Below the pieces are notes generated by a model. That model worked only from the letters and a program-made list of their open reading frames with translations, was not told the origin of the DNA and did no database searches. From Candidatus Shapirobacteria bacterium (GTDB lineage: Bacteria > Patescibacteriota > Microgenomatia > UBA12405): a stretch of 64,000 nt of DNA. Positions within the stretch are counted from its first letter, which is position 1. Each line of letters opens with the position of its first letter. Location of the stretch: positions 139,130 through 203,129 of the forward strand of contig JBAZTV010000002.1 in assembly GCA_041661765.1 (NCBI GenBank). Reading direction: 5' to 3'. The position numbers and the translations under genes were made by a program. Below, piece after piece: positions 1 through 64,000 of the stretch.

Positions 1-11400: not shown

Positions 11401-14400
11401 TTACTTGTGTCTGTGACAGTATGTCCTGCTAAATCGGTTCCTATAACCTGAATTGTATAAATTCCATCGGCTACAATTTGGTTTGAATTGTTTTTACCAT
11501 CCCAAGAGATGTTTAGAGAATTTGTAATACTAGTAGAACCAAGATCTCTTACCTTAACTCCATGATCATCTAATATATTAATATCAGTATTCACTTCTTC
11601 AGAATAAGTGATATTAATATTTGTACCGGATACAGTATAAAAAGAAAGGGTGGGTGTAATGGTATCAATAATAGTTAAATTATTCTCTATAAAATTTATT
11701 ACGTAATTTGTTCCTGCATTAAGAGAACCTTGGGTAATTAAATAAGCACCTACTTCTTCACCTATTACGCGAGTGAGCGAACCAGATAATGTATCACCAA
11801 TAACCAAAGGTGAATTTGTGTAAGTTAGCGTAGAATCAGAGGTGCCTCTTTCTTTAGTCTGAACGTCAGCAGTGACAGTGATTGGCTTGGCATTTATGGT
11901 GAAGGTGCCAGGTTCAAAAAAAATAAAATAGTTAGTACTAGCGGCATTTGAGGCGGTGATAATGTAATTATTAACATTTTCACCTGTTGTACGGGTTAAA
12001 TTAACTAAGGTATCGAGAGATGTAGCGTCATCATCATTTATAAAACCGCTGTAAGAAGCGGTGAGAATTGGGTCAGTGTCACCATAAGTTTTATTACTAT
12101 TTTGAGCACTTATAATTAAATTTTTCTTATTTATGATAAACGATTGAGAAATATCTGGTGCGGCATTGTAGTTATCATCACCTGTTTGATGTGCAGTGAT
12201 TGTACAGCTGCCAGCTTTATTAATATGAATCATGTTATTTGATACATTACAGCCACCAAAAGCAGTGAAAGACACTAATAATCTGGAAGAGGCTGTGGCA
12301 ATAGTACTCACATTAAAATCAAAATCACCATAAGTTTTATTTTCTAAAGTGTTGAAAAATATATTTTGATCAAGTTTGTTTGTTGTGATATTTACACCAA
12401 CGCTTGCTACTGATTCATTAGTTGTTTCAGTTGCTTTGATTCTAGTGAAAAATGTATATTGGTGGTTTAGATTTAATTCTGTAAAAATTTCACTATCTTG
12501 CCAATTTACGCCATCTTCACTGAATTGATTTAAAACATTTGCAGTCAAAGTAACACTTGTAGTTGTTTTACTTACTAATATTGGTGCTGGTGGTGCCACT
12601 GGCCCATCCGCTTTAGTAATAACTTCGGTTGCAGTACTGGTAATAGAACCTGTCCCTACACCAACCTCTGCTGTTGCGGTTACTGTAATTATTGTTCCAA
12701 TATCAGCTAATCCTACTGTATAAGTGGATGCTGTTGCTCCATCTATATTTATGTCGTTACGTTTCCATTGATATGTTGGTGTCCCTGAGTTGGTTAAGGT
12801 TGGATTTACCATTAATGTGGTACCGAATTTAGTATCTCCTGTGATAACTATTGACCCGCTCATATTTTCAATCATATTAATACTGGTGGTTGTAGCATTA
12901 GAGCTTAGATACCAGTTATTTTGATTATCAAAATTACCACTTTCGGCTCCGACCAGTTTTGCGGAAACATTTATTGACTTACCAGCTAGCTCTGTTTTTG
13001 GAGTTAACGTGAAACGACATTTATAGGTTCCATTGGAATAACTTACTAATGATTGTCTATTGCCATTGATATTACTAAAATTGCTTAACCAAAAAGTAGT
13101 TTGATTATCGGCTAAGGTTAGAGTACCTAAATTAGTTTCACTGTTATCATTATTAATTTTTGTACCAGTAATTACGTAATCTTTTAAATTAATGTCATCA
13201 GGAAAATCAAGAGTTACTTGAGTGTCGACTTTATATTTTGTATCGAGACCAGTTAGATTACCAAAAGCTACATTACCGTCAATACTTGTTTGTTGGCCAG
13301 TGACTGTATTATATGATGATTCTTGAAAATTAATTGTTGGATTGATAATTTTAATACTAATACTTGATTCGTTTGAGGAGGTAAACCAATCTGTAGAATT
13401 GTTAAATTTATTGTCATCTTCAGCGACAACCACTTGATTTGTAATGTTTAGAGTCTTACCAGTAAGTGTAGTTAGATTAATTTTGAATCTGTAATTAATA
13501 TTTTCATTAGAATGATTTACCAAAGATGGTCTGATTTGTTGCATTAAATCATTTATTAACCATAAACTAGTTTGATTTTGGCCTAGAGTAATATTTCCTA
13601 TTGGTGTTTCAATATTGTCATTGACTATATAGCCGTCGATTTGAAGTCCAGCCAGATTAGTGCCAGCATTTAGGTCGATTTTTAAATCACTTTTATATTT
13701 TGAGTCTAAACCAGTGTAATCGCTGAAATTAACAGTATTAGTAAATATTGCCTGAGAATTGGATGAAATAGTTGGTTCTAGACTAGTAATAGTTGAAGTT
13801 ATGCCAATAATATTGACAGAGGAAGTGGCGGTATTAGAAACCATATACCAGTCGGCTGGATTATTAAAATTACCTTCTTCGGCCCCTACAGCTTGGGTGG
13901 ATAAACTGATTATTTTATTAGATAAGCTACTTGGTGGAACAAAAGTGAATTTGCAGGAATAATTTTTATTGGCATAATTTTGTAATGATGGTCTGGCTAC
14001 TTTAGTAAAATCGGATAACCAAACAACTGTTTGATTATCAGTTAAAGTGACATCTCCGATAGAAATTTCTTGTTGTTGACTGTTAAGACAAGTGACATCT
14101 ACATGAAGGTCTTTTAAATTGATACCTTGTGGAGGAATAAGGGTAACTTTTGTATCGATTTTGTATTTTGAATCAAGGTTGCTAAAATCGCCGTTTTCAA
14201 TAGTTGATTCGATAGTAGTAATTTGATTAGGGGCGGTAATATAGTTTGTCTTATCTAAAGATATGGTAAATCCAGCAATATTAACAAGACTATTTATAGT
14301 GTTTGAAGATGTAAACCAATTAGTAGAATTATCAAAATTAGTACTTTCGGCTGAAATAATTTTGGCCGAGACACCAATTGTTTTTCCAACTAAATCACTT

Positions 14401-15992
14401 TTTGGAGTTAAAGTGAAACGACATTTATAGGTTCCATTGGAATAACTTACTAATGATTGTCTATTGCCATTGATATTACTAAAATCGCTTAACCAAAAAG
14501 TAGTTTGATTATCGGCTAAGGTTAGAGTACCTAAATTAGTTTCACTGTTATCATTATTAATTTTTGTACCAGTAATTACGTAATCTTTTAAATTAATGTC
14601 ATCAGGAAAATCAAGAGTTACTTGAGTGTCGACTAAATATTTACTGTCAAGACCAGTTAAATTACCAAAAGTTCCTGTAGTAGTAATGGATCCAGGTGAA
14701 CCGGCGGCAAATGAATAATTGGCTTTATCATTAGTGAAGCCAATATTGGTGTCGATACCATTAATATTTAACTCAGTACCTGGGCTGAGTAGATACCAAT
14801 CATTTGGATTAGTGGTAAATTTATCACTTTCTGCCCCGACTAATTGAGAAGAAATATTCAGACTCTTAGCTGACATACCATCAGGTAATTTAAATTTAAT
14901 AGTGTAAGTTAAAGTTCCATAATTTCGGCCAACAAACATACTGTAATTCATTGATTGTCGACCAAAACCAAACAAATCACTAAATTGACTAATCCAAAAA
15001 CTACTTTGATCGGCAGGTAAAGTATAAGAGCCCATACTTTGGTAATTAGTTGTGCCTTTAACTTCACCAGTCATAGGAATACTGCCAGTGACACCTGTAG
15101 GTCGATTAAAAGTAATTAAAGTATCAAGTTTATATTTAGGATCAATATTAGAAAAATTTCCCAAATTTAAACTGATATAAAGAGTAACATCGGAACCGCT
15201 GGTGGTAGTTATACTAGAAATGCTAGTTGATCTGCCGGGATTTGTATTGCTTTGAGCAAAAATCACTGAAGAATTGGGCATTATTTGATCACTAGTAGGG
15301 ATAAAGATAGTAAAATGATTTAAATTTTTAATAGAAATCGAGGTATCTGTTTTTACAATGGCATTTTCTACTTTTTGAGCAGAATCAATTTTTGAAATTT
15401 CTTCGGCAAATTTTACACTAATATTTTCACCTCTTGATGATACTGGAATTGGCAAAGAAAGATTGTAAGTAAAAGAACCATCTGCCATATCCGAGGTAAT
15501 ACTATAAACTTTTTCTGACAAGGACTCTGTTTGCTCTATTTGTTCTTTAGTAAGAGTTATTTCTTCAATTTTTATATTACCTGCAGGACTAGGAAGCTTG
15601 GTAAAAGTTAATTTTATTTCATTATTTTGAGGAGCAATATATTCTTTATTTAATTCTACTTTTTCAAATGTCCATGGTGAAGGAATATTGGTTGGGGTTG
15701 GGGTTGATTGAATCGTTGGTGTTACCTCGATAGTTGAGGTTATAGTTGGAATTGCAGTCGGTTCAATAGTTGGTATAACTGTTGGTTCTAATAGTTCTGA
15801 TGTTGATGTTGATGTTGGAATTGCAGTTGGTTCAGTAATTTGAACAATTTCAGTGGGAGTGGGGATAGTTTCTTCGGCATAAACTGGTTGAGCAATAAAT
15901 AAAAATGGGGTGAAAGAATTCAATAAAAGAGAGATATTTGCGAGAATGGCAATAAATTTTTTTGCGGATTTTGTTTTAATCATAAAGGTCAA
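8454..15992 (-). CDS. giant secreted surface/adhesin-like repeat protein (2512 aa)
   Basis: The signal peptide is MTFMIKTKSAKKFIAILANISLLLNSFTPFLFIAQPVYA. A Thr/Pro-rich N-terminal linker follows. There are at least 7 copies of a module of about 155 aa with GLDSKYxVDTxVTL, NLKDY, DNQTxFWLSDF and GAExxNFxNxxNWY motifs. Two MBG-like segments (KTYGDFDF, KTYGDTDP) and Ig-like segments are present. A poly-Ser/Asn tract is followed by an FN3-like domain near the C-terminus. No LPXTG motif. Confidence 0.8.
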   Translation of the reverse strand: MTFMIKTKSAKKFIAILANISLLLNSFTPFLFIAQPVYAEETIPTPTEIVQITEPTAIPTSTSTSELLEPTVIPTIEPTAIPTITSTIEVTPTIQSTPTPTNIPSPWTFEKVELNKEYIAPQNNEIKLTFTKLPSPAGNIKIEEITLTKEQIEQTESLSEKVYSITSDMADGSFTYNLSLPIPVSSRGENISVKFAEEISKIDSAQKVENAIVKTDTSISIKNLNHFTIFIPTSDQIMPNSSVIFAQSNTNPGRSTSISSITTTSGSDVTLYISLNLGNFSNIDPKYKLDTLITFNRPTGVTGSIPMTGEVKGTTNYQSMGSYTLPADQSSFWISQFSDLFGFGRQSMNYSMFVGRNYGTLTYTIKFKLPDGMSAKSLNISSQLVGAESDKFTTNPNDWYLLSPGTELNINGIDTNIGFTNDKANYSFAAGSPGSITTTGTFGNLTGLDSKYLVDTQVTLDFPDDINLKDYVITGTKINNDNSETNLGTLTLADNQTTFWLSDFSNINGNRQSLVSYSNGTYKCRFTLTPKSDLVGKTIGVSAKIISAESTNFDNSTNWFTSSNTINSLVNIAGFTISLDKTNYITAPNQITTIESTIENGDFSNLDSKYKIDTKVTLIPPQGINLKDLHVDVTCLNSQQQEISIGDVTLTDNQTVVWLSDFTKVARPSLQNYANKNYSCKFTFVPPSSLSNKIISLSTQAVGAEEGNFNNPADWYMVSNTATSSVNIIGITSTITSLEPTISSNSQAIFTNTVNFSDYTGLDSKYKSDLKIDLNAGTNLAGLQIDGYIVNDNIETPIGNITLGQNQTSLWLINDLMQQIRPSLVNHSNENINYRFKINLTTLTGKTLNITNQVVVAEDDNKFNNSTDWFTSSNESSISIKIINPTINFQESSYNTVTGQQTSIDGNVAFGNLTGLDTKYKVDTQVTLDFPDDINLKDYVITGTKINNDNSETNLGTLTLADNQTTFWLSNFSNINGNRQSLVSYSNGTYKCRFTLTPKTELAGKSINVSAKLVGAESGNFDNQNNWYLSSNATTTSINMIENMSGSIVITGDTKFGTTLMVNPTLTNSGTPTYQWKRNDINIDGATASTYTVGLADIGTIITVTATAEVGVGTGSITSTATEVITKADGPVAPPAPILVSKTTTSVTLTANVLNQFSEDGVNWQDSEIFTELNLNHQYTFFTRIKATETTNESVASVGVNITTNKLDQNIFFNTLENKTYGDFDFNVSTIATASSRLLVSFTAFGGCNVSNNMIHINKAGSCTITAHQTGDDNYNAAPDISQSFIINKKNLIISAQNSNKTYGDTDPILTASYSGFINDDDATSLDTLVNLTRTTGENVNNYIITASNAASTNYFIFFEPGTFTINAKPITVTADVQTKERGTSDSTLTYTNSPLVIGDTLSGSLTRVIGEEVGAYLITQGSLNAGTNYVINFIENNLTIIDTITPTLSFYTVSGTNINITYSEEVNTDINILDDHGVKVRDLGSTSITNSLNISWDGKNNSNQIVADGIYTIQVIGTDLAGHTVTDTSKTITVDTTSPIITLIGDSVININIGSTYIDAGAIAFDNYDNDLKVIITGTVDTKNVGSYVIYYDAVDSSNNTAIQVIRTINVVDTKPQISFGEANYVTAVNQPIIISSSINFGDSTGFSSEYKVDVKISFQSDVNLKGLVINGFVNMGNGATTTFIPIVLNDNQITLWLKDFILQDRPSLVSRSNKNYTAYFYISAPANLAGKSIQVSSVAVVAKDEDFNNPNNWYNSSNIANVNLKIIGSTISFVNNQTNYSITPNSLQTIDSIIGFSDFSGLDSKYLVDTKVDFSPPVGINLKDYIITAIKINNDDTQTVLGTLTLGDNQTSFWLSDFTNIDRRSLVNYSNGTYKVRFIFTPKTNLAGKSMNISAQLIGAEDGNFDNPNNWYVSSNIITANINIIDNIAPIITINDYNHNPTNQDITVTATTNEGSLNTNSHIFTQNGTFDFIATDSVGNVTTETVTISNIDKSPPSIPSASIISGTYATSQTITLSSNGSSIIKYSNSVKLDNCNSGTIYTAPFLIDHSQIISVIACDLLGNMSSNIFSYNITQSIENTKPLVSDQGQLTMSNEIKLDNKSSLDLTSGINTVSGNKVTVDGFEVNLNNYNLGDLSAGVNLTEVKNVGDKSIKVEKAVTLQSSNNESIITLTNNSLNNIKVEIPNSTTILGPLNWNGKIEPPKSISNSGNAPSGFSVNNTAIEVGSPSVILLFDKPISIILNNVTGDVAYRPAGSNNWTRISQKCGGSYDNPNNPIFPGECYISNGINTKIFTYHFTTFAGLTKNSASSSSNNSSSSSSSNNSSSSSSSNNSSSSCSSSVCNDSKPESAPVLISARVTGFNEVTLTWKPAKGSVTYYLVAYGNKPGQMIYGNPNVGGRDTLSYTVKGLSIKNRYYFKVRAGNGCTPGDFSNEVSVVVTKGGSYVNQAVGFYPNVLGASTVNKRIKKPLNSNLIIPESTPKGVTPTEIQKQSDNSNKLFDYIKKIFSKFFF
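8989..9068. repeat. 27-bp tandem repeat, about 2.9 units
   Basis: gatgaattatttgaagaagatgaacta is repeated head-to-tail. On the minus strand it encodes the SSSNNSSSS low-complexity tract of the giant protein. Confidence 0.8.
13021..13270. repeat. intragenic direct repeat, copy 1 (about 250 bp, near-identical to 14408-14680)
   Basis: Runs of more than 200 bp are identical with only a few mismatches. It encodes VDTQVTLDFPDDINLKDYVITGTKINNDNSETNLGTLTLADNQTTFWLS... Confidence 0.8.
14408..14680. repeat. intragenic direct repeat, copy 2
   Basis: The same sequence as 13021-13270, 1387 bp downstream. This corresponds to a protein super-repeat of about 462 aa. Confidence 0.8.
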
Positions 15993-16173
15993 CTTTGAGC
16001 AGATTAACTTAAATAATCTAGTAATGAGCGTATTGTATATTTTTTTTATAGGTTTACAAGAAGCTAAAATTGTTTATTTTTAAAAAAAATCTAATATTTT
16101 TTTACAAAAAAATATATTCAAACATATCAATATGACCTATAAAAACGACAAATATTTCAATAAAAACTATATA

Positions 16174-17427
16174 TTATACGATCTTTTTTCTTTTTAAACC
16201 AAAAATCATAACCGCTAACATTACCAACTCACTAATTATTAAACTCCATCCAGCTTGAACAAATCCAAACTTTGGAATCAGAAGATAATTAATAGTCAGA
16301 TCAACTAGCATCCCAATTAAAACCGACCAAAAAACTATTTTTTGTTTCTTTTGAATCACTAATAAATTTCCCGCAAAAACCCTAAAATAATTAATTACTC
16401 CCGACCAAACCAACAAACTCATCACCCAAGCCGACACAATAAATGATGATCCATAAATCAATTTTACAATCAATTCTCTTTGCCAAGTTATCAACATCGC
16501 CAATGGAATCAACCCTAAAAGTGACAATCCAATTATCAATTTAATTAATTTATTAACCGTTTCCTTTTTATTTTCGTGAATTAAAACCGTAATTCTTGGA
16601 AAAATAGCATAATTAATCACATTTACACTTTGAAAAGCAAAAAGGATTTTATAAGCTGTTTGATACCATCCAACTTGATTATTTCCAAAATATCGGCCAA
16701 TTAATAAAGTATCATTATTGGCATAAACAACCATTGCCGCTGTCATTCCAAAAAGAGGAAGTGCTTCTTTTACTAATTCCTTCCAAAAATCAAAATCAAA
16801 AGCTATTTTAATTTTGATTTTCAATAAACTCATTTGCCAAATTCCCAAAATTATGGAGAATATTGTCGCCACCATATAACCCAAAACCAAATGAATTGCA
16901 GTTCCATGAAAACTAATAATTAACAATGCTGTTATCAAGGTTCCAACATAAAAAACCATTCTGTTAAAAAAAACCATTTCCATTTTTTCCCAAGCTTGAA
17001 AAATTGCAATAAATACTCCCTGAAAAATTGAAATCAAACTAAAAATTAAAGTTACTAATAATAACTGCATCGAAACTGGATTTCTAACAAACAAAAAAGA
17101 AATTACAAATAATAATCCAATTAAAACCGATAGCGCCAATTTCAATCCCATCAAATTACTTAAATACTTTTCAGTCAAATTTCTATGTTTTGCCACCTCA
17201 CGAGTAGTAATCGTCGTCAATCCAAAATCAGACAAAATCATAAATATGGCAATATAAGCAAAAGACAAATTAAAAGCTCCAAATTCCTGCGCCCCCCAAT
17301 ATCTCACCAACCCAACCGTTACAAAAAATAATAATATTTTTGAAAAAAATTCAACCGCCCCCAGCCAAAAAGTATTTTTGATTAATAACTGCCTATTCGA
17401 CAATTCCTCGTTATTGTTAAAAATCAT
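16174..17427 (-). CDS. wzx: polysaccharide/O-antigen flippase (Wzx, MOP superfamily)
   Basis: 417 aa with about 12 TM helices. The N-terminus NRQLLIKNTFWLGAVEFFSKILLFFVTVGLVRYWGAQEFGAFNLSFAYIAIF is typical Wzx/RfbX. Confidence 0.7.
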   Translation of the reverse strand: MIFNNNEELSNRQLLIKNTFWLGAVEFFSKILLFFVTVGLVRYWGAQEFGAFNLSFAYIAIFMILSDFGLTTITTREVAKHRNLTEKYLSNLMGLKLALSVLIGLLFVISFLFVRNPVSMQLLLVTLIFSLISIFQGVFIAIFQAWEKMEMVFFNRMVFYVGTLITALLIISFHGTAIHLVLGYMVATIFSIILGIWQMSLLKIKIKIAFDFDFWKELVKEALPLFGMTAAMVVYANNDTLLIGRYFGNNQVGWYQTAYKILFAFQSVNVINYAIFPRITVLIHENKKETVNKLIKLIIGLSLLGLIPLAMLITWQRELIVKLIYGSSFIVSAWVMSLLVWSGVINYFRVFAGNLLVIQKKQKIVFWSVLIGMLVDLTINYLLIPKFGFVQAGWSLIISELVMLAVMIFGLKRKKIV

Positions 17428-17432
17428 TTTTT

Positions 17433-18410
17433 TTAATCAGATTTATTCAATTGTTTATGCCAATTCCAAGCGCTTGAGATTATAGTTTCTAAATCAAAAT
17501 ATTTTGGTTCCCATTTTAAAATTTCTCTGGCTTTTTTAGAATCAGCAATTAACTCCGGAGGATCACCAGCTCGACGATCAACCTCTGTCACTTTAAAATC
17601 AACACCTGTTACCTTTTTAGCCACTTCAATAACTTGCTTAACCGAAAAACCACTTCCATTACCCAAATTAAAACTATCACTTTCACCACCATCTATTAAT
17701 TTTTTAAGAGCCAAAATATGAGCTTGGGCCAAATCAGTTACATGAACATAATCACGTATACATGTTCCATCTGTAGTCGGATAATCTGTTCCAAAAATTT
17801 TTATATCTTCTCTTTTTCCCAATGCTGCATCCAAAATTAACGGAATCAAATGAGATTCTGGGTTATGATTTTCACCAATTTCGCCATCAAGATCAGCTCC
17901 ACAAGCATTAAAATATCTTAAAGCCACATATTTCAGTCCATAAGCCACATCATAATCAGCCAAAATTTTTTCTACCATTAATTTAGCCTGTCCATAAGGA
18001 TTAATTGGAATTTGTAAATGCTTTTCATCTATTGGAGAATATTGTGGATTACCAAAAGTTGCCGCTGTTGAAGAAAAAATTATTTTTTTAACATCATTTT
18101 CCAACATTACTTGAAATAAATTCAAAGTATTAGCCACATTATTTTTATAGTATTTTTGTGGATCTTTTACTGATTCACCAACCTCAATAAAAGCCGCAAA
18201 ATGTAAAATTGCATCAATTGGATATTTTTTAAATACTCCTCTAATGTCTTCAATATTTCCTAAATCGCCTTGAAAAAAATCACCCCATTTCACCGCCTCT
18301 TTATGTCCTTTAATTAAACTGTCAAAAACCACCGTCGTATAACCCTGTTTGTTTAATTCTTTATTGATATGGGATCCAATATATCCCGCCCCACCTACAA
18401 TTAAAATCAT
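17433..18410 (-). CDS. galE: UDP-glucose 4-epimerase
   Basis: MILIVGGAGYIGSHINKEL, a YxxxK active site, and a length of 325 aa. Confidence 0.85.
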   Translation of the reverse strand: MILIVGGAGYIGSHINKELNKQGYTTVVFDSLIKGHKEAVKWGDFFQGDLGNIEDIRGVFKKYPIDAILHFAAFIEVGESVKDPQKYYKNNVANTLNLFQVMLENDVKKIIFSSTAATFGNPQYSPIDEKHLQIPINPYGQAKLMVEKILADYDVAYGLKYVALRYFNACGADLDGEIGENHNPESHLIPLILDAALGKREDIKIFGTDYPTTDGTCIRDYVHVTDLAQAHILALKKLIDGGESDSFNLGNGSGFSVKQVIEVAKKVTGVDFKVTEVDRRAGDPPELIADSKKAREILKWEPKYFDLETIISSAWNWHKQLNKSD

Positions 18411-18458
18411 AAATTTATTAATTTCTAATTATTAAATTTTATCACCTAAACAACGTTT

Positions 18459-18500
18459 TCCCCTCCTTTCGTCAAAGGAGGGGATTAAGGGGTGGATTTA
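18459..18500. repeat. GC-rich palindromic mini-element, intergenic copy A
   Basis: TCCCCTCCTTT-CGTC-AAAGGAGGGGA is a perfect 11-bp stem (18459-18484). The tail TTAAGGGGTGGATTTA follows and overlaps the metK stop codon. It belongs to the same family as the copies at 20905, 21518 and 22895. Confidence 0.6.
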
Positions 18501-19598
18501 AATTTTTTCCCATGGATACCCATCGTACCCAAAATGTCCATATCTAGCCGTCTTTTGATAAATAGGTCTTTTTAAATCTAATTCATCAATAATTCCTTTA
18601 ACCGACAAATCTAATAAACTCCACACAAAATTTTCAATTGTGGCCAAATCTTTCTTTTCAGTTCCAAAAGTTTCAATTGATTTACCAATTGGATCCCTCT
18701 GTCCAATCACATAGGCTAATTGCACCTCGCACCTATCCGCTAAACCAGCCGCCACTACATTTTTTGCCAAAAATCTAACCGCATAAGCCCCACTTCTATC
18801 TACTTTTGTAGGATCTTTTCCTGAAAAACAACCACCACCAATCCTTCCCATTCCACCATAAGTATCCACCACAATTTTTCGACCAGTCACTCCAGTATCA
18901 CTCGCTGGACCACCAATTTCCCATTGGCCAGTACCATTAAATATAAATTTATTAAAATTAATCTTTTCTAATTTATATTTTTCTAAAATCGGCAAAACAA
19001 CCAATTCGTATAATTTATTTTTTACAAAATCTTTATCCACTCTTAAATCAAATGGCTTAGCTAAAACAATCTTTTTCACCCCCATCACTTTTCCGTTTTC
19101 ATAAGCCACAACTACCTCTGCTTTTCCATCAGGCCTCAAAAAATTTAATTCACCAAATTGCAATTCATCCATCTTTCGGCAAAACTCATGTGATAAAACT
19201 ATTGGCATTGGCATTAATTGCGGAGTTTCATTACAAGCATATCCAAACATCATTCCCTGATCACCAGCTCCATCATTATCTGCTCCCAAGGCAATATCTT
19301 TTGATTGTTGATGAATTGCCACATCAAAAACAGCATTTTTATTAAAACAAAACTCTGCCTTGTTGTAGCCTAAATTTTCAATAACCTGCTGTGCTATTTT
19401 TTGATAATTCAATGCAAAATTACAAGTCACTTCCCCAGCCATCGTCACTTTATTAGTTGTTACTAAAGTCTCAACTGCCACTCTCGAATTTTTATCAAAA
19501 GTTAATGCGGTATCTAATACTGCATCAGAAATCTGGTCACAAATTTTATCGGGATGACCAGCACATACCGATTCAGAAACAAAAAGGGGATAGTTCAT
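18498..19598 (-). CDS. metK: S-adenosylmethionine synthetase
   Basis: The protein starts MNYPLFVSESVCAGHPDKICDQISDAVLD. A perfect AGGAGG RBS lies 6 nt upstream of the ATG at 19598. The ORF-track start at 19646 is an upstream extension. Confidence 0.9.
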   Translation of the reverse strand: MNYPLFVSESVCAGHPDKICDQISDAVLDTALTFDKNSRVAVETLVTTNKVTMAGEVTCNFALNYQKIAQQVIENLGYNKAEFCFNKNAVFDVAIHQQSKDIALGADNDGAGDQGMMFGYACNETPQLMPMPIVLSHEFCRKMDELQFGELNFLRPDGKAEVVVAYENGKVMGVKKIVLAKPFDLRVDKDFVKNKLYELVVLPILEKYKLEKINFNKFIFNGTGQWEIGGPASDTGVTGRKIVVDTYGGMGRIGGGCFSGKDPTKVDRSGAYAVRFLAKNVVAAGLADRCEVQLAYVIGQRDPIGKSIETFGTEKKDLATIENFVWSLLDLSVKGIIDELDLKRPIYQKTARYGHFGYDGYPWEKI

Positions 19599-19651
19599 AT
19601 TTTTCCTCCTGTTAATTAATAAAGAGGCTTGTCTTTCTACTTTCATAGAAA

Positions 19652-19697
19652 AAGCACCGCGAGTCCAAAATTTCAGACCTCGGTTGCTGTCCTGATT
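19652..19697 (-). terminator. possible intrinsic terminator of the upstream membrane-protein gene
   Basis: On the minus strand an imperfect stem ACCGAGGTC...GACTCGCGGT is followed by GCTTTTT. Confidence 0.25.
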
Positions 19698-19739
19698 TTT
19701 TTTAAATCAAAACTCCTGACAAAGCAAATTAATACTAAA

Positions 19740-20705
19740 CTATTCATTATGAACTTTCAACTTTCCTTTAGTTTCTTTATCAAAAAACAATAAAATTCCA
19801 CCAAATAAAGAATTAATCACTCCTAAAATCCCTAAAAAGGCTGACATTAATAAAATACTTTCACTTGAACTACTAAATTGAGAAAAGAAAAATAAATATA
19901 GCTGTTCTCTCGCTCCAAAACCTCCAATTGAAATTGGTAAAACTAAAATCATCGAGATTATTGGAATAAAAACAAAAACTGCAAAAAGACTCAAATTAAT
20001 ACCAAATTGCCACGCCACAAACCAAATTTGCAAAATATAAAATAATTCACTTAAAAACGACACAAAAAGACATTTTATTATCTGAATTTTATTTTTATCT
20101 TTAAATAATTCAAAAGCATCATCCAACCTATGTAATAAAGTAAATTTGGGTAGTAATTTAGATACATCAAAAAAATAAATAATAAAATAAACCACAAAAC
20201 AAGCCCCGTTTAAAATAATTAATAAATAAAAGATTGTTTCTGGAATAATTAATCCTTTATTTACACCAATAAATGCCGATATTAAGCCCAAAATCATAAA
20301 AATTGAAAATCCTATAAACCTATCCAAAACTACCGATCCTAATATTTTTGTTTTTGAAATTTTTGGATATTCACCATCAATTACAATCCATTTTGCCACT
20401 TCACCCACAACCGCCGTTGAAAAAAACAATGAATAAAAAGTGGCCAAAAAATTAGCCCGAGAAAAAGTCAAAAAAGTTTTTACCTCAATTTTAGGAAACA
20501 ATAACAAACTCCATCGAACAGAAATTAAAACTACTATTAAAAAACTAAAAATTATATTTACAAGAACAAACCAAAATGGAACATTTTTTACATCATCAAA
20601 GAGTTTAATAATATCAACTTTTCTAAATGCAAAATAAATTAAAACTACTGAAAAAAATAATCTAAATAATCTCGACTTAAAAATTTTTTTAAAAATTTCC
20701 AACAT
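19740..20705 (-). CDS. flippase-like / lysylphosphatidylglycerol-synthase-TM-like membrane protein (UPF0104-like)
   Basis: 321 aa with 7-8 TM helices and a basic N-terminus. It is transcribed divergently from the GT operon. Confidence 0.4.
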   Translation of the reverse strand: MLEIFKKIFKSRLFRLFFSVVLIYFAFRKVDIIKLFDDVKNVPFWFVLVNIIFSFLIVVLISVRWSLLLFPKIEVKTFLTFSRANFLATFYSLFFSTAVVGEVAKWIVIDGEYPKISKTKILGSVVLDRFIGFSIFMILGLISAFIGVNKGLIIPETIFYLLIILNGACFVVYFIIYFFDVSKLLPKFTLLHRLDDAFELFKDKNKIQIIKCLFVSFLSELFYILQIWFVAWQFGINLSLFAVFVFIPIISMILVLPISIGGFGAREQLYLFFFSQFSSSSESILLMSAFLGILGVINSLFGGILLFFDKETKGKLKVHNE

Positions 20706-20748
20706 AAACTAACTATTAGAATAACACGAAGTATAATTAAACAAATTT

Positions 20749-21996
20749 ATGAAAATACTATTAATAAGTCATATTTTTCCTCCCGCCATCGATGGCGGTT
20801 CAAAAGTCATTTATAAACTTGGCCAATATTTTGAATCCCAAAATCATCAAACTCTTTATTTAAGTTCCAATTGTTCCAGCACTGACGACTTCATCAAAAA
20901 AAGTCCTGCCCTGTCAAGGGAAGGATTTAGGAAGGGTTTTATAAAACTGCCCACATATCACCATCTTCGCCGACCCTTAAAATTTCTAAATTTATTTTTA
21001 AAACAAGATTTATTAAAAGTTTTTCAAAAAGGCCCGATTTTTAAAATTTTTCCGTTTCTAAAAGCCACTTATCAAATTTTAAAATTCAAACCCGATTTAA
21101 TTATCGCCGGTCCACTTCCAACAACTATTATTCTATATGCTGTTTTTTTCAAAAAAATAACTAATTCCAAACTTCTAATCAATGCTTCCTTCCACCCCAC
21201 CGACCAAGACTTTCAACAAAAACCACTAATTAATACCTTAAAAAAGGCAGATTTTTTGTGGACTCTTACTCAATCAGAAACTGATTATTTTACAAAAAAT
21301 TTTAATATCGACCCAAAAAAAATAATTCTCGCCGGCAACGGTGTCGATTATAATTTTTTAAAAAAATCAAAAATTCCCCGTCTTGTCTCGGCCAAAAGCC
21401 GATCCGCCTCTGGCGGAAAGGGAGGCTTAGGAAGCTTTAACATCTTATTCATCGGTTCTCTTGCCGCCCATAAACGCGTCGACATTTTAATTAAGTCTTT
21501 TTCAGATATTTTAGCGTCCCGCCCTGTCAAGGGAGGGATTGAGGGAGGGTTTAAACTTACTATCGCCGGCCAAAAAACCCTCTTCTATTCTCAAATCGAA
21601 AAACTAATCAATTCCCTTGACCCAAAATTAAAATCTAAAATCAATTTTATTTTTAATTTTAATCAAAAAGATTTGGCTAAAATAATTGATAATTGCTCTG
21701 TTTTAGTTTTACCCTCAGTTCAGGAAAGTTTTGGTTTAGTTATTGTCGAAGCCTGGGCTCGGCAAAAACCAGTAATTTGTGCCGATATTCCAGCATTAAA
21801 AGAATTAGTCCAAAATTCAAATGGGGGATTATTGTTTAAAACCAATGATCAATCAGATTTAACAAAAAAAATTCAAGAAATCATAGACAATCCAAAAAAA
21901 TCAGAACAAATGGGGAAAAATGGTTACAATTATGTTAAAAACAATTATACTTGGAATAATGTAGGAAATAAAATATGCCAAAAAATATTATGCTGA
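20749..21996 (+). CDS. glycosyltransferase family 4 carrying three in-frame mini-element insertions
   Basis: The N-terminus is MKILLISHIFPPAIDGGSKV and the C-terminal region is VLPSVQESFGLVIVEAWA...G. GC-rich inserts encode PALSREGFRKGFIKL, SAKSRSASGGKGGLGSF and ASRPVKGGIEGGFKL. Confidence 0.75.
   Translation: MKILLISHIFPPAIDGGSKVIYKLGQYFESQNHQTLYLSSNCSSTDDFIKKSPALSREGFRKGFIKLPTYHHLRRPLKFLNLFLKQDLLKVFQKGPIFKIFPFLKATYQILKFKPDLIIAGPLPTTIILYAVFFKKITNSKLLINASFHPTDQDFQQKPLINTLKKADFLWTLTQSETDYFTKNFNIDPKKIILAGNGVDYNFLKKSKIPRLVSAKSRSASGGKGGLGSFNILFIGSLAAHKRVDILIKSFSDILASRPVKGGIEGGFKLTIAGQKTLFYSQIEKLINSLDPKLKSKINFIFNFNQKDLAKIIDNCSVLVLPSVQESFGLVIVEAWARQKPVICADIPALKELVQNSNGGLLFKTNDQSDLTKKIQEIIDNPKKSEQMGKNGYNYVKNNYTWNNVGNKICQKILC
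20905..20941. repeat. palindromic mini-element copy B (intragenic, in-frame)
   Basis: CCTGCCCT-GTCA-AGGGAAGG hairpin with one mismatch, plus the tail ATTTAGGAAGGGTTTTA. Confidence 0.6.
21405..21441. repeat. related mini-element copy E (sub-family with CCGCC-TCT-GGCGG hairpin)
   Basis: CCGCCTCTGGCGG, then AAAGGGAGGCTTAGGAAGCTTTAA. The tail is homologous to the copy B tail. It encodes SASGGKGGLGSF. Confidence 0.45.
21518..21555. repeat. palindromic mini-element copy C (intragenic, in-frame)
   Basis: CCCGCCCT-GTCA-AGGGAGGG, plus the tail ATTGAGGGAGGGTTTAAA. Confidence 0.6.
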
Positions 21997-22433
21997 TAAT
22001 TACTCCTGTTTTAATAATAATTGCCGGAATTTTAATTTGGCGATTATTTTTTTATTTACCACCAGCTAACTCTATTAAGATCAAAATTGCCAACATTAAT
22101 TACAATATTGAATTAGCCACAACCATCGCCCAAAAAACAAAAGGGTTATCTGAACGAAATATTCTCTGTAAAAATTGCGGTATGCTTTTTACTTTTAGTT
22201 TTGAAACTAATTTGCCTTTTTGGATGAAAAACACTCTAATTCCTCTCGATATGATTTGGCTCGATAAAAATGGAAAAGTAGTTGATATTCAAACCGCCGT
22301 TGAAATTAATTCAAATAAAATTTACCAAAACCAAATTCCCGCCCAATATGTCCTTGAACTAAATGCTAATGATTCACAAAAAATAGGCCTAAAAATAGGT
22401 GACATTATTGATCTTTCAAAGATAAATGACTAA
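21975..22433 (+). CDS. DUF192-domain protein
   Basis: GLSERNILCKNCGMLFTFSFETNLPFWMKNTLIPLDMIWLDKNGKVV matches the DUF192/COG1430 core. There is an N-terminal TM anchor. Confidence 0.55.
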   Translation: MPKNIMLIITPVLIIIAGILIWRLFFYLPPANSIKIKIANINYNIELATTIAQKTKGLSERNILCKNCGMLFTFSFETNLPFWMKNTLIPLDMIWLDKNGKVVDIQTAVEINSNKIYQNQIPAQYVLELNANDSQKIGLKIGDIIDLSKIND

Positions 22434-23412
22434 TTTTTCTATTATTATTCCAAATTACAATGGTGCTTCATTTTTAACTAACTGTCTTAATTCTTTAAAA
22501 CAAGCAATAGATAATTGTCCTAATTCTGAATTCGAAATAATTCTAATCGATAACAACTCAAAAGATGATAGCCTTAAAATTTTTGAAATTATAATTCCTA
22601 AAAATTTTAATTATCGAATATTACTAAACTCAAAAAATTATGGATTCGCCAGTGCTGTTAATCAAGGAATTGAAAAAGCCAAATATGAATATGTAGTCTT
22701 ATTAAATAATGACCTCACCATGGAACCAAATTGGTTTCAGTTAATTTCTAAAACAATTAAAAAAAATAAAAATCCAAAAATCGCCACATTTTTCGGTACT
22801 GTTCTAAATAAAGAAGGCACAAAATTTGAATCCCAAGGTCTAAAATTTTTTTATTCCGGCAAATGTCAAAACATTTCCAACAGGGACAAATTCACCCCCT
22901 CCTTGTCAAAGGAGGGGGTTGGGGGTGGATTAGTTTGGGGTGCTTCCGCTGCTTTTATTGTCTACAATAAAAAAATATTAAAACAAATTGGTCTTTTTGA
23001 TTCTGATTTTTTTGCTTATTTGGAAGATGTCGATTTATCCCTCCGTCTTCATAATTTAAATTATCAAACTTTTTATATTCCCAAAGCTATTTCTTATCAC
23101 TTCGGTGGTGGCACCAGTAAAACTATGAAGAATATTCGCAGTCGATTATCCTATCGAAATTGGTTCTTCATAATTATAAAGAACTATTCTTCAAAAGAAT
23201 TTTTTACCAATTTTTCAAATATTTTAATTGAAAGATGTCACAACTTATCATATTTCTTTAAAGAAACCATTTCTGTTTATAAATGGAAATCTATTATAAT
23301 TTTTCCGTTCGATTTTATAAAAACATCTCTTGAAATTTTCATTTTACTCCCCAAAATATTAAAAAAACGAAAAACAATTCAAAAATTGATAAAATTAAAC
23401 AACTTAATATGA
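22426..23412 (+). CDS. glycosyltransferase family 2
   Basis: MTNFSIIIPNYNGASFLTNCLNSL...ILIDNNSKDDS...NNDL is a GT-A fold DxD region. The gene also carries an in-frame mini-element (PSLSKEGVGGGLVW). Confidence 0.75.
   Translation: MTNFSIIIPNYNGASFLTNCLNSLKQAIDNCPNSEFEIILIDNNSKDDSLKIFEIIIPKNFNYRILLNSKNYGFASAVNQGIEKAKYEYVVLLNNDLTMEPNWFQLISKTIKKNKNPKIATFFGTVLNKEGTKFESQGLKFFYSGKCQNISNRDKFTPSLSKEGVGGGLVWGASAAFIVYNKKILKQIGLFDSDFFAYLEDVDLSLRLHNLNYQTFYIPKAISYHFGGGTSKTMKNIRSRLSYRNWFFIIIKNYSSKEFFTNFSNILIERCHNLSYFFKETISVYKWKSIIIFPFDFIKTSLEIFILLPKILKKRKTIQKLIKLNNLI
22895..22936. repeat. palindromic mini-element copy D (intragenic, in-frame)
   Basis: CCCCCTCCTT-GTCA-AAGGAGGGGG is a perfect 10-bp stem. 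The tail is TTGGGGGTGGATTAGTTT. Compare copy A, whose tail is TTAAGGGGTGGATTTA. Confidence 0.65.
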
Positions 23413-24548
23413 TTATCGGCATTGATATCTCATCCATTCCTTATAAAACTGGCGTTAGTAATTACACTCTCAATCTAATTAGAAATTTAGTTAAACTCGA
23501 TAAGATCAACACTTACAAACTTTTTTATTCATCTCTTCGACTTCCACTTCCAAATGAAATACTTGCAATTAAAAATACTCATCCAAACGTTAAAGTCTAT
23601 CAGTTCAAACTACCACCAACCTTCCTACAAATTTTATGGAATCGATTCCATATTTTCCCAATTGAAATTTTTATTGGCAAATGTAACATTTTCCATACAT
23701 CAGACTGGACTCAACCACCAACCATAAAAGCCAAAACAATTACTACTGTTCACGACCTTACTCCTTTCTTACACCCTGAATGGCACCATCCAAAAGTTAT
23801 TACTGCTCATAAAAATAAAATGAATTTAGCCGCCAAAAAATGTTTTAAATTTATCTGTGTCTCCCAAAGTACTAAAACCGATTTATTAAAAATTTTTCCT
23901 AAAATTAAATCAGAGAAAATTGAAGTTATTTATGAAGCCGCCGAAGAAAAATATGGAAAATTTTTAAAATTAACAAAGGAAGTTCAAATAAAGAAAAAAG
24001 AAAACATTAAAAAACAATATGATTTAGATAAATTCATTTTAGCCCAAGGCACTCGTGAACCACGAAAAAATCTTAAAAGATTAATAGAAGCCTTCATTAT
24101 TTTCAAAAAAAATAATCCCAATTGTAAAGTCAATTTAGCTATTGCTGGAAAATATGGCTGGGGAGAAGATGTTGATGGCGCCAAAAACCCATCTGTAAAA
24201 ATTCTTGGATTTATCCCCGAAAAAGATATGGTTGCTCTCCATGCCAGTGCTATTTGTTTAGCTTATCCATCTCTTTATGAAGGTTTTGGCTTACCATTGG
24301 TCAAATCTTTAAAAGTTGGAACTCCGATTATTACCAGTAATATTTCTTCTATGCCCGAAGTCGGAGGTAATGCCGCTCTTTATGTCAATCCAAATTCAAT
24401 ACCAGACTTGACCAAAGCTATCACCAAAATAATTAAATCATCTGTTCTTAGAAAGAAATTAACAGCTAATGGTCTAATACAAGCCAAAAAATTTGATTGG
24501 TTGAAAACTGCTGAACAAACTTTATCTATTTACAAAAGTTTATGTTAA
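23409..24548 (+). CDS. glycosyltransferase family 4
   Basis: 379 aa. The C-terminus has the EX7E-type motif region (YPSLYEGFGLPLVKSLKVGTPIITSNISSMPEVGG). Confidence 0.75.
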   Translation: MIIGIDISSIPYKTGVSNYTLNLIRNLVKLDKINTYKLFYSSLRLPLPNEILAIKNTHPNVKVYQFKLPPTFLQILWNRFHIFPIEIFIGKCNIFHTSDWTQPPTIKAKTITTVHDLTPFLHPEWHHPKVITAHKNKMNLAAKKCFKFICVSQSTKTDLLKIFPKIKSEKIEVIYEAAEEKYGKFLKLTKEVQIKKKENIKKQYDLDKFILAQGTREPRKNLKRLIEAFIIFKKNNPNCKVNLAIAGKYGWGEDVDGAKNPSVKILGFIPEKDMVALHASAICLAYPSLYEGFGLPLVKSLKVGTPIITSNISSMPEVGGNAALYVNPNSIPDLTKAITKIIKSSVLRKKLTANGLIQAKKFDWLKTAEQTLSIYKSLC

Positions 24549-25666
24549 TCGGAATTGATGGTAACGAAGCCAATATTAAAAATCGTGTCGGTGTCGGTCA
24601 GTATGCCTTTAACCTTCTAAAAAATATTTATTTAATTGACCAAAAAAATCAATATATTATTTACTTAAAAGACCAACCGTTAGAAGATCTTCCTCAAGAA
24701 AGGCAAAATTGGCATTATAAAATTTTTGGTCCTCAAAAGCTTTGGACTAAATTTGCTCTCCCAATTCATCTTTTTACTCAAAAAGAAAAATTGGATATTT
24801 TTTATTCTCCCGGTCACTATTCTCCTCAATTTGCCCCTTGTCCCACAATTCCAACCATTCACGATCTTGGTTATCTTCAATTTCAAAATCAATTCACTAA
24901 AAAAGATCTTTATCAATTAATTAATTGGACTCGTCAATCCATTAAAAAATCCGCTCATATAATTACAGTTTCTGATTTTTCTAAAACTGAAATTGAAAAA
25001 ACTTATCAAATTGATCCGCAAAAAATAACTATTGCCTACAATGGTGTTGATGAGCCTTTAAAAGTTGATTTAAAAACACAACAAAAAATCTTATTATCCT
25101 ACTATTTACAACATAAAAATTATTATTTATATTTAGGTACACTAAAACCAAACAAAAACATTCCATTTCTAATTCGATCCTTTTCTCAATTTTTAAAAAC
25201 AACTGATCAGAAAACTAAACTAGTAATTGCTGGTAAAAAAGGATGGCTTTTTGATGAAATTTTTATTACCGTTCAAAAAGAGGGGATGGAGTCTAATATT
25301 GTCTTTACTGACTTTGTCGATGAATCTCAAAAAACAACTCTTTATAAACATGCCAAAGCTTTAATTTTACCTAGCACTTATGAAGGTTTTGGTATTCCCG
25401 CCATTGAAGCTATGAAATCAAACACACCCGTAATTTCCAGTAATATTGACCCACTAAAAGAAGTTATTCAAAATAACGGTTTTTATTTTGACCCAACCAA
25501 TCAAGAAGAATTGGTTCATCAGTTAATTAATTTTGAAAGAATTAATCCCAAAGAAATCAAAAAAATAACTGATCAAGCCAAAATTCGTGCTGATTTTTTC
25601 ACTTGGACCAACACCGCCAAATCCGTAATTTCCGTTTTTGAAAAATTTAAAAATGTAGGGGTGTGA
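24542..25666 (+). CDS. glycosyltransferase family 4
   Basis: 374 aa. LPSTYEGFGIPAIEAMKSNTPVISSNI. Confidence 0.75.
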   Translation: MLIGIDGNEANIKNRVGVGQYAFNLLKNIYLIDQKNQYIIYLKDQPLEDLPQERQNWHYKIFGPQKLWTKFALPIHLFTQKEKLDIFYSPGHYSPQFAPCPTIPTIHDLGYLQFQNQFTKKDLYQLINWTRQSIKKSAHIITVSDFSKTEIEKTYQIDPQKITIAYNGVDEPLKVDLKTQQKILLSYYLQHKNYYLYLGTLKPNKNIPFLIRSFSQFLKTTDQKTKLVIAGKKGWLFDEIFITVQKEGMESNIVFTDFVDESQKTTLYKHAKALILPSTYEGFGIPAIEAMKSNTPVISSNIDPLKEVIQNNGFYFDPTNQEELVHQLINFERINPKEIKKITDQAKIRADFFTWTNTAKSVISVFEKFKNVGV

Positions 25667-25710
25667 TTTATCACGCCCAAAAATATGGGTTTGATTAATC
25701 AAACCCCTAC
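25655..25710. promoter_or_regulatory. paired GC-rich palindromes at a gene junction
   Basis: Imperfect GGGGTGTGAT-tt-ATCACGCCC (25657-25679) overlaps the TGA stop of the upstream gene. Perfect 20-mer GGGTTTGATTAATCAAACCC (25687-25706) overlaps the ATG of the downstream gene. Confidence 0.4.
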
Positions 25711-26320
25711 AATATATAATGTACATATGAAAGACCGCACTGGCAAGAATCTAAATTTTCAAGAAATCTCTCAAAAAATTATTAATCGCTTTAAAACTAT
25801 TTGCCTCGAATTTTGGTTGATGATTTTAAGATTTGTCGGCTACATTCCTATTCACACTATCAGAAAAATTTTTTACATCGCCTCTGGAGTTGATATACCT
25901 TTAAATTCAACTATTCACATCGGTGCTAATTTTTTCAACCCTTCAAATATTAAAATCGGCCACGATACCATCATTGGTGATCATTGTTTTCTTGATGGCC
26001 GTGCTAAATTAACCATCGGCAATCATGTTGGCATTGCCAGTCAAGTTTTAATTTATAACGATGAACACAATATTCATTCCAATAATTATGAAAATTCTTT
26101 TGGTCCAGTTGAAATTGGAGATTACGTTTTCATTGGTCCTCGCGCCATAATTTTACCTGATGTAAAAATTGGTAAAGGTGCTGTTGTTGCCGCCGGTGCT
26201 GTTGTTACTAAAAATATCCCCGATTTTGAAATATGGGGCGGAATTCCAGCTCAAAAAATAAGTGATCGAAAAAATAAAAACCCAAATTATAAACTTGGTC
26301 GTGCTATGTTATTCCAATAA
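25685..26320 (+). CDS. hexapeptide-repeat sugar O-acetyltransferase (WcaF/LbH family)
   Basis: Left-handed beta-helix repeats (IGHDTIIGDHCFLDGRAKLTIGNHVGIASQVLIY...IGPRAIILPDVKIGKGAVVAAGAVV). The start may instead be the internal ATG at 25727. Confidence 0.7.
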   Translation: MGLINQTPTIYNVHMKDRTGKNLNFQEISQKIINRFKTICLEFWLMILRFVGYIPIHTIRKIFYIASGVDIPLNSTIHIGANFFNPSNIKIGHDTIIGDHCFLDGRAKLTIGNHVGIASQVLIYNDEHNIHSNNYENSFGPVEIGDYVFIGPRAIILPDVKIGKGAVVAAGAVVTKNIPDFEIWGGIPAQKISDRKNKNPNYKLGRAMLFQ

Positions 26321-26321
26321 T

Positions 26322-26867
26322 ATGATTAAAAAAATATTAATTGCCTTATTTTGTATTTTTAATATTTTTGCCATTGTTTATCTAATCAGTCCAACTCCAA
26401 CTCTTCCTGATCTTGTTAACAGTGTTAAATCAGACGAACCAGGCGACACTGTTCAATTAAAAAATGTTTCCGCCTACTACACCAACATGACTCGAACTGA
26501 AGTCATGAATTTTTACAAAGCTTACTATAGTGGCCCATTTAGAATCATTCTTAATCATCCACCCGAAAAATCGAAAGAAATAATTAAAGACACTATTCAA
26601 AGTTATTATTTTGAAGAATTTGTTCTACCTTTCAAAGAATCTATTTTTATTAATGGCTTCGAATGGGAAAATGATGTTTTCACCAAACCAGAAAATCGAT
26701 TAAAGAATAAATTGATTTTCAAGGATAAAGAATACAAAGCCAAAATTACCATCAAAGCCATTCCTACTTCAACACCAAATCGTATCATTGCTTTTTTATT
26801 CACCGAAGCCGCTGTCATTTTTACTCTCTACGCTTACAAATCTTTTTTAAAAAAGAAACATGATTAA
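26322..26867 (+). CDS. hypothetical membrane-anchored protein
   Basis: Internal ATG immediately after the upstream TAA. It has an N-terminal TM helix (MIKKILIALFCIFNIFAIVYLI) and no known domain. Confidence 0.35.
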   Translation: MIKKILIALFCIFNIFAIVYLISPTPTLPDLVNSVKSDEPGDTVQLKNVSAYYTNMTRTEVMNFYKAYYSGPFRIILNHPPEKSKEIIKDTIQSYYFEEFVLPFKESIFINGFEWENDVFTKPENRLKNKLIFKDKEYKAKITIKAIPTSTPNRIIAFLFTEAAVIFTLYAYKSFLKKKHD

Positions 26868-27786
26868 GCCTGTTCTTTCGATAATTATTGTTTCCTACAA
26901 CACTAGTGAAATAACTATTAATTGTCTTAAATCAATTTTTAAAGACAAAGGTCTTAAAGAAATTCCTTTTGAAATTATTGTTGTCGATAACAATTCTAAA
27001 GATGATTCGGTTATTCAAATCAAAAAAAACAAAGAAATAAAATTAATCTCCAATAAATTTAATGGGGGATTTGGTAAAGCTAATAATCAGGGTTTAAAAA
27101 TTGCCGAAGGTAATTATATTTTATTTTTAAATTCCGACACCATCATTCTTCACTCCGCCATCAGTCAAACTTTAAATTGGCTTTGCTCCCACCCCGAAGC
27201 TTCTGTTTGCACTGCTCAATTATTGAACAAAGACAAAACAATCCAAGCTTCTGGCGGTTTTTTTCCAAATTTACTAAACATAAAAACTTGGTGTTTCAAT
27301 TTAGATGATCTTCCTTTTGTTAATAAAATTATCAAGCCTCTTCATCCTCACACACCAAATTTTTACACTCACGACAAATTTTATTTAAAAGATCACCAAC
27401 AAGATTGGGTTACTGGTGCTTTTATGATGGTTCGATCATCTCATTTAAAACCAACCCATGGTTTTGATGAAAATTATTTTATGTACGGTGAAGAAATTGA
27501 ACTTTCTTATCGAATCAAAAAAAATAATCCCCAATCTCAAACTTGGTATTTAATTGGCCCTCAAATTATTCATCTTGGCGGTGCTTCAGCTCAAAACAAA
27601 ATCGATCCAATCATCAACGAGTATCGTGGTATTCTCGCTTTTTTTAAAAAACATAAAAGCCAATGGCAATACAATATAGTTAAATATCTAATTAAATTTA
27701 ATGCCTTCAATCGTGGTGTTATATACTCTATTAGAGGTAATAAAAATACCGCCTCACTTTATTTTCAAACATGTTCAAAAATCTAA
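26860..27786 (+). CDS. glycosyltransferase family 2
   Basis: MIKPVLSIIIVSYNTSEITINCL...VVDNNSKDDS...LNSDT. Confidence 0.75.
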   Translation: MIKPVLSIIIVSYNTSEITINCLKSIFKDKGLKEIPFEIIVVDNNSKDDSVIQIKKNKEIKLISNKFNGGFGKANNQGLKIAEGNYILFLNSDTIILHSAISQTLNWLCSHPEASVCTAQLLNKDKTIQASGGFFPNLLNIKTWCFNLDDLPFVNKIIKPLHPHTPNFYTHDKFYLKDHQQDWVTGAFMMVRSSHLKPTHGFDENYFMYGEEIELSYRIKKNNPQSQTWYLIGPQIIHLGGASAQNKIDPIINEYRGILAFFKKHKSQWQYNIVKYLIKFNAFNRGVIYSIRGNKNTASLYFQTCSKI

Positions 27787-29177
27787 ATATTTTTCGACCA
27801 ATAATCGCCATTCTCATTTTATTTATTCCTCTCTATCCCAAGTTTCCCTTAACTAGCGTCGATGGCACATATGTTGCTATTCGTCTCGACGATTTGGTGA
27901 TAGCCATTGCCATTTTAATTTGGGGCATTCATCAAATTACTCATAAATTTCCGGTTTTCAAAATAAAAATAACCAAATTATTTTTAGCCTATTTTATGGC
28001 TATTATTGCCAGTTTTGTCACTGCATTTTTAGTTTATCAAACCGATTCCACTAGTCTTCTACTTCTCCATTTGGCTCGCCGTTTTGAATACATTTCTTTA
28101 TTTTTTATTGCCATAAACAGTGTTAAATCAAAACAAGATTTAAAATTTAGTTATATTTTTCTTTTAATAGCCACCACTCTAGTAAGTATTTATGGCTATG
28201 GTCAAAAATATTTTCAATTCCCAGTAATTTCCACTATGAACTCCGAATTTTCCAAAGGCCAATTACTTCAAATGAGTACTTGGACTCGTATTAATTCTAC
28301 TTTTGCTGGTCACTATGACTTAGCCGCTTTTTTAAGTGTTGCTCTAATAATCATTGCCACAGTTTTTATTTTGAATAAAAATAAATGGATTAAATTATCT
28401 AGTTTGATCGTTTGGATTACTGCTTATCCAATTCTAACTTTCACTGCTTCTAGAGTTTCAATTTTTGCCTTTCTTATCGGAATTTGTTTTACTCTCTTTG
28501 CTTTAAGAAAATATTTTTGGATTATTCCTTTTTTTGTTTTAATTGGCTTTAGTATTTTTAATTCAGAAGATTTAAATCAAAGATTATTAGCTACTATTCC
28601 CGCTCTAAAAAATCAAATAACTAAAACTAAAACTACAATTACTATAACTCCTACCGCCACTCCAACTTCAATTCCAATTGCAGCCGTTATCACTAAAACG
28701 CCAATTATTAAAACGATATCACCAACTCCAACCATCGTTCACCACATTACCACTGAAAATTATCCTACCGTTGATGCTGATGCTGGCGTCGCCCGATCCG
28801 GTGAAATTCGTTTTAATGTTGAATGGCCACGAGCCATTAGAGCATTTAATAAAAACCCAATTATTGGCACTGGTCTTGGTTCTATTACTCTCGCTACCGA
28901 TAATGATTATCTTCGATTGTTAGGCGAAAGTGGACTTTTAGGATTTATTTCTTTCATGGCAATCCTACTATTTTTCACAATCAAAACGATACCTTTAATT
29001 TTCAAAAAGAATCAATTACTTAATAATCAAATATCTATTATCTTTCTTGGTTGTCTTTTAACCACTCTAATCAACGCTGTCTTTATTGATGTGTTTGAAG
29101 CCTCAAAAACTGCCTATCTTTTCTGGATAATGATGGGGTTTTATTATCAATTACTCAATTTTAAAGATGAAAAATAA
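27771..29177 (+). CDS. O-antigen ligase / Wzy-family membrane protein with an inserted Thr/Pro-rich linker
   Basis: Multi-TM protein. The C-terminal NDYLRLLGESGLLGFISFMAIL is the Wzy_C signature. The insert TKTKTTITITPTATPTSIPIAAVITKTPIIKTISPTPTIV lies at 28612-28737. Confidence 0.5.
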   Translation: MFKNLNIFRPIIAILILFIPLYPKFPLTSVDGTYVAIRLDDLVIAIAILIWGIHQITHKFPVFKIKITKLFLAYFMAIIASFVTAFLVYQTDSTSLLLLHLARRFEYISLFFIAINSVKSKQDLKFSYIFLLIATTLVSIYGYGQKYFQFPVISTMNSEFSKGQLLQMSTWTRINSTFAGHYDLAAFLSVALIIIATVFILNKNKWIKLSSLIVWITAYPILTFTASRVSIFAFLIGICFTLFALRKYFWIIPFFVLIGFSIFNSEDLNQRLLATIPALKNQITKTKTTITITPTATPTSIPIAAVITKTPIIKTISPTPTIVHHITTENYPTVDADAGVARSGEIRFNVEWPRAIRAFNKNPIIGTGLGSITLATDNDYLRLLGESGLLGFISFMAILLFFTIKTIPLIFKKNQLLNNQISIIFLGCLLTTLINAVFIDVFEASKTAYLFWIMMGFYYQLLNFKDEK

Positions 29178-30378
29178 AAGAAATATTTTAATGATCACCC
29201 CTTATATTCCGCGCCTTTCCCAGTCCGGTGGCCAAAACAGCTCTTTTTATTCAATAAAATATTTGTCTCCAGAAAATAATATTACCTTAATTTGTCTTAG
29301 TCCAGATGAAGAAGGATTAGAAGACATTAAACAATATTGTTCTAAGGTTATTGTTGTCAAACGTGGTAAAACCTGGGATCCCAAAAAAGTTCTCATGACT
29401 GGATTTAGTCCATATCCTTTTTTAGTCATGAAACACATCAATAAAAAATTTCGCGAAGCCATCCAACATGAACTAGATACTAATTCTTTCGATCTTATCC
29501 ACTGTGATTGTTTTTATCCAATGCCCAATATTCCTAAAACAAAAATCCCAATTGTTTTAGTCGATCTTACGGTTGAATATGAAGTCTATAAACATTATGT
29601 TGAAACTGTTACTAGTTGGAAAAAAATTTTAAAACCTCTTCTCTGGATTGACGTTTTAAAGCTTAAATATTGGGAAACTTATTATTGGAAAAACACTCAC
29701 ACTGTTGTTGCTTTTGCCGAAGAAGACCAACAATTAATTTCCAAAATCACCGGCCGCAATGATATTAAACTTTTTCAAAATGGTGTTGATAATAAATTTT
29801 TTGAATCAAAGGCTAAAACTGAAAAAAGCAAATTTCCTTCAATTTTATTCGGTGTTTCCAATATGAAATGGATGCAAAATCGCGAATCTGTAGAAATGAT
29901 AATGAAAGATTCTTGGCCAAAAATTAAAAAAGCAATACCTGAATGTAAATTTTACATAATTGGTCGCCATGCCCCGGATTATTACAATCATTATCGCTCT
30001 GAAGACATTATTGTCGAAGAAGCTGATTTTGATGGTCAGCCACAAGATCCTATGTTTTATTATCAATATTGCTGGGCTCTGGTCGCACCAATGGGCAGTG
30101 GTGGTGGCACCCGCAATAAATTCCTCGAAGCCATGGCCTGTCGACTGCCAATTATTACCACTCCGGAAGGTATGGGTGGAATTAAAATTGAAAATTTTAA
30201 ACAATCTATTATTTGTGACTACGATCAAATCGCTAAAAATACTATTGATTTATTGAAGGATAGTAAAAAAAGAATTCTGATGGGGGAGGAAGCTAATAAA
30301 CTTATTCGCAGTAAATATTCCTATCAAAGCAGTGTCAATGGTCTAAACCAAATTTATCAAGAGATTACCAAAAAATAA
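29167..30378 (+). CDS. glycosyltransferase family 4
   Basis: 403 aa. VAPMGSGGGTRNKFLEAMACRLPIITTPEGMGG. Confidence 0.7.
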   Translation: MKNKRNILMITPYIPRLSQSGGQNSSFYSIKYLSPENNITLICLSPDEEGLEDIKQYCSKVIVVKRGKTWDPKKVLMTGFSPYPFLVMKHINKKFREAIQHELDTNSFDLIHCDCFYPMPNIPKTKIPIVLVDLTVEYEVYKHYVETVTSWKKILKPLLWIDVLKLKYWETYYWKNTHTVVAFAEEDQQLISKITGRNDIKLFQNGVDNKFFESKAKTEKSKFPSILFGVSNMKWMQNRESVEMIMKDSWPKIKKAIPECKFYIIGRHAPDYYNHYRSEDIIVEEADFDGQPQDPMFYYQYCWALVAPMGSGGGTRNKFLEAMACRLPIITTPEGMGGIKIENFKQSIICDYDQIAKNTIDLLKDSKKRILMGEEANKLIRSKYSYQSSVNGLNQIYQEITKK

Positions 30379-30379
30379 A

Positions 30380-31291
30380 ATGGATTTATCAGTCATAATT
30401 TTAAATTACAACTCTGCCGATTATCTAAAAAAATGTCTCGAAAGCATTACTAAATCAGATATTGATAATTATAAATATGAGGTAATTATTGTTGACAATA
30501 ATTCCACCGACGACAGCATAAAATTATCAAAGTCTATCCATTCACCTAATTTTAAATATCTCGAATTAAAAACTAATCAGGGTTTTGCTCACGGCAATAA
30601 TCAGGGTTTAAAAGAAATAAACCCAAAAATCAGACTCGTTCTTTTTCTAAACCCCGACACTATTGTTCAAAAAGACACTTTCAAAAAAATGATCGAATTT
30701 TTTAATCAAAACAAAAATATCGACGCTGCCACTTGCCAAATCAATTTAGCTCTCACCGGGAAAATGCAACCAGAATGCCATCGTGGTTTTCCTACCCCTT
30801 GGAATTCTCTGTGTTATTTTACAGGTCTGTCAAAATTATTTCCCCATTCAAAAATATTCTCCGGCTATTTTATGGGCAATTTAGACAAAACTGTTCCACA
30901 TAAAATTGATGCCTGTGTCGGCGCTTTTCTAATGGTCAAAAAAGAAGTCGGCGACAAAATCAAATGGTGGAATGAAAAATATTTTTTCTATGGTGAAGAT
31001 CTTGATTTTTGTTATCAATTAAAACAAAATAATTTTAATTTATATTTTAATCCAAATTGTAAAATAACCCATTTTCAGGGAGTTTCTTCTGGTTTAATTA
31101 ACAAAAGCAAACATCTTTCCAAAGCCTCACGACAAACTAAAATCAAAGTTGCTAAAGCCAGCACTCAAGCCATGAGAATTTTTTATCAAGAAAATTTATT
31201 TTCCCATTATTCAATTTTCACCAAATTTTTAGTCATGTCCGGCATTCAATTACTAGAACTCAAAAGAGTCTTCAAAGCCAAATATTTATGA
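30380..31291 (+). CDS. glycosyltransferase family 2
   Basis: MDLSVIILNYNSADYLKKCLESI...IIVDNNSTDDS. Confidence 0.75.
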   Translation: MDLSVIILNYNSADYLKKCLESITKSDIDNYKYEVIIVDNNSTDDSIKLSKSIHSPNFKYLELKTNQGFAHGNNQGLKEINPKIRLVLFLNPDTIVQKDTFKKMIEFFNQNKNIDAATCQINLALTGKMQPECHRGFPTPWNSLCYFTGLSKLFPHSKIFSGYFMGNLDKTVPHKIDACVGAFLMVKKEVGDKIKWWNEKYFFYGEDLDFCYQLKQNNFNLYFNPNCKITHFQGVSSGLINKSKHLSKASRQTKIKVAKASTQAMRIFYQENLFSHYSIFTKFLVMSGIQLLELKRVFKAKYL

Positions 31292-32412
31292 AACAACATA
31301 TTGTTATCGATGCTCGTCTCTACGGATCTAAACACACTGGCATTGGCCGTTACACTAAAAATCTTCTCAAAGCCTTAACTGAATTGTCCGATTTTAAAAA
31401 ATATAAATTCACCTTAATTATTTACACAAATTTAGAAAACGAAATCAAAAAAGATTTAGGCGACAATTTTAATTATGTCACCACTAATATCCAACATTAC
31501 TCTCTAAATGAACAGCTTTTTTTACCTTTTTTAATTTATAAATTAAATCCCGATTTGGTCCACTTTACCCATTTTAATAAACCGATTCTTTATTTCAAAA
31601 AATCAGTCGTCACCATTCATGATTTAATCAAACATTTTTCTAAAGGCAAAGACACCACCACTAAAAACCAATTTTTATACCAAATAAAATATTTTTTTTA
31701 TCTAATTTTAATTCGCATCACTATTACTCAAAATCAAATAATTGTCCCCAGTAACTACTGGCGTGATTTTTTAATCAAAAAATATCATTTAAAAGATTTT
31801 CGAATCATTACTACTTATGAAGCTGTCGATCCAACTTTCTTAACCAATACTAAAAACGAAATCATTATTAAAAACCCCAAAAACTATTTGGTTTATACCG
31901 GCAATCTTTATCCTCATAAAAACATTATTATTGTTTTAAAAGCCCTTCAAAAACTACCAGACATCAAATTAAAAATTATTTGTGCTCGTGATTTTTTTAG
32001 CGAAAAATTATCAAAACAAATTAATCATCTAAAACTTAAAAAACAAGTTGAATTTCTCGGTTATCTCGACGACAAACAATTTAAAGAAGTTTATAAACAA
32101 GCCTTAGCTTTAATTCATCCGTCTTTAATGGAAGGTTTCAGCCTTACTGGTCTTGAAGCCATGGCTCTAAATTGCCCTGTAATTTCTTCAAATGCAAGCT
32201 GTCTCCCTGAAATTTATGGCGATTCTGTTCTTTATTTCGACCCAAATAATTCCGATGAATTAGTCCAAAAAATTAATCAATTAAAAAACAATTTGGAGCT
32301 ACGTCAAAAATTAATTAATCTCGGACATCAGCAAATCAAAAAATATTCTTGGAATAAAACCGCCAAAAAAACCATGGCCGTTTATGAAAAATTATTATGC
32401 GAAACGAAGTGA
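31288..32412 (+). CDS. glycosyltransferase family 4
   Basis: 374 aa. HPSLMEGFSLTGLEAMALNCPVISSNASCLPEIYG. Confidence 0.75.
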   Translation: MKQHIVIDARLYGSKHTGIGRYTKNLLKALTELSDFKKYKFTLIIYTNLENEIKKDLGDNFNYVTTNIQHYSLNEQLFLPFLIYKLNPDLVHFTHFNKPILYFKKSVVTIHDLIKHFSKGKDTTTKNQFLYQIKYFFYLILIRITITQNQIIVPSNYWRDFLIKKYHLKDFRIITTYEAVDPTFLTNTKNEIIIKNPKNYLVYTGNLYPHKNIIIVLKALQKLPDIKLKIICARDFFSEKLSKQINHLKLKKQVEFLGYLDDKQFKEVYKQALALIHPSLMEGFSLTGLEAMALNCPVISSNASCLPEIYGDSVLYFDPNNSDELVQKINQLKNNLELRQKLINLGHQQIKKYSWNKTAKKTMAVYEKLLCETK

Positions 32413-33512
32413 AGTCCGCCTCTGGTGGAAAAAAGCCAAAAATTGCTCTGTTCTATGATTGGTTAAATCAATGGGGTGGAGCCGAAAAAGTTTTACTTGA
32501 CTTAATTAAACTTTATCCTGAAGCTCCAATTTATACACTTGTCCACGATCCAAAAAAAACTAAATGGCTTCCAAAAAATACTAAAATTATTGCCTCATTT
32601 ATAAACAATCTTCCATTTTCAAAAAACAATCCAATTTTTTACACTCCATTATATTCAATTGCTCTCGAACAATTTGATTTTTCTCAATACGACATCATTA
32701 TTTCTACTACCCAAGTCTGCGGTCACTGTTTTATAACTCAACCAAAAACTCTTTACGTTTGCTATTTCCATAATATTAATCGTTACGTTTATCAAACTCC
32801 GCCCCAATTCCAAATTTTAAAACCGCTTCTAAATCAATATAAAAAAATAGATTTTGTTTATGGTCAACGACCTAACTATTTGTTTTGTAATTCAAAAACA
32901 GTTCAAAAGAGAATTAAAAATGCCTACAAAAGAGAAGCAAAAATAATTTATCCTGGCATCGACACTTCTTTTTTTATTCCTTCAAAAATAAATCCAACTG
33001 AAAAATATTTTTTAATTGTTTCCCGTCTAGTTTCCCATAAAAAAATCGATCTAGCCATTAAAGCCTGTCATAGATTGAATCAAAAATTATACATTGTCGG
33101 CACCGGCCGCGATAAAAATAAATTAATTAATCTAATCGATTCCATAAATGATTCAAATATAAAATTATTAGGAAAGGTTGATAATAATAAATTATTAAAT
33201 CTTTATCAAAATTGTCAGGCTTTAATTTGCCCTCAGTTAGAAGATTTTGGTCTAACTCCACTCGAAGCCCAAGCTTGTGGTAAACCAATTATTGCCTATA
33301 ATAAGGGAGGTTTAACTGAAACTATAAATTTAAAAACCGGAATATTTTTTAAAAATCAAACCGTAAAAAGTATTATTCATGCCATCAAAAAATTTAATCC
33401 CAAAGATTTTTCGCCATCTGATTGTATTTCTAATGCTGCCAAATTTTCTATCCAAAATTTTATGCTAAACTTTAAAAAAGAAATTAACCTCTTATGGCAG
33501 AATCATCAATAA
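32397..33512 (+). CDS. glycosyltransferase family 4
   Basis: 371 aa. The N-terminus KSASGGKKPKIALFYDWLNQWGGAEKVLLDL includes a mini-element-like sequence (32415-32437). Confidence 0.7.
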   Translation: MRNEVKSASGGKKPKIALFYDWLNQWGGAEKVLLDLIKLYPEAPIYTLVHDPKKTKWLPKNTKIIASFINNLPFSKNNPIFYTPLYSIALEQFDFSQYDIIISTTQVCGHCFITQPKTLYVCYFHNINRYVYQTPPQFQILKPLLNQYKKIDFVYGQRPNYLFCNSKTVQKRIKNAYKREAKIIYPGIDTSFFIPSKINPTEKYFLIVSRLVSHKKIDLAIKACHRLNQKLYIVGTGRDKNKLINLIDSINDSNIKLLGKVDNNKLLNLYQNCQALICPQLEDFGLTPLEAQACGKPIIAYNKGGLTETINLKTGIFFKNQTVKSIIHAIKKFNPKDFSPSDCISNAAKFSIQNFMLNFKKEINLLWQNHQ

Positions 33513-34588
33513 AACACTATATTTTTATTCTTTGCGGTGGAACCGGTCCCCGTCTTTGGCCTCTATCTCGAAAAAGCAAGCCTAAACAATTTCTCTCTTT
33601 TTTTAATAAAAAATCGATTTTAGAACAGACGATTAAAAGATCTCAACGTATTGCCGATAATAAAAATATTTACATCGTTTCTGGAAATGATTATATCGAT
33701 CGAATCCTTAAAATTGCCAAAGACTTTAATTTAACTAAAAACATAATTATTGAACCAGAAAAGAAAAATACCGCTCTGGCTATTCTTTTTGCCACTATCA
33801 AAATTAAACAAATAGACCCTAATGCTATCATTAGCACTTTTCCTTCTGATCACTACATTAAAAACACCGCTCGTTTAAAACAAACTCTCAATAAAGCTAA
33901 AACAATCGCTAATATTACTGACACCATTGTCACTATTGGTATTAAACCCACCAAACCAGATTCATCATATGGCTATATTTGCCCCAACCAAAAAATAGAC
34001 GATTACTACAATGTCTCCAAATTCATCGAAAAACCAAATCTTAAAAAAGCCGAAAAATTAATTGAAAAAAAATCTTACTGGAATTCAGGTATTTATACTT
34101 TTTCCGTTTCCACTTTGCTTTCTGAATTTGAAAAATTACAACCAGATTATTTTAACATAGCCATGGATTTAGAAAAAAATTTAGACTATCCAAAAAAAAT
34201 AGAACAAATATATAAACAATCTCCAAATTTATCCATTGATAAAGCTATCTCCGAAAAAACATCAAAAATAACTATGGTTCCAGCAACTTTCGATTGGAAT
34301 GATATTGGCGAATGGCATACTATTTTCAAAAGTTTACCCAAAAAAAAAGATAACAATGCTATTATTGACTCTAAAACTCAATTTTTAAGTACTAACTCCC
34401 AAAATTGTTTGATTTCTGGTCAAGATAAAAAATTAATCGGATTAGTTGGTGTGAATAATTTAGCTATAATTGACACTCCCGACGCTCTTTTAATTTGTAA
34501 TTTAGACTCTAGTTATAACGTTCGAGATTTAGTAAGCTTGATGGTGAAAAGTAAAAAATACAAAAAATACTTTTTAAATGAAAAATGA
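33494..34588 (+). CDS. manC: mannose-1-phosphate guanylyltransferase (NTP-transferase)
   Basis: The N-terminus YIFILCGGTGPRLWPLSRKSKPKQFL is the ManC/CpsB signature. Confidence 0.7.
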   Translation: MAESSIKHYIFILCGGTGPRLWPLSRKSKPKQFLSFFNKKSILEQTIKRSQRIADNKNIYIVSGNDYIDRILKIAKDFNLTKNIIIEPEKKNTALAILFATIKIKQIDPNAIISTFPSDHYIKNTARLKQTLNKAKTIANITDTIVTIGIKPTKPDSSYGYICPNQKIDDYYNVSKFIEKPNLKKAEKLIEKKSYWNSGIYTFSVSTLLSEFEKLQPDYFNIAMDLEKNLDYPKKIEQIYKQSPNLSIDKAISEKTSKITMVPATFDWNDIGEWHTIFKSLPKKKDNNAIIDSKTQFLSTNSQNCLISGQDKKLIGLVGVNNLAIIDTPDALLICNLDSSYNVRDLVSLMVKSKKYKKYFLNEK

Positions 34589-35223
34589 AAAAAATATTAT
34601 TCAAAATATTCAAAAGAACAATTGATTTTATTAGTTCATTATTTCTTCTCATTTTATTTTCCCCAATTATATTAATTACAATGATATTAATTAAAATCAG
34701 CTCTCCAGGTCCAATTTTCTTTAGACAAAAAAGAGTCGGTAAAAACAATCACCAATTTTGGATGTACAAATTCCGTTCCATGTATACTGGTGATAATGAT
34801 AAAAGACTAAGAGAAAATTACCCTGAACTTTGGAAAAAATATAAAGACGGTGGTTGGAAATTAGAAATGTCCCAAGATCCTCGTATCACCCCAATCGGTA
34901 AAAAAATTAGATCTCTCACTATCGACGAATTTCCTCAACTAATTAATGTACTAAAAGGGGATATGAGTTTGGTTGGACCCAGAGCCTATCGAGAAGAAGA
35001 ACTTCAAGAACAAGAAAAAAAATATCCTAAAACCAAAAAATATATTGATATTATTAGATCCGCTAAACCAGGCATTACCGGTGTTTGGCAAACTAGTGGT
35101 CGAAATGATATTTCTTTCGAACAACGAGCCAAAATGGATGCCGAATATATTAAAAAACAATCATTTTTTGATGAAATACTTATAATTTTAAAAACTCCAA
35201 CATCTATGTTGTCTCGTTGGTAA
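34585..35223 (+). CDS. initiating sugar-phosphate transferase (bacterial sugar transferase, WbaP/PglC-like)
   Basis: One N-terminal TM helix, then SPGPIFFRQKRVGKNNHQFWMYKFRSM...DEFPQLINVLKGDMSLVGPRA. Confidence 0.8.
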   Translation: MKKILFKIFKRTIDFISSLFLLILFSPIILITMILIKISSPGPIFFRQKRVGKNNHQFWMYKFRSMYTGDNDKRLRENYPELWKKYKDGGWKLEMSQDPRITPIGKKIRSLTIDEFPQLINVLKGDMSLVGPRAYREEELQEQEKKYPKTKKYIDIIRSAKPGITGVWQTSGRNDISFEQRAKMDAEYIKKQSFFDEILIILKTPTSMLSRW

Positions 35224-35242
35224 TTTTAAGTTAAACTTTAAT

Positions 35243-37237
35243 ATGGAACAGTCAACACCAAACACGCCTCCAATTATTTCCACCACACCACCAGTCATTT
35301 CATCAATCAAACATTCCATGTCTCCAACCAAAATTAAGCCTGAGTCTGATTCCAAAAAAATAATTAAAAAAAGAATTCTTTCGGTTCTTTACGTCCTTTT
35401 GATTATTTTTTCTGTTTTGGCGGTATTATTTTTCTTTTTAATTTTTGTTCCTGGACAAAAAATATATGCTCAAATTGGAAAAATTAAAGAATCTGTTCCT
35501 GTATTTAAACAAGCTATTAACGATAAAGATTTAATTAAAGTTAAAGAAACTTTAATTACCATTAAAACTCAAACTGCTTCTATTGAATCCAGTTATAAAA
35601 AATTCTTCTGGACTAAAAATTTACCTATTATCGGAAATTATTACAAAGATGGTCAACAAGTTTTAATTATTGCCAAAGAAGGAATTGAAACAGGGGAGAT
35701 TTTAACTCAAGCTATTGAACCATATAAAGATTTTTTAGGTGTTAAAGGTGGTTCTGTAAATAGTGAACAAACTACTGCAGATCGCATTACCTTTTTAACT
35801 CAGTCAGTCGAAGGATTAATTCCATATTTAGACCAAATCGAAACTAAAATTACCACTATGCAAAACGCCGCCGACAAAATCGACGCTTCTCGTTATCCAG
35901 AAGAATTCAAAGGTTATATTATAAAATCCAATATTACCAAGCTTCAAGAAACAATTAATGAAACTCATAAATTAGTTAAAGAAGATAAACCAATAATTTC
36001 CAAGATATCATGGCTTTTAGGCAAAGACAGCCCCAGAAAATATCTATTAGTTTTTCAAAACGATGCTGAACTCAGACCAAGTGGAGGTTTTTGGACTGCC
36101 TACAGTACTTTAATTGTTAAGGACGGTAAAGTAACCCCTGGTACTGCCAGTAATATTTATGATCTTGACGATAAGCTAAACAGTAAAGTTTCAGCCCCAA
36201 GATTAATTAAGTCATATCACATAAATGTACCTTACCTTACTCTTCGTGACAGTAATCTTTCACCTGACTTTCCAGCCGATGCTCAAATATTTTTAGAACA
36301 ATATATTAAAGCTATGGGCGGTAAAGATAAATTCGATGCTGTAATTGCTATTGATACTAAGTTATTAGTCGATATGGTTGGAATCTTAGGAAAATTAGAC
36401 ACCAGAGTTGGAACTTTTACCACCAATCCCGACAAAAGATGCGATGGCTGTCCTTCTATAATTTACGAATTAGAATGGATTTCAGGACGACCAAGAAATT
36501 ATATTGAAAAAAATCGAAAAGATTTTTTAAACCCTTTAATGTCATCATTACTAGCAAATTTAATGGGAGCAGAAAAATCAAAAATGGGATCAATAATAGA
36601 AGCTGGCCTAAAAAATATTAATGAAAAACATATTATGTTTTATTTTCCAGACGAAGAAATGCAAAAAATTGGAAACTTAGCCAATATTACTGGAAAAATA
36701 ATTGACGTTGACAAAAGTGTTGATTATATTCATTTAAATGATGCTAATTTCGCCAGTGCTAAAAGTAATATCTTTATTACTCAAAAAATTAAACACGATA
36801 TTACTATTAAAAATGGAGTAGCTGAACACAAAATTTCCGTAACTTACGATAATCCAAGCGCTGCATCAAACTGTAATTTAGAAAAAGGCGATCTGTGCTT
36901 AAATGCCGCTCAATATCGTGACTTATTCAGATTTTACGTTCCAATCGGTTCTAAACTTATTAAAATGACTGGTTCAGAAGTTGAGGTGGAGCCTTATGAA
37001 GAATTAAATAAATTAGTTTTTGAAGGTTTTTATGGCAACAAATATGCCTTAAATGCCAAATCAAATCTTAAAACTTCAGTGCAATATACATCAGGGGCTA
37101 CCATCGGATCAACCTATACTCTAGTACTTCAAAAACAACCAGGAACAAAACCAATTGAATATGGATTAACTATAAACGGTGAAGAACAGCCAACTTTTCA
37201 ATGGGCGGCCGATAAAACCATCAAATTTTCTCTATAA
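35243..37237 (+). CDS. DUF4012-like membrane-anchored protein
   Basis: An N-terminal TM helix, then KYLLVFQNDAELRPSGGFWTAYSTLIVKDGKV, which resembles the DUF4012 core. The domain is common next to glycan loci. Confidence 0.45.
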   Translation: MEQSTPNTPPIISTTPPVISSIKHSMSPTKIKPESDSKKIIKKRILSVLYVLLIIFSVLAVLFFFLIFVPGQKIYAQIGKIKESVPVFKQAINDKDLIKVKETLITIKTQTASIESSYKKFFWTKNLPIIGNYYKDGQQVLIIAKEGIETGEILTQAIEPYKDFLGVKGGSVNSEQTTADRITFLTQSVEGLIPYLDQIETKITTMQNAADKIDASRYPEEFKGYIIKSNITKLQETINETHKLVKEDKPIISKISWLLGKDSPRKYLLVFQNDAELRPSGGFWTAYSTLIVKDGKVTPGTASNIYDLDDKLNSKVSAPRLIKSYHINVPYLTLRDSNLSPDFPADAQIFLEQYIKAMGGKDKFDAVIAIDTKLLVDMVGILGKLDTRVGTFTTNPDKRCDGCPSIIYELEWISGRPRNYIEKNRKDFLNPLMSSLLANLMGAEKSKMGSIIEAGLKNINEKHIMFYFPDEEMQKIGNLANITGKIIDVDKSVDYIHLNDANFASAKSNIFITQKIKHDITIKNGVAEHKISVTYDNPSAASNCNLEKGDLCLNAAQYRDLFRFYVPIGSKLIKMTGSEVEVEPYEELNKLVFEGFYGNKYALNAKSNLKTSVQYTSGATIGSTYTLVLQKQPGTKPIEYGLTINGEEQPTFQWAADKTIKFSL

Positions 37238-37797
37238 TGGATAAATACCAAAACACAATTGGTATTGTTATTAATAAAAAAACAATCAAAGAAACTGATT
37301 TATTAATAACACTTTTAACCCCAAGGAATGGAAAAATCGTTGCACTAGCTAAAGGTGCTAAAAATATCAAAAGCAGTCGTTTAAGTTCTCTTCAACTCGG
37401 CAACATCATTAAAGCCCAACTTTACCAAAAAAATGACTTTCTTTGGTTGTCCGAATCTCAAACTATCACTCCATTTTTGCAAGGTGAAAAAAATCTCACC
37501 CAATTAAATTTATTATTTTATTTTTTGGAAATTTTAAATCGTCTCATCGCTGAAAATCAACAAATTGAAAATATTTATAAAATTTCCCAAGAAATTATCG
37601 ATGCCATCAACCAAAATCAACTTAACCGCTACATTAAAAATGAAATTATTTTTTTAGAAGCTCTCGGCTTTGGTGTCCCTGACGAAATTAATCTATATTT
37701 TCAAAAAAAAGATTACAAAACAACTCAACAATTAATCAAAGGCTTCTTTGAATCCATTATCGAAAAACCATTAGAAAGCAATAAGCTTTTTAAGTAA
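37237..37797 (+). CDS. recO: RecO-like recombination mediator (short form, OB-fold N-terminal domain)
   Basis: MDKYQNTIGIVINKKTIKETDLLITLLTPRNGKIVALAKGA fits the RecO N-terminus. At 186 aa it lacks the Zn-finger. Confidence 0.4.
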   Translation: MDKYQNTIGIVINKKTIKETDLLITLLTPRNGKIVALAKGAKNIKSSRLSSLQLGNIIKAQLYQKNDFLWLSESQTITPFLQGEKNLTQLNLLFYFLEILNRLIAENQQIENIYKISQEIIDAINQNQLNRYIKNEIIFLEALGFGVPDEINLYFQKKDYKTTQQLIKGFFESIIEKPLESNKLFK

Positions 37798-37816
37798 TCT
37801 CAGGTTATAATATTCC

Positions 37817-39139
37817 ATGGCAGAAAAAAATCAAACTGAACTCGTTAGTAAGATCGTTAGTCTTTGTAAAAGACGTGGAATTATTTTTCAAAACTCAGAA
37901 ATCTATGGCGGTGTCCAAGGTTTTTATGACTATGGTCCTATTGGTTCTTTAATGAAACTAAATTGGAAAAACCTTTGGTGGAATGATAACGTCATTAAAC
38001 GCCGCGATGTTGTCGGTATTGATGGTTCAATAATAACTCATCCAACTGTTTGGCAAGCTTCTGGCCATGTCAAAAATTTTGCCGATATTATGGTTGAATG
38101 TAAATCTTGTCACAAAAGATTTCGTCCTGACCTTCTCGATGATCCATCAAAATGTCCAGAATGTGATGGTCAATTTACTAAAGGTCGTAAATATAATATT
38201 TTATTTGAGACCGAAATTGGTGTCATCGAAGGTGAAAAACAACACGCTTATTTAAGAGGTGAAGCATGTCAAACTATTTATCTCGATTTTAAAAATATTG
38301 TCGATTCTTGTCGTGTCAAAATTCCTTTTGGTATTGCTCAAATCGGAAAAGCTTTCCGAAATGAAATCACTCCAAAAAATTTTCTTTATCGTACTCGCGA
38401 ATTTGAGCAATGGGATATTCAATATTTTGTCCATCCAACCGAAATGGATAAATGGTTCGAATATTGGAAAAAAAATCGCATGACTTGGTATCAAAAATTA
38501 TTCAATAATCCAGAAAATCTTCGCTTTCGTCAACATGAGAAAGACGAATTGGTTTTTTATGCCAAAAAAGCATTTGATATTGAATATAATACCCCTTGGG
38601 GTTGGGCAGAAATGGAAGGAATTCATTGGCGTTCTGATTATGATTTAACTCAACATTCTAAATTCAGTGGCCAAGATCTTTCGTATTTAGATCCAATCAC
38701 TCACGAAAAATATTTACCACATATCACCGAAACTTCTGGTGGTGTCGACCGTAGTTTCTTTTTCATACTTCTCGATGCTTACCGTGAAGAAAAAAATGAA
38801 TCAAGTGAAATTCGCACTGTTTTAAAAATAAATCCAAAAATTTCTGCCTATAAAATGGCAATTCTTCCACTTGCCGCCAATAAACCAGAACTGATCAAAA
38901 AAGCTGAAGATATTTTTCAAAAATTAAATGAAAAATATTCAGTTGATTGGGATGATAGTAGTAATATTGGTAAAAAATATCGCCGTCAAGACGAAATTGG
39001 TACTCCTTGGTGTTTAGTTGTTGATTATCAAACTCTCGAAGACAATACTGTCAGTATCCGCGACAGAGATACTATGAAGCAAATAAGAATTAAAACTGAT
39101 GAAGTTGACAATTGGTTGGAAAAACAGTTAAATAAATAA
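37817..39139 (+). CDS. glyQS: glycine--tRNA ligase (dimeric class II)
   Basis: IIFQNSEIYGGVQGFYDYGPIGSLMKLNWKNLWW and class II motifs. 440 aa. Confidence 0.9.
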   Translation: MAEKNQTELVSKIVSLCKRRGIIFQNSEIYGGVQGFYDYGPIGSLMKLNWKNLWWNDNVIKRRDVVGIDGSIITHPTVWQASGHVKNFADIMVECKSCHKRFRPDLLDDPSKCPECDGQFTKGRKYNILFETEIGVIEGEKQHAYLRGEACQTIYLDFKNIVDSCRVKIPFGIAQIGKAFRNEITPKNFLYRTREFEQWDIQYFVHPTEMDKWFEYWKKNRMTWYQKLFNNPENLRFRQHEKDELVFYAKKAFDIEYNTPWGWAEMEGIHWRSDYDLTQHSKFSGQDLSYLDPITHEKYLPHITETSGGVDRSFFFILLDAYREEKNESSEIRTVLKINPKISAYKMAILPLAANKPELIKKAEDIFQKLNEKYSVDWDDSSNIGKKYRRQDEIGTPWCLVVDYQTLEDNTVSIRDRDTMKQIRIKTDEVDNWLEKQLNK

Positions 39140-39140
39140 T

Positions 39141-39857
39141 ATGAAGAAATCAATAATAATTTTTATTTCAATTAGTGTTATCATTTTAGTCTCATTAATT
39201 TTATTTTTTACGTTAGGTAAAAAAAATACTTCTAATACTAAAATCACCACTAAAAATACTACTCCAGTCACTAAAAAAATTGAATTATCCGCCGATGAAA
39301 AACCCTACATTAGCCTTATTCCCAGTTCTGAAGGCCATAATTTAATTTTTAAAGTTAAAGACATTCCGACTAAATTTACCACCGCCGAATATGAGTTAAT
39401 CTACACTGCTAAAGATGAAAATATAGAAATCGAAAAAGGAGTCAGCGGTACAATTGAGTTATCCGGAGGTGTTTTTGAAAAAGACCTATTATTAGGCACT
39501 GCCAGCTGCACCAACGGTTGTAAATATAAATACGATGAAGGTGTCACTGGAGGAATCCTCACCCTTACTCTAAAAACAAATAATAAAGAATACTTCTCTT
39601 ACGAAACGCCATTCGTTCTAACAAATTCCACCGATATTAATAAAGAAAAAAAATTAACTCTAATTGAAGAAAATTTTATTATCAATGGCACTGTCACTTC
39701 TAAAAGTGATTATTTCATCGCTCTTAAAAATTTACAATCCCTTTATTCCGTCTTCTCCAGTGGTAATGGTAAAGGCAAAATCACTTCAATTGAGCCAGCC
39801 ACTGTTATTAAAACTGACTTAACCTCAATAACTGGTGATTACACTATTACTCAATAA
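39141..39857 (+). CDS. hypothetical membrane-anchored/secreted protein
   Basis: N-terminal TM helix. No recognisable domain. Confidence 0.3.
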   Translation: MKKSIIIFISISVIILVSLILFFTLGKKNTSNTKITTKNTTPVTKKIELSADEKPYISLIPSSEGHNLIFKVKDIPTKFTTAEYELIYTAKDENIEIEKGVSGTIELSGGVFEKDLLLGTASCTNGCKYKYDEGVTGGILTLTLKTNNKEYFSYETPFVLTNSTDINKEKKLTLIEENFIINGTVTSKSDYFIALKNLQSLYSVFSSGNGKGKITSIEPATVIKTDLTSITGDYTITQ

Positions 39858-40741
39858 TGGAATTTCACACTCCCGTTCTATTAAGTGAAACCATTGATCT
39901 TCTTGATGTCCAAAAAAATAAAATTTATATTGATGGTACCCTCGGTCATGGTGGACACACTCTAGAAATTCTCAAAAAAGGTGGCATCGTTTATGGTATC
40001 GATCAAGATCCAAAAAATTTAGAAATCGCCATCAATCGAATCAAAGAAGCAGGATTTGAAAAACAATTTTTTCCAATTCACAATAATTTTAATCAATTAG
40101 AAAATATTATTAATAAAAAGATTAAACAAAAGATCGACGGTATAGTAATTGATCTCGGTATCAGTCAAAATCAACAAACAGATCAAGACAGGGGGTTTTC
40201 ATTTAATGACGAAAACTCTCTCGATATGAGATTAGATCCAGAAAATCAGGAATTAACCGCCGAAGAAATTATTAACACCTACAACTACGACGAACTTTTT
40301 GAAATATTTAGTAAATATGCCCAAGAGGTTTATAGTAAGCCATTAATTTTAAAAATAATTCGCGAGCGTCAAAAATCACCAATAAAAACTGCCACAAGAC
40401 TGGCAAATATTATTAGAGACTTTTACAAAGAACGCCATTTAAAATCTAAAATCGACCCCAGTACTAAAATATTTTTAAGTCTCAGAATTGTCGTCAACGA
40501 TGAATTTAATAATTTAAAAAATATTCTTATCCAAAGTTTAAAAATAGTCGCCTCAAATGGTAATGTCTGTATAATTTCTTTTAATTCCGGTGAAGATCGA
40601 ATTGTTAAACAATTTATCAGGAAATATGCTGATCAAAAAACTATTATCGAAAATAAAAAATCTATTAAAACCTCTTTTCAAGAAATAAAGAAAAACCCTT
40701 TATCTCGCTCAGCCACCTTAAGATCGTATAGAATAGTATAA
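39857..40741 (+). CDS. rsmH: 16S rRNA (cytosine1402-N4)-methyltransferase
   Basis: MEFHTPVLLSETIDLL...YIDGTLGHGGH. First gene of the dcw cluster. Confidence 0.9.
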   Translation: MEFHTPVLLSETIDLLDVQKNKIYIDGTLGHGGHTLEILKKGGIVYGIDQDPKNLEIAINRIKEAGFEKQFFPIHNNFNQLENIINKKIKQKIDGIVIDLGISQNQQTDQDRGFSFNDENSLDMRLDPENQELTAEEIINTYNYDELFEIFSKYAQEVYSKPLILKIIRERQKSPIKTATRLANIIRDFYKERHLKSKIDPSTKIFLSLRIVVNDEFNNLKNILIQSLKIVASNGNVCIISFNSGEDRIVKQFIRKYADQKTIIENKKSIKTSFQEIKKNPLSRSATLRSYRIV

Positions 40742-40742
40742 G

Positions 40743-41000
40743 ATGCTAAACAAACCATTTTTTTTACTCATCTTTTTTTTGATCATCATTCAAGTCGTCT
40801 TTTCATTTTATTATTCCAGTGAAATTATTAATCAAAATAATCTAATCAATCAAAATCAAGTTACTCTTCAATCTTTTAAAATTGAAAATCAAGAATTAGA
40901 GGAAAAATTAGCCATCCTTTCTTCTTTAACCAAAATTGAAGCCACTGCCAGTCAAAAAAAATATATAAATTTGAAAGAAACTATTAATCTCAAAAATTAA
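40743..41000 (+). CDS. ftsL: FtsL-like small bitopic cell-division protein
   Basis: 85 aa with one TM helix followed by a coiled-coil region. It sits between rsmH and ftsI. Confidence 0.45.
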   Translation: MLNKPFFLLIFFLIIIQVVFSFYYSSEIINQNNLINQNQVTLQSFKIENQELEEKLAILSSLTKIEATASQKKYINLKETINLKN

Positions 41001-41001
41001 A

Positions 41002-42654
41002 GTGCAAAATTCAAGGTCTAAAATATTATCTATCGCTCTCACTTTTTGTTTTATAATCGTTTCTTTCCGTTTTTTTTATTGGCAAGTTTTAAAAGCCCCA
41101 GAATTAAAAGAGAAAGCTAAAAACCAAACTTATAAACTTGAAAAAATATTACCTGAACGTGGAAAAATATATTCTTCTGATAATTTTCCCTTAGTTTTAA
41201 ATCAAACTACTTATCAACTTTCTCTTTATAAACCAAATTTTAAAGAAGATTTTGATAAAATTTTAGATCAAATTGAACAAGCTTATCCAAATTTCAAAAC
41301 TGAAAATATTGAATCAATCGACAAATTTAAAAATAACCCAAATCAAAAATGGATAACTTTTAACTCTGCCTTAAATGAAAAACAAAAAAAAATATTAGAT
41401 ATACCTGGGATTGAATTTCAAAAAATAGAGAAAAGATTTTATCCAGAAAATTCTATGGCCAGAGATATTCTTGGAACCATCGGTAGAGATTTTAGTGGTA
41501 CCCAAATTGGATATGGAGGTCTCGAAGCTTTTTATCAAAAACAATTACAAGGAAAGATTGGTTTTATTTGGGGTCCTCAAGACGCTACTGGAAAAACTAT
41601 TCTAAATAAAAAGAGCTGGAGCTCAGATGCAGCTAATGGTAGGAATATTTTTACTAATATCAATCGCAGTGCTCAATTTTATGTTGAAAAACTTCTCCAA
41701 GAAGGCATTGATAAATTTTCCGCTGATTCTGGATCAATTACTATCATTGAACCAAAAACTGGAGCAATTTTAGCTATGGCTTCACTAACTGCCACCAGTT
41801 CCGCCACTCCCAGTTCTATTAGAAATCCCGCCATTTCCGATCTTTTTGAACCAGGATCTATATTTAAACCTCTAATCGTTTCCATGGCTCTCGACACCAA
41901 AACTATTGACACTAATTATATTTGCACAAAATGCAACCAATCCCATATTATTGGTAAATATAATATTAGTAATTGGGATAGTGAATTTCATGCTGATTCT
42001 AGTCTTCAAGATATTATTAAAAACTCCGATAATATTGGTATGAGCTATATTATTGCCAAACTCGGTAAGGAAAATTTCTTAAATTATTATCAAAAACTCG
42101 GACTCACCCAAAAAACTGGAATTGATCTTCAGGGTGAAGCTAAGCCAACCATGAAAACCGAATGGCCAGAAATTGATTTAGCCACTGCCTCTTTTGGACA
42201 AGGAATTGTCGTCACTCAAATCGGCATGCTTCAAGCCTTTAATACTATTGCCAACGACGGTATTTTAGTTAAACCAAAAATCGTCAATTATTTTACTGAA
42301 AACGATAAAATTATTAAAAATAAAAATCAAAAAGAATTCCAAGTTTTTAATCAACAAACAATTAAAGATATTAAATCAATATTAAAATACTCAGTCGAAA
42401 ATGGTGTTGTTACCAAAATGAAACCAGAAAATCTTGAAGTTTGTGCCAAAAGCGGCACCGCACAAGTAGCTATTGGTGGTAGTTATGAAAATAATTCTTC
42501 CACTATCGCCTCATACATTGGATTTTCTCCCTGTTATAATCCCAAATTTACCATGATTGTCACCATTAATAATCCAAAAACTTCACCGTGGGGATCGAGT
42601 ACCGCTGCTCCAATTTGGTATGAGTTAGCATCAAAATTAAACGATTTGTTATAA
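41002..42654 (+). CDS. ftsI: class B penicillin-binding protein (transpeptidase)
   Basis: SxxK (SIFKP), SxN (KNSDNIG) and KSGT (AKSGTAQ) motifs. There is an N-terminal TM anchor. Confidence 0.85.
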   Translation: MQNSRSKILSIALTFCFIIVSFRFFYWQVLKAPELKEKAKNQTYKLEKILPERGKIYSSDNFPLVLNQTTYQLSLYKPNFKEDFDKILDQIEQAYPNFKTENIESIDKFKNNPNQKWITFNSALNEKQKKILDIPGIEFQKIEKRFYPENSMARDILGTIGRDFSGTQIGYGGLEAFYQKQLQGKIGFIWGPQDATGKTILNKKSWSSDAANGRNIFTNINRSAQFYVEKLLQEGIDKFSADSGSITIIEPKTGAILAMASLTATSSATPSSIRNPAISDLFEPGSIFKPLIVSMALDTKTIDTNYICTKCNQSHIIGKYNISNWDSEFHADSSLQDIIKNSDNIGMSYIIAKLGKENFLNYYQKLGLTQKTGIDLQGEAKPTMKTEWPEIDLATASFGQGIVVTQIGMLQAFNTIANDGILVKPKIVNYFTENDKIIKNKNQKEFQVFNQQTIKDIKSILKYSVENGVVTKMKPENLEVCAKSGTAQVAIGGSYENNSSTIASYIGFSPCYNPKFTMIVTINNPKTSPWGSSTAAPIWYELASKLNDLL

Positions 42655-42667
42655 TTGAATACTTTCA

Positions 42668-43969
42668 ATGGTTCAAAAATTAAAAAACGTCCTTCTCCAT
42701 CTACCAAAAAGTTTTTTTTACAATTTAAAGTACGGTTTTCCAAGTAAAAAATTAACTCTAATTGGTATCACTGGAACAGACGGTAAAACTACTACTTGCA
42801 CCCTAGTCAATGAAATATTAAAACAATCTGGTCTAAAAACTGGGTTAATCACTACTATTGGTGCAAAAATTGGCGATAAAGAAATAGATACTGGTTTTCA
42901 CACCACCACTCCAGATCCATCTATTCTCCAAAAAATTTTTACCGATATGGTAAAGGCTGGAATAACCCATGTTGTCTGCGAAGTTACCTCACATGCTCTT
43001 GATCAATACCGTTTTTGGGGTTGTAATTTTGAAGTTTCTGGTATCACCAATACCTCACACGAACATCTCGATTATCATAAAAATATAGAATCTTATATTG
43101 GAACTAAAGCTAAGCTTTTTTCAATTTCTAAAAGTGCTGTTTTAAATAAAGACGATCAATCTTTCGACATAATTAAAAAACAAATCAAAATCCCTTTTAA
43201 AACATTTAGTATTAAAAAAACTTCAGATTATCAAGCCCAAAAAATTAAATTAGATTCAAATTCATTAAGTTTTCATGTTAATGGTCAAAAATTTACCACC
43301 GACAGTAATTATGAATATCAGGTTTATAACATTCTGTTGGCCACTGCAATTTGTTATAAATTAGAAATAAATTCAGAAATAATTCAACGAGTAATAAAAC
43401 ATTTTCCAGAAACAAAAGGTCGTCGAGAAGAAATCCAAAATGACCTTAAATTTAAAACAATCATTGATTTTGCTCACACTCCATTTGCTCTTGAATCATC
43501 ACTTTCTTCACTTAACAAAACTAATCAAGGAAATACTATCGTTATTTTTGGAGCCACTGGTGGACGAGACCAAAGTAAACGCCCAATAATGGGTGAAATT
43601 GTTTCTAAGTTAGCCAACATCGCCTTAATCACTTCGGATGATACTAGAAACGAAAAAATAGAAAATATTAATAAACAAATAATAAGTGGTATTGATCCAA
43701 AAAAATCAGAACTAATTGATTATCAAGAAATTAAAAATAAAAAGCAAATTCAAAAAGTACTCGAATTATCCAATAAAAAATTTATATATTTTAATATTCC
43801 CAATCGTCAAGACGCCTTTAATTTAGCCATAAAATTAGCTCAACCAAACGATGTTGTTATTGCCTGTGGTAAGGGCCATGAAACCACTATTCTCCATGGA
43901 CACACTGAATATCCCTGGTCGGAAGCAGAAGCTTTTAGAACTGCCTTCAGACTTCGAAAAACAAAATAA
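42668..43969 (+). CDS. murE: UDP-MurNAc-tripeptide synthetase (MurE-type Mur ligase, short N-terminus)
   Basis: P-loop IGITGTDGKTTT, GATGGRDQSKRPIMG and TSDDTRNE, which is a variant of the DNPR motif with the Arg retained. Confidence 0.7.
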   Translation: MVQKLKNVLLHLPKSFFYNLKYGFPSKKLTLIGITGTDGKTTTCTLVNEILKQSGLKTGLITTIGAKIGDKEIDTGFHTTTPDPSILQKIFTDMVKAGITHVVCEVTSHALDQYRFWGCNFEVSGITNTSHEHLDYHKNIESYIGTKAKLFSISKSAVLNKDDQSFDIIKKQIKIPFKTFSIKKTSDYQAQKIKLDSNSLSFHVNGQKFTTDSNYEYQVYNILLATAICYKLEINSEIIQRVIKHFPETKGRREEIQNDLKFKTIIDFAHTPFALESSLSSLNKTNQGNTIVIFGATGGRDQSKRPIMGEIVSKLANIALITSDDTRNEKIENINKQIISGIDPKKSELIDYQEIKNKKQIQKVLELSNKKFIYFNIPNRQDAFNLAIKLAQPNDVVIACGKGHETTILHGHTEYPWSEAEAFRTAFRLRKTK

Positions 43970-43970
43970 T

Positions 43971-44579
43971 ATGACTCAGTTTAATTTAAAAAATACCAAT
44001 AATATTGATCAAAATTATAAAAATGGTCTCCTTCCTCAAAGAAACGACAAAAATTTATTTTATTCTCAATCCAGCAGCCGTTCTAATTTAAAAAACTTCA
44101 ACTTAAATTCAGAAAATCGCCGAATTTTAAGAAAAACAGATGACTTTAGTTTTGAGAAAATGCTTTTAAAAGATTTTAATTATAACGTCAAAGTTCAAAA
44201 AGAAATCTCTACTTGGATAAAAACACTTGATTGGAATTTTCCAATAAGTTCAATTAAAAATGTTTTCAAAAATCATATTTTTAATTATATATATATATGG
44301 AAAGATAAACAAAAAAATATCATTGCTTACTCTCTTTGTTATTTCTCAAAAGATATTAGCCATATCGCCTACGTTTTTTACAACCCAAAATTAACCCATG
44401 AAAATTTACCTATCCGCTTAGTTTTACAAGTCATTATCGACAGCCAAAAATTAGGTCTAAAATATTGTTATCTCGGTCGCTTTTCTCAAGATATTGGTTT
44501 TTACAAAAGAAATATGCCAGGTTTTGAATATTTTGAAAACAATCAATGGCTTCCATATAAAAATTTGTTTAAAATTTAA
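43971..44579 (+). CDS. ATE/Bpt-like aminoacyl-tRNA--protein transferase-fold protein (GNAT-like), Cys-less
   Basis: The C-terminus LGLKYCYLGRFSQDIGFYKRNMPGFEYFENNQW resembles the ATE_C core (GLxYxYLGYWI...KMxYKxxFxPxExL...W). The N-terminal F.L.S.ENRRILRK resembles ATE_N. Confidence 0.4.
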   Translation: MTQFNLKNTNNIDQNYKNGLLPQRNDKNLFYSQSSSRSNLKNFNLNSENRRILRKTDDFSFEKMLLKDFNYNVKVQKEISTWIKTLDWNFPISSIKNVFKNHIFNYIYIWKDKQKNIIAYSLCYFSKDISHIAYVFYNPKLTHENLPIRLVLQVIIDSQKLGLKYCYLGRFSQDIGFYKRNMPGFEYFENNQWLPYKNLFKI

Positions 44580-44581
44580 TT

Positions 44582-45955
44582 ATGCATATTCATATTTTAG
44601 GAATCGCCGGAACTATGACTGCCTCATTAGCCATCGCCCTAAAAAAAGAAGGGCACGTTATTACTGGTTCAGATCAAGAAAAAATTTATCCACCTATTAG
44701 TACTATTCTCAAAAAAGCCAACATCAAAATCAATTCTTCAAAAATTAATTCGACTATAGATTTAGCCATAATTGGTTCATCTTTTTCTAATTTTCAAAAA
44801 ACCAAAGAAGAGCTTGAGCAAATAAAAAAATTAAATATCAAATATATTTCCGCCAGTGAGTTTATTGCCCAAAATTTAAGCAAAGAAGACTCTATCTTAA
44901 TTGCCGGAACCTACGGTAAAACCACTATTTCCTCTCTTGTCTCTTGGATTTTTGATCAGGCCAATTTAAACCCCAATTATATGTTCGGCGGAAAAGCACT
45001 TAATCATTTTCCCTCAGTTAATATCTCCCCATCAAATTGGTCTATTATCGAAGCCGATGAATCAATTCATGGTCTCGACACTCAAGCCAAATTTTTATAT
45101 TACCCAGTCAAATTTTTATTACTAACTAGTGCTGATTGGGAACACAAAGATTCTTATTCCACCGAAATTGAAAATTTTAATGCCTTTAAAAAATTAATTT
45201 TAAATGTTCCCACTGATGGAATTTTATTTATAAATTCCCAAGGATATCAAACAAAAGAACTAAGTCTTTATTCAAAATCAAAAATAATTACCTATAATTC
45301 ACCAACTTCTGATTATTTTATAAAAAATATAAAAATCAAAAAAAATTTTTCCATTTTAGACATCAAAACTCCTAGAAATATTATCCAAATCAAAACTAAA
45401 TTAATTGGCCAATTCAACTTTGAAAACATTTTAGCCGCCATCACTATTGTTGATAGTTTAAATATTCCCCAAACTAAAATTAAACAAGCCATTTCAAAAT
45501 TTAAAGGTATTAATCGTCGAATTGAAAAAATTTATGATCATGGAAATATTATTATATTTGATGATTTTGCCCAATCTTCCAATAGAATAAAATCAACTAT
45601 TGCTGCTATAAAATTTCATTATCCAAAAAATAATATCAAAATTTTATACCAACCTCACGCTTCCTTTATTCAACACAAGAAAAGCCTAAAAGAATTTAAA
45701 AACGTTTTTGATTCAGTTTCTGAAGTCGTCTTGTCTAAATTAAGTTTTAATCATAAAGTTGAAAAAAATAATCGTGTCACTGCCAAAGATTTTAAAGAGG
45801 TGGTTGGTAATAAATTAATATATCTTCCCATCGATAAAGATATTTGTTCTTTTTATAAAAAAAATCTCAAAAGTGGCGATATTTTAATTAATATGAGCTC
45901 TGGCGGTTTTAGTGGAAATAAAATTGTAAAATCTATTATTAATTCTTTAAAATAA
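44582..45955 (+). CDS. Mur ligase of the MurC/Mpl clade, with Mpl-like N-terminal signature
   Basis: MHIHILGIAGTMTASLAIALKKEGHVITGSDQEKIYPPISTIL (IHILGIxGTxMxxLA and YPPMST are Mpl-typical). P-loop GTYGKTT. Confidence 0.65.
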   Translation: MHIHILGIAGTMTASLAIALKKEGHVITGSDQEKIYPPISTILKKANIKINSSKINSTIDLAIIGSSFSNFQKTKEELEQIKKLNIKYISASEFIAQNLSKEDSILIAGTYGKTTISSLVSWIFDQANLNPNYMFGGKALNHFPSVNISPSNWSIIEADESIHGLDTQAKFLYYPVKFLLLTSADWEHKDSYSTEIENFNAFKKLILNVPTDGILFINSQGYQTKELSLYSKSKIITYNSPTSDYFIKNIKIKKNFSILDIKTPRNIIQIKTKLIGQFNFENILAAITIVDSLNIPQTKIKQAISKFKGINRRIEKIYDHGNIIIFDDFAQSSNRIKSTIAAIKFHYPKNNIKILYQPHASFIQHKKSLKEFKNVFDSVSEVVLSKLSFNHKVEKNNRVTAKDFKEVVGNKLIYLPIDKDICSFYKKNLKSGDILINMSSGGFSGNKIVKSIINSLK

Positions 45956-45958
45956 TCT

Positions 45959-47287
45959 ATGTCCAGATATATCATTAATGGTGGTAAACCACTTAAAGGT
46001 GAAGTTTCTATTAGAGGTGCCAAAAATGCCAGTTTTAAACAAATTATCGCTTCCATGTTAACCGATAAAACAGTTCAATTAAATAATGTTCCAAAAATTT
46101 CAGATGTCAAAATAACCACCAGTATCGCCAAAAGTTTAGGTTGTCAAATAAACCAAATAGGGGATCACAGTCTAGAATTAAAAACTTCTAAAATAACTAA
46201 TTCAACAGTGCCCAATGGTACTGGTGAAAAATCTAGAACCTCATTTATATTTGTCGCCCCATTACTCACCAGAACTGGAACTGCCATTGTTCCTACTCCA
46301 GGCGGCGATAAATTAGGTAATAGACCATTAGACCGTCTTTTTGATTGTTTTTCAAAAATGAATATTCATTTTTCTGAAACTGAAAATAATATTACATTTA
46401 ACACCGACAAAATTATCGGCACTCATTATACTTTTACAAAACCTTCTCATACCGTCACCGAAGTAATCCTTATGACTGCCACTCTCGCTAACGGCGAAAC
46501 CATCATCGACAACGCTGCTCTTGAACCAGAAATCGATGACTTAATCTTAATGCTAAATCAGATGGGAGCTAATATTCAAAGAGATCTAAAAAATAATAAA
46601 AGAATAATTATTCAAGGTGTATCTAAATTAAAAGGAACTGAACATGATGTAATTTGCGATCGAAATGAAATAGTCACTTTCGCTTGTGCCGCTTTAGCTA
46701 CTAAAGGGTCAGTCTCTATTTTTAGAGTCAAACCAAAAGTTGTTCAAACATTTTTAGAAATTATTGAAAAAATGGGGGCTAAAATTAAAACTGGTAATGA
46801 TGAAATTTATGTTGAATGGGTTAAGCCTTTGACCAATATTGATATTGAAACTGGACCAGAACCAGAATTTATGACCGATTGGCAGGCTATTTTTTCTGTT
46901 CTATTAACTCAAACCGTTGGTTGTAGTTCTATTATCGAAAAGGTCTATCCTAGCCGATTTCAACACATTGAAAATCTTAAAAAAATGGGAGTTAAGGTTA
47001 ATTTTTTCAATCCAGAAATAAATAATCCGAACGAATATTATCAATTTAATAAAGAAAGTGATCGTCCTGAATATTTTCATGGTGTTAAAATTTATGGCCC
47101 TACCAAATTAAAACCATCTAATTTTGTTATTAAAGATCTTCGAGCTGGAGCCTCAGCTACAATTGCTGCTCTAACCGCATCTGGTAAATCAACTATTGAT
47201 GGAGTCGAGTATATTGAGAGGGGATATGAAAAATTAGCTGAGCGTCTTTGGTCTCTAGGTGCTAATATAGAATATATAAAAACATAA
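45959..47287 (+). CDS. murA: UDP-N-acetylglucosamine 1-carboxyvinyltransferase
   Basis: MSRYIINGGKPLKGEVSIRGAKNASFKQIIASML...LDRLF. 442 aa. Confidence 0.9.
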   Translation: MSRYIINGGKPLKGEVSIRGAKNASFKQIIASMLTDKTVQLNNVPKISDVKITTSIAKSLGCQINQIGDHSLELKTSKITNSTVPNGTGEKSRTSFIFVAPLLTRTGTAIVPTPGGDKLGNRPLDRLFDCFSKMNIHFSETENNITFNTDKIIGTHYTFTKPSHTVTEVILMTATLANGETIIDNAALEPEIDDLILMLNQMGANIQRDLKNNKRIIIQGVSKLKGTEHDVICDRNEIVTFACAALATKGSVSIFRVKPKVVQTFLEIIEKMGAKIKTGNDEIYVEWVKPLTNIDIETGPEPEFMTDWQAIFSVLLTQTVGCSSIIEKVYPSRFQHIENLKKMGVKVNFFNPEINNPNEYYQFNKESDRPEYFHGVKIYGPTKLKPSNFVIKDLRAGASATIAALTASGKSTIDGVEYIERGYEKLAERLWSLGANIEYIKT

Positions 47288-47290
47288 TTT

Positions 47291-48325
47291 ATGATTCATC
47301 TATATCTAGGACTACTTCTCTTTTCTTTTTTAATCACCAGTATTTTAGTTATACCTTTCATTAACCTTCTCTATAAATTTAAATTTCAACGACAAACTCA
47401 AAAAACCACTGACTTCCAAAACAAAAGAACTACCATATTCGACAAATTTCACAATCTAAAATCAGGGACACCTGTTGGTGGCGGATTATTGATTATCGCC
47501 ACTGTTTCCATTCTTTTTATATTACTTTTTCCAATTCTTAAATTTTCTCGAATCTTTATTTCATCCAATTACACTATCACCCATGAAATCGCTATTCTAT
47601 TTTTTACTTTCATTAGTTTTGGTATGCTCGGTCTTTATGACGACGTACACAAATTTTTCGGATTCAAAAATACTGGATTCTTCGGCCTAAAAATGATCCA
47701 TAAATTAATTTTACAAATAATAATTTCATTAATCATTTCCTTTATGATTTATTTTCAATTAAAAATTGATTTTATTTATCTACCGTTTTTTGGCGCTATT
47801 AATTTAGGATTTTTCTTTATCCCTATTTCCGTCATTTTTATCACTGGCTTTGCTAATTTCTTTAATATTACTGATGGCTTAGACGGTTTATCTGGCGGAC
47901 TTTTAATGTTTGCTCTTTTTGCGTTTTGGATTTTAGCCAGCACTTCAATGGATACTGTTCTCTCTTCATTTTTAGCTCTCTGGATCGGTTCTCTAATAGC
48001 ATTTCTTTATTTTAATGTTTATCCAGCCAGAATCTGGCTCGGCGATGTTGGGTCACTCTCTTTCGGTGCCACTTTTGCTGTAATTGCTTTACTTTTAGGA
48101 AAAGTCGTTCCTTTAATTATAGTAGGAGCTCCATTCATTATTGAAGGTTTATCCAGTGCTATTCAACTATTCAGTAAAAAATATTTTCATAAAAAAGTTT
48201 TTCCCGCTGCTCCAATTCACCTTACTTTCCAAAACATGGGTTGGGAAGAGCCAAAAATCGTTTTCAGGGCTTGGCTAGCCGGAATTATATTAGCAGTATT
48301 TGGACTATGGTTAGGACTAAATTAG
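47291..48325 (+). CDS. mraY: phospho-N-acetylmuramoyl-pentapeptide transferase
   Basis: FANFFNITDGLDGLSGG and LGDVGSLSFGA motifs. 10 TM helices. Confidence 0.9.
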   Translation: MIHLYLGLLLFSFLITSILVIPFINLLYKFKFQRQTQKTTDFQNKRTTIFDKFHNLKSGTPVGGGLLIIATVSILFILLFPILKFSRIFISSNYTITHEIAILFFTFISFGMLGLYDDVHKFFGFKNTGFFGLKMIHKLILQIIISLIISFMIYFQLKIDFIYLPFFGAINLGFFFIPISVIFITGFANFFNITDGLDGLSGGLLMFALFAFWILASTSMDTVLSSFLALWIGSLIAFLYFNVYPARIWLGDVGSLSFGATFAVIALLLGKVVPLIIVGAPFIIEGLSSAIQLFSKKYFHKKVFPAAPIHLTFQNMGWEEPKIVFRAWLAGIILAVFGLWLGLN

Positions 48326-48846
48326 AACTACAACAAGAGATAGAGAAATATATCGGCTTACCTTATAGTAAGAATATCCTTAAAGACGACAAAATAATCA
48401 AAGAACAATTTCTTGGAGGTAAAGGCAATTGTCGACAAATAGCTACAGAAACTATCCGACTTGCCCAAAAACAAAAAATAGATTTAATTCAATTAAATAA
48501 CCAAGAATTTTATAATTTTCAAAAAAAGAACCATATCGGTATTGATTGTTCTGGCCTTGCCTGTCAATTATTAAATTTTTATTTTAATTCAGAATTAAAT
48601 CCTCGCCAAACTTCCGCCAACATATTGACCTCCACTCCAATTTCAAAAGAAATAAAACCAAATGAAATTAAAACAGGAGATTTGATCCGACAAAAAAACG
48701 GTCATCATGTCTTATTTATCATCGACAAACAAGGCAACACCATTAATTATGTCGACAGTTCATTTTCCGGCAGGGGAGTAAGATATGGAACTGCCGACCT
48801 CACCAATAAATCATTTATCCACCAAGGCTTCTTTCGATTAATTTAA
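48307..48846 (+). CDS. NlpC/P60-like papain-fold cysteine peptidase (putative cell-wall hydrolase)
   Basis: Internal ATG at 48307. The ORF-track start is a TTG inside mraY. IGIDCSGLACQLL provides the catalytic Cys and GDLIRQKNGHHVLFII the His. Confidence 0.4.
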   Translation: MVRTKLELQQEIEKYIGLPYSKNILKDDKIIKEQFLGGKGNCRQIATETIRLAQKQKIDLIQLNNQEFYNFQKKNHIGIDCSGLACQLLNFYFNSELNPRQTSANILTSTPISKEIKPNEIKTGDLIRQKNGHHVLFIIDKQGNTINYVDSSFSGRGVRYGTADLTNKSFIHQGFFRLI

Positions 48847-48861
48847 AATAAAAATCAAAAT

Positions 48862-49020
48862 CTATTTTTCCTCGATTAATTCTCGATATTTTAGTGGAGT
48901 CAAAGATAAAATCTCTACCTCAGTCCCACATTCAGGACATTCAATAATATCTCCCACCATTGTGGCTTCTATTAATTCAATTTCTGTTTCACAATCTGGA
49001 CAAATAACTTTTTCGTTCAT
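48862..49020 (-). CDS. 52-aa LysW-like double CPxCG zinc-ribbon protein (absent from the ORF track)
   Basis: The minus-strand translation is MNEKVICPDCETEIELIEATMVGDIIECPECGTEVEILSLTPLKYRELIEEK. Compare Thermus LysW, ...CPECGAELRL...CEDCGAELEVVGLDPLRLE... The C-terminus ends EEK, not the acceptor EDWGE. Confidence 0.45.
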   Translation of the reverse strand: MNEKVICPDCETEIELIEATMVGDIIECPECGTEVEILSLTPLKYRELIEEK

Positions 49021-49060
49021 GTTTTATTAAAATTAATAACTAGTATAATTAAACTATTAT

Positions 49061-49882
49061 ATGGCAAATACACCTTTAATTAAATTAGAAAATGTTTATC
49101 TAAAAAGAGAAGACTTAAACGAAACCGGCTCAGCTAAAGATCGAGCCATGATTTTTCAAATCGAAAATTTAAAAAAACAGGGTTTTAAAACTGCTGTCAT
49201 TTCCAGCACTGGCAATGCCGCCATTTCCGCCGCCTATTTTTGCCACCTTAATCAAATTGACCTAACAATTTTTGTTTCCCCTAAAATCAATAAAACTAAA
49301 TTTGATTTACTCAAAAAGGATGGTGGTCAAATTTTTATTACCGATCAACCAATTAGTGAATCCATAAAATTTTCCAAAAAAAATCACTCCTATCTTCTTC
49401 GTCAATCCACCGACCCCAGTGCCCTAATTGGTTACCAAGAAATTGGCAAAGAATTAATGAATAAACTACCCCAAATTACAAGTATTTTTGTTCCAGTTGG
49501 CAGTGGTACAACCCTTCTAGGAATTTCTCAAACATTGACATCATCAGTTAAAATCTATGCCACTCAACCAGCCAGTAATTGTCCTTTATCAAAATTTTTT
49601 GATTCAAATTATCAACCAGAAACAGAAAATATCACCGATGCACTTTCCGCTAAATATCTTCCTTTAAAATCTCAAATAATTTCTACCATTAAAAACAGTG
49701 GTGGCACTGGTCTGGTCGTTCAAAATAATGAAATTTTAGAAGCCCAAAAAATACTAGAATCAAATAAAATAAAAACATCTCTAGAAGGTGCTTTAGCTTT
49801 TGCTGGCTTTAAAAAAGCCACTAAAAATAATCTAAATATAGGCAGTTATCCAGTAGTGATTCTAACCGGATGCCAAAGATAA
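49061..49882 (+). CDS. PLP-dependent fold-type II enzyme (threonine synthase / Trp-synthase-beta-like)
   Basis: TPLIKLENVYLKREDLNETGSAKDRA carries the PLP Lys. Then STGNAAISAAYF and a Gly-rich loop VGSGTT. At 273 aa it is short. Confidence 0.55.
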   Translation: MANTPLIKLENVYLKREDLNETGSAKDRAMIFQIENLKKQGFKTAVISSTGNAAISAAYFCHLNQIDLTIFVSPKINKTKFDLLKKDGGQIFITDQPISESIKFSKKNHSYLLRQSTDPSALIGYQEIGKELMNKLPQITSIFVPVGSGTTLLGISQTLTSSVKIYATQPASNCPLSKFFDSNYQPETENITDALSAKYLPLKSQIISTIKNSGGTGLVVQNNEILEAQKILESNKIKTSLEGALAFAGFKKATKNNLNIGSYPVVILTGCQR

Positions 49883-50982
49883 ATCTAGAAACCACTATTA
49901 ATAAATCGCCTTATATTTTCTTTTTTTTAGTCGTCGATAAATTTTTAGATATCGAAATCCCTCAATTAACAAAATTCGAAAAAATTTATCTTTCCGACTA
50001 TCCCTCAATTAAAGAAAAAAACAGCGGCAAATTACTATCAAACCCAAAAGTTATTGACTACATTTTAAAAAAATCTCAAAAGACTAAACTCATTCCTGCC
50101 ATAATTCCTTTTAAACCATCCGCTAAAATTGATTTTTTGTGTCAAAAATATAATTGGATAAATATTAGTAATCCTAGCCCTATTAATCGTTTTTTAGAAG
50201 ACAAAATTAAATTTGCCAAACTTAGTCAAAAATACAAATTACCAACCATTCCTTTTTCCATTGATAATTTTTCTCAAAAAAATTTTTTAAAATATCAAAA
50301 ACTTTATAATAAAAAATTAGTTCTTCAAACCCACTTTGGTTGGGCTGGTAATAGCACATTTTCAGCCGAATCTTGGAATGAAATTAAAGATAAAATTTCT
50401 TCTGATGTTATTGTAAAATACAGCCCCTTTATTAAATCTTCTTATTCCTTATTAAATAATTGTTGTCTTACTAAATTTGGTCTAATTCAAAGTCCACCTG
50501 CTCTTCAATACACTGGAATTTATCCCTATACAAAAAATCCCTTCACTACTGTCGGTCGGCAATGGCCATCTTTTGCTCCCTTAAAAATAACCAATGAAAT
50601 TAATAAAATAACTGAAAATTTCAGTAAAATTTTGAAAGAAATCGGTTATAAAGGTTTTTTTGGTCTCGATTTTTTAATTTATAAAAATAAAGTTTTTTTA
50701 TTAGAATGTAACCCTCGTCTAACCGCATCCTTTGGTTTTTATACAAAAATAGAACAAAAACAAAATATCACTCCTCTTTTCTATTTTCATATTGTTGAAT
50801 TCTTAAAAACTAATTATCAAATTAACCTAAAACAAGAGCAATCAAGATTCAATAATAAAAAAATTATCGGTTCTGAGTTAACCACAAAAGATAAAAATAA
50901 TCACACTCATCAAAAACTAAATTTTGATTACCCTTTATCAAAAACCACCAATCCTATCTCTATTTCCCAAAAAATTAAATGA
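49870..50982 (+). CDS. ATP-grasp carboxylate-amine ligase of unknown specificity
   Basis: GFFGLDFLIYKNKVFLLECNPRLTASFGF is a typical ATP-grasp C-domain. 370 aa. Confidence 0.55.
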   Translation: MPKINLETTINKSPYIFFFLVVDKFLDIEIPQLTKFEKIYLSDYPSIKEKNSGKLLSNPKVIDYILKKSQKTKLIPAIIPFKPSAKIDFLCQKYNWINISNPSPINRFLEDKIKFAKLSQKYKLPTIPFSIDNFSQKNFLKYQKLYNKKLVLQTHFGWAGNSTFSAESWNEIKDKISSDVIVKYSPFIKSSYSLLNNCCLTKFGLIQSPPALQYTGIYPYTKNPFTTVGRQWPSFAPLKITNEINKITENFSKILKEIGYKGFFGLDFLIYKNKVFLLECNPRLTASFGFYTKIEQKQNITPLFYFHIVEFLKTNYQINLKQEQSRFNNKKIIGSELTTKDKNNHTHQKLNFDYPLSKTTNPISISQKIK

Positions 50983-52145
50983 AAGAAACTAAATCTCCTC
51001 TTCTATTTTTGGTTTTTAGTTTAGTTTTTATTGGACTTATTTTTATTTCTATTTCATCATTAAGTGAAGCCAGCTCCTCAATTGGAGATAAATTCTTTTA
51101 TATAAAAAAACAAGGATTTTGGCTTGTTTTAGGAATAATTTCTTTTTATATAACTTCAAAAATCAATATTAAAACTATTAAAAAATTTTCTTTTGCCCTT
51201 TATGCAATTTCCATTTTCGGTTTAATACTGGTTTTAATTCCAAGCCTAGGAAATGAAGCTCTTGGTGCCAGACGTTGGTTGAATTTAGGTTTTACCAGCA
51301 TCCAGCCTTCAGAAATTTTAAAATTAACTTCAATCATTTATTTTTCTTTTCTTTTTTCCAAAAAAGAAAACCTTAATATAAAAAACCTGATTTTTTACCT
51401 TGGTCTTCCTTTTATATTAATAATTGTAGAGCCAAATTTAAGCACCGCTATTTTAATTTCAGCCATAGTTAGTTCCATTTATTATCTTTCCGGAGGAGAT
51501 ATTGTTCCTTTATTTAGTATTTTTTGCATTATTTTAATAATCAGTATTCCATTAATTTTTTTATCACCATATCGATCAGCCAGACTAAAAACTTTTTTAG
51601 AACCACAACAAAATCAAGAAACTTCATCGTACCACAGCAATCAAATCATTCTAACCCTTTCTTCTGGAGGTTTTTTTGGTAAAGGCTTCGCTAATTCGGA
51701 TCAAAAATATAAATTCCTTCCAAAAATTTCCACCGATTCAATTCTTGCTGTTATTGGTGAAGAAATTGGTTTTATAGGAATTTTTGCAGTTTTATTGGTT
51801 TATCTTTCCTTAATAAATTATCTTTTAAGATTTTCTCAAACTATAGATGATCCATTTCAAAGTTTAATAGTATCAGGAAGCGCTTGTTGGATTGCCTATC
51901 AAAGCTTGATTAATATTTCCGCCATTACTGCTCTCATTCCATTAACTGGCGTCACTCTCCCATTTATTTCCTATGGCGGATCCTCCCTTATTACTCTTTT
52001 TATTGTTATTGGTCTAATCAGAAACATCGAAAAAAACCAAAAAATGTTGCTATACTCAAAGAGTGAACACAGTAAAAAAGACGATAATAATCACCGGAAC
52101 ACACTTAACTCCAGCGCTAGAACTCATTCGCCAATTGAAAATTGA
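50979..52145 (+). CDS. ftsW: SEDS-family peptidoglycan glycosyltransferase
   Basis: 10 TM helices. LPFISYGGSSLI C-terminal motif. The hydrophilic tail overlaps murG by 83 bp. Confidence 0.8.
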   Translation: MKETKSPLLFLVFSLVFIGLIFISISSLSEASSSIGDKFFYIKKQGFWLVLGIISFYITSKINIKTIKKFSFALYAISIFGLILVLIPSLGNEALGARRWLNLGFTSIQPSEILKLTSIIYFSFLFSKKENLNIKNLIFYLGLPFILIIVEPNLSTAILISAIVSSIYYLSGGDIVPLFSIFCIILIISIPLIFLSPYRSARLKTFLEPQQNQETSSYHSNQIILTLSSGGFFGKGFANSDQKYKFLPKISTDSILAVIGEEIGFIGIFAVLLVYLSLINYLLRFSQTIDDPFQSLIVSGSACWIAYQSLINISAITALIPLTGVTLPFISYGGSSLITLFIVIGLIRNIEKNQKMLLYSKSEHSKKDDNNHRNTLNSSARTHSPIEN

Positions 52146-53157
52146 TAACAAAATTGATTGGCAAATAAATTATATTGGTCGAAAAAATAATTCCAGTGTC
52201 GGTAATAACCCCTCAATTGAATCTAAAATTATCCCAAAAATAGGCATAAATTTTTATTCCATTAATTGTGGCAAATTGGATCGTCGTTGGCTTCTAAATA
52301 CCATAAAAGGTCTTCCTCAAACCACCAGTTCATTATTTAAATCTTTAAGATTAATTAAAAAAATAAAACCGGATATTATTGTTTCCTTTGGAGGCTATGT
52401 TTCTGTTCCAGTAATTATTAGTAGTTTTTTAAAAAAAATACCATCTATTACTCATGAACAAACCCTAACCAATAGTTTAACCACAAAAATTAATAGTCTT
52501 TTTGTCAACAAAGTAGCTCTTTCTTTTAATAATAAAAATCAAAAAGAAAATCTTCCCAAAAACAAAATAATTATTACCGGAAATCTATTAAGACAAGAAA
52601 TTTTTCATCCACAAATTTCAAAAATAGGCGACAATCTCAAAAAAATAAAAGTTCCTATTATTTATATTACCGCCGGCAATCAAGGTTCCCACACTATAAA
52701 CTTATTAATTAAAAAAATATTACCTGAGCTAAAAAAATATTTTATAATTCACCAAACTGGAAAAAATGATTTTTCTGAGTTCAAAAAAATGGAAAAAAAA
52801 TACCCAAATTACCAAGTTTTTGACTATCTAGAAGCTAATAATGTCGGACATATCTTTAATAAAGCAGATCTCATTATTAGTCGTTCCGGTGCCAACACCA
52901 GCCAAGAAATTGTCGCCCTAAACAAAAAATCAATTTTAATTCCACTTAAAATTAGTCAACAAAATGAGCAATTATTAAATGCTCTTTGGGTAAAAGAAAA
53001 AAATCCAAAAAATACCCAAATTATAGAAGAAAAAAATATCACTAAAAAAAATGTTTTAAAAAAAATAAATAAATTAATTATTGTTAAAACCAAAAAAATC
53101 GCCATTAAAAACACTGATAACTTAAAACTTTTAAACTTAATTCATGAAATTATTTAA
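52063..53157 (+). CDS. murG: UDP-GlcNAc:lipid I N-acetylglucosaminyltransferase
   Basis: IIITGTHLTPALELIRQL N-terminal loop. GT28 C-terminal domain (ITAGNQGSHTIN...ISRSGANTSQEIV). Confidence 0.8.
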   Translation: MNTVKKTIIITGTHLTPALELIRQLKIDNKIDWQINYIGRKNNSSVGNNPSIESKIIPKIGINFYSINCGKLDRRWLLNTIKGLPQTTSSLFKSLRLIKKIKPDIIVSFGGYVSVPVIISSFLKKIPSITHEQTLTNSLTTKINSLFVNKVALSFNNKNQKENLPKNKIIITGNLLRQEIFHPQISKIGDNLKKIKVPIIYITAGNQGSHTINLLIKKILPELKKYFIIHQTGKNDFSEFKKMEKKYPNYQVFDYLEANNVGHIFNKADLIISRSGANTSQEIVALNKKSILIPLKISQQNEQLLNALWVKEKNPKNTQIIEEKNITKKNVLKKINKLIIVKTKKIAIKNTDNLKLLNLIHEII

Positions 53158-53527
53158 GATTTTTATTTTTATTATTTTTTTTTCAGCCCTTTTCTACTCT
53201 ATTTTTTCATTTGTAAATTCCTCTGGAGATAAGATCAATCCAATTTCAAATAAAAACAATTTTTATCTTCAATTAGAACATGGTTTAAAAACAGCTCAAA
53301 TTGACCTTACAAAAAGTACCATCAAGGATTATCAAAATCAATTTGAATTCTATATAATTAATGAAGGCAATAATCCAATTAAAATTATTTTATCCACTCA
53401 AAAAAATCCATATTGGCAAATTGCTTCTTTACAAGAAATTTTAAAAACAGCTAAAATTAATAATAAGCAACTACAATTAGTTGATCTCAGTATCAACCAC
53501 CCATATGCAACATTCAAAAATAATTAA
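53144..53527 (+). CDS. minimal FtsQ/DivIB-like protein (by position only)
   Basis: 127 aa. One N-terminal TM helix. Located between murG and ftsA. Confidence 0.3.
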   Translation: MKLFKIFIFIIFFSALFYSIFSFVNSSGDKINPISNKNNFYLQLEHGLKTAQIDLTKSTIKDYQNQFEFYIINEGNNPIKIILSTQKNPYWQIASLQEILKTAKINNKQLQLVDLSINHPYATFKNN

Positions 53528-54761
53528 TGTAATCGATATTGGCACTTCAAAAGTTACTAGTCTTGTTGGACAATATTTAGATGCTGAAGATAAATTCAAT
53601 ATTATTGCAGTTTCTTCAATTCCATCCCTCGGTTTTCGAAAAGGCCAAATAATTAATTTAGAACAAGCTTCTCAAACCATCACTCAAAGTATTGAATCTG
53701 CAGAAAGAATGGCCGGATTTCAAATAAATAATGCTCATATTTCCATTTCTGCTCCTCATATTGAATCAATAAATTCTCATGGGGTTGTTGCTATTAGTAA
53801 TCCCAATGGTGAAATCGATGCCAATGATATCAGTCGTGTCACCGAAGCCGCCAAGGCTATTTCTTTGCCAAGCGGTAAAGAAATAATCCATATTATCCAA
53901 AGAAAATTTACCGTCGACGGCCAAGAAGGTGTCATTGATCCAATAGGAATGAACGGCATCCGACTCGAAGTTGAAGCTCATTTAATTTTAGCTTCTAGTC
54001 CAGCTCTAAAAAATCTCAAAAAATGTCTTGAAGATATCGGTATTAAAATTGAATCTCTGACTTATGCTGGTCTCAGCACCGCCACTGCCGCCCTAACCGA
54101 CACCGAAAAAGAGCTCGGCGTTGCCCTGGTCGATATTGGTGGTAGTATTACCAATATCACAATTTTTATCGAAGGTTCCCCAGTTTTTTCATCAGTCATT
54201 CCAATTGGTGCCAACAATGTAACTAATGATCTCGCCATTGGTCTTCGATTTTCCATCGAAGATGCTGAAAAAATAAAATTAAAATTAGTTAAATTATTTG
54301 AAAACAAAAAATTCGAAGATGATGTTGAACTATCTCATTTCGATATTCACTCAGAAGATAAGAAAAAAATTTCTCTTCAAACTGCCATAAATGGCATTAT
54401 CAAACCTCGACTCGAAGAAATTTTTAGTTTAATCTATTCCCAAATTGAAGCCAGTGGCTTTCATCAATCAATTCCAGCCGGTATTGTTCTAACCGGTGGC
54501 GGTGCTATGACCGTTAATGCTAAGGAAATTTGTAATCGAACCATTCCTCTTCCATTAAGAATTGCTAATCCTCCAAAAGTAGGTGGTATAGTTGATGATA
54601 TTATGAATCCAGCTTATACTAGCACTATTGGTCTTTTGCTTTATAATAAAAAATCAAAAAAATGCAGTGGTTCAAATATTAAAGGTATTAAAACCCCAAA
54701 AATTTCCATGAGTGGACTTTTTGATAAAATCAAAAAAATACTAGAACCACTTTTACCCTAA
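53481..54761 (+). CDS. ftsA: cell-division protein FtsA
   Basis: [14 protein letters not shown] actin-fold phosphate-1 motif, and GGGAM near the C-terminus. The ORF-track start is TTG at 53481. The first ATG is at 53505. Confidence 0.85.
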
Positions 54762-54763
54762 AT

Positions 54764-55939
54764 ATGGGATTAATTAAAACTCTCACTGGACAATTTGCCA
54801 AAATAAAAGTCATCGGAGTCGGTGGCGGTGGTAATAATGCCATCAATTCAATGATTTCTGAAAACGCCATCAAAGGTGTTGATTTTATTGCTGTTAATAC
54901 CGATTCTCAAGCTCTTTTAAATTCCCTCGCTTCAATTAAAATTCAAATTGGTGAGAAATTAACTAAAGGTCTTGGAGCTGGGGGTAATCCTCAAATGGGA
55001 CAAAAAGCCGCCGAAGAATCAAAAGAAAGAATTAAAGAAGTTTTACAAGGAACCGATATGGTTTTCATTACTGGTGGTATGGGCGGTGGCACATGTACTG
55101 GAGCAGCTCCAGTTATTGCCCATATCGCCAAAAAAGAGTTGGGGATTTTAACTATCGGTGTTGTTACTAAACCATTTTTATTCGAAGGCACTCGTCGCAT
55201 GACCAACGCCGAAGAAGGAATTTCTCAATTAAGAGAAAACGTTGACACTCTAATTGTCATTCCAAATCAAAAAGTCATGGAAGTCGTTAATAATAAAGCC
55301 ACTCTTTTAGAAGCCTTTAAGATTGCTGACTCTGTTTTAAGTAAAGGTACCAAAGCTATTGCTGATCTAATTACTGTCCCAGGATTAATAAATCTAGATT
55401 TCGCCGATATTAAAACTGTTATGAGTAATGCTGGTTCCGCTCTTATGGGAACAGGTGAAGCCGAAGGTGAAAATAAAATTCAAAAAGCCGTCGAAGATGC
55501 TATCGATTCACCGTTAGTCGAAGTCAATATTGAAGGTGCTAGAGGAGTCTTAATCAATGTTACTGGTGGTCCTGATATTACTATGTCCGAAATTGAAGAA
55601 GCAGCCAGAAATATCACTGAACGAACCGCTCCTGATGCCAATATTATTTTTGGAGCCACTATTGATAAAGAACTTAAAGGCAAAGTTAAAATTTCTGTTA
55701 TTGCTACTGGGTTTGATACCAGTCGCGCTAATCTTTATCAACACATAAAAAAACCACAACAAACTCTAATAAATCTATCCAATCAATCAAAAATTTCAAC
55801 ACCAGAAACTAAAAATACATCAAATGAATCAAATTTCAGTGAAAATAGAATAAAAGAATTTTTAAATACCAAAGAAGTTCCTACTGGAATTGATATCATC
55901 GATGAATACGATATTCCAGCTTTTTTAAGAAAAAAATAA
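54764..55939 (+). CDS. ftsZ: cell-division GTPase FtsZ
   Basis: [13 protein letters not shown] and [12 protein letters not shown] tubulin signature. Confidence 0.95.
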
Positions 55940-56012
55940 AAAAAACGGCTTACTCACTAAAAACACTCAATACCAAAGTGGTATCAAATATTTTTAGCTT
56001 TCAGCCGTCATT

Positions 56013-56444
56013 TTATGGATGTCCAATAAAGTACTCACTAACATTAGTTTCGTTTTTTCCTGTCAAATTTGATAATTTTTTAAGACATTCATCTGAAAAA
56101 TTGTCAACTTTTTGAATAAAACCATATTTTTCAGGAAAATATATCCACACTGGAGTTTTTGTTATTACCTTCATTGGTTCATAGAAAATAACTCTTCCTT
56201 GAAAAACAAACCCATCGGCTCTTTTAGTTTCAGGATCACCGGGCAAAAACGTATCACTTTTAAAATCGACAATAATAATAGCTCCTCTGGGAACTATTTC
56301 ATTATTAATCTGAACTAATTGCCACCCTTCGTTGATTTTTAAATTTTTTGGACTTAATTCATAATTTATTAAAAAAAAGACACTTATTCCCAATAATAAT
56401 AAAACCAAAATCGAAATTTTTCTCCTATTAGACTTTTCCATCAA
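56013..56444 (-). CDS. hypothetical exported protein
   Basis: 143 aa. N-terminal signal/TM helix. No domain match. Confidence 0.3.
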   Translation of the reverse strand: MMEKSNRRKISILVLLLLGISVFFLINYELSPKNLKINEGWQLVQINNEIVPRGAIIIVDFKSDTFLPGDPETKRADGFVFQGRVIFYEPMKVITKTPVWIYFPEKYGFIQKVDNFSDECLKKLSNLTGKNETNVSEYFIGHP

Positions 56445-56640
56445 AAAAACCTCTCTTTTCGTATTTTATTTGAACATCAAATTTTAAAAGACCAATCTAT
56501 ATAAAAACTTAGAAGCTTTTTCTAAGTAATAAAAGATTTTTATTAGCTTAAACAACTTTCATTGTTAAAACTACCCCATAATATCATTATTTATATTATA
56601 AGTCAATATATTAGCCCTAATTTATAGTGTAAAATACACT

Positions 56641-59493
56641 ATGTCTAAATTTAAGAATATTCCTAATAATGTCAGTTTTCCTGCACTCGAAGAAGAAATA
56701 ATTTCTTTTTGGAAAGAAAACAAAATTTTTGAAAAATCAGTTGATCAAAGATCAGACAAAAACACTTACACTTTTTACGATGGTCCTCCATTTATAACAG
56801 GAATGCCTCATCACGGCCACTTATTATCTAGTATCGCCAAAGACATCATTCCTCGATATCAAACCATGAAAGGCAAAAAAGTTAAACGAGTTTGGGGTTG
56901 GGATTGTCATGGTCTTCCTGCTGAAAATAAAGTTGAAGAAAGACTTGGTCTAAAATCCAAAAAAGATATTGAACAAATTGGTATTCGTCGATATATTGAT
57001 GAATGTTATTCTTATGTTCAGAATGTTTCTCAAGAATGGGAATGGTACATCGACCATATTGGTCGTTGGGTAGATTTTAAAAATGCCTATAAAACCATGG
57101 ATTTAAACTATATGGAGACTGTTATGTGGGTTTTTTCCGAGTTATATAAAAAGGGGTTAATTTACAAAGGTCGTCGAATTTCTTTATATTGTCCTCGTTG
57201 TTCCACCCCACTTTCCAATTTCGAAATCGCCATGGATAATTCCTACAAAGAAGTCGAAGATCCCGCTATCTCTATAAAATTTAAGTTAAAAAATAAAGAT
57301 GCTTATATTTTAGCTTGGACCACCACTCCTTGGACTCTTCCAGGAAATTTAGCTTTAGCCGTAAATAAAAATGAAGATTATGTTGAAGTTTTAGTTAATC
57401 AAGAAAAAATAATTTTAGCCAAAGCCCGATTAGAAACCGTTTTAGCTAATCAAAAATATGAAATTATTAAAGAATTTAAAGGTCAAGAATTAATTGGCCT
57501 TTCTTATCAACCTCTTTATAGTTTTTTTACCCAAACTCTTCCTGATTATAAAATATATCATGCCGATTTTGTGTCTATGACCGACGGCACTGGCATTGTC
57601 CATATCGCCCCTGGCTTTGGTGAAGATGATTCCGCCCTAGGTAAAGAAAATAATTTATCCGTCATCGATCATGTCGATGATGAAGGAAAAATAATTGAAC
57701 AAGTGACTCCCTTTGCTGGACTATTTGTAAAAAAAGCTGACCCTTTAGTTATTGATGATTTAAAATCCAGAAACTTAATTTTTAAAGAAGAAAAAATCAA
57801 ACACAGTTATCCTTTTTGTTATCGCTGCGGCACTCCGTTAATTTATAAATCTCAAACTGCTTGGTATCTTAACGTTCAATCTATAAAAGATGGCATGAAA
57901 ACCACCAATCAAAAAATAAATTGGATTCCGGAACATATTAAAAATGGTCGTTTTGGGCAGGGGATTGAAACCGCTCCAGATTGGTGTCTTTCTCGATCTC
58001 GATATTGGGCCTCTCCAATTCCAGTTTGGGAATGTGATTGTGGTGAAAAATATGTTCCAAACTCAATTGCTAATTTAGAAGCTAAATCTGGTCAAAAGGT
58101 AACTAATCTTCACAAACCAGATATTGACGAAGTCACCATTAAATGTGATAAATGTGGAAAAGAAGTCCATCGGGTTACTGAAGTTTTAGATTGTTGGTTT
58201 GAATCCGGCGCCATGCCTTATGCTGAACGCCATTATCCGTTTGAAAATAAAGATAAATTAAAAAAAGAATTTCCCGCTGATTATATAGTTGAATATATCG
58301 GTCAAACTCGAGGCTGGTTTTACACCCTTCACGTTTTATCCAATGCCTTATTTAAATCAGAATCTTTTAAAAATTGCGTTGTCACGGGTACTATTATGGG
58401 CACTGATGGTCGTAAAATGAGTAAACTTTTCAAAAATTACCCTGATCCAAAAATGGTTATTCAAAAATATAGTGGAGAAGCTATGCGTTTATATTTAATG
58501 GGCGGTGTCATTATGGTTGGTGAAAATATGAATATCAACGAGAAAGAAATAGAGGATAAAGTTAAATTTGTTCTTTTACCTCTTTGGAATTGTCTTAAAT
58601 ATCTCAACACTTATGCTCAAATGCACGATTGGACTCCTGCTTTAAATTCCAAAAATAATTCCACTAATATTCTTGATCAATGGATTATCACTAGAACTGA
58701 TCAGTTAACTCAAGAATTTGCCCAAGAATTGGATAAATATATTATTCCTAATGCTGTTAAATTAATAACTCCTTACATTGAAGATTTATCTCGTTGGTAC
58801 ATTCGCCAATCACGAGATCGATTTGTTAACGGAGACAAAAAAGCTCTTCAAACCCTATGGCAAGTTTTAGTTCAATTTATAAAAACTACTGCTCCATTAA
58901 TGCCATTTATCACTGAATATTTTTATCAAAATTTAGTTTTACCTTTCAATTCAAAAGCCTCTGAGTCTATTCATTTAGAACTTTATCCAGAAACAAAACA
59001 AATTAATCAACAGTTATTAGCCAATATGGTTTATGTTAGAGAAATTTGTGAACAGGGTAATATGATTAGAAAAACTAGCAATTTAAGCACTCGACAACCA
59101 TTGTCTAAAGCCACTATTAATAGTTCTAAAAAAATAAATTTGGATAAATCTTCATTAGACATTATAAAAAATGAATTAAATGTTAAAGCCGTAGAGACGA
59201 CCAATCTGGGCGTCTCAGACCAAAGTATCAACAATGTCTCAGACCAAAATCTAACAGTCACTCTAGATACTAATATCACTCCAAAATTAAAAGCTGAAGG
59301 TGATACTCGCGATTTAATTCGTCAAATTCAAAGTCTTCGTAAAGAAAACCAATTAAACCTTAAAGATAAAATCAAAATTTTTGCCCCAACTTGGCCAGTC
59401 GATTTTGAAAAAGAAATTTTAATAAAAACACTCGGAGTTAGTATTGAAAAATCAGAAAATGTCACGATCTCTCTGGCTTCCAACTCTAATTAG
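56641..59493 (+). CDS. ileS: isoleucine--tRNA ligase (type 2, no C-terminal Zn domain)
   Basis: FYDGPPFITGMPHHGH (HIGH region), RKMSKL (KMSKS) and the WCLSRSRYW editing-domain motif. 950 aa. Confidence 0.9.
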   Translation: MSKFKNIPNNVSFPALEEEIISFWKENKIFEKSVDQRSDKNTYTFYDGPPFITGMPHHGHLLSSIAKDIIPRYQTMKGKKVKRVWGWDCHGLPAENKVEERLGLKSKKDIEQIGIRRYIDECYSYVQNVSQEWEWYIDHIGRWVDFKNAYKTMDLNYMETVMWVFSELYKKGLIYKGRRISLYCPRCSTPLSNFEIAMDNSYKEVEDPAISIKFKLKNKDAYILAWTTTPWTLPGNLALAVNKNEDYVEVLVNQEKIILAKARLETVLANQKYEIIKEFKGQELIGLSYQPLYSFFTQTLPDYKIYHADFVSMTDGTGIVHIAPGFGEDDSALGKENNLSVIDHVDDEGKIIEQVTPFAGLFVKKADPLVIDDLKSRNLIFKEEKIKHSYPFCYRCGTPLIYKSQTAWYLNVQSIKDGMKTTNQKINWIPEHIKNGRFGQGIETAPDWCLSRSRYWASPIPVWECDCGEKYVPNSIANLEAKSGQKVTNLHKPDIDEVTIKCDKCGKEVHRVTEVLDCWFESGAMPYAERHYPFENKDKLKKEFPADYIVEYIGQTRGWFYTLHVLSNALFKSESFKNCVVTGTIMGTDGRKMSKLFKNYPDPKMVIQKYSGEAMRLYLMGGVIMVGENMNINEKEIEDKVKFVLLPLWNCLKYLNTYAQMHDWTPALNSKNNSTNILDQWIITRTDQLTQEFAQELDKYIIPNAVKLITPYIEDLSRWYIRQSRDRFVNGDKKALQTLWQVLVQFIKTTAPLMPFITEYFYQNLVLPFNSKASESIHLELYPETKQINQQLLANMVYVREICEQGNMIRKTSNLSTRQPLSKATINSSKKINLDKSSLDIIKNELNVKAVETTNLGVSDQSINNVSDQNLTVTLDTNITPKLKAEGDTRDLIRQIQSLRKENQLNLKDKIKIFAPTWPVDFEKEILIKTLGVSIEKSENVTISLASNSN

Positions 59494-60454
59494 TTTATTA
59501 ATCCTTTTTTGTATTAATATTTTAATGGTTAGTTCAGTTGCTCCAAACTTGGTTGGTAAGCAATTAATTGCTTGGGGTTTTGGAATAATTTTATTCTGTA
59601 TTGGTAAACAAATAAACTTAAAACAATTAAGTTCCTATAAATGGCCTATCTTTATAGTTTGTAATATTTTTCTATTCCTACCAATCATATTAAACAGTAT
59701 CACTCGCGGTTCTCGTCGATGGATTTATATCGCTGGACAAACCATCCAACCATCTGAATTTGTTAAACCTTGGCTTATGTCATTTTTAGCTAACACCAAT
59801 TTTCCATTACTTCATTTTATTCCTGTCACTATTATTATGGCTCAACCAGACCTTGGTAGTGCTATTTCTGTTTTCTTTTTAATTATTCCCATTATTTTAT
59901 ATAATAAAAAATTACTTCGACTATCAATTATCTTTGGATTAATTTTTATTTTAATTTCACCACTAATTTACAACTACTGTCTTCATGATTATCAACAAAA
60001 ACGAATTACTACCTTTTTAAATCCAAAAGCCGATCCGTTAGGCGAAGGTTATAATGTTATTCAATCTCAGATTGCCATCGGCTCTGGTGGTATTTTTGGT
60101 AAAGGTTATAAAAAGGGGACTCAAGGACAATTATTATTTTTACCCGAAAAACACACTGATTTTATGTTTGCTGCCACCGCCGAAGAATTAGGTTTAGTTG
60201 GTATTTCTATCGTTTTAATTGCTTATTTTTTATTAATCAGTACTCTTTTTAATAAAGCTTTTTCCACTAAAAACCGACCTCTCTTTATATTTACTCTTGG
60301 CATTGCCATCCAAATTTGGATGCAAACTTTTGTAAATATTGGCATGAATATCGGCCTTCTTCCTGTCACTGGAATTCCTTTACCTTTTATTTCTGTCGGC
60401 GGATCATCTTTAATGGCTTTATTATTCTCCCTTGGAATCGTCTACTCTTCATAA
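59444..60454 (+). CDS. rodA: second SEDS-family protein (RodA-like)
   Basis: PDLGSAI, GEGYNVIQSQIAIGSGGIFGKGY and LPFISVGGSSLM. The start is uncertain because it overlaps the ileS end. Confidence 0.75.
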   Translation: MKNQKMSRSLWLPTLISLLILFCINILMVSSVAPNLVGKQLIAWGFGIILFCIGKQINLKQLSSYKWPIFIVCNIFLFLPIILNSITRGSRRWIYIAGQTIQPSEFVKPWLMSFLANTNFPLLHFIPVTIIMAQPDLGSAISVFFLIIPIILYNKKLLRLSIIFGLIFILISPLIYNYCLHDYQQKRITTFLNPKADPLGEGYNVIQSQIAIGSGGIFGKGYKKGTQGQLLFLPEKHTDFMFAATAEELGLVGISIVLIAYFLLISTLFNKAFSTKNRPLFIFTLGIAIQIWMQTFVNIGMNIGLLPVTGIPLPFISVGGSSLMALLFSLGIVYSS

Positions 60455-60465
60455 GAATCTTAATC

Positions 60466-60493
60466 TTGTTAAGTTTTTTTCCTATGTTATAAT
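60466..60493 (+). promoter_or_regulatory. sigma70-like promoter of rplU-rpmA, near-leaderless
   Basis: TTGTTA (60466-60471), a 16-nt spacer, and TATAAT (60488-60493). The ATG is 8 nt downstream. Confidence 0.45.
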
Positions 60494-60501
60494 CAAAAAG
60501 T

Positions 60502-60816
60502 ATGAAATACGCAGTCATTGCCATTTCTGGCACCCAACACCAAGTTGAAGAAAACCAAAAAATTGTTGTCGATCTTTTAAACCTAAAAGAAGATGAAAAA
60601 TCTTCCACTGATCAGGTTTTATTGACTGTCAATGAAGACAAAGTTACTGTCGGCACTCCAACCGTCAAAAATGCTTCTGTCGAATTTAAAGTTTTAAAAA
60701 ATTTCCAAGGTGAAAAACTTAAAGTTTTTAAATATAAATCAAAATCTCGTTATCGTAAAACCACCGGTTTCAGAGCTCAACTAACTGAAATCGAAATTAC
60801 TAAAATTAATTTCTAA
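60502..60816 (+). CDS. rplU: 50S ribosomal protein L21
   Basis: MKYAVIAISGTQHQVEENQKIVVD...KSKSRYRKTTGFRAQLTEI. Confidence 0.9.
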   Translation: MKYAVIAISGTQHQVEENQKIVVDLLNLKEDEKSSTDQVLLTVNEDKVTVGTPTVKNASVEFKVLKNFQGEKLKVFKYKSKSRYRKTTGFRAQLTEIEITKINF

Positions 60817-60819
60817 AAC

Positions 60820-61134
60820 ATGGCACATACAAAATCACAGGGTAAAACCAATCAAAAATCAAATCGACCCGGACAAAGAAGAGGTGTAAAAGTTTTTGGT
60901 AGTCAAACAATTAAAGTCGGCGAAATCATCATTCGACAAGTAGGTTCCAGTTTTCACGCTGGCAAAGGCACTAAAACAGGTAAAGATTTCACCATCTACG
61001 CCATGAGGCCAGGCATTGTAAAATTCTTCAAAAAATTTGGCAAAAACATCGTCTCCGTAATCAAAGCTGAAAAAACTAAAAAAGAAATTACTGCTAAAAA
61101 AATCACTACCAAAAAAATAGTCGACAAAGCATAA
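60820..61134 (+). CDS. rpmA: 50S ribosomal protein L27 with Lys-rich C-terminal extension
   Basis: MAHTKSQGKTNQKSNRPGQRRGVKVFGSQ...GKDFTIYA. Confidence 0.9.
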   Translation: MAHTKSQGKTNQKSNRPGQRRGVKVFGSQTIKVGEIIIRQVGSSFHAGKGTKTGKDFTIYAMRPGIVKFFKKFGKNIVSVIKAEKTKKEITAKKITTKKIVDKA

Positions 61135-61206
61135 ATTTCAATTTGACGTATTCTGCATCACTTTTTCTCACTTTTTTCACGCATATTTTCATAGTATCAT
61201 TTAACT

Positions 61207-62049
61207 ATGACTATGAAACAAGTTTCTCAAATCCCAACCAATCAATTAGAACCAAATCCACTGCAACCACGAGGTATTATTAATCAAGAATCAATTTCTG
61301 AATTAATTGAGTCTATTAAAGAGCATGGAATATTAGAACCGCTCATTATTGCTAAAACTCCAGCCGGATATCAAATAATCGCTGGAGAAAGGCGCTGGCG
61401 TTCTGCTAGAGCCCTCAAATTAGAATACGTTCCAGCTATTATCAAAGAAACCACTCCTCAACAAATGTTAGAAATGGCCATTGTTGAAAATGTCCAACGA
61501 AAAGATCTAAATCCAATGGAACGTGCCAAAGCATTTTTACGACTTAGAGAAGAATTCACTTTTGATAATAATAAAATCGCCAAACGAGTTAGTAAAAGTG
61601 TTCCTTATGTCATTAATTGTCTAAAATTATTAACTCTTCCAGATGCCATCAAAGATGGTCTATTATCTGGTCTCATCAGCGAAGGTCATGCTCGTGCCTT
61701 ATCTGGAATAGGGGACACTCGATTAATGATCGAAGCCTACAAAATTATTTTAAAAGAAAAAGCCTCTGTTCGCCGTGCTGAAGATATTGCCAGAAGAATG
61801 AGAAAAAAAATTGAAGAAGGTGATGTTCCGATTACTAAAGAAAATTTACCTCAATTTTTAAAATCAAAAATCGACAATATTAGTCAAGATCTTCAATCAG
61901 TTTTTAATAAAAAAACCACCTCTGTAAAAATTATTCAAACTAACGTCTTAACAAAAGTAACATTCCAATTTAAAGGCCCAATTGATCAAAGATTTGACGA
62001 ATTAAAAAACCTTTATAAACAAGTTTGTAAGAAAGACCTGCAAAATTAA
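61207..62049 (+). CDS. parB: ParB/Spo0J chromosome-partitioning protein
   Basis: LQPRGIINQESISELIESIKEHGILEPLII...IIAGERRWRSA is the ParB box. Confidence 0.85.
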   Translation: MTMKQVSQIPTNQLEPNPLQPRGIINQESISELIESIKEHGILEPLIIAKTPAGYQIIAGERRWRSARALKLEYVPAIIKETTPQQMLEMAIVENVQRKDLNPMERAKAFLRLREEFTFDNNKIAKRVSKSVPYVINCLKLLTLPDAIKDGLLSGLISEGHARALSGIGDTRLMIEAYKIILKEKASVRRAEDIARRMRKKIEEGDVPITKENLPQFLKSKIDNISQDLQSVFNKKTTSVKIIQTNVLTKVTFQFKGPIDQRFDELKNLYKQVCKKDLQN

Positions 62050-62645
62050 AACCTAACTGCTGGAACCAAACCTATCGAAGATACTGGCCAATATTTAAAA
62101 AATGCCTTTCCTACAATTAATTCTTTTTTAATTGGACCAAATTCACGACCATCTCGAGAATGCTGTCTATTGTCACCAAAACATAAATATTCATCACTTG
62201 GAACCATTAATTCAACTCCTTCCTGGGCATATTGACCTTCCATTGTTATGACATCACTAGCCAAAAATGTCTGATTCAATAATTCTCCATTCAAATAAAC
62301 CTTTCCATTTTTAACCATTACCTTATCACCTGGAAGTCCGATAATTCTTTTAATATATTCACACTCTTCAGCTGCACAAGGTTCAGTTGATGGAGCTTTA
62401 AAAATAACTACATCACCTCGCTGCGGATCCCCCAAATAGTAAGATATTTTCTCTGTCAATAAAAATTCCTTATCCACAAAATTTGGTAACATCGAGCTCC
62501 CTTTCACTTCATTTGGTTGGGCCACAAAAAGATACAAGAGTACAAAAACTGCTAAAGCTAAAACTATTGATTGAATAAAATCCAAAATAAAACCACCAAT
62601 TGACCCTCTCTGATTTTTATAAATTTCACTTTTCATAATTATCAA
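62046..62645 (-). CDS. lepB: signal peptidase I (S26)
   Basis: GSSMLPNF carries the catalytic Ser. YIKRIIGLPGD carries the catalytic Lys. N-terminal TM helix. Confidence 0.85.
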   Translation of the reverse strand: MIIMKSEIYKNQRGSIGGFILDFIQSIVLALAVFVLLYLFVAQPNEVKGSSMLPNFVDKEFLLTEKISYYLGDPQRGDVVIFKAPSTEPCAAEECEYIKRIIGLPGDKVMVKNGKVYLNGELLNQTFLASDVITMEGQYAQEGVELMVPSDEYLCFGDNRQHSRDGREFGPIKKELIVGKAFFKYWPVSSIGLVPAVRF

Positions 62646-62662
62646 TTATAGTGGAATTTTGG

Positions 62663-62677
62663 TTGACTTGGTATAAT
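62663..62677 (+). promoter_or_regulatory. extended -10 promoter upstream of tRNA-Val
   Basis: TTGACT is directly abutting TGGTATAAT (TGn-TATAAT). Confidence 0.4.
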
Positions 62678-62689
62678 CTAATTCACCAA

Positions 62690-62743
62690 GGTTGTTTAGC
62701 CTTTGCCCGTCCGTAGCTTTAGCGAAGGAGGGTCAGTTGGTTA
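62690..62743 (+). other. partial duplication of the tRNA-Val 5' half, interrupted by a 32-nt GC-rich insert
   Basis: GGTTGTTTAGC (matching tRNA nt 1-11), then CTTTGCCCGTCCGTAGCTTTAGCGAAGGAGGG, then TCAGTTGGTTA (matching tRNA nt 12-22). The true tRNA starts 13 nt downstream. Confidence 0.4.
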
Positions 62744-62755
62744 ATAAATTTATTA

Positions 62756-62829
62756 GGTTGTTTAGCTCAGTTGGTTAGAGCGTTCCGTTCACATCGGAGA
62801 GGTCACAGGTTCGAATCCTGTAACAACCA
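62756..62829 (+). tRNA. tRNA-Val (anticodon CAC)
   Basis: GGTTGTT acceptor, GCTCAGTTGGTTAGAGC D-arm, TTCCG-TTCACAT-CGGAG anticodon arm, ACAGG-TTCGAAT-CCTGT T-arm, AACAACC-A. CCA is not encoded. Confidence 0.85.
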
Positions 62830-63888
62830 CTTCTTAAAATAATCCTTATCGTAGGCCTTAATTAAAACCTCAGTTCCATAATTAAACGCTGCAAAATTAT
62901 TTGCACAGACTTCAAAATAATTTTTCTGTGTTATTTTATTTTGATTTAATTCCAAAATTTCATTCATCTTCTGATAACTTATTGCTGCATTTTCACTAAT
63001 CTTAAAACCTTTTTTATTTTTATTTAATTTAATTAGATTATCAATCAAATCCTGATAACTATTAGTAATTTTAAAACCTTTACTTGCTTCATTTTTTGAA
63101 CAATTATTTATAAACGACAACCAAATAGTCGCATTGTCGATAATTTTTCCACTAATAATTGTTTCATTTTTTCCTTTTTTAAAATCAAAAATATTCCTTA
63201 TCAAAACTCTAGGTTGATTTTTATCCAAAGATTTTAAAGCTGCCTTTAATTCTTTATTGTTTTTATTTAAAACTAATAAAGAATTTATATCTTCTTTTAT
63301 TATCGATTTCAAAAATGAAACATTATCTTTATTGTTAATAATTTGGCCATCAATTGGATTAATTTTAATATTACTAATTTCTCCATTAGTAATATTTTTT
63401 TCCCAATAATACCAATTAGTATTATCTGTATTACCCGCCACCACATGAATTAAACCATCACCATTTCCAACTAAATTAACATTACAAGATTTATAATTTT
63501 TATTTTTTATCACCACAAAACCATCATTATCATTAACAGGGGATTCATTATCGCATTTAACCGAATAATCAACTGGTGAACCAACAAAAACTACTAAACT
63601 GTTACTCAAATCTTGAGATTCGCCGACCACACCCACTTGGCTTAATCCAATTTCCATCATTACTTGATTAATAGTTTTATTAACAATTTCTCCATGTTTA
63701 CTATTGATCTCTATTGCGTCACTTTTTCCATAATTTGCACTTCTTACCAAAACAGTGCCATCTCCACTAGTGGAATACAAAAATTTATTAATTCTTCCGT
63801 CTGGCCAAATCCCCAAAACATTATCAAAAACATTATTATTTTTAAGTTCAATAGAATCAATCGTTTTAAAATAACTACCAGCAAACAA
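62803..63888 (-). CDS. hypothetical protein; may continue upstream toward the window edge
   Basis: 361 aa, Asn/Lys-rich, with a GDGTVLVRSANYG segment. The 3' end overlaps tRNA-Val in antisense by 27 bp. Confidence 0.35.
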   Translation of the reverse strand: MFAGSYFKTIDSIELKNNNVFDNVLGIWPDGRINKFLYSTSGDGTVLVRSANYGKSDAIEINSKHGEIVNKTINQVMMEIGLSQVGVVGESQDLSNSLVVFVGSPVDYSVKCDNESPVNDNDGFVVIKNKNYKSCNVNLVGNGDGLIHVVAGNTDNTNWYYWEKNITNGEISNIKINPIDGQIINNKDNVSFLKSIIKEDINSLLVLNKNNKELKAALKSLDKNQPRVLIRNIFDFKKGKNETIISGKIIDNATIWLSFINNCSKNEASKGFKITNSYQDLIDNLIKLNKNKKGFKISENAAISYQKMNEILELNQNKITQKNYFEVCANNFAAFNYGTEVLIKAYDKDYFKKWLLQDSNL

Positions 63889-64000
63889 TTTTAAATTTAT
63901 CCCATAATTTGCACCATTAATATTTTTATTTTTTAAAAAAGTATTATTCGTTTCTAATTTATCATTACTTAAAATTTTTCCATTTTTATTAACATAATTA

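What the first reader, a model, noticed from the sequence alone, without database searches (positions are those of the whole stretch)
18459..18500. Intergenic copy of the same element forms an 11-bp perfect hairpin overlapping the metK stop codon
TCCCCTCCTTT-CGTC-AAAGGAGGGGA is followed by TTAAGGGGTGGATTTA. It sits between the metK stop and the galE start on the minus strand. Its last three nucleotides are the metK TAA. This shows the element is not restricted to GT genes. It may act as a transcript-stabilising or attenuating stem-loop between metK and galE.
Basis: seen in the sequence. Interest (0 to 1): 0.55.

Follow-up and report, generated by a model that had tools for sequence, protein, structure and literature searches.

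The report
Triplex-type mini-repeat beside metK stop
The hairpin after metK is one copy of a roughly 40-base G/C-rich repeat family of Shapirobacteria, built like E. coli's BoxC "intrastrand triplex" repeats and scattered between and inside genes; it looks like a passenger insertion, not a metK-galE control element.

Summary
At 18459-18484 there is a perfect 11-bp hairpin with loop CGTC. A G-rich tail follows, and its end abuts the metK stop codon. The tail is not an appendage: it is the mirror image of the hairpin's purine arm (G to G, A to A or T).

The window holds four such elements, all with the G-rich strand on +: 18460-18496, 20904-20937, 21517-21550 and 22895-22930. One hundred random windows held none. 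Related copies occur in Shapirobacteria (candidate phyla radiation) MAGs and in unnamed metagenome contigs, in intergenic DNA and in frame inside ligA, miaA, trxB and glycosyltransferase genes, in both orientations.

Across 20 distinct variants, 163 of 177 positions form canonical purine-motif triplets (C-G·G, T-A·A, T-A·T). This is the class II intrastrand-triplex architecture known from E. coli BoxC/PIT/TMECO, down to the TTA second loop and a recurrent G·A mismatch.

The metK-galE site is filled in some relatives, empty in one, and holds other inserts in others. About 17 nt of the metK end are duplicated around the insert.

No terminator, Rfam match or transposase was found. The verdict is a new member of a known kind; a regulatory role is unsupported.

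The parts
18459..18469 (+). Pyrimidine arm Y (TCCCCTCCTTT) of element A. Its first four bases also belong to the duplicated target segment.
18470..18473 (+). Loop 1 (CGTC). In the family register the conserved loop is GTCA, at 18471-18474.
   Evidence: GTCA is present in nearly all family members.
18474..18484 (+). Purine arm R1 (AAAGGAGGGGA), the Watson-Crick partner of Y.
   Evidence: Searches show 11 of 11 pairs.
18485..18487 (+). Loop 2 (TTA), the same as in E. coli TMECO type A.
18488..18498 (+). Third-strand domain R2 (AGGGGTGGATT). It is the mirror image of R1, with G to G and A to A or T at 11 of 11 positions.
18498..18511 (+). TTAAATTTTTTCCC, the complement of the functional metK 3' end (GGGAAAAAATTTAA), including the stop codon at 18498-18500. 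This is the upstream copy of the duplicated target.
18446..18462 (+). CTAAACAACGTTTTCCC, the complement of GGGAAAACGTTGTTTAG. This is the second, now non-coding copy of the metK 3' end, left on the galE side of the insert.
   Evidence: it aligns with the empty-site metK end of L023.
18498..19598 (-). metK (S-adenosylmethionine synthetase). The ORF is open up to 19646.
17433..18410 (-). GalE-type NAD-dependent epimerase gene.
20904..20937 (+). Copy D: TCCTGCCCT GTCA AGGGAAGGA TTT AGGAAGGGT. It lies in frame in the GT4 gene 20749..21996 and encodes the peptide SPALSREGFRKGF.
21517..21550 (+). Copy C: TCCCGCCCT GTCA AGGGAGGGA TTG AGGGAGGGT. It lies in frame in the same GT4 gene and encodes ASRPVKGGIEGGF.
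22895..22931 (+). Copy B: CCCCCTCCTT GTCA AAGGAGGGGG TT GGGGGTGGATT. It lies in frame in the GT2 gene 22426..23412 and encodes TPSLSKEGVGGGL.
21375..21436 (+). A degenerate, composite G/C-rich patch in the GT4 gene. It has the Y-like CCCCGTCTT, two nested mini-hairpins and a G-rich tail. It is probably a decayed copy at the site where L004, L019 and L024 carry intact ones.

Best explanation
The feature is one copy (element A, about 40 nt, G-rich strand on +) of a dispersed G/C-rich repeat family of Candidatus Shapirobacteria. Its architecture is pyrimidine arm, GTCA loop, complementary purine arm, short loop, then a second purine segment that mirrors the first.

This is the class II purine-motif intrastrand-triplex layout described for E. 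coli BoxC/PIT/TMECO. As single-stranded DNA, the G-rich strand can fold into a hairpin whose major groove is filled by the tail, forming G·G-C, A·A-T and T·A-T triplets.

What is shown: the three-part covariation, the multiple subfamilies, the presence/absence polymorphism, identical copies at unrelated sites in one genome, and the duplication of the metK end around the insert.

What is inferred: (1) the fold, or a factor that reads it, is needed for the element to be copied or retained, because sequence varies while the three-strand register is kept; (2) copies spread by a copy-and-paste process that uses short homologies between the element ends (TTTTCCC..., ...GGATTTAAA) and A/T-rich or pyrimidine-tract targets, most simply template switching at a stalled fork, rather than by a classical transposase; (3) the copy at metK-galE is a passenger. 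It landed in the TTTAA that holds the metK stop codon and duplicated about 17 nt, so metK kept an intact end. It has no dedicated regulatory role, although its hairpin will form in the metK-galE transcript.
For: Architecture:
- In 15 distinct elements, 133 of 134 R2 positions obey the mirror rule, against 111 of 134 for a direct-repeat rule.
- When R1 and R2 were re-paired among 12 R1 types, none of 100,000 permutations reached the observed score. Shuffled tails gave a mean of 92.8 (sd 3.2, maximum 107).
- In 20 elements, 163 of 177 triplets are C-G·G, T-A·A or T-A·T.
- Loop 2 may be replaced by a nested G/C mini-hairpin (CGGCGAAGCCG, CCCCGCAGCAGCGGGG) with the register preserved.

Not chance: four class II motifs occur in the window and none in 100 random windows.

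Family and spread:
- The exact 28-mer occurs in three Shapirobacteria MAGs, in three different contexts.
- Fifteen metagenome loci were found, in sense, antisense and intergenic positions.
- In L024 a 40-nt block is identical at the metK junction and in a GT4 gene 2.3 kb away, with unrelated flanks.
- 59 kb of syntenic DNA in L022, L023 and L025 holds no copies.

Insertion at this site:
- L023 has the empty site ...GATAGTTTAATGGTAG....
- The DNA beyond the insert aligns with the empty-site metK end from GGGAAAA onward.
- A second filled/empty pair exists in trxB.

Known precedent: PMC4666352 describes TMECO as CCCTCNCCC-N3-6-GGGNGAGGG-N3-GGGNGAGGG, with loop 2 TTA and a frequent G·A mismatch subtype. 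It forms a single-stranded DNA triplex in vitro and has no promoter or terminator activity.

No Rfam hit, terminator or transposase was found in the window.
Against: - No tool here can model or detect a triplex, so the fold is inferred from covariation only.
- For E. coli TMECO the triplex was not seen in duplex DNA or by in vivo DMS footprinting.
- The 40-nt core (R2 through R1) at the metK junction is far better conserved than its flanks. Window versus L003 shows 1 of 40 differences, against 19 of 89 and 15 of 55 in the flanks. This could mean a local function rather than concerted evolution or recent copying.
- All filled metK junctions have the same orientation.
- The copying mechanism rests on three or four junctions, which are not uniform: a 17-nt duplication at metK, none at trxB, and none for the L024 copy.
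- Only fragments of genomes were available, so there is no genome-wide census and no test for an associated enzyme.
Confidence: 0.7

Rival explanations
1. The element is a cis-acting RNA hairpin that terminates, attenuates or stabilises the metK transcript upstream of galE.
For: The hairpin is strong in the metK-sense RNA (-23.1 kcal/mol, z = -2.8). It sits immediately after the stop codon. Its core is much better conserved than its flanks in window, L021 and L003. REP-type hairpins are known to stabilise upstream mRNA in E. coli (my own knowledge).
Against: No U-tract follows, and the terminator scan finds nothing. There is no Rfam family match. The junction is empty in L023 and holds unrelated inserts in L020 and L022. 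The same element lies in frame inside genes and in both orientations. The mirror-image tail has no role in a plain hairpin model. PIT/TMECO showed no terminator or promoter activity.
Confidence: 0.1
2. The element is a protein-recognition site, for example for a structure-specific nuclease, recombinase or nucleoid protein. On this view the mirror symmetry reflects protein contacts, not a DNA triplex.
For: The GTCA loop and the terminal ATT/GTT are conserved while the arms vary. Copies are maintained at orthologous sites with co-ordinated changes, as at site D in the window versus L021.
Against: Dimeric proteins read inverted or direct repeats, not mirror repeats. The permitted substitutions (G to G only; A to A or T) are exactly the purine-motif triplet code. 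The register survives replacement of loop 2 by a 13-18-nt hairpin. No candidate gene was seen in the window.
Confidence: 0.12
3. The element is a G-quadruplex-forming (or i-motif-forming) element.
For: Element A has G-runs GG, GGGG, GGGG and GG.
Against: Several members have only two G-runs of two or more bases, such as AAGGGAGA...AGAGGGA in L002, L006, L015 and L018. A G4 model explains neither the mirrored A/T positions nor the complementary pyrimidine arm.
Confidence: 0.03
4. The similarity reflects chance, or a relic or gene-conversion patch of glycosyltransferase coding sequence.
For: In one frame, copy A reads ...GGFK, like copy C (my own reading).
Against: Copies occur in ligA, miaA, trxB (antisense) and intergenic DNA, in different frames. 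Random windows gave no hits.
Confidence: 0.02

Closest known systems
E. coli BoxC / PIT element / TMECO, a class II purine-motif intrastrand triplex repeat (Holder et al. 2015, PMC4666352; Hoyne et al. 2000 as cited there)
   Same: The domain order is the same: C-rich arm, loop of 3-6 nt, G-rich arm, loop of 3 nt, second G-rich arm. The size is about 35-40 nt. Loop 2 is TTA. A T sits opposite an A-T pair in the third strand. A common subtype has a G in the pyrimidine arm opposite an A (CCCTCGCCCC/GGGGAGAGGG versus CCCGCCCT/AGGGAGGG here). Copy number is patchy between close relatives. No linked transposase is known.
   Different: The TMECO sequence pattern is absent from every fetched locus. 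Here loop 1 is a conserved GTCA, the stems are 7-11 nt, and there are many sequence subfamilies. The host is a 30% G+C CPR bacterium, not a proteobacterium. TMECO is always intergenic in E. coli K-12, whereas this family is often in frame inside genes. Some members carry a nested hairpin in loop 2.
Rickettsia palindromic elements (RPE)
   Same: Both are selfish palindromic repeats that sit in frame inside housekeeping protein genes as well as between genes, in small A/T-rich genomes. This rests on my own knowledge; the RPE literature was located but not read.
   Different: RPEs are about 100-150 bp, are not homopurine/homopyrimidine, and have no mirror-repeat third domain. There is no sequence similarity.
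REP/BIME elements and cyanobacterial small dispersed repeats (my own knowledge; REP is also summarised)
   Same: They are 20-40-nt G/C-rich hairpin repeats present in many copies, with occasional effects on mRNA stability.
   Different: REPs are extragenic, carry a conserved GTAG-type head, are tied to RAYT transposases, and have no third strand.
G+C clusters and double-hairpin elements of fungal mitochondrial DNA (my own knowledge)
   Same: They are short G/C-rich foldable elements that invade very A/T-rich genomes, including coding regions, at A/T-rich targets with short duplications.
   Different: They occur in organelles, form hairpins only, and are unrelated in sequence.

Membership tests
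Class II purine-motif intrastrand triplex motif (ITxF definition, PMC4666352) | The 5' to 3' order is pyrimidine domain, purine domain, reverse-Hoogsteen domain on one strand. | tested here: met
   Y is at 18459-18469, R1 at 18474-18484 and R2 at 18488-18498.
Class II purine-motif intrastrand triplex motif (ITxF definition, PMC4666352) | Stems of 6-15 nt with at most one mismatch, and loops of 1-6 nt. | tested here: met
   The stem is 11 nt with no mismatches, and the loops are 4 and 3 nt. My own scanner using these rules found this copy and three others.
Class II purine-motif intrastrand triplex motif (ITxF definition, PMC4666352) | The triplets are G·G-C and A·A-T or T·A-T, with the third strand antiparallel to the purine strand. 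| tested here: met
   All 11 triplets fit in this copy, and 163 of 177 fit across 20 family members. The mirror rule beats the direct-repeat rule.
Class II purine-motif intrastrand triplex motif (ITxF definition, PMC4666352) | The DNA actually folds into a triplex, as shown by CD, NMR or footprinting. | not testable with these tools
   ViennaRNA models only the hairpin.
TMECO / BoxC family of Enterobacteria | The sequence pattern CCCTCNCCC-N3-6-GGGNGAGGG-N3-GGGNGAGGG. | tested here: not met
   There were no matches in any fetched locus, and none of the four window copies listed has this sequence.
TMECO / BoxC family of Enterobacteria | Loop 2 is TTA (type A) or CCG (type B). | tested here: met
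   This copy has TTA. The family also uses TT, TTT, TTG, TA or a nested hairpin.
TMECO / BoxC family of Enterobacteria | The location is exclusively intergenic. | tested here: not met
   This copy is intergenic, but copies B, C and D, and copies in ligA, miaA and trxB, are in frame inside genes.
Rho-independent terminator | A G/C-rich stem-loop followed directly by a U/T run on the transcribed strand. | tested here: not met
   On the - strand the stem is followed by AAAACGTTG. The scan reports no terminator at this site.
REP / RAYT system | Extragenic palindromes with a conserved tetranucleotide head and a RAYT (Y1 HUH transposase) gene in the genome. | tested here: inconclusive
   There is no GTAG-type head, and many copies are intragenic. 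No transposase domain was found in the ORFs scanned (about 50 of the 54 ORFs of 100 aa or more). The whole genome was not available.
MITE | Terminal inverted repeats matching an IS element, a fixed-length target-site duplication, and a length of about 50-500 bp. | tested here: not met
   Identical blocks end within 2-3 nt of the triplex motif. Duplication length varies from 0 to 17 nt between sites.
Known Rfam RNA family | A score at or above the gathering threshold of any Rfam 15 model. | tested here: not met
   The only hit was a chance one at 21 bits, against a 70-bit threshold.

The most novel reading that the evidence does not exclude
These elements may be a self-propagating DNA repeat whose unit of selection is a three-stranded fold. 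On this reading the intrastrand triplex, or a stalled fork or host factor that it recruits, drives microhomology-guided copying into new sites. Those sites include loops of essential proteins, in a minimal-genome CPR bacterium with no dedicated transposase. The three-way covariation across a dozen or more subfamilies would then be the first evolutionary (comparative) evidence that a DNA triplex is under selection in vivo, which experiments on E. coli BoxC could not show.
Probability: 0.25. Interest if true: 0.8.

Novelty: new member of a known kind. Interest (0 to 1): 0.5.

Why it matters
The biological role of intrastrand triplex repeats (BoxC/PIT/TMECO) has been open since the 1990s. E. coli copies are nearly identical, so they give no comparative signal. 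The Shapirobacteria family offers many diverged subfamilies that keep the three-strand register, natural variants with a hairpin in loop 2, filled and empty sites, and lineages that lack the element. Selection on the triplex fold, and the copying mechanism, therefore become directly testable.

There are practical consequences too. The elements add 10-13 residue G/P/S-rich loops to CPR proteins such as LigA, MiaA, TrxB and glycosyltransferases. They extend or rebuild gene ends, as at metK, which matters for annotation and for structure prediction. For the specific question asked, the result removes a false lead: the metK-galE hairpin should not be annotated as a terminator or attenuator.

Tried and rejected
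- An Rfam scan of 16-24 kb at permissive E-values gave nothing relevant.
- The promoter/terminator scan found no terminator at the site.
- I tested whether the tail is an alternative Watson-Crick partner (a direct repeat of R1, acting as a switch). This was rejected: 111 of 134 positions fit, against 133 of 134 for the mirror rule, and non-symmetric members fit only the mirror rule.
- A G-quadruplex is not possible for subfamilies with only two G-runs.
- The TMECO sequence pattern has no matches.
- CRISPR repeat: the ...GGATTGAAAC ends in L002 look CRISPR-like, but the two units differ and are 11 nt apart.
- A short fixed target-site duplication (TTAAA) was replaced by the longer, site-specific duplication plus microhomology picture.
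- In viral contigs, the A/B-type pattern has no hits, and the single D-type hit (L027) lacks the mirrored tail and lies in G/C-rich DNA.
- Literature searches for CPR together with palindromic repeats found nothing specific.
- The exact-protein lookup with the long metK ORF failed; the shorter start at 19598 is the one on record.
- The blastn-short output was mostly A/T-rich noise.
- L010 from the metagenome scan is a G-run without a pyrimidine arm, so it is a chance match.

Full report
**1. The observation**

The sequence is as described. TCCCCTCCTTT (18459-18469), CGTC and AAAGGAGGGGA (18474-18484) form a perfect 11-bp hairpin, followed by TTAAGGGGTGGATTTA up to 18500.

The ORF on the minus strand ending at 18498 is MetK. 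It carries the three S-AdoMet synthetase domains, and its close homologues are 366-370 aa long. The next minus-strand ORF (17433-18410) is a GalE-type epimerase. The stop codon TAA is the complement of 18498-18500.

The hairpin proper does not touch the stop codon; only the last base of the tail does.

The window is about 30% G+C, so this 40-nt G/C-rich block stands out. As RNA it folds at about -23 kcal/mol on either strand, with z near -2.7.

**2. It is one of a family**

A scan for G/C-rich islands and GTCA-looped hairpins found three more copies in the window:
- D (20904-20937) and C (21517-21550), both inside a GT4 gene;
- B (22895-22931), inside a GT2 gene.

All three are in frame, and all have the G-rich strand on +.

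The exact 28-mer of copy A occurs in three Candidatus Shapirobacteria MAGs:
- at the same metK-galE junction (L003);
- inside the orthologous GT4 gene (L004);
- in an intergenic tandem next to a variant copy (L002).

A degenerate pattern retrieved 15 metagenome loci. Copies lie in the sense direction inside LigA, MiaA, a membrane protein and GT genes. One family lies antisense inside TrxB. Others are upstream of a Mur ligase gene or in intergenic DNA. The element is therefore not tied to glycosyltransferases, to a gene orientation or to a reading frame.

**3. Anatomy: three strands, not two**

Comparing variants showed that the tail is not arbitrary. Every element has the same five parts:
- a pyrimidine arm Y;
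- a loop, almost always GTCA;
- a purine arm R1 that is complementary to Y;
- a short second loop (TT, TTA, TTT, TTG or TA, or a nested G/C mini-hairpin such as CGGCGAAGCCG);
- a second purine segment R2 that is R1 read backwards, with G kept as G and A kept as A or replaced by T.

The statistics are as follows:
- For 15 distinct elements, 133 of 134 positions obey this mirror rule, against 111 of 134 for a direct-repeat rule.
- Re-pairing R1 and R2 among 12 R1 types never reached the observed score in 100,000 permutations. Shuffled tails averaged 92.8 matches.
- In 20 elements, 163 of 177 Y/R1/R2 columns are C-G·G, T-A·A or T-A·T.

Mirror symmetry cannot arise from template copying and is not what dimeric proteins read. 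It is the code of the antiparallel purine-motif triple helix. Copy A satisfies it at 11 of 11 positions.

A scanner for this grammar finds four hits in the window and none in 100 Markov-random windows.

The frequent T opposite A-T pairs is allowed in the purine motif on the G-rich strand. It would be a mismatch in a pyrimidine-motif triplex on the C-rich strand. According to PMC4666352, purine-motif triplexes do not form in RNA. The structured species is therefore most likely single-stranded DNA of the G-rich strand. Some loop-2 hairpins contain GCGAAGC, which I recall as an exceptionally stable DNA mini-hairpin (my own knowledge).

**4. The known counterpart**

A literature search led to Holder et al. 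2015 (PMC4666352). It describes intrastrand triplex motifs in four classes. It also describes the E. coli BoxC/PIT/TMECO repeat, 5'-CCCTCNCCC-N3-6-GGGNGAGGG-N3-GGGNGAGGG, as a class II purine-motif element.

The Shapirobacteria elements have the same domain order and size, and the same TTA second loop. They share a T opposite an A-T pair in the third strand. They also share a recurrent subtype with a G in the pyrimidine arm opposite an A: TMECO "A mm" has CCCTCGCCCC/GGGGAGAGGG, and copies C, D, L011, L014, L024 and L026 here have CCCGCCCT/AGGGAGGG.

They do not match the TMECO sequence pattern. Unlike TMECO, which is always intergenic in E. coli K-12, they are often inside genes.

For TMECO, the single-stranded DNA triplex was demonstrated in vitro. 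It was not detected in duplex DNA or in vivo. No promoter or terminator activity was found, and the loci are unusually variable between strains.

**5. The metK-galE junction in relatives**

Nine orthologous junctions were recovered:
- Four carry an A-type copy in the same place and orientation: the window, L021 (MetK 87% identical), L003 (78%) and L026 (81%, a diverged copy with loop TTTT).
- L024 carries a D-type copy that is read through into a longer MetK tail.
- L025 carries a decayed hairpin.
- L023 (81%) is empty, with a 35-nt spacer: ...GATAGTTTAATGGTAGAATTT....
- L020 (93%) has a different short repeat (GATCGTAGAT, twice).
- L022 has an inserted Avd-like gene.

The element is therefore not a fixed part of the operon.

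Its core is nevertheless much better conserved than its surroundings. Window versus L003 shows 1 of 40 differences, against 19 of 89 in the metK 3' coding DNA and 15 of 55 downstream. By my arithmetic this has a binomial probability of about 4e-4. This points to constraint on the element, concerted evolution or recent copying. It is the main observation that keeps a local function alive.

**6. How it got there**

The DNA on the galE side of the insert aligns with the empty-site metK end from GGGAAAA onward. L023 reads GGGAAAAGATAGTTTAATGGTAGAATTT, and the window reads GGGAAAACGTTGTTTAGGTGATAAAATTT. So about 17 nt of the metK end (GGGAAAA-N5-TTTAA) occur twice, flanking a 33-35-nt core. The upstream copy now provides the last codons and the stop codon. 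The GGGG of the downstream copy forms the outer end of the hairpin. This explains why the element seems to overlap the stop codon.

The target already contained TTTTCCC and TTAAA. These match the two ends of A-type elements (TTTTCCCC... and ...GGATTTAAA).

Other junctions give a less uniform picture:
- In trxB, the filled and empty alleles differ by a net 30 nt. The pyrimidine arm lies on a pre-existing GAAGGAGAA tract, and there is no duplication.
- At GT4 site 2, the empty allele has TTTCCTTAAC where the filled one has the element.
- In L024, a 40-nt block is identical at two unrelated sites 2.3 kb apart, and the identity stops within 2-3 nt of the triplex motif.

Variable duplication length together with microhomology fits copy-choice or template switching better than a transposase. 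This is an inference from a few junctions.

No transposase, integrase, HUH or reverse-transcriptase domain was found in the roughly 50 of 54 window ORFs (100 aa or more) that were scanned. Three syntenic relatives (59 kb) have no copies at all, and A/T-rich "ghosts" of the same length sit at some sites. The family therefore appears to be gained, maintained and decayed lineage by lineage.

**7. Function at this locus**

The transcript of metK-galE carries the C-rich complement, and its hairpin will form. There is no U-run, terminator call or Rfam family match. The junction is dispensable in relatives, and the characterised E. coli analogue lacks terminator activity.

I therefore rate the attenuator/stabiliser idea at about 0.1. 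The best-supported reading is a passenger copy of a triplex-type selfish or structural repeat.

**8. Verdict**

- The kind is known (class II intrastrand triplex repeats). This is a new family in a new phylum, with unusual properties: many covarying subfamilies, in-frame residence in essential genes, and nested hairpin loops.
- Interest is moderate for the locus itself. It is higher for the family, because the three-way covariation is comparative evidence for selection on a DNA triplex.

Noticed in passing
L020 2913-2975; L021 GT4 gene, site 1 (about 660-700): A second mini-repeat family was seen. GATCGTAGAT occurs twice in the metK-galE spacer of L020, and its complement ATCTACGATC is repeated inside the GT4 gene of L021. 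These are the same two sites that host the triplex elements in other lineages.
   Followed up: partly
window 21404-21416 and 32416-32428: The mini-hairpin CCGCCTCTGG(C/T)GG occurs twice, against 0.02 expected. Both copies are inside GT genes and encode SASGGK. One lies within the degenerate patch 21375-21436, next to another mini-hairpin, CGGCCAAAAGCCG.
   Followed up: partly
TrxB homologues P0121-P0240; L012 4228-4262; L028 (empty): One surface loop of thioredoxin reductase (EI-x-GEEKL) is empty in most Microgenomates homologues. In different lineages it carries many different 8-25-residue inserts, such as NPPPTPSFDKD, NPSRPLAESPLDRGDSN, NPPALRAPSLEKGGQNQ and NYELPITNYELE. It is a hot spot for small-repeat insertion.
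   Followed up: partly
L022 11170-11517: In one relative, a gene with 23S_rRNA_IVP / bAvd domains lies between metK and galE. These domains are the accessory protein type of diversity-generating retroelements. The gene is flanked by TAGCTAGTAGC / AATAGCCAATTAG-type repeats that extend the MetK C-terminus.
   Followed up: no
window 20904-20937 versus L021 1135-1166 and L023 (site D of the GT4 gene): At one orthologous site, R1 and R2 differ between genomes in a co-ordinated way: AGGGAAGGA/AGGAAGGG versus AGGGAGGAA/AAGGAGGG. L023 has an A/T-rich stretch of the same length that looks like a G-to-A decayed ghost of the element.
   Followed up: partly
window 18460-22930; whole-window GC skew: All four copies have the G-rich strand on +, the strand with negative GC skew throughout the window. 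parB lies at 61207-62049, so the origin may be near. A possible orientation bias relative to replication could not be tested with four copies.
   Followed up: no
window 8454-15992 (-): There is a 2512-aa ORF with MBG, bacterial Ig-like and fibronectin type III domains. It is a giant surface protein next to the polysaccharide cluster.
   Followed up: no
window 39857-55939: A complete division and cell-wall (dcw) cluster is present: mraW, ftsI, murE/F-type ligases, murA, mraY, ftsW, murG, ftsA and ftsZ. It follows a long glycosyltransferase/Wzy polysaccharide cluster (20.7-35.2 kb). A Fic-domain gene lies at 6033-7082.
   Followed up: no
MetK homologues P0028, P0043, P0003, P0039: Several Shapirobacteria MetK proteins have C-terminal extensions of 5-30 residues, for example ...PWEKTNPSPTLPLTGQGVNF. 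These are translations of repeat elements inserted at the stop codon. Gene ends in these genomes are being rebuilt by mini-repeats.
   Followed up: partly

What the first reader, a model, noticed from the sequence alone, without database searches (positions are those of the whole stretch)
20905..22936. GC-rich palindromic mini-elements inserted in-frame inside glycosyltransferase genes
In a very AT-rich background, three near-identical GC-rich modules of about 40 bp sit inside coding sequences. They are at 20905-20941, 21518-21555 and 22895-22936. Each has a 8-10 bp stem that is perfect or one-mismatch (consensus CCCNCCYT / ARGGNGGG) around a GTCA loop. A G-rich tail ATTNAGGGNGGGTTTA follows. 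All three keep the host reading frame, giving peptides PALSREGFRKGFIKL, ASRPVKGGIEGGFKL and PSLSKEGVGGGLVW. These lie in surface-loop positions of GT4 and GT2 enzymes. A fourth copy is intergenic at 18459-18500. This in-frame spread of a palindromic element into ORFs mirrors Rickettsia palindromic elements. It is not expected in this lineage.
Basis: seen in the sequence. Interest (0 to 1): 0.8.

Follow-up and report, generated by a model that had tools for sequence, protein, structure and literature searches.

The report
Triplex-forming DNA repeats inside bacterial genes
Four copies of a 40-base G/C-rich repeat, built to fold as a hairpin plus a third strand like the E. coli "BoxC" triplex repeats, sit in an ultra-small (CPR) bacterium, and three of them lie in frame inside sugar-transferase genes, a location not reported for this repeat class.

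Summary
Four ~40-nt G/C-rich modules sit on the + strand within 4.5 kb of a 30%-GC Candidatus Shapirobacteria window. Three are in frame inside GT4 and GT2 genes. One lies at the metK stop codon.

They are a dispersed repeat that enters ORFs, as Rickettsia palindromic elements do. Orthologous loci show empty, filled and decayed sites. The same element is read in three sense frames and one antisense frame. It also sits inside LigA, RNR, RadA, DnaX and TsaD genes of other CPR genomes.

They are not simple palindromes. The "G-rich tail" is a third arm, a mirror image of the purine arm of the stem. The layout is a C-arm, a GTCA loop, a G-arm, a 2-5 nt linker and a mirror G-arm. Variable positions change together in all three arms as C-G•G, T-A•A or T-A•T. 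This is the class II purine-motif intrastrand triplex known as BoxC, PIT or TMECO. It includes the same central G·A mismatch and the frequent TTA second loop.

The published repeats of this class that I read are reported as intergenic only. The CPR host and the in-frame intragenic location appear new. How the repeat copies itself and whether it has a function remain unknown.

The parts
18459..18500 (+). Copy 1. C-arm 18460-18469 CCCCTCCTTT, loop 18470-18473, G-arm1 18474-18483 AAAGGAGGGG, linker 18484-18488 ATTAA, mirror G-arm2 18489-18499 GGGGTGGATTT. It lies between galE and metK (both on the - strand), and its last bases TTA (18498-18500) are the metK stop codon.
   Evidence: Sequence read. 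Covariance model E = 7e-8. Hairpin -11.6 kcal/mol, z = -3.6. The orthologous spacer in L122 lacks these ~51 nt, and metK there ends ..WEKLV* instead of ..WEKI*. The core is 100% identical over 43 nt to an in-frame insert in the GT4 gene of L124.
20901..20940 (+). Copy 2, in frame in GT4 (peptide SPALSREGFRKGF). C-arm 20904-20912 TCCTGCCCT, loop GTCA 20913-20916, G-arm1 20917-20925 AGGGAAGGA, linker TTT 20926-20928, mirror G-arm2 20929-20937 AGGAAGGGT followed by TTT.
   Evidence: Covariance model E = 1e-16. It is 37/37 identical in window, L123 and L124, while the 150-nt flanks are 76-91% identical. L122 and L125 have unrelated AT-rich sequence here. The model shows coil with pLDDT below 50.
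21374..21439 (+). Degenerate fifth copy, in frame in GT4 (peptide ..IPRLVSAKSRSASGGKGGLGSF). C-arm-like TTCCCCGTCTT 21374-21384. Two nested small hairpins: TCGGCcaaaaGCCGA at 21388-21402 and TCCGCCtctGGCGGA at 21403-21417. G-arm1-like AAGGGAGG 21418-21425, linker CTTA, G-arm2-like GGAAGCTTT 21430-21438.
   Evidence: The orthologue alignment shows an insertion here relative to L122 and L123. L124 carries a canonical copy at the same site. It falls below the covariance model threshold, so this assignment is an inference.
21514..21553 (+). Copy 3, in frame in GT4 but read in a different frame (peptide SRPVKGGIEGGF). C-arm 21517-21525 TCCCGCCCT, loop GTCA 21526-21529, G-arm1 21530-21538 AGGGAGGGA, linker TTG 21539-21541, mirror G-arm2 21542-21550 AGGGAGGGT followed by TT.
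   Evidence: Covariance model E = 1.7e-16. Absent from L122. Replaced by 7-mer repeats in L123 and L125. Present with a nested hairpin in the linker in L124. The model shows coil with low pLDDT at residues 261-265.
22893..22933 (+). Copy 4, in frame in GT2 (peptide PSLSKEGVGGGL). C-arm 22895-22904 CCCCCTCCTT, loop GTCA 22905-22908, G-arm1 22909-22918 AAGGAGGGGG, linker TT 22919-22920, mirror G-arm2 22921-22931 GGGGGTGGATT.
   Evidence: Covariance model E = 1e-13. Hairpin -12.8 kcal/mol, z = -3.8. Conserved in L123 and L124. Decayed by mainly G/C-to-A/T changes at the same length in L122. Replaced by (ATCTACC)x4 in L125.
20749..21996 (+). Host gene: family 4 glycosyltransferase, 415 aa, carrying copies 2 and 3 and the degenerate copy. 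Orthologues have four hypervariable hot spots.
   Evidence: ORF. Pfam families. Orthologues of 386-465 aa.
22426..23412 (+). Host gene: family 2 glycosyltransferase, 328 aa, carrying copy 4.
18498..19646 (-). metK (S-adenosylmethionine synthetase). Its last codon and its stop codon come from copy 1.

Best explanation
The modules are copies of a dispersed ~40-nt repeat of the intrastrand triplex motif class (BoxC / PIT / TMECO type, class II purine motif).

Anatomy. Each copy has a 9-10 nt pyrimidine arm, a GTCA loop and a complementary purine arm. A 2-5 nt linker follows, then a second purine arm that is the mirror image of the first and ends in TTT.

Predicted fold. When the G-rich strand is single-stranded, the first two arms form a hairpin. 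The third arm can lie antiparallel in its major groove, forming G•G-C, A•A-T and T•A-T triplets. A G-quadruplex built from the four G-runs is the competing fold. That this kind of sequence folds so is shown in vitro only for the E. coli and archaeal relatives. It is inferred here from three-way covariation.

Spread and survival. The repeat spreads to new sites within and between CPR genomes. This is shown by empty and filled orthologous sites and by identical copies at unrelated sites. In these small genomes, with their short intergenic spacers, many insertions should land in genes. The copies that survive keep the reading frame and fall in tolerant loops. They are then read through as Gly/Pro/Arg/Ser-rich loop inserts (inferred).

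Copying mechanism. It is not shown. My best guess is action in trans on the folded single strand during replication or repair, either by an unidentified enzyme or by gene conversion between copies.

Likely side effect. The fold may stall polymerases and so raise local indel and rearrangement rates. That would fit the extreme variability of exactly these sites among orthologues.
For: Reality of the copies:
- 4 pattern matches against 0 in shuffles. Covariance model E-values of 1e-16 to 7e-8.

Hairpin:
- 58 copies show 93.8% paired cells. Four of 9 pairs carry compensatory changes in 55 cells. None of 500 shuffles reaches this.

Third arm:
- A mirror register beats a direct-repeat register in 66 cases against 1, with 39 ties.
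- Own-partner mirror score is 8.82/9 against 7.67 ± 0.07 for permuted partners.
- Triplet counts are C-G•G 605, T-A•T 123, T-A•A 79, T·G•G 46 and G·A•A 27.
- Further arm variants found by the model keep the rule.

Match to the known class (PMC4666352):
- Its consensus is a 9-nt C stem, a loop of 3-6, a 9-nt G stem, a loop of 3 (TTA or CCG) and a 9-nt G stem. The commonest type has one G·A mismatch.
- CPR copies show the same geometry, the same central G·A mismatch (29 of 57 copies unpaired at that position) and frequent TTA linkers.
- The CPR-trained model picks out E. coli K-12 BoxC copies in the right register.

Mobility:
- L122 has empty sites in the galE-metK spacer and in GT4.
- L124 has a clean 54-nt in-frame insert whose 43-nt core equals window copy 1.
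- There are 106 model hits in 430 kb of low-GC loci, several per MAG at unrelated loci.

Selection acts on nucleotides, not on a peptide:
- Three sense frames are used.
- 17 sense and 13 antisense intragenic copies were counted. Twelve of the 13 antisense copies use one and the same frame; another antisense frame is closed by the TGA that the loop creates on that strand.
- Host genes include LigA, RNR, RadA, DnaX, TsaD, an aminoacyl-tRNA synthetase, MiaA and MiaB.

Conservation above the flanks:
- 37/37 identity against about 79% in the flanks.
Against: - No triplex or G-quadruplex was measured for these sequences. In E. coli the triplex was seen only in single-stranded oligonucleotides, not in duplex DNA or by in vivo DMS footprinting.
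- My search pattern restricted arm 2 to purines or G/T at most positions. The absence of C there is therefore not independent evidence. Only the covariation is.
- Copies are related by descent, so the shuffle statistics overstate independence.
- No mobilising gene, target site or target-site duplication was found. The two clean empty/filled comparisons give no clear duplication.
- At GT4 site 1 and the GT2 site the 'empty' alleles carry other sequence of about the same length. That looks more like replacement than simple insertion.
- In this window all copies lie in one 4.5-kb stretch. The rest of the genome was not available.
Confidence: 0.72

Rival explanations
1. The host keeps these elements as useful hot spots. 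The folded DNA pauses replication or attracts repair. This raises indels and recombination at chosen loops of surface-glycan enzymes and so diversifies them. This is the 'adaptive instability' idea of Holder et al.
For: - Four or five copies cluster in 4.5 kb of a polysaccharide gene cluster, and none lies elsewhere in the 64 kb.
- The same four GT4 sites are hypervariable among orthologues. They carry other element subfamilies, nested hairpins and 7-mer tandem repeats.
- The copy at GT4 site 1 is more conserved than the flanking coding DNA.
- E. coli loci with this motif are more rearranged than control loci.
Against: - Copies also sit in housekeeping genes where variation has no obvious use, such as LigA, RNR, RadA, DnaX and TsaD.
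- The copy decays freely in L122.
- Loops that tolerate inserts would look hypervariable anyway.
- No benefit has been shown in any organism.
Confidence: 0.13
2. The element acts in the mRNA. A hairpin or RNA G-quadruplex inside the coding region slows ribosomes, guides RNase cleavage or tunes expression of the operon.
For: - The three intragenic window copies have the G-rich strand as the sense strand.
- The hairpins are stable.
Against: - Across CPR loci, intragenic copies are sense in 17 cases and antisense in 13.
- A mirror-repeat purine third strand has no known RNA fold. Purine-motif triplexes are reported not to form in RNA.
- There is no Rfam match.
- No terminator-like or promoter-like site overlaps a copy.
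- E. coli PIT elements showed no promoter or terminator activity.
Confidence: 0.05
3. The segments are ordinary lineage-specific coding sequence (Gly-rich loops), or an assembly artefact.
For: - In L122 the GT2 peptide is largely kept (FTPSLSKENAGGGLVWG) although the palindrome has decayed.
Against: - The same nucleotides are read in different frames and on both strands.
- One window copy is intergenic.
- Many orthologues lack the segments.
- Identical sequence appears in three independent assemblies from ENA and Logan.
Confidence: 0.02

Closest known systems
[quoted passage not shown] 2015, PMC4666352; Hoyne and Maher 2000, 2002 as cited there)
   Same: - Same three-arm architecture and arm lengths: a 9-nt C stem, a loop of 3-6, a 9-nt G stem, a loop of about 3 and a 9-nt mirror G stem.
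- Same triplet code.
- Same frequent central G·A mismatch.
- TTA is a common second loop.
- About 35-40 nt long, multi-copy, found on both strands, with no linked transposase.
- Associated with locally variable DNA.
   Different: - The arm sequences and the conserved GTCA first loop differ. The CPR consensus is YCCCYNCCYT-GTCA-ARGGNRGGG, against CCCTCNCCC...GGGNGAGGG. The CPR model detects E. coli copies only weakly.
- The hosts are AT-rich CPR bacteria.
- About half of the CPR copies lie inside ORFs in frame. In E. coli K-12 the motif is 'always located intergenically'.
Recurrent G-quadruplex/C-tract repeats of Methanomicrobiaceae (PMC8044849)
   Same: - G-runs lie next to a complementary C-tract.
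- Single-stranded oligonucleotides switch between hairpin/antiparallel triplex and G-quadruplex.
- The repeats are multi-copy and show no strand bias relative to genes.
   Different: - The C-tract is 3' of the G-runs, the opposite arm order.
- The hosts are archaea.
- All copies are intergenic.
Rickettsia palindromic elements (RPEs)
   Same: - A short structured repeat in a small genome of an obligately host-dependent bacterium.
- Inserted in frame in many unrelated, often essential genes.
- Read through as extra peptide.
- Mechanism of spread unknown.
   Different: - RPEs are about 150 bp long and have no mirror third arm.
[quoted passage not shown]
- No sequence relationship was tested or is expected.
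REP/BIME elements with RAYT transposases, and classical MITEs
   Same: - Short, G/C-rich, hairpin-forming, dispersed, non-autonomous repeats.
- An imperfect stem with a conserved mismatch.
   Different: - No 5' GTAG/GTGG tetranucleotide precedes the stem of any of the four copies.
- No target-site duplication was detected.
- REPs are by definition extragenic.
- A RAYT or IS200-type gene was not looked for.
GC clusters of yeast mitochondrial genomes (from my own knowledge)
   Same: G/C-rich palindromic mini-elements scattered in a very AT-rich genome, with some in frame in a protein gene (var1).
   Different: - Different sequence and no third mirror arm.
- The host is an organelle.

Membership tests
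Intrastrand triplex motif repeats, class II purine motif (BoxC/PIT/TM class) | A 5' pyrimidine arm of about 9 nt that is Watson-Crick complementary to the purine arm following it | tested here: met
   93.8% of cells are paired. Four of 9 pairs show compensatory changes. None of 500 shuffles reaches the observed value.
Intrastrand triplex motif repeats, class II purine motif (BoxC/PIT/TM class) | A 3' second purine arm antiparallel to the first (a mirror repeat), obeying G•G-C, A•A-T and T•A-T | tested here: met
   Mirror beats direct register 66 to 1. Own-partner score is 8.82 against 7.67 for permuted partners. Triplet counts are, and new variants. Caveat: the pattern limited arm 2 to R/K letters.
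Intrastrand triplex motif repeats, class II purine motif (BoxC/PIT/TM class) | A first loop of 3-6 nt and a short second loop of about 3 nt | tested here: met
   The first loop is GTCA (4 nt, or 6 in copy 1). The second loop is 2-5 nt in the window and mostly 3 nt, often TTA, in related copies. Some relatives carry a nested hairpin in the second loop.
Intrastrand triplex motif repeats, class II purine motif (BoxC/PIT/TM class) | Many conserved copies dispersed in a genome | tested here: inconclusive
   This is met in related CPR MAGs, with several copies per MAG at unrelated loci. For this genome only 64 kb is visible, and its 4-5 copies lie within 4.5 kb.
Intrastrand triplex motif repeats, class II purine motif (BoxC/PIT/TM class) | The single strand forms a triplex in vitro (CD, NMR) | not testable with these tools
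   Shown for E. coli TMECO and for the archaeal repeats. ViennaRNA cannot model triplexes.
TMECO sensu stricto (E. coli consensus CCCTCNCCC N3-6 GGGNGAGGG N3 GGGNGAGGG) | Match to the published consensus sequence | tested here: not met
   Read against the published consensus, none of the four window copies has arms that match it. The CPR model finds E. coli copies only at 5-13 bits.
TMECO sensu stricto (E. coli consensus CCCTCNCCC N3-6 GGGNGAGGG N3 GGGNGAGGG) | Intergenic location | tested here: not met
   Three of 4 window copies are inside ORFs, as are 30 of 63 related copies, each at least 40 codons from either ORF end.
Rickettsia palindromic elements | [quoted passage not shown] | tested here: not met
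   The elements are about 40 nt long. They are read in three sense frames and one antisense frame.
Rickettsia palindromic elements | In-frame insertion in unrelated protein genes | tested here: met
   This is a resemblance in lifestyle only.
REP elements / RAYT | A conserved 5' GTAG/GTGG tetranucleotide, extragenic location and an associated RAYT gene | tested here: not met
   No GTAG or GTGG precedes the stem of any of the four copies. Many copies are intragenic. A RAYT gene was not searched for.
MITEs | Terminal inverted repeats flanked by a target-site duplication | tested here: inconclusive
   Two clean empty/filled comparisons show no clear duplication. The genomes compared have diverged, so the junctions are blurred.
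Known structured RNA families (Rfam 15) | A match to a curated covariance model | tested here: not met
   The gathering-threshold search finds only tRNA-Val. The E-value search over 18300-23200 gives one chance-level hit.

The most novel reading that the evidence does not exclude
CPR bacteria carry an actively spreading family of triplex-folding single-strand DNA elements. Near-identical 37-43-nt master copies move between genomes and into essential genes. Three-way (C-G•G to T-A•A/T) covariation shows that the triplex fold itself, and not just a hairpin, is what is recognised and selected in vivo. The elements drive hypervariation of protein loops. If true, this would be the first comparative evidence that a purine-motif DNA triplex is a biologically selected structure. 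It would also explain part of the unexplained insertions in CPR proteins.
Probability: 0.2. Interest if true: 0.85.

Novelty: new variant of a known kind. Interest (0 to 1): 0.62.

Why it matters
- **An unexplained repeat class.** Repeats of the BoxC/PIT type have been known for about 30 years without a function or a copying mechanism. In the papers I read they are described only in intergenic DNA.
- **A natural experiment.** Here the same architecture lives inside genes of a very AT-rich, tiny genome. G/C-rich sequence decays quickly there unless something maintains it. The many diverged subfamilies give three-arm covariation. This is comparative evidence that the triplex-compatible geometry is under selection.
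- **A second RPE-like case.** The finding adds a phylogenetically remote example of selfish DNA in protein-coding genes, alongside the Rickettsia palindromic elements.
- **Practical value for CPR annotation.** It flags a source of odd Gly/Pro/Arg-rich inserts and length variation in CPR proteins. These can mislead alignments, structure predictions and annotation.

Tried and rejected
- **Tail as a direct repeat of the G-arm, or only a G-quadruplex.** Rejected because asymmetric arms are mirrored and not repeated (66 against 1). A G-quadruplex gives no reason for mirrored A/T positions. It remains a possible competing fold.
- **RPE membership.** Rejected on length and on the number of frames used.
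- **REP/RAYT.** Rejected because there is no GTAG head and many copies are intragenic.
- **Riboswitch or other known RNA.** No Rfam hit.
- **Terminator or promoter.** No consensus site lies at any copy. The TTGACA on the opposite strand has no -10 partner at the proper spacing.
- **Phage or plasmid cargo.** Four viral-contig pattern hits lack the C-arm and look like chance. There is no BLAST hit in phages or plasmids.
- **Peptide-level conservation.** Rejected, as set out under the rival explanations.
- **Dead ends.**
  - The cross-class spread implied by the record title 'Candidatus Parcubacteria OH_SDB_33' is uncertain. That MAG carries a GT4 orthologue 62% identical to the window's, so its label or its gene cluster may not reflect a distant lineage.


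Full report
**1. Observation**

The window is about 30% G+C. Its GT4 protein is identical to one that NCBI names as coming from a Candidatus Shapirobacteria MAG, a member of the CPR/Patescibacteria.

I place them at 18459-18500, 20901-20940, 21514-21553 and 22893-22933, all on the + strand. The quoted peptides are correct. Three copies lie inside ORFs: GT4 at 20749-21996 and GT2 at 22426-23412.

Chance can be excluded:
- A pattern spanning loop, G-arm and tail hits 4 times, against 0 in 100 shuffles.
- An nhmmer profile and a covariance model built from 58 related copies find these four copies at E = 1e-16 to 7e-8. Neither finds anything else in the 64 kb.
- As single-stranded DNA the stems fold at -6.5 to -12.8 kcal/mol.

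The copies at 20905 and 22895 are read in one frame (..LS[RK]EG..). The copy at 21518 is read in another (..PVKGG..). This is the first sign that the conserved unit is the DNA and not a peptide. A fifth, degenerate copy interrupted by two small nested hairpins lies at 21374-21439 in GT4.

**2. It is a repeat that comes and goes**

The window's GT4 has hundreds of orthologues, ranging from 386 to 465 aa. Their alignment shows four hypervariable spots. The same few G/C-rich-looking peptides appear and disappear there. One of them, FPSFRQRRGLRGGF, is window copy 1 read in the third sense frame.

I fetched four orthologous loci, L122-L125, and aligned the DNA.
- **L122.** It has no intact copy anywhere in the syntenic region. 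Its galE-metK spacer is a clean empty site lacking about 51 nt. In the window the element replaces the metK C-terminus, so that ..WEKLV* becomes ..WEKI*, and it supplies the stop codon.
- **L124.** It has a clean 54-nt in-frame insertion at a GT4 site that is empty in the window. Its 43-nt core is 100% identical to the window's intergenic copy.
- **GT2 site.** L122 has a copy of the same length decayed mainly by G/C-to-A/T changes (CCCCCTCTTTATCAAAAGAGAATGCAGGAGGTGGATT). L125 has (ATCTACC)x4 in that place.
- **GT4 site 1.** The element is 37/37 identical in window, L123 and L124. The flanking 150 nt are only 76-91% identical.

The same sequence is present in three independent assemblies, which argues against an artefact.

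**3. Wider distribution**

I had not required a C-arm. Even so, 97 of 127 distinct hits have an upstream arm with at least 7 of 9 bases complementary to the G-arm. The hits are therefore real hairpins.

By record title, several copies per MAG occur in Shapirobacteria, Microgenomates, 'Parcubacteria', Moraniibacteria, Peribacteria, Gracilibacteria and unclassified Patescibacteria. They also occur in low-GC bins labelled 'uncultured Gammaproteobacteria'. At least one of those bins carries a Shapirobacteria-type GT4 (L115), so it is probably mislabelled.

A high-GC relative (ACCCCCCTGTCAAGGGGGGGTAGGGGGGGTTGGTTTT) is multi-copy in Nitrospinota-type MAGs. Single hits occur in several Proteobacteria.

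The covariance model finds 106 copies in 430 kb of the low-GC loci. This sample is biased, because the loci were chosen for having a hit.

I classified 63 hairpin-bearing low-GC copies by position:
- 17 lie at least 40 codons inside an ORF in sense orientation.
- 13 lie inside an ORF in antisense orientation. Twelve of these use one and the same frame; another antisense frame is closed by the TGA that the loop creates on that strand.
- 33 are at ORF ends or are intergenic.

Host genes confirmed by Pfam are NAD-dependent DNA ligase (two copies), a class I aminoacyl-tRNA synthetase, a MiaB-type radical SAM enzyme, MiaA, MoeA, a RadA-like ATPase, a thioredoxin-reductase-like flavoprotein, class II ribonucleotide reductase, DnaX and TsaD.

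**4. Anatomy: three arms, not a palindrome with a tail**

In the 58-copy alignment the 9-bp stem is 93.8% paired. Four of 9 pairs have compensatory changes in 55 cells. None of 500 shuffles reaches this, and slid registers are clearly worse. About half of the copies share an unpaired central position (G·A or A·A).

The 'tail' is a second purine arm. For asymmetric arms it matches the mirror image of arm 1 better than a direct repeat in 66 cases against 1. Two examples are AAAGGAGGGG...GGGGTGGATTT and AGGGGAGGA...AGGAGGGGT.

Each copy's arm 2 fits its own arm 1 (8.82 of 9) far better than arms from other copies (7.67 ± 0.07).

Position by position, the three arms give these triplets:

| Triplet | Count |
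|---|---|
| C-G•G | 605 |
| T-A•T | 123 |
| T-A•A | 79 |
| T·G•G | 46 |
| G·A•A | 27 |

Where arm 1 has A, arm 2 has A or T. Where arm 1 has G, arm 2 has G. The T after arm 2 lines up with the closing T-A pair in 103 of 107 copies.

Copies found only by the model add further arm variants, and all obey the rule. One example is CCCTTGCCCT/AGGGAAAGGG/GGGTTAGGG.

Copies at the same or homologous gene positions also differ by coordinated changes in all three arms. Examples are L118 against L121, and the RadA copies in L037 and L041.

Two caveats apply:
- My pattern allowed only purine or G/T at most arm-2 positions. The lack of C there is built in, and only the covariation is evidence.
- The copies are related by descent, so they are not independent observations.

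**5. Comparison with what is known**

This geometry is the class II purine-motif intrastrand triplex of Holder et al. 2015 (PMC4666352). The same repeats were earlier called BoxC and PIT elements.

What the literature reports:
- The consensus is 5'-CCCTCNCCC N3-6 GGGNGAGGG N3 GGGNGAGGG. The second loop is TTA (type A) or CCG (type B). The commonest E. coli type carries one mismatch, CCCTCGCCCC/GGGGAGAGGG, which is a G·A mismatch.
- Single-stranded oligonucleotides form a very stable triplex by CD and NMR. Duplex DNA and in vivo DMS footprints do not show it.
- PIT elements block DNA polymerase in vitro. They have no promoter or terminator activity, and no transposase is linked to them.
- Loci carrying the motif are more rearranged among E. 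coli strains than control loci are.
- In K-12 the 23 copies are 'always located intergenically'.
- An archaeal analogue, G-runs plus a C-tract in Methanomicrobiaceae, switches between triplex and G-quadruplex in vitro. It too is entirely intergenic.

The CPR-trained model picks out E. coli K-12 BoxC copies next to hrpB/mrcB and tauD/hemB. It does so in the correct register but weakly, at 5-13 bits. So the class is the same and the sequence family is different.

The 2024 MITE review lists RPEs, intragenic ERIC, QMITE1 and Anabaena MITEs as in-frame intragenic repeats. It does not mention Patescibacteria or triplex motifs. Full-text searches combining CPR/Patescibacteria with repeats, palindromic elements, G-quadruplex or triplex found nothing relevant.

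**6. How it most likely works**

*Shown here*
- The element is a nucleotide-level, multi-copy repeat with presence/absence polymorphism.
- It has a three-arm design maintained by covariation.
- It is tolerated in ORFs in the four stop-free frames actually seen. In GT4 it sits in predicted disordered loops: coil with pLDDT below 50 at residues 43-61, 208-227 and 261-265.

*Inferred*
- The G-rich single strand folds into a hairpin with a reverse-Hoogsteen third strand, or alternatively a G-quadruplex, when exposed during replication, repair or transfer.
- This fold is what is recognised or selected.
- Copies in genes survive only when they are in frame and fall in loops.
- Stalling at the fold contributes to the indel-rich hot spots.

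*Not known*
- The copying mechanism is unknown. No target-site duplication or conserved target emerged from the two clean junctions.
- At two sites the alternative alleles carry other sequence of similar length. This hints at replacement or gene conversion more than cut-and-paste insertion.
- The near-equal numbers of sense and antisense copies argue against an mRNA-level role. So does the report, cited in PMC4666352, that purine-motif triplexes do not form in RNA.
- No Rfam family matches the region, and no promoter-like or terminator-like site lies at any copy.

**7. Verdict**

The family assignment changes, however. These are CPR representatives of the BoxC/PIT/TM class of intrastrand triplex motifs. 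The 'tail' is the third strand.

I rate the finding as a new variant of a known kind. The class and its in vitro structure are known. The CPR host range, the GTCA-loop sequence family, the in-frame intragenic lifestyle that includes essential genes, and the comparative three-arm covariation evidence appear new within the literature I could search. Interest is moderate to high (0.62).

The main limits are these:
- No biophysics was done on these sequences.
- The copy sets are biased by my pattern and by a truncated scan.
- Only 64 kb of the source genome was visible.
- The copying mechanism is unknown.

Noticed in passing
L125:7103-7131 and L125:5168-5193; also L123 and L125 at GT4 site 4 (alignment A3, columns ~830-880): Where the window has the G/C-rich element, other Shapirobacteria carry tandem heptanucleotide repeats in the same GT hot spots. 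Examples are (ATCTACC)x4.1 at 100% identity in GT2 and (ATCTACA)x3.7 in GT4. The peptides TIYNLR and TIYDLR recur at hot spots of many orthologues. A 7-nt unit is not a multiple of 3, so these tracts are candidates for slipped-strand on/off switching of glycan genes in CPR.
   Followed up: partly
L122, about 7045-7085 (GT2; alignment A5, columns 160-200): A decayed copy of the element with the same length as window 22893-22933. It carries a dozen or so substitutions, mainly G/C-to-A/T, and the stem is largely lost. The peptide is mostly kept (FTPSLSKENAGGGLVWG). It shows how fast such G/C-rich DNA erodes in this lineage when it is not maintained.
   Followed up: partly
window 21388-21417; L124 GT4 site 4; L125 GT4 site 3: Other small G/C-rich hairpins sit nested inside loops of the triplex element. 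Examples are TCGGCcaaaaGCCGA, TCCGCCtctGGCGGA, CCCCGCagcaGCGGGG and TGTCTCGCaacaGCGAGACA. They may be further mini-repeat families or long-loop variants.
   Followed up: no
window 18459-22933: All four or five copies have the G-rich strand on the + strand and lie within 4.5 kb of a polysaccharide gene cluster. The remaining ~59 kb has none. The orthologous cluster in L124 has at least six copies and that in L122 has none. I did not resolve whether this reflects loop tolerance of glycosyltransferases, local spread or recombination.
   Followed up: partly
L009, L014, L026, L032, L043, L046, L050, L054, L056, L065, L073, L074, L082, L085, L091, L107-L109, L111, L120: A high-GC sister family, (T)ACCCCCCTGTCAAGGGGGGGTAGGGGGGGTTGGTTTT, often follows a conserved CGCCTTTTT(A/C)AT flank. 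It is multi-copy in Nitrospinota-labelled and unclassified MAGs of about 60-68% GC.
   Followed up: no
L115, L028, L036, L041, L049, L076, L077, L084, L090, L092-L094, L100, L116, L118, L121: Bins titled 'uncultured Gammaproteobacteria' have 26-44% GC and carry CPR-type elements. L115 encodes the Shapirobacteria-type GT4 motif FNILFIGSLAAHKRV next to the element. The taxonomic labels are probably wrong. Likewise, 'Candidatus Parcubacteria OH_SDB_33' carries a GT4 62% identical to the window's.
   Followed up: partly
L123:~470-495 (galE-metK spacer): At the place where the window has copy 1, L123 has an unrelated perfect 24-nt palindrome, AGAGACGTTCTGCAGAACGTCTCT.
   Followed up: no
L037 and L041 (RadA-like genes); L118 and L121; L024 and L113: Pairs of different genomes carry the element at the same or homologous gene positions but with different arm subfamilies. 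An example is CCCCTCCTT/AAGGAGGGG/GGGGTGGA against CCCTCCCTT/AGGGGAGGG/GGGAGGGG. This means either repeated insertion at the same site or coordinated three-arm evolution in place.
   Followed up: partly
window 8974-9062: A 27-nt tandem repeat of 3.3 copies at 93% identity (GAAGAAGATGAACTAGATGAATTATTT). It is in phase with codons and acidic if translated.
   Followed up: no

What the first reader, a model, noticed from the sequence alone, without database searches (positions are those of the whole stretch)
21405..32437. Second, related mini-element sub-family (CCGCC-TCT-GGCGG) encoding SASGGK peptides in two different GT genes
Copy 21405-21441 is CCGCCTCTGGCGG followed by AAAGGGAGGCTTAGGAAGCTTTAA. 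Copy 32415-32437 is TCCGCCTCTGGTGGAAAAAAGCC. They share a short GC hairpin. Both are translated as ...K-S-(R)-SASGGK..., in the GT4 at 20749 and in the N-terminal extension of the GT4 at 32397. The tail of 21405 is homologous to the tail of element copy B (AAGGGAAGGATTTAGGAAGGG). This links the two sub-families. In the 32397 gene the element may have donated the start codon. A GT4 normally begins M-K-I-A-L-F, and here KKPKIALF is preceded by the element-derived MRNEVKSASGG.
Basis: partly seen in the sequence, partly recalled or inferred. Interest (0 to 1): 0.55.

Follow-up and report, generated by a model that had tools for sequence, protein, structure and literature searches.

The report
In-frame 30-nt GC hairpin mini-elements
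Two glycosyltransferase genes of this AT-rich Candidatus Shapirobacteria-like genome each carry a 30-base GC-rich hairpin insert from one interspersed repeat family, which also sits, translated in different reading frames, in ribosomal-protein, tRNA-modification and other genes of related uncultured bacteria, much like the palindromic elements of Rickettsia or the GC clusters of mitochondria.

Summary
TCCGCCTCTGGYGGAAA occurs at 21403-21419 and 32415-32431, in the same frame (SASGGK). Block shuffles of the window give any such GC-rich repeat pair in 0.5% of trials.

Both copies are clean 30-nt (10-codon) insertions relative to orthologues.
- Copy 1 (21388-21417) is a double hairpin nested inside a sub-family-1 element (CCCCGTCTTGTC|AAAGAAGGGG...). 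This explains the "tail homology"; it is a composite, not a link by descent.
- Copy 2 (32400-32429) is (CGAAG)x3 plus the same 15-nt hairpin, inserted directly after the start codon in an ATGA stop/start overlap.

The start codon of 32397 is at the ancestral position, not donated. The element does supply a new TGA stop for the upstream gene, which gains 4 codons.

The same element occurs at other sites in Shapirobacteria loci and in 41 metagenome stretches. Hosts include GT2, GT4, ribosomal protein L1, Dus, transketolase and a class-II aaRS-like gene. It is read in all three sense frames and lies almost always on the sense strand. The stem shows compensatory changes.

I found no Rfam family and no report for these bacteria. 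Best reading: a modular, non-autonomous, REP- or double-hairpin-like mini-element tolerated in loops and termini. How it moves is unknown.

The parts
21388..21417 (+). Copy 1: 30-nt double-hairpin element TCGGCCAAAAGCCGA + TCCGCCTCTGGCGGA, read as S-A-K-S-R-S-A-S-G-G inside GT4 20749-21996.
   Evidence: Clean 30-nt insertion relative to L083, and present in L082, at the orthologous site. Folds as two perfect hairpins, -16.1 kcal/mol, z = -3.5.
21403..21417 (+). Shared 15-nt hairpin module (6-bp stem, TCT loop) of copy 1.
   Evidence: covariance-model hit 20 bits; for stem covariation across the family.
21376..21387 (+). 5' half (CCCCGTCTTGTC) of the sub-family-1 element that hosts copy 1.
   Evidence: Contiguous with the 3' half in L083: CCCCGTCTTGTCAAAGAAGGGGTTAGGGGAAGATTT = PRLVKEGVRGRF. 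nhmmer family search.
21418..21438 (+). 3' half (AAGGGAGGCTTAGGAAGCTTT) of the host sub-family-1 element.
32400..32429 (+). Copy 2: 30-nt element CGAAA-CGAAG-TGAAG + TCCGCCTCTGGTGGA, read as R-N-E-V-K-S-A-S-G-G (codons 2-11 of GT4 32397-33512).
   Evidence: Net +30 nt against L031 and L003 with identical flanks. Covariance-model hit 54.5 bits. Identical in two independent assemblies, L001 and L002.
32415..32429 (+). Shared 15-nt hairpin module of copy 2 (one G.T wobble pair).
32397..32399 (+). ATG start of GT4 32397-33512, at the ancestral position of the ATGA overlap. Not element-derived, or at most its G.
   Evidence: Element-free orthologues have ...gaaaaattattATGAc... at the same place.
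32410..32412 (+). TGA inside the element, now the stop codon of the upstream GT4 31288-32412, which gains C-E-T-K.
   Evidence: The same arrangement arose independently at L047 6951-6991, a GT4 to GT2 junction.
20903..20939 (+). Sub-family-1 copy (context), SPALSREGFRKGF in GT4 20749.
   Evidence: pLDDT < 50 at residues 56-59.
21516..21552 (+). Sub-family-1 copy (context), SRPVKGGIEGGF in GT4 20749.
   Evidence: pLDDT < 50 at residues 261-265.

Best explanation
Both sites are copies of a modular, non-autonomous, GC-rich hairpin mini-element that spreads at the DNA level in these AT-rich Patescibacteria genomes.

The unit is 30 nt, made of two 15-nt modules. The 3' module is the hairpin TCCGCC-NNN-GGCGGA. 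The 5' module is either three CGAAG pentamers (copy 2) or a second hairpin, TCGGCC-AAAA-GCCGA (copy 1).

The unit inserts without target duplication. In the main type it lands typically 3' of ...A/T-T-G and 5' of an A-run, often within (GAAAATT)n tracts or directly behind a start codon.

It persists in genes for three reasons:
- It adds exactly 10 codons.
- It is stop-free in two or three sense frames.
- It encodes short hydrophilic peptides (KSASGG, SEVRLWR, RSPPLAE) that land in disordered loops, inter-domain linkers and termini.

In this window:
- Copy 1 inserted into the loop of an older sub-family-1 element in the inter-domain linker of GT4 20749.
- Copy 2 inserted between codons 1 and 2 of GT4 32397, inside an ATGA overlap. 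It lengthened that protein by 10 residues. Through its third-frame TGA it re-terminated the upstream GT4 after 4 extra codons.

Shown: the insertions, their boundaries, the family, the frames, the hairpin and the loop locations. Inferred: mobility in trans. My best guess is a hairpin-recognising single-strand DNA enzyme of the HUH/RAYT or IS200/IS605 kind, given one strand, no duplication and a fixed left flank. No such enzyme was found.
For: - Filled and empty sites with exactly 30 nt difference at three non-homologous places:
  - the GT4 20749 linker, L083 versus L082 and the window;
  - the GT4 32397 start, L031 and L003 versus the window, L004 and L097;
  - a GT2 loop, L020, L013 and L007 versus L018 and L026.
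- The same element sits in unrelated genes and in three frames: GT2 as AKQSEVRPWR, GT4 linkers, ribosomal protein L1, Dus, transketolase, a class-II aaRS-like gene and a UppP-like ORF. It also occurs in intergenic DNA.
- 13 full copies in 1.34 Mb of GTDB loci, all on the gene strand. 41 metagenome stretches hold the exact 21-mer. There are multi-copy contigs, for example 4 copies in 8.7 kb of L122.
- Stem covariation: 97.8% of cells paired, and 3 of 6 pairs show changes on both sides. Examples are TCCGTC..GACGGA, CCCGCC..GGCGGG and TCCACC..GGTGGA.
- Flanks: T at -1 in 24 of 30 copies, A-rich at +1 to +4, and no duplication.
- AlphaFold model of GT4 20749 (mean pLDDT 87.6): the only segments below 50 are residues 56-59, 213-227 and 261-265, which are the three element-derived patches.
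- Patchy distribution among orthologues.
Against: - No transposase, nuclease or other partner was identified.
- No empty and filled alleles were seen within one population, so current mobility is not shown. The closest empty sites are in genomes only about 80% identical at the protein level.
- Copy density in the sampled loci is modest, about 1 per 90 kb, and the sample is biased towards glycosyltransferase clusters.
- The strong sense-strand bias and G.U intermediates would also fit selection on the RNA.
- The exact insertion register is ambiguous by 1-2 nt.
Confidence: 0.75

Rival explanations
1. The hairpin is a functional RNA signal, for example a processing or stability site between cistrons or a modulator of translation initiation (the stem starts at +19 from the start codon). 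On this view it is kept by selection at these places rather than being selfish DNA.
For: - Sense-strand bias: 13 sense against 1 antisense among long ORFs on contigs below 50% GC, and all 13 copies in GTDB loci. The reverse complement has no stop codon in any frame, so ORF disruption does not explain the bias.
- Compensatory stem changes with G.U intermediates.
- Many copies lie directly after a start codon or at cistron junctions.
Against: - Copies also lie deep inside genes (GT2 loop, GT4 linkers, aaRS-like gene, UppP-like ORF) and nested inside another repeat.
- Presence is patchy among close orthologues.
- No Rfam family matches.
- The fixed distance from the ATG follows simply from the fixed element inserted after 'TG'.
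- This reading is not exclusive of a mobile origin.
Confidence: 0.15
2. The hairpins arise locally, by template switching or quasi-palindrome formation during replication, and are spread among paralogous glycosyltransferase genes by gene conversion. No transposition is involved.
For: - In this window both copies are in GT4 genes of one cluster.
- The elements are tiny and lack terminal inverted repeats and target duplications.
- 15-nt hairpin modules occur in tandem or back to back (L102, L113).
Against: - Near-identical 30-mers occur in unrelated genes (ribosomal protein L1, Dus, transketolase, aaRS-like) and in different frames. Conversion between paralogues cannot produce this.
- Flanking sequence is not shared between copies beyond the A/T-rich target.
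Confidence: 0.07
3. SASGG(K) is a protein-level motif (signal, modification or binding site) conserved by selection on the peptide.
For: The same peptide appears in two GT4 proteins and at the N-terminus of about 15 of 120 orthologues.
Against: - The same DNA is read as SEVRLWR or RSPPLAE in other genes and also occurs in intergenic DNA.
- Nucleotides, not just residues, are conserved, including the synonymous positions that form the stem.
- The segments are predicted to be disordered.
Confidence: 0.02
4. Chance similarity of two GC-rich codon runs, or an assembly artefact.
For: The shared stretch in the window is only 17 nt.
Against: - 0.02 matches expected, and 0.5% of block shuffles give any such pair.
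- Identical sequence in independent assemblies from Logan, ENA, JGI and NCBI.
- The insertions are multiples of a codon and conserved in relatives.
Confidence: 0.01

Closest known systems
Rickettsia palindromic elements (RPE; Ogata et al. 2000, from my own knowledge; mentioned in PMC1779305)
   Same: Palindromic repeats in a reduced, AT-rich bacterial genome. They insert in frame into protein-coding genes, are translated, are tolerated at surface positions, and also occur in intergenic DNA.
   Different: RPEs are about 100-150 bp and specific to Rickettsia. Here the unit is 30 nt, modular (15 + 15), strongly GC-rich, nests within other elements, and often sits directly behind start codons. No sequence relationship was tested.
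Mitochondrial GC clusters, double-hairpin elements and repetitive hairpin-forming elements (PMC4478555, PMC2800124; Allomyces double-hairpin elements from my own knowledge)
   Same: Short GC-rich single or double hairpins scattered in very AT-rich genomes. They are found in intergenic DNA and inside coding regions, nest and cluster, and have no encoded transposase. Copy 1 is literally a double hairpin.
   Different: Those are organellar and of variable length, often not a multiple of three. In Magnusiomyces some are bypassed by the ribosome. Here the host is a free bacterial genome, the length is fixed at 30 nt, and the reading frames are open.
REP / REPIN elements mobilised by RAYT transposases (PMC3733652, PMC3116915)
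   Same: A 20-40 nt GC-rich imperfect palindrome with a conserved unpaired 5' tail, no target duplication, a non-autonomous nature, and some intragenic copies.
   Different: There is no GTAG or CGTC tag; the bases before the stem are GAAG or CCGA. The sampled copies are mostly intragenic rather than extragenic, are not arranged as inverted doublets, have much lower copy density, and no RAYT was seen.
MIRUs of mycobacteria (Supply et al. 1997, from my own knowledge)
   Same: Small repeats at intercistronic junctions whose frames overlap the stop of the upstream gene and the start of the downstream gene. This matches copy 2 and L047 6951.
   Different: MIRUs are 40-100 bp tandem units confined to intergenic junctions, not hairpins inserted inside genes.

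Membership tests
REP (GTAG/CGTC-tagged palindromic repeats) | 20-40 bp GC-rich imperfect palindrome | tested here: met
   15-nt hairpin within a 30-nt unit; 97.8% of stem cells paired.
REP (GTAG/CGTC-tagged palindromic repeats) | Unpaired GTAG or CGTC tag at one end (PMC3733652) | tested here: not met
   The four bases 5' of the stem are GAAG (main type) or CCGA (copy 1). The 3' side is an A-run.
REP (GTAG/CGTC-tagged palindromic repeats) | High copy number, predominantly extragenic, often as inverted doublets | tested here: not met
   About 1 copy per 90 kb in 1.34 Mb. Most copies lie inside ORFs. One orientation only. The sample is biased, so density is provisional.
REP (GTAG/CGTC-tagged palindromic repeats) | Associated RAYT (Y1/HUH) transposase in the genome | not testable with these tools
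   Only a 64-kb window and 20-kb loci are held. tblastn with a remembered IS200 TnpA found nothing, which is a weak test.
MITE | Terminal inverted repeats and target-site duplication | tested here: not met
   The ends (CGAAG... and ...GGCGGA) are not inverted repeats. Filled and empty comparisons show no duplication.
Rickettsia palindromic elements | In-frame insertion into ORFs with translation of the element | tested here: met
   10-codon insertions in three frames. Translation is inferred from intact ORFs, not measured.
Rickettsia palindromic elements | About 100-150 bp consensus families RPE-1 to RPE-8 | tested here: not met
   The unit is 30 nt.
Mitochondrial GC clusters / double-hairpin elements | Short GC-rich hairpin(s) interspersed in an AT-rich genome, including coding regions | tested here: met
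   The window is about 30% GC. The elements are 51-65% GC. Copy 1 is a double hairpin.
Mitochondrial GC clusters / double-hairpin elements | Organellar genome | tested here: not met
   The host is a Candidatus Shapirobacteria-like bacterium.
Programmed translational bypass inserts (T4 gene 60; mitochondrial byps) | Insert breaks the frame or has a stop after a take-off codon matched by a landing codon | tested here: not met
   The insert is 30 nt and the used frame is open. There are no matched take-off and landing codons.
IS200/IS605-derived palindrome-associated elements | Hairpin end, no target duplication, insertion 3' of a short fixed motif, single orientation | tested here: inconclusive
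   All four observations are compatible: T at -1 in 24 of 30 copies, usually ..TG|, one strand, no duplication. No TnpA was found and no left-end/right-end pair is present.

The most novel reading that the evidence does not exclude
These 15- and 30-nt hairpin modules may be an active, Patescibacteria-wide class of coding-compatible mobile DNA. They would be moved strand-specifically by an as yet unrecognised hairpin-binding enzyme, with a preference for the position right behind start codons and for (GAAAATT)n tracts. In that case they would remodel protein termini, linkers and operon junctions, including those of ribosomal proteins, and would have been co-opted as RNA hairpins that tune initiation or mRNA processing in these minimal genomes.
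Probability: 0.15. Interest if true: 0.75.

Novelty: new variant of a known kind. Interest (0 to 1): 0.58.

Why it matters
In-frame selfish palindromes have been a curiosity of Rickettsia and of mitochondria. A compact, modular counterpart in the Candidate Phyla Radiation would have three consequences.

- **Protein and genome evolution.** These streamlined, AT-rich genomes would also be colonised by GC-rich hairpin DNA. That DNA lengthens proteins, re-draws stop/start overlaps and diversifies linkers of cell-envelope glycosyltransferases and even ribosomal proteins.
- **Annotation.** It explains odd GC-rich peptides (KSASGG, SEVRLWR, RSPPLAE, PVKGG..GF), N-terminal extensions and uncertain start codons in MAG annotations.
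- **Markers and mechanism.** It gives a defined sequence marker for insertion polymorphism studies and for finding the enzyme that moves such tiny elements.

Tried and rejected
- **Rfam.** A gathering-threshold scan of the whole window, and E-value scans of 20850-21650 and 32300-32520, gave only one tRNA elsewhere and sub-threshold noise.
- **Viral contigs.** A scan for GAAGTCCGCCTCTGGYGGA gave one hit in a GC-rich context, taken as chance.
- **Candidate partner enzymes.**
  - A GIY-YIG-like ORF lies next to hairpins in L113, but no other copy exists in 1.6 Mb.
- **Protein-motif reading.** Rejected because three frames are used.
- **Translational bypass reading.** Rejected because the frames are open.
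- **MITE reading.** Rejected because there are no terminal inverted repeats and no target duplication.
- **Orientation test at L041.** I tried to decide whether orientation follows replication or transcription from the intergenic copy there, but the gene context is ambiguous.
- **Literature.** Seven full-text searches found no description of such elements in Patescibacteria/CPR. The library lacks most subscription journals, so this is not proof of absence.
- **High-GC metagenome hits.** L100, L107, L108, L116-L118 and L121 may be chance or unrelated and were not used as evidence.


Full report
**1. The observation**

The window is about 30% GC. It carries a glycosyltransferase cluster whose proteins match Candidatus Shapirobacteria MAGs.

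CCGCCTCTGGCGG lies at 21404-21416, one base off the stated start. TCCGCCTCTGGTGGAAAAAAGCC lies at 32415-32437. The shared stretch is 17 nt, TCCGCCTCTGGYGGAAA, with 16 of 17 identical. In both genes it is read in the same frame as S-A-S-G-G-K.

The pattern occurs twice against 0.02 expected. To avoid a-posteriori bias I counted all pairs of GC-rich 17-mers with at most one mismatch. The window holds only two such families, the sub-family-1 pair 20903/21516 and this pair. Shuffles in 60-nt blocks give any pair in 0.5% of 200 trials.

**2. Copy 1 is a nested 30-nt insertion**

Orthologues of GT4 20749 (P0121-P0240) have a hypervariable inter-domain linker. It is full of recurring GC-element peptides such as PRLVKEGVRGRF, RPVKGGVRGRF and PCPVKGRVGEGF.

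The DNA of three orthologues settles the anatomy:
- L083 has an intact sub-family-1 element, CCCCGTCTTGTC|AAAGAAGGGGTTAGGGGAAGATTT.
- L082 and the window have the same element split at GTC|AAA by exactly 30 nt, TCGGCCAAA(A/G)GCCGATCCGCCTCTGGCGGA.
- L084 has no element at all at that place.

So 21388-21417 is an insertion nested inside an older element. The "tail" (21418-21438) belongs to the host element. The 30-mer folds into two perfect adjacent hairpins (-16.1 kcal/mol, z = -3.5).

**3. Copy 2 is a 30-nt insertion directly behind the start codon**

The closest orthologues of GT4 32397 (76-81% identical) begin MTKPK[IV]ALF. MRNEVKSASGG-type N-termini recur patchily in about 15 of 120 orthologues.

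At the DNA level:
- L031 and L003 read ...gaaaaattattATGAC(C/A)AA(G/A)CC....
- The window reads ...gaaaaattattATG|CGAAACGAAGTGAAGTCCGCCTCTGGTGGA|AAAAAGCC....
- In L004 and L097 the ancestral second codon ACA/ACC follows the insert.

The ATG therefore sits at the ancestral position of a 4-nt ATGA stop/start overlap, and the element lies between codons 1 and 2.

The insertion destroyed the upstream gene's TGA. That gene (31288-32412) now ends at a TGA inside the element (32410-32412) and gains C-E-T-K. The same stop/start arrangement arose independently at a different junction, GT4 to GT2, at L047 6951-6991.

**4. A genuine interspersed family**

A covariance model built from 11 copies found 13 full copies in 1.34 Mb of GTDB loci, all on the gene strand. 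It also found the hairpin-only matches at window 21403 and L041.

Sites other than the orthologous junction include:
- the N-terminus of the upstream GT4 (L013 9374);
- the inter-domain linker of that GT4 (L043 9957);
- a loop of a GT2 (L018 5057 and L026 5093).

In the GT2 loop the element is read in another frame, as AKQSEVRPWR or AKRSEVRLWR. There too it is a clean 30-nt insertion relative to L020, L013 and L007.

A metagenome scan for the 21-mer GYGAAGTCCGCCTCTGGYGGA returned 41 stretches. In contigs of 30-48% GC the element lies in long ORFs for the following:
- Dus;
- transketolase;
- ribosomal protein L1 (four different genes, up to three hairpin modules in tandem);
- GT4s;
- a class-II aaRS-like protein;
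- an unassigned protein.

Frames KSASGG, SEVRLWR and RSPPLAE are all used. L122, a ribosomal-protein operon, has four copies in 8.7 kb at protein termini and inside a UppP-like ORF. This rules out a protein-level motif and conversion among GT paralogues.

**5. Anatomy**

The unit is modular:
- The main type is (CGAAG)x3 followed by the 15-nt hairpin.
- Copy 1 replaces the pentamers with a second 15-nt hairpin.
- Tandem and back-to-back hairpin modules occur (L102, L113).

The stem is maintained by compensatory changes. 97.8% of cells are paired, and 3 of 6 pairs show changes on both sides. No shuffle reached these values, although most sequences were selected by an exact pattern, so variation is limited.

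Flanks show T at -1 in 24 of 30 copies (usually ..TTG| or ..ATG|) and an A-run at +1 to +4. They are often within (GAAAATT)n tracts. There is no target duplication and there are no terminal inverted repeats.

Orientation is strongly biased to the sense strand. I count 13 to 1 among ORFs of 150 or more residues on low-GC contigs, plus all GTDB copies. The reverse complement has no stop in any frame, as seen directly from the sequence.

**6. Tolerance**

An AlphaFold model of GT4 20749 is confident overall (mean pLDDT 87.6). The only segments below pLDDT 50 are residues 56-59, 213-227 and 261-265. These are exactly the three element-derived patches, all lying between secondary-structure elements. 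Copy 2 precedes the first beta-strand (KIALFYDW).

**7. Mechanism**

What is shown: DNA-level insertion of a fixed 30-nt, hairpin-bearing unit at non-homologous sites, compatible with translation and located in disordered segments.

What is inferred: mobilisation in trans. One orientation, no duplication, a fixed left flank and a hairpin resemble REP/RAYT and IS200/IS605 peel-and-paste chemistry. However, no such enzyme was found in the sequence held (a weak test). An RNA-level role cannot be excluded and may coexist.

**8. Comparison and novelty**

No Rfam family matches. Seven literature searches found no description for Patescibacteria.

The closest known kinds are Rickettsia palindromic elements, mitochondrial GC clusters and double-hairpin elements, REPs, and MIRUs for the junction arrangement. 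The element fails defining features of REP (no GTAG or CGTC tag, mostly intragenic), MITE (no terminal inverted repeats or target duplication), RPE (size) and bypass inserts (open frame). It works like them but is not a member.

I rate it a new variant of a known kind, of moderate to good interest.

Noticed in passing
L024 ~4570-4600; L012, L028, L054 and L020 at the GT2 site; junctions in L045, L026, L030, L023, L076: AT-rich heptamer tandem repeats (GAAAATT/GGAAATT)n are read as ENCKLKI, GNWKLEI or EIRN*KL. They sit in protein loops and at stop/start junctions, create TTG starts, and usually flank the GC hairpin element. They look like a second, AT-rich repeat system or the preferred target.
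   Followed up: partly
window 18460-18500: An intergenic sub-family-1 copy (CCCCTCCTTTCGTCAAAGGAGGGGATTAAGGGGTGGATTTA) lies on the + strand although both neighbouring genes are on the - strand. This hints that orientation may follow the chromosome strand rather than transcription.
   Followed up: no
window 20903-20939, 21516-21552, 22895-22931: Sub-family-1 elements are a hairpin with a GTCA loop followed by a G-run tail. For example, GGGAGGGATTGAGGGAGGG fits a G-quadruplex motif. About 20 copies occur in related loci, all in one orientation.
   Followed up: partly
L086 6561-6606 (- strand): A sub-family-1 copy carries a different nested mini-hairpin (GCCCGAAGGGC), so nesting of hairpin modules recurs.
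   Followed up: no
L113 7100-7482: Back-to-back 15-nt hairpins (TCCGCCAGAGGCGGA TCCGCCTTAGGCGGA) lie just upstream of a 97-aa ORF that looks like a stand-alone GIY-YIG nuclease. No other such ORF was found in the 1.6 Mb held.
   Followed up: partly
L122 whole locus; L096, L099, L102, L105: Ribosomal proteins (L1, L17, L13) of these bacteria carry terminal extensions built partly from these hairpin elements. L102 has three modules in tandem at the L1 N-terminus.
   Followed up: partly
window 8454-15992 (- strand): A 2512-aa ORF with about 470-nt internal repeats (repeat finder families D1-D9), probably a large repetitive surface protein.
   Followed up: no
L003-L056 record titles: Many GTDB representative records titled 'uncultured Gammaproteobacteria bacterium' encode close orthologues of Shapirobacteria genes at 30-40% GC. 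The titles appear to be wrong.
   Followed up: no
P0045, P0046, P0063, P0090, P0115 (orthologues of the 32397 product): Gene callers start these proteins at MKSASGG, MKSAFGG or MESASGG, apparently on a GTG inside the element. Start-codon annotation around these elements is therefore unreliable.
   Followed up: no

Follow-up and report, generated by a model that had tools for sequence, protein, structure and literature searches.

Gene Organization at the Locus

The window, meaning the whole 64-kb stretch of Candidatus Shapirobacteria DNA that was analyzed, has a G+C content of 30.5% and carries a dcw cluster. The genes of the cluster run in the order rsmH, an ftsL-like gene, PBP/ftsI, a MurE-type ligase, an ATE-like gene, a MurC/Mpl-type ligase, murA, mraY, and an NlpC/P60-like gene, followed by a LysW-like gene, a PALP enzyme, an ATP-grasp enzyme, ftsW, murG, an ftsQ-like gene, ftsA, and ftsZ. 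The central features, with the evidence for each, are the following.

42668..43969, + strand: MurE-family ligase without the N-terminal UDP-binding domain 1 (Pfam Mur_ligase_M and Mur_ligase_C only)
43971..44579, + strand: predicted ATE/Bpt-like aminoacyl-tRNA transferase (202 aa, single GNAT-type domain, without the Cys cluster)
44582..45955, + strand: predicted Mpl-type UDP-MurNAc ligase of the MurC/Mpl family (BLASTP, PDB match 3HN7, motifs)
45959..47287, + strand: murA, which supplies the UDP-MurNAc branch (TIGR01072, 409 bits against a cut-off of 392.7)
47291..48325, + strand: mraY (Pfam Glycos_transf_4; TIGR00445, 161.8 bits)
48241..48846, + strand: cytoplasmic NlpC/P60-like peptidase (Pfam NLPC_P60, E = 8.7e-5), whose true start is probably the ATG at 48307
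48862..49020, - strand: LysW-like zinc-ribbon protein of 52 aa (ORF; Pfam Zn_ribbon_LysW on orthologues)
49061..49882, + strand: PLP-dependent (PALP, fold type II) enzyme (Pfam PALP, E = 2.1e-46)
49870..50982, + strand: ATP-grasp ligase (Pfam ATP-grasp_3, E = 2.8e-8; NCBIfam PRK06524, 97.5 bits)

Relative to the E. coli order, the cluster has no murF, murD, murC, or ddl. The canonical slot of murD, which in E. coli lies between mraY and ftsW, is filled by a block of four genes that encode the NlpC/P60-like, LysW-like, PALP, and ATP-grasp proteins. This block is conserved. Orthologues of the LysW-like protein have a C-terminal Lys in all 57 distinct sequences, 54 of them with a terminal EEK. 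No dedicated tRNA gene lies close to the cluster, the sole tRNA gene being a tRNA-Val at 62756-62830. Extension of the contig beyond the window on one side revealed sugar-metabolism genes only.

The ATE-like gene is an intact open reading frame of 202 codons. Its ATG lies 1 nt past the murE stop codon (43967-43969), and its TAA (44577-44579) is separated by a 2-nt spacer from the ATG of the downstream ligase at 44582. The product contains FNLNSENRRILRK at residues 43-55, GLKYCYLGRF at residues 162-171, and FYKRNMPGFEYFENNQW at residues 177-193, and its first Cys does not occur before residue 123. The first-pass annotation of this DNA had described the reading frame at 43971-44579, these strings within a 202-aa product, the lack of an N-terminal Cys cluster, and a position between murE and a MurC/Mpl ligase; all four are present as described, with residues 1-122 free of Cys and with flanking genes of the MurE family (42668-43969) and the MurC/Mpl family (44582-45955). 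The start codon is confirmed by 26 homologues of 60-94% identity, because the N-terminus is conserved among them from Met1 of the 202-aa form. A longer reading frame from 43851, which overlaps murE, was rejected as the gene on the same grounds. A MAG of Candidatus Shapirobacteria encodes an identical protein, and public annotations name the homologues either hypothetical or, in IMG, arginyl-tRNA--protein transferase.

Conservation of the Gene Pair

Genomic context was sampled by a scan of one genome per GTDB species, which gave 78 loci, with others added from look-ups of single proteins and from a scan of metagenomes. About 85 loci are found in Candidatus Shapirobacteria, other Microgenomates, WWE3, and Kaiserbacteria, and in essentially all of them a ligase adjoins the ATE-like gene. 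The ligase is directly downstream in 63 of 69 testable loci, at a median gap of 3 nt; the remaining six comprise three ORF-start artefacts and three loci of Kaiserbacteria/Parcubacteria with the ligase directly upstream. The adjacency persists down to 20-30% identity and in differing genomic contexts; in other Microgenomates and in WWE3 the arrangement is kept down to 28-35% identity.

Co-occurrence with murE in related genomes, which the first-pass annotation had raised, is found in part. In 65 of 71 loci a murE gene immediately precedes the ATE-like gene, but in Kaiserbacteria-type contigs no murE is nearby, and there the ligase-ATE pair alone is conserved while its flanks vary. In one lineage the two genes are fused in frame, giving a 645-aa protein (cluster P0122) that consists of an ATE-like domain, a Pro/Ser-rich linker, and the ligase. 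The fusion has seven members on three contigs and occupies the same operon position; a search for further independent ATE-ligase fusions found this cluster only. The ATE-like gene and the neighboring ligase gene are therefore discussed below as a proposed two-gene unit.

A constant third partner was considered. A YfiH/PgeF-like gene follows the pair in two Kaiserbacteria contigs, and it was rejected in this role since it is absent or elsewhere in three others (L095-L097). The idea that the whole wider family is linked to Mur genes was likewise rejected, as one homologue resides in a Bacteroidota-like gene neighborhood and other distant ones in unrelated contexts. One distant homologue is fused to a PPDK-type ATP-dependent enzyme.

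Family Assignment and Fold

The first-pass annotation had attributed an ATE_C-type core to the protein, and profile searches bear this out. Pfam ATE_C (PF04377) matches the ATE-like protein marginally, at 26.2 bits against a cut-off of 25 (E = 1.4e-5), and it matches 18 of 19 family members, with a best E of 1.4e-8. NCBIfam models for Bpt/arginyltransferase (PRK01305) reach E-values down to 1e-8, their best score being 34.7 bits where the cut-off is 267. When the family profile was compared by hhalign with a canonical Cys-containing Bpt-like protein (P0269, taken from the edge of an exhaustive HMM search), the two aligned over 171 columns with a probability of 96.3% and E = 1.6e-9. The exhaustive search covered 1.84 billion representatives, and the ATE-like family appears small, because only 231 proteins were retrieved at E <= 1e-3.

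An ATE_N-like segment had also been proposed, and this claim holds for the motif and not for the domain. The string FNLNSENRRILRK and its S-x-x-R-R motif are present, whereas ATE_N (PF04376) has no match at E <= 10 in the ATE-like protein or at E <= 1 among 19 members, and the Cys-rich part is missing. Only the C-terminal part of ATE_N is kept, namely an Arg and the S-x-x-R-R motif; the last Cys of the Bpt sequence C-I-S-S-R aligns with Q33 in the hhalign comparison. The FemAB profile (PF02388), the other family suggested at first pass, has no match at E <= 10 in the ATE-like protein and none among the 19 members, and the two tandem GNAT-like domains (335-430 aa) that are a trait of Fem proteins are absent, the ATE-like protein having one domain. 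Profiles for the L/F-transferase Aat (PF03588) and for DUF2156 (the MprF aaPGS domain) do not match the ATE-like protein or family members. Acetyltransf_6, a related GNAT model, matches six distant members of the family.

Searches of PDB sequences with the protein and family profiles gave no usable ATE1 match (Smad at E = 0.07, a terpene synthase at 0.57, human ATE1 at 1.4), so a comparison of folds was needed. An AlphaFold2 model built from a 26-sequence alignment has a pLDDT of 88.2 and a pTM of 0.86. With this model as the query, the top Foldseek matches in the PDB are the ATE1 structures of human, yeast, and K. lactis (E = 2.5e-8, TM 0.66-0.73), ahead of the MprF aminoacyl-PG synthase domain and FemX. 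The ranking upholds the first-pass view that the protein has an ATE/GNAT-like fold shared with Fem enzymes, and by its modeled structure the protein is predicted to be a minimal ATE-type aminoacyl-tRNA transferase domain.

Predicted Active-Site Residues

Roles for individual residues can be assigned from the structure of K. lactis Ate1 (klAte1), in which the catalytic Lys is K304, preceded by an aromatic residue, R80 is needed to recognize N-terminal Asp/Glu acceptors, and E277 is the acidic residue that binds the Arg donor (PMC9351520). In the ATE-like protein, the pair Y178-K179 falls opposite the YK of human ATE1 and of Bpt in the alignments, and all 82 homologues compared have it unchanged. 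K179 is thus the predicted catalytic Lys, a residue in common with FemX. R37, equally invariant (82/82), aligns by hhalign with the Arg of the Bpt sequence CISSR, directly after the Cys cluster, and the conserved CC-P-x-Y-T-I-R context suggests that it is the equivalent of klAte1 R80. Invariant positions in the 82 distinct genome-derived homologues are R37, S47-E48-N49, R51, F136, G169, Y178, K179, and W193.

The donor side of the site is predicted to differ from that of Ate1. The position of E277 is V/T/A154 in the ATE-like family, and the other pocket positions are I132, L150, and C166. Because this predicted pocket is hydrophobic, like that of Bpt, and the Arg-binding acidic residue is replaced, the donor is probably not Arg, and the label arginyl-tRNA transferase used in IMG is probably mistaken on this point. 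The R37/R80 and donor-pocket mappings were made from sequence and profile alignments, not from coordinates.

With an acidic-acceptor Arg and a hydrophobic donor pocket kept as in Bpt, with ATE_C and Bpt models as its sole significant sequence matches, and with homologues labeled arginyl-tRNA--protein transferase in IMG, the protein could be an ordinary Bpt-type N-degron transferase. Its substrates would then be proteins with Asp or Glu at the N-terminus, which it would tag with Leu (or another residue) for ClpS/ClpAP-dependent degradation, and its position in a dcw cluster would be incidental. We consider this very unlikely. The scores fall far under every Bpt equivalog cut-off, the Cys-rich part of ATE_N is missing, and neutral placement does not predict ligase adjacency across contexts at low identity or a gene fusion.

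The Partner Ligase

The ligase encoded at 44582-45955 belongs to a family in which MurC and Mpl must be told apart. By BLASTP it aligns over its full length with E. coli Mpl at 157 bits, as opposed to 99 bits for E. coli MurC, and its best PDB match is 3HN7, the Mpl of P. arcticus. Among 78 partner ligases from the sampled loci, 76 score higher against E. coli Mpl than against E. coli MurC (means of 137.5 and 88.8 bits). Several of these are named Mpl in IMG. The NCBIfam HMMs rank the two families the other way for the ligase of the window (murC 236.8 bits, mpl 178.2 bits), with both scores below cut-off, and for the Kaiserbacteria ligases the two E. coli enzymes give equal scores.

Signature segments shared with Mpl are evident in the consensus of 71 partner ligases. 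This reads GSDQxKIYPPxS, where Mpl has GSDANVYPPMS and MurC has GSDLAPNPVT; DDFA as in Mpl (DDFAHH), where MurC has DDYG; and SSGG near the C-terminus, where Mpl has MSNGGF. After EADE is an insertion of Mpl length, IxGLDxxAKFLYY as compared with CAFFDKRSKFVHY in Mpl, at which MurC is gapped. The Mpl-only segment FFDKRSKF aligns with this insertion, which carries D..AKF..Y, although the FFDKRSK residues themselves are not conserved, and the (S/T)AFFDKRSK motif of Mpl is kept only in part, as LDxxAKF. The Arg pair of the MurC sequence PHRFTR, which holds the carboxylate of the incoming L-Ala, is replaced in the partner ligases by PHASF. From these comparisons the partner ligase is predicted to be Mpl-type rather than MurC-type and, as an Mpl-type enzyme, would attach peptides to UDP-MurNAc.

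MurE, MurF, and the Clusters without MurD

The preceding ligase of the cluster is truncated. Residues 22-419 of the MurE protein align with residues 102-483 of E. coli MurE, domain 1 being absent; the reading frame begins 14 nt past the end of the PBP gene, which leaves no space for that domain. In place of the DAP-specific DNPR of E. coli the protein has DDTR, in which the Arg is kept. MurF is also without domain 1 in related clusters that retain murB, ddl, and murF. As MurE, and MurF in those related clusters, are without domain 1, the Mpl-like enzyme is the only Mur ligase of the cluster with a nucleotide-binding N-domain. The loss of domain 1 from MurE and MurF could also be plain genome streamlining.

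No reading frame best matched by MurD was found in the 64-kb window or in about 90 loci, using iterated searches with three Mur ligases and E. coli MurD queries. Even a cluster with murA, murB, ddl, murF, mraY, murE, and the ligase (L070) is still without MurD. The 64-kb window contains no Mur ligases besides the MurE lacking domain 1 and the Mpl-like enzyme. The absence of MurD and of canonical MurC refers to the dcw clusters and the 64-kb window. For the whole genome we infer that both are absent as well; murB, murF, and ddl must lie elsewhere in the genome (presumably so for murF and ddl), so murD might too.

The block that occupies the murD slot offers other ways to read the locus. The ATP-grasp enzyme could be a real replacement for MurD. 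The ATE-like enzyme could also act on a small molecule or carrier of the cluster, such as the LysW-like protein or the product of the ATP-grasp or PALP enzyme, or could serve as a non-catalytic partner of the ligase. The sharing of an operon with the conserved LysW-like, PALP, ATP-grasp, and NlpC/P60 block speaks for such an acceptor, as does the distant homologue fused to a PPDK-type enzyme. We hold these other acceptors and the non-catalytic role to be unlikely, as the Kaiserbacteria-type pair occurs without this block, and the invariance of the predicted catalytic Lys and of the SENRR motif speaks against an enzyme that has become inactive.

Proposed Route to the Stem Peptide

The gene is best explained as encoding a candidate active, minimal (~200 aa, Cys-less) member of the ATE1/Bpt superfamily that some CPR lineages have taken into service for making peptidoglycan precursors. 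The cytoplasmic Mur pathway offers two amines that could be acylated, namely that of the free amino acid or peptide before ligation and that of the residue-3 side chain after MurE. The first is favored because of the pairing and fusion with a predicted peptide-type ligase, the acidic-acceptor Arg, the hydrophobic pocket, the lack of murD, and the gene order.

Our preferred, still tentative, model has the ATE-like enzyme place L-Ala from aminoacyl-tRNA on a Glu-headed peptide and the Mpl-like ligase join the product to UDP-MurNAc, thereby bypassing MurD; we take this to be the likeliest single reading, at somewhat less than even odds. The transferase would take a small or hydrophobic aminoacyl group from an aminoacyl-tRNA, for which L-Ala from Ala-tRNA is the obvious candidate, and pass it on to a stem-peptide fragment headed by glutamate, whose free alpha-amino group would accept it. 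This fragment would be D-Glu or gamma-D-Glu-diamino acid, and it would come either from the preceding MurE without domain 1 or from scavenging. The resulting peptide, beginning with L-Ala, would then be joined to UDP-MurNAc by the Mpl-like ligase. In this way the energy of the tRNA ester would pay for the L-Ala-D-Glu bond, in place of the MurD reaction, and en bloc attachment of the peptide would take the place of the MurC route. The donor amino acid, the acceptor, and the order of these steps are those that we propose. The gene order murE'-ATE'-mpl', with spacers of 1 nt and 2 nt, matches the proposed order of reactions.

D-Glu is the sole acidic residue of the stem peptide whose amine becomes acylated. 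The residues acylated by the known ATE1 and Bpt enzymes are L-Asp or L-Glu at the N-termini of proteins and peptides, and to our knowledge a D-Glu or iso-glutamyl acceptor is without precedent for them.

The second amine corresponds to the role that the first-pass annotation had suggested, a Fem-like addition to the stem peptide. Here the residue from aminoacyl-tRNA would be placed on the free amine of the position-3 diamino acid in UDP-MurNAc-tri-/pentapeptide or lipid II, and the conserved Arg would bind the neighboring carboxylate of a DAP-type residue. We find this branch-adding role doubtful, and the evidence as a whole does not support it. The partner that is conserved, and once fused, is the Mpl-like ligase rather than MurE, and murE is not near the pair in Kaiserbacteria-type loci. 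A WWE3 cluster (L078) carries a full-length FemX-like gene besides the ATE-like gene. FemAB profiles do not match, and one GNAT domain is present where Fem proteins have two. Because the fused partner is predicted to be Mpl-type, a FemX-like gene coexists, and the acceptor Arg is invariant, the chemistry would more probably take place at the L-Ala/D-Glu end of the peptide.

A variant of the preferred model places the ligase first. Ala-tRNA would provide the amine to which the ligase joins UDP-MurNAc, and the ATE-like enzyme would move the UDP-MurNAc-L-alanyl group to the amine of D-Glu in an ATP-free equivalent of the MurD step. The fusion and pairing, the acidic-acceptor Arg, and the clusters without MurD fit this order of events just as they fit the preferred one, and it would explain a ligase without the MurC Arg pair for the carboxylate of free L-Ala. 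Yet no known transferase of the superfamily takes an aminoacyl-tRNA that is N-acylated and bears a nucleotide sugar, the ligase showed no identifiable feature for RNA binding, and the scheme is entirely inferential; we regard it as highly improbable.

Extended to its lineages, the preferred model would mean that a CPR clade (Shapirobacteria and related Microgenomates, WWE3, and some Kaiserbacteria) builds its stem peptide "peptide-first". MurE and MurF without domain 1 would work on free peptides, the transferase derived from ATE/Bpt would make the L-Ala-D-Glu bond from Ala-tRNA, and the Mpl-type ligase would attach the finished peptide, leaving MurC and MurD dispensable. A generalization of this breadth is possible, if on the doubtful side.

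Relation to Known Systems

The ATE-like protein departs from Bpt and ATE1 in several respects. It is 40-60 residues shorter than Bpt and without the whole Cys cluster of ATE_N; its gene is in a peptidoglycan operon, paired or fused with an Mpl-type ligase and not with aat or clpS-type genes; and its probable acceptor is a stem-peptide fragment as opposed to a protein N-terminus. We know of no role for the ATE/Bpt family outside N-degron proteolysis.

With FemABX/MurM (PF02388) the protein shares the GNAT-derived aminoacyl-tRNA transferase fold, the catalytic Lys (K305 in FemX), and the presumed role, that is, the building of a peptidoglycan peptide from aminoacyl-tRNA. The differences are the single domain of ~200 aa in place of two GNAT domains, a UDP-MurNAc ligase as the partner gene, and a likely site of action at the N-terminal end of the peptide, not at the position-3 side chain. 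The aminoacyl-phosphatidylglycerol synthase domain of MprF (DUF2156) is related in fold without a profile match, and the ATE-like protein is soluble, has no membrane domain, and is encoded in a Mur operon.

Like Mpl, the proposed route would attach a preformed peptide to UDP-MurNAc. Unlike Mpl, the partner ligase is in the dcw operon, is apparently the only MurC/Mpl-type enzyme of the cluster, and is coupled to a tRNA-dependent transferase, and in the model the peptide would be built or completed in the cytoplasm, not merely recovered from turnover.

The Mur pathway (MurC, MurD, MurE, and MurF) is regarded as near-universal among bacteria that have a wall, and antibiotics target it. The tRNA-dependent steps of peptidoglycan synthesis known to us all add side branches and are carried out by Fem/MurM enzymes. 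In the literature available for searching, neither the presence of an ATE/Bpt-type gene in CPR cell-wall operons nor its pairing with Mpl is described. The present locus suggests that CPR bacteria with the ATE-like/ligase pair use charged tRNA for part of the stem peptide in a way that has not been described. A conserved module of an ATE/Bpt-type transferase and an Mpl-type ligase, once fused and found in murD-free operons, is a testable candidate for alternative backbone synthesis.

If the peptide-first route is true, it would be the first tRNA-dependent step in the backbone of the stem peptide rather than in a branch, and it would give the ATE/Bpt family its first non-proteolytic role. Since murC and murD serve as marker genes, it would also have consequences for the scoring of cell-wall capacity in CPR genomes, and it bears on how reduced epibionts obtain peptides that contain D-Glu and DAP. 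Even if the enzyme adds a branch, the aminoacyl-tRNA transferase fold would have been recruited to peptidoglycan synthesis a second time, independently.

The ligase of the WWE3 cluster with the FemX-like gene is itself extended. At 695 aa, it bears an NlpC/P60-like domain as a C-terminal fusion, and the NlpC/P60-like protein of the window matches this extension by BLASTP with E = 4e-15.

Mur Ligases without Domain 1

The MurE-type ligase of the cell-wall and division (dcw) gene cluster (42668-43969, + strand) lacks the entire N-terminal UDP-binding domain 1, its alignment beginning at residue 102 of E. coli MurE. The MurF ligases of related clusters are likewise without domain 1, for example at 15515-16750 of locus L070, from one of the other genomes carrying a homologue of the ATE-like aminoacyl-tRNA transferase. 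Within these clusters, in contrast to both MurE and MurF, only the Mpl-like UDP-MurNAc ligase that is paired with the ATE-like gene retains a nucleotide-binding N-terminal domain.

A Conserved Block at the Usual Position of murD

Between mraY and ftsW, the usual place of murD, is a conserved block of four genes (48241-50982):

Members of the four-gene block
48241-48846, NlpC/P60-like protein
48862-49020, minus strand, LysW-like zinc ribbon
49061-49882, PALP protein
49870-50982, ATP-grasp protein

The zinc ribbon ends in lysine in all 57 distinct orthologues and in ...EEK in 54 of them, whereas the tail of true LysW is EDWGE. The block could lead to a diamino acid by way of a carrier protein, or else be the real substitute for MurD. 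For the NlpC/P60-like open reading frame, the listed TTG start creates an 85-nt overlap with the end of mraY (48241-48325), and the internal ATG at 48307 is more likely to be the start.

Variation around the Pair in Related Genomes

At locus L078, from a candidate division WWE3 metagenome-assembled genome, the Mpl-like ligase (10675-12762) reaches 695 amino acids because an NlpC/P60-like domain is fused at its C-terminus. In this cluster (see also 6170-7189), murE and the ATE-like gene are separated by an inserted FemX-like gene, a sugar aminotransferase gene, and a RelA/SpoT gene.

On two Kaiserbacteria contigs (L080 9784-10668 and L081 11338-12168), the ligase–ATE pair is followed by a gene with a weak match to Cu-oxidase_4, the YfiH/PgeF family. 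Members of this family are proposed editors of position 1 in UDP-MurNAc-peptides. Its presence next to the pair is inconstant across related contigs.

Distant Homologues outside Mur Operons

The distant homologue P0253 (264 amino acids; L088/L089), whose profile match is to Acetyltransf_6 and not ATE_C, is encoded in a Bacteroidota-like neighborhood (GldC-like, FecR, sigma-70), with TMEM164-like and ABC-F genes next to it. The wider family of the ATE-like protein therefore extends beyond CPR and beyond Mur operons. In a second distant homologue, P0183 (809 amino acids; L087 7001-9430), which has a non-dcw context, the ATE-like domain is fused to PPDK_N and a PEP-utilizers mobile domain, an ATP-dependent phosphotransferase-type partner.

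Other Genes of the Window

Directly upstream of the dcw cluster are about 14 co-directional polysaccharide synthesis genes (20749-35223, + strand). Among their products are glycosyltransferases of families GT1, GT2, and GT4, an initiating transferase (Bac_transf), a nucleotidyl transferase, a hexapeptide acyltransferase, and a Wzy-like protein. Besides the ftsW of the dcw cluster, a second FtsW/RodA-family gene (59444-60454, + strand) lies downstream of a class I aminoacyl-tRNA synthetase gene (56641-59493). A giant open reading frame of 2512 amino acids with a TTG start occupies 8454-15992 on the minus strand.
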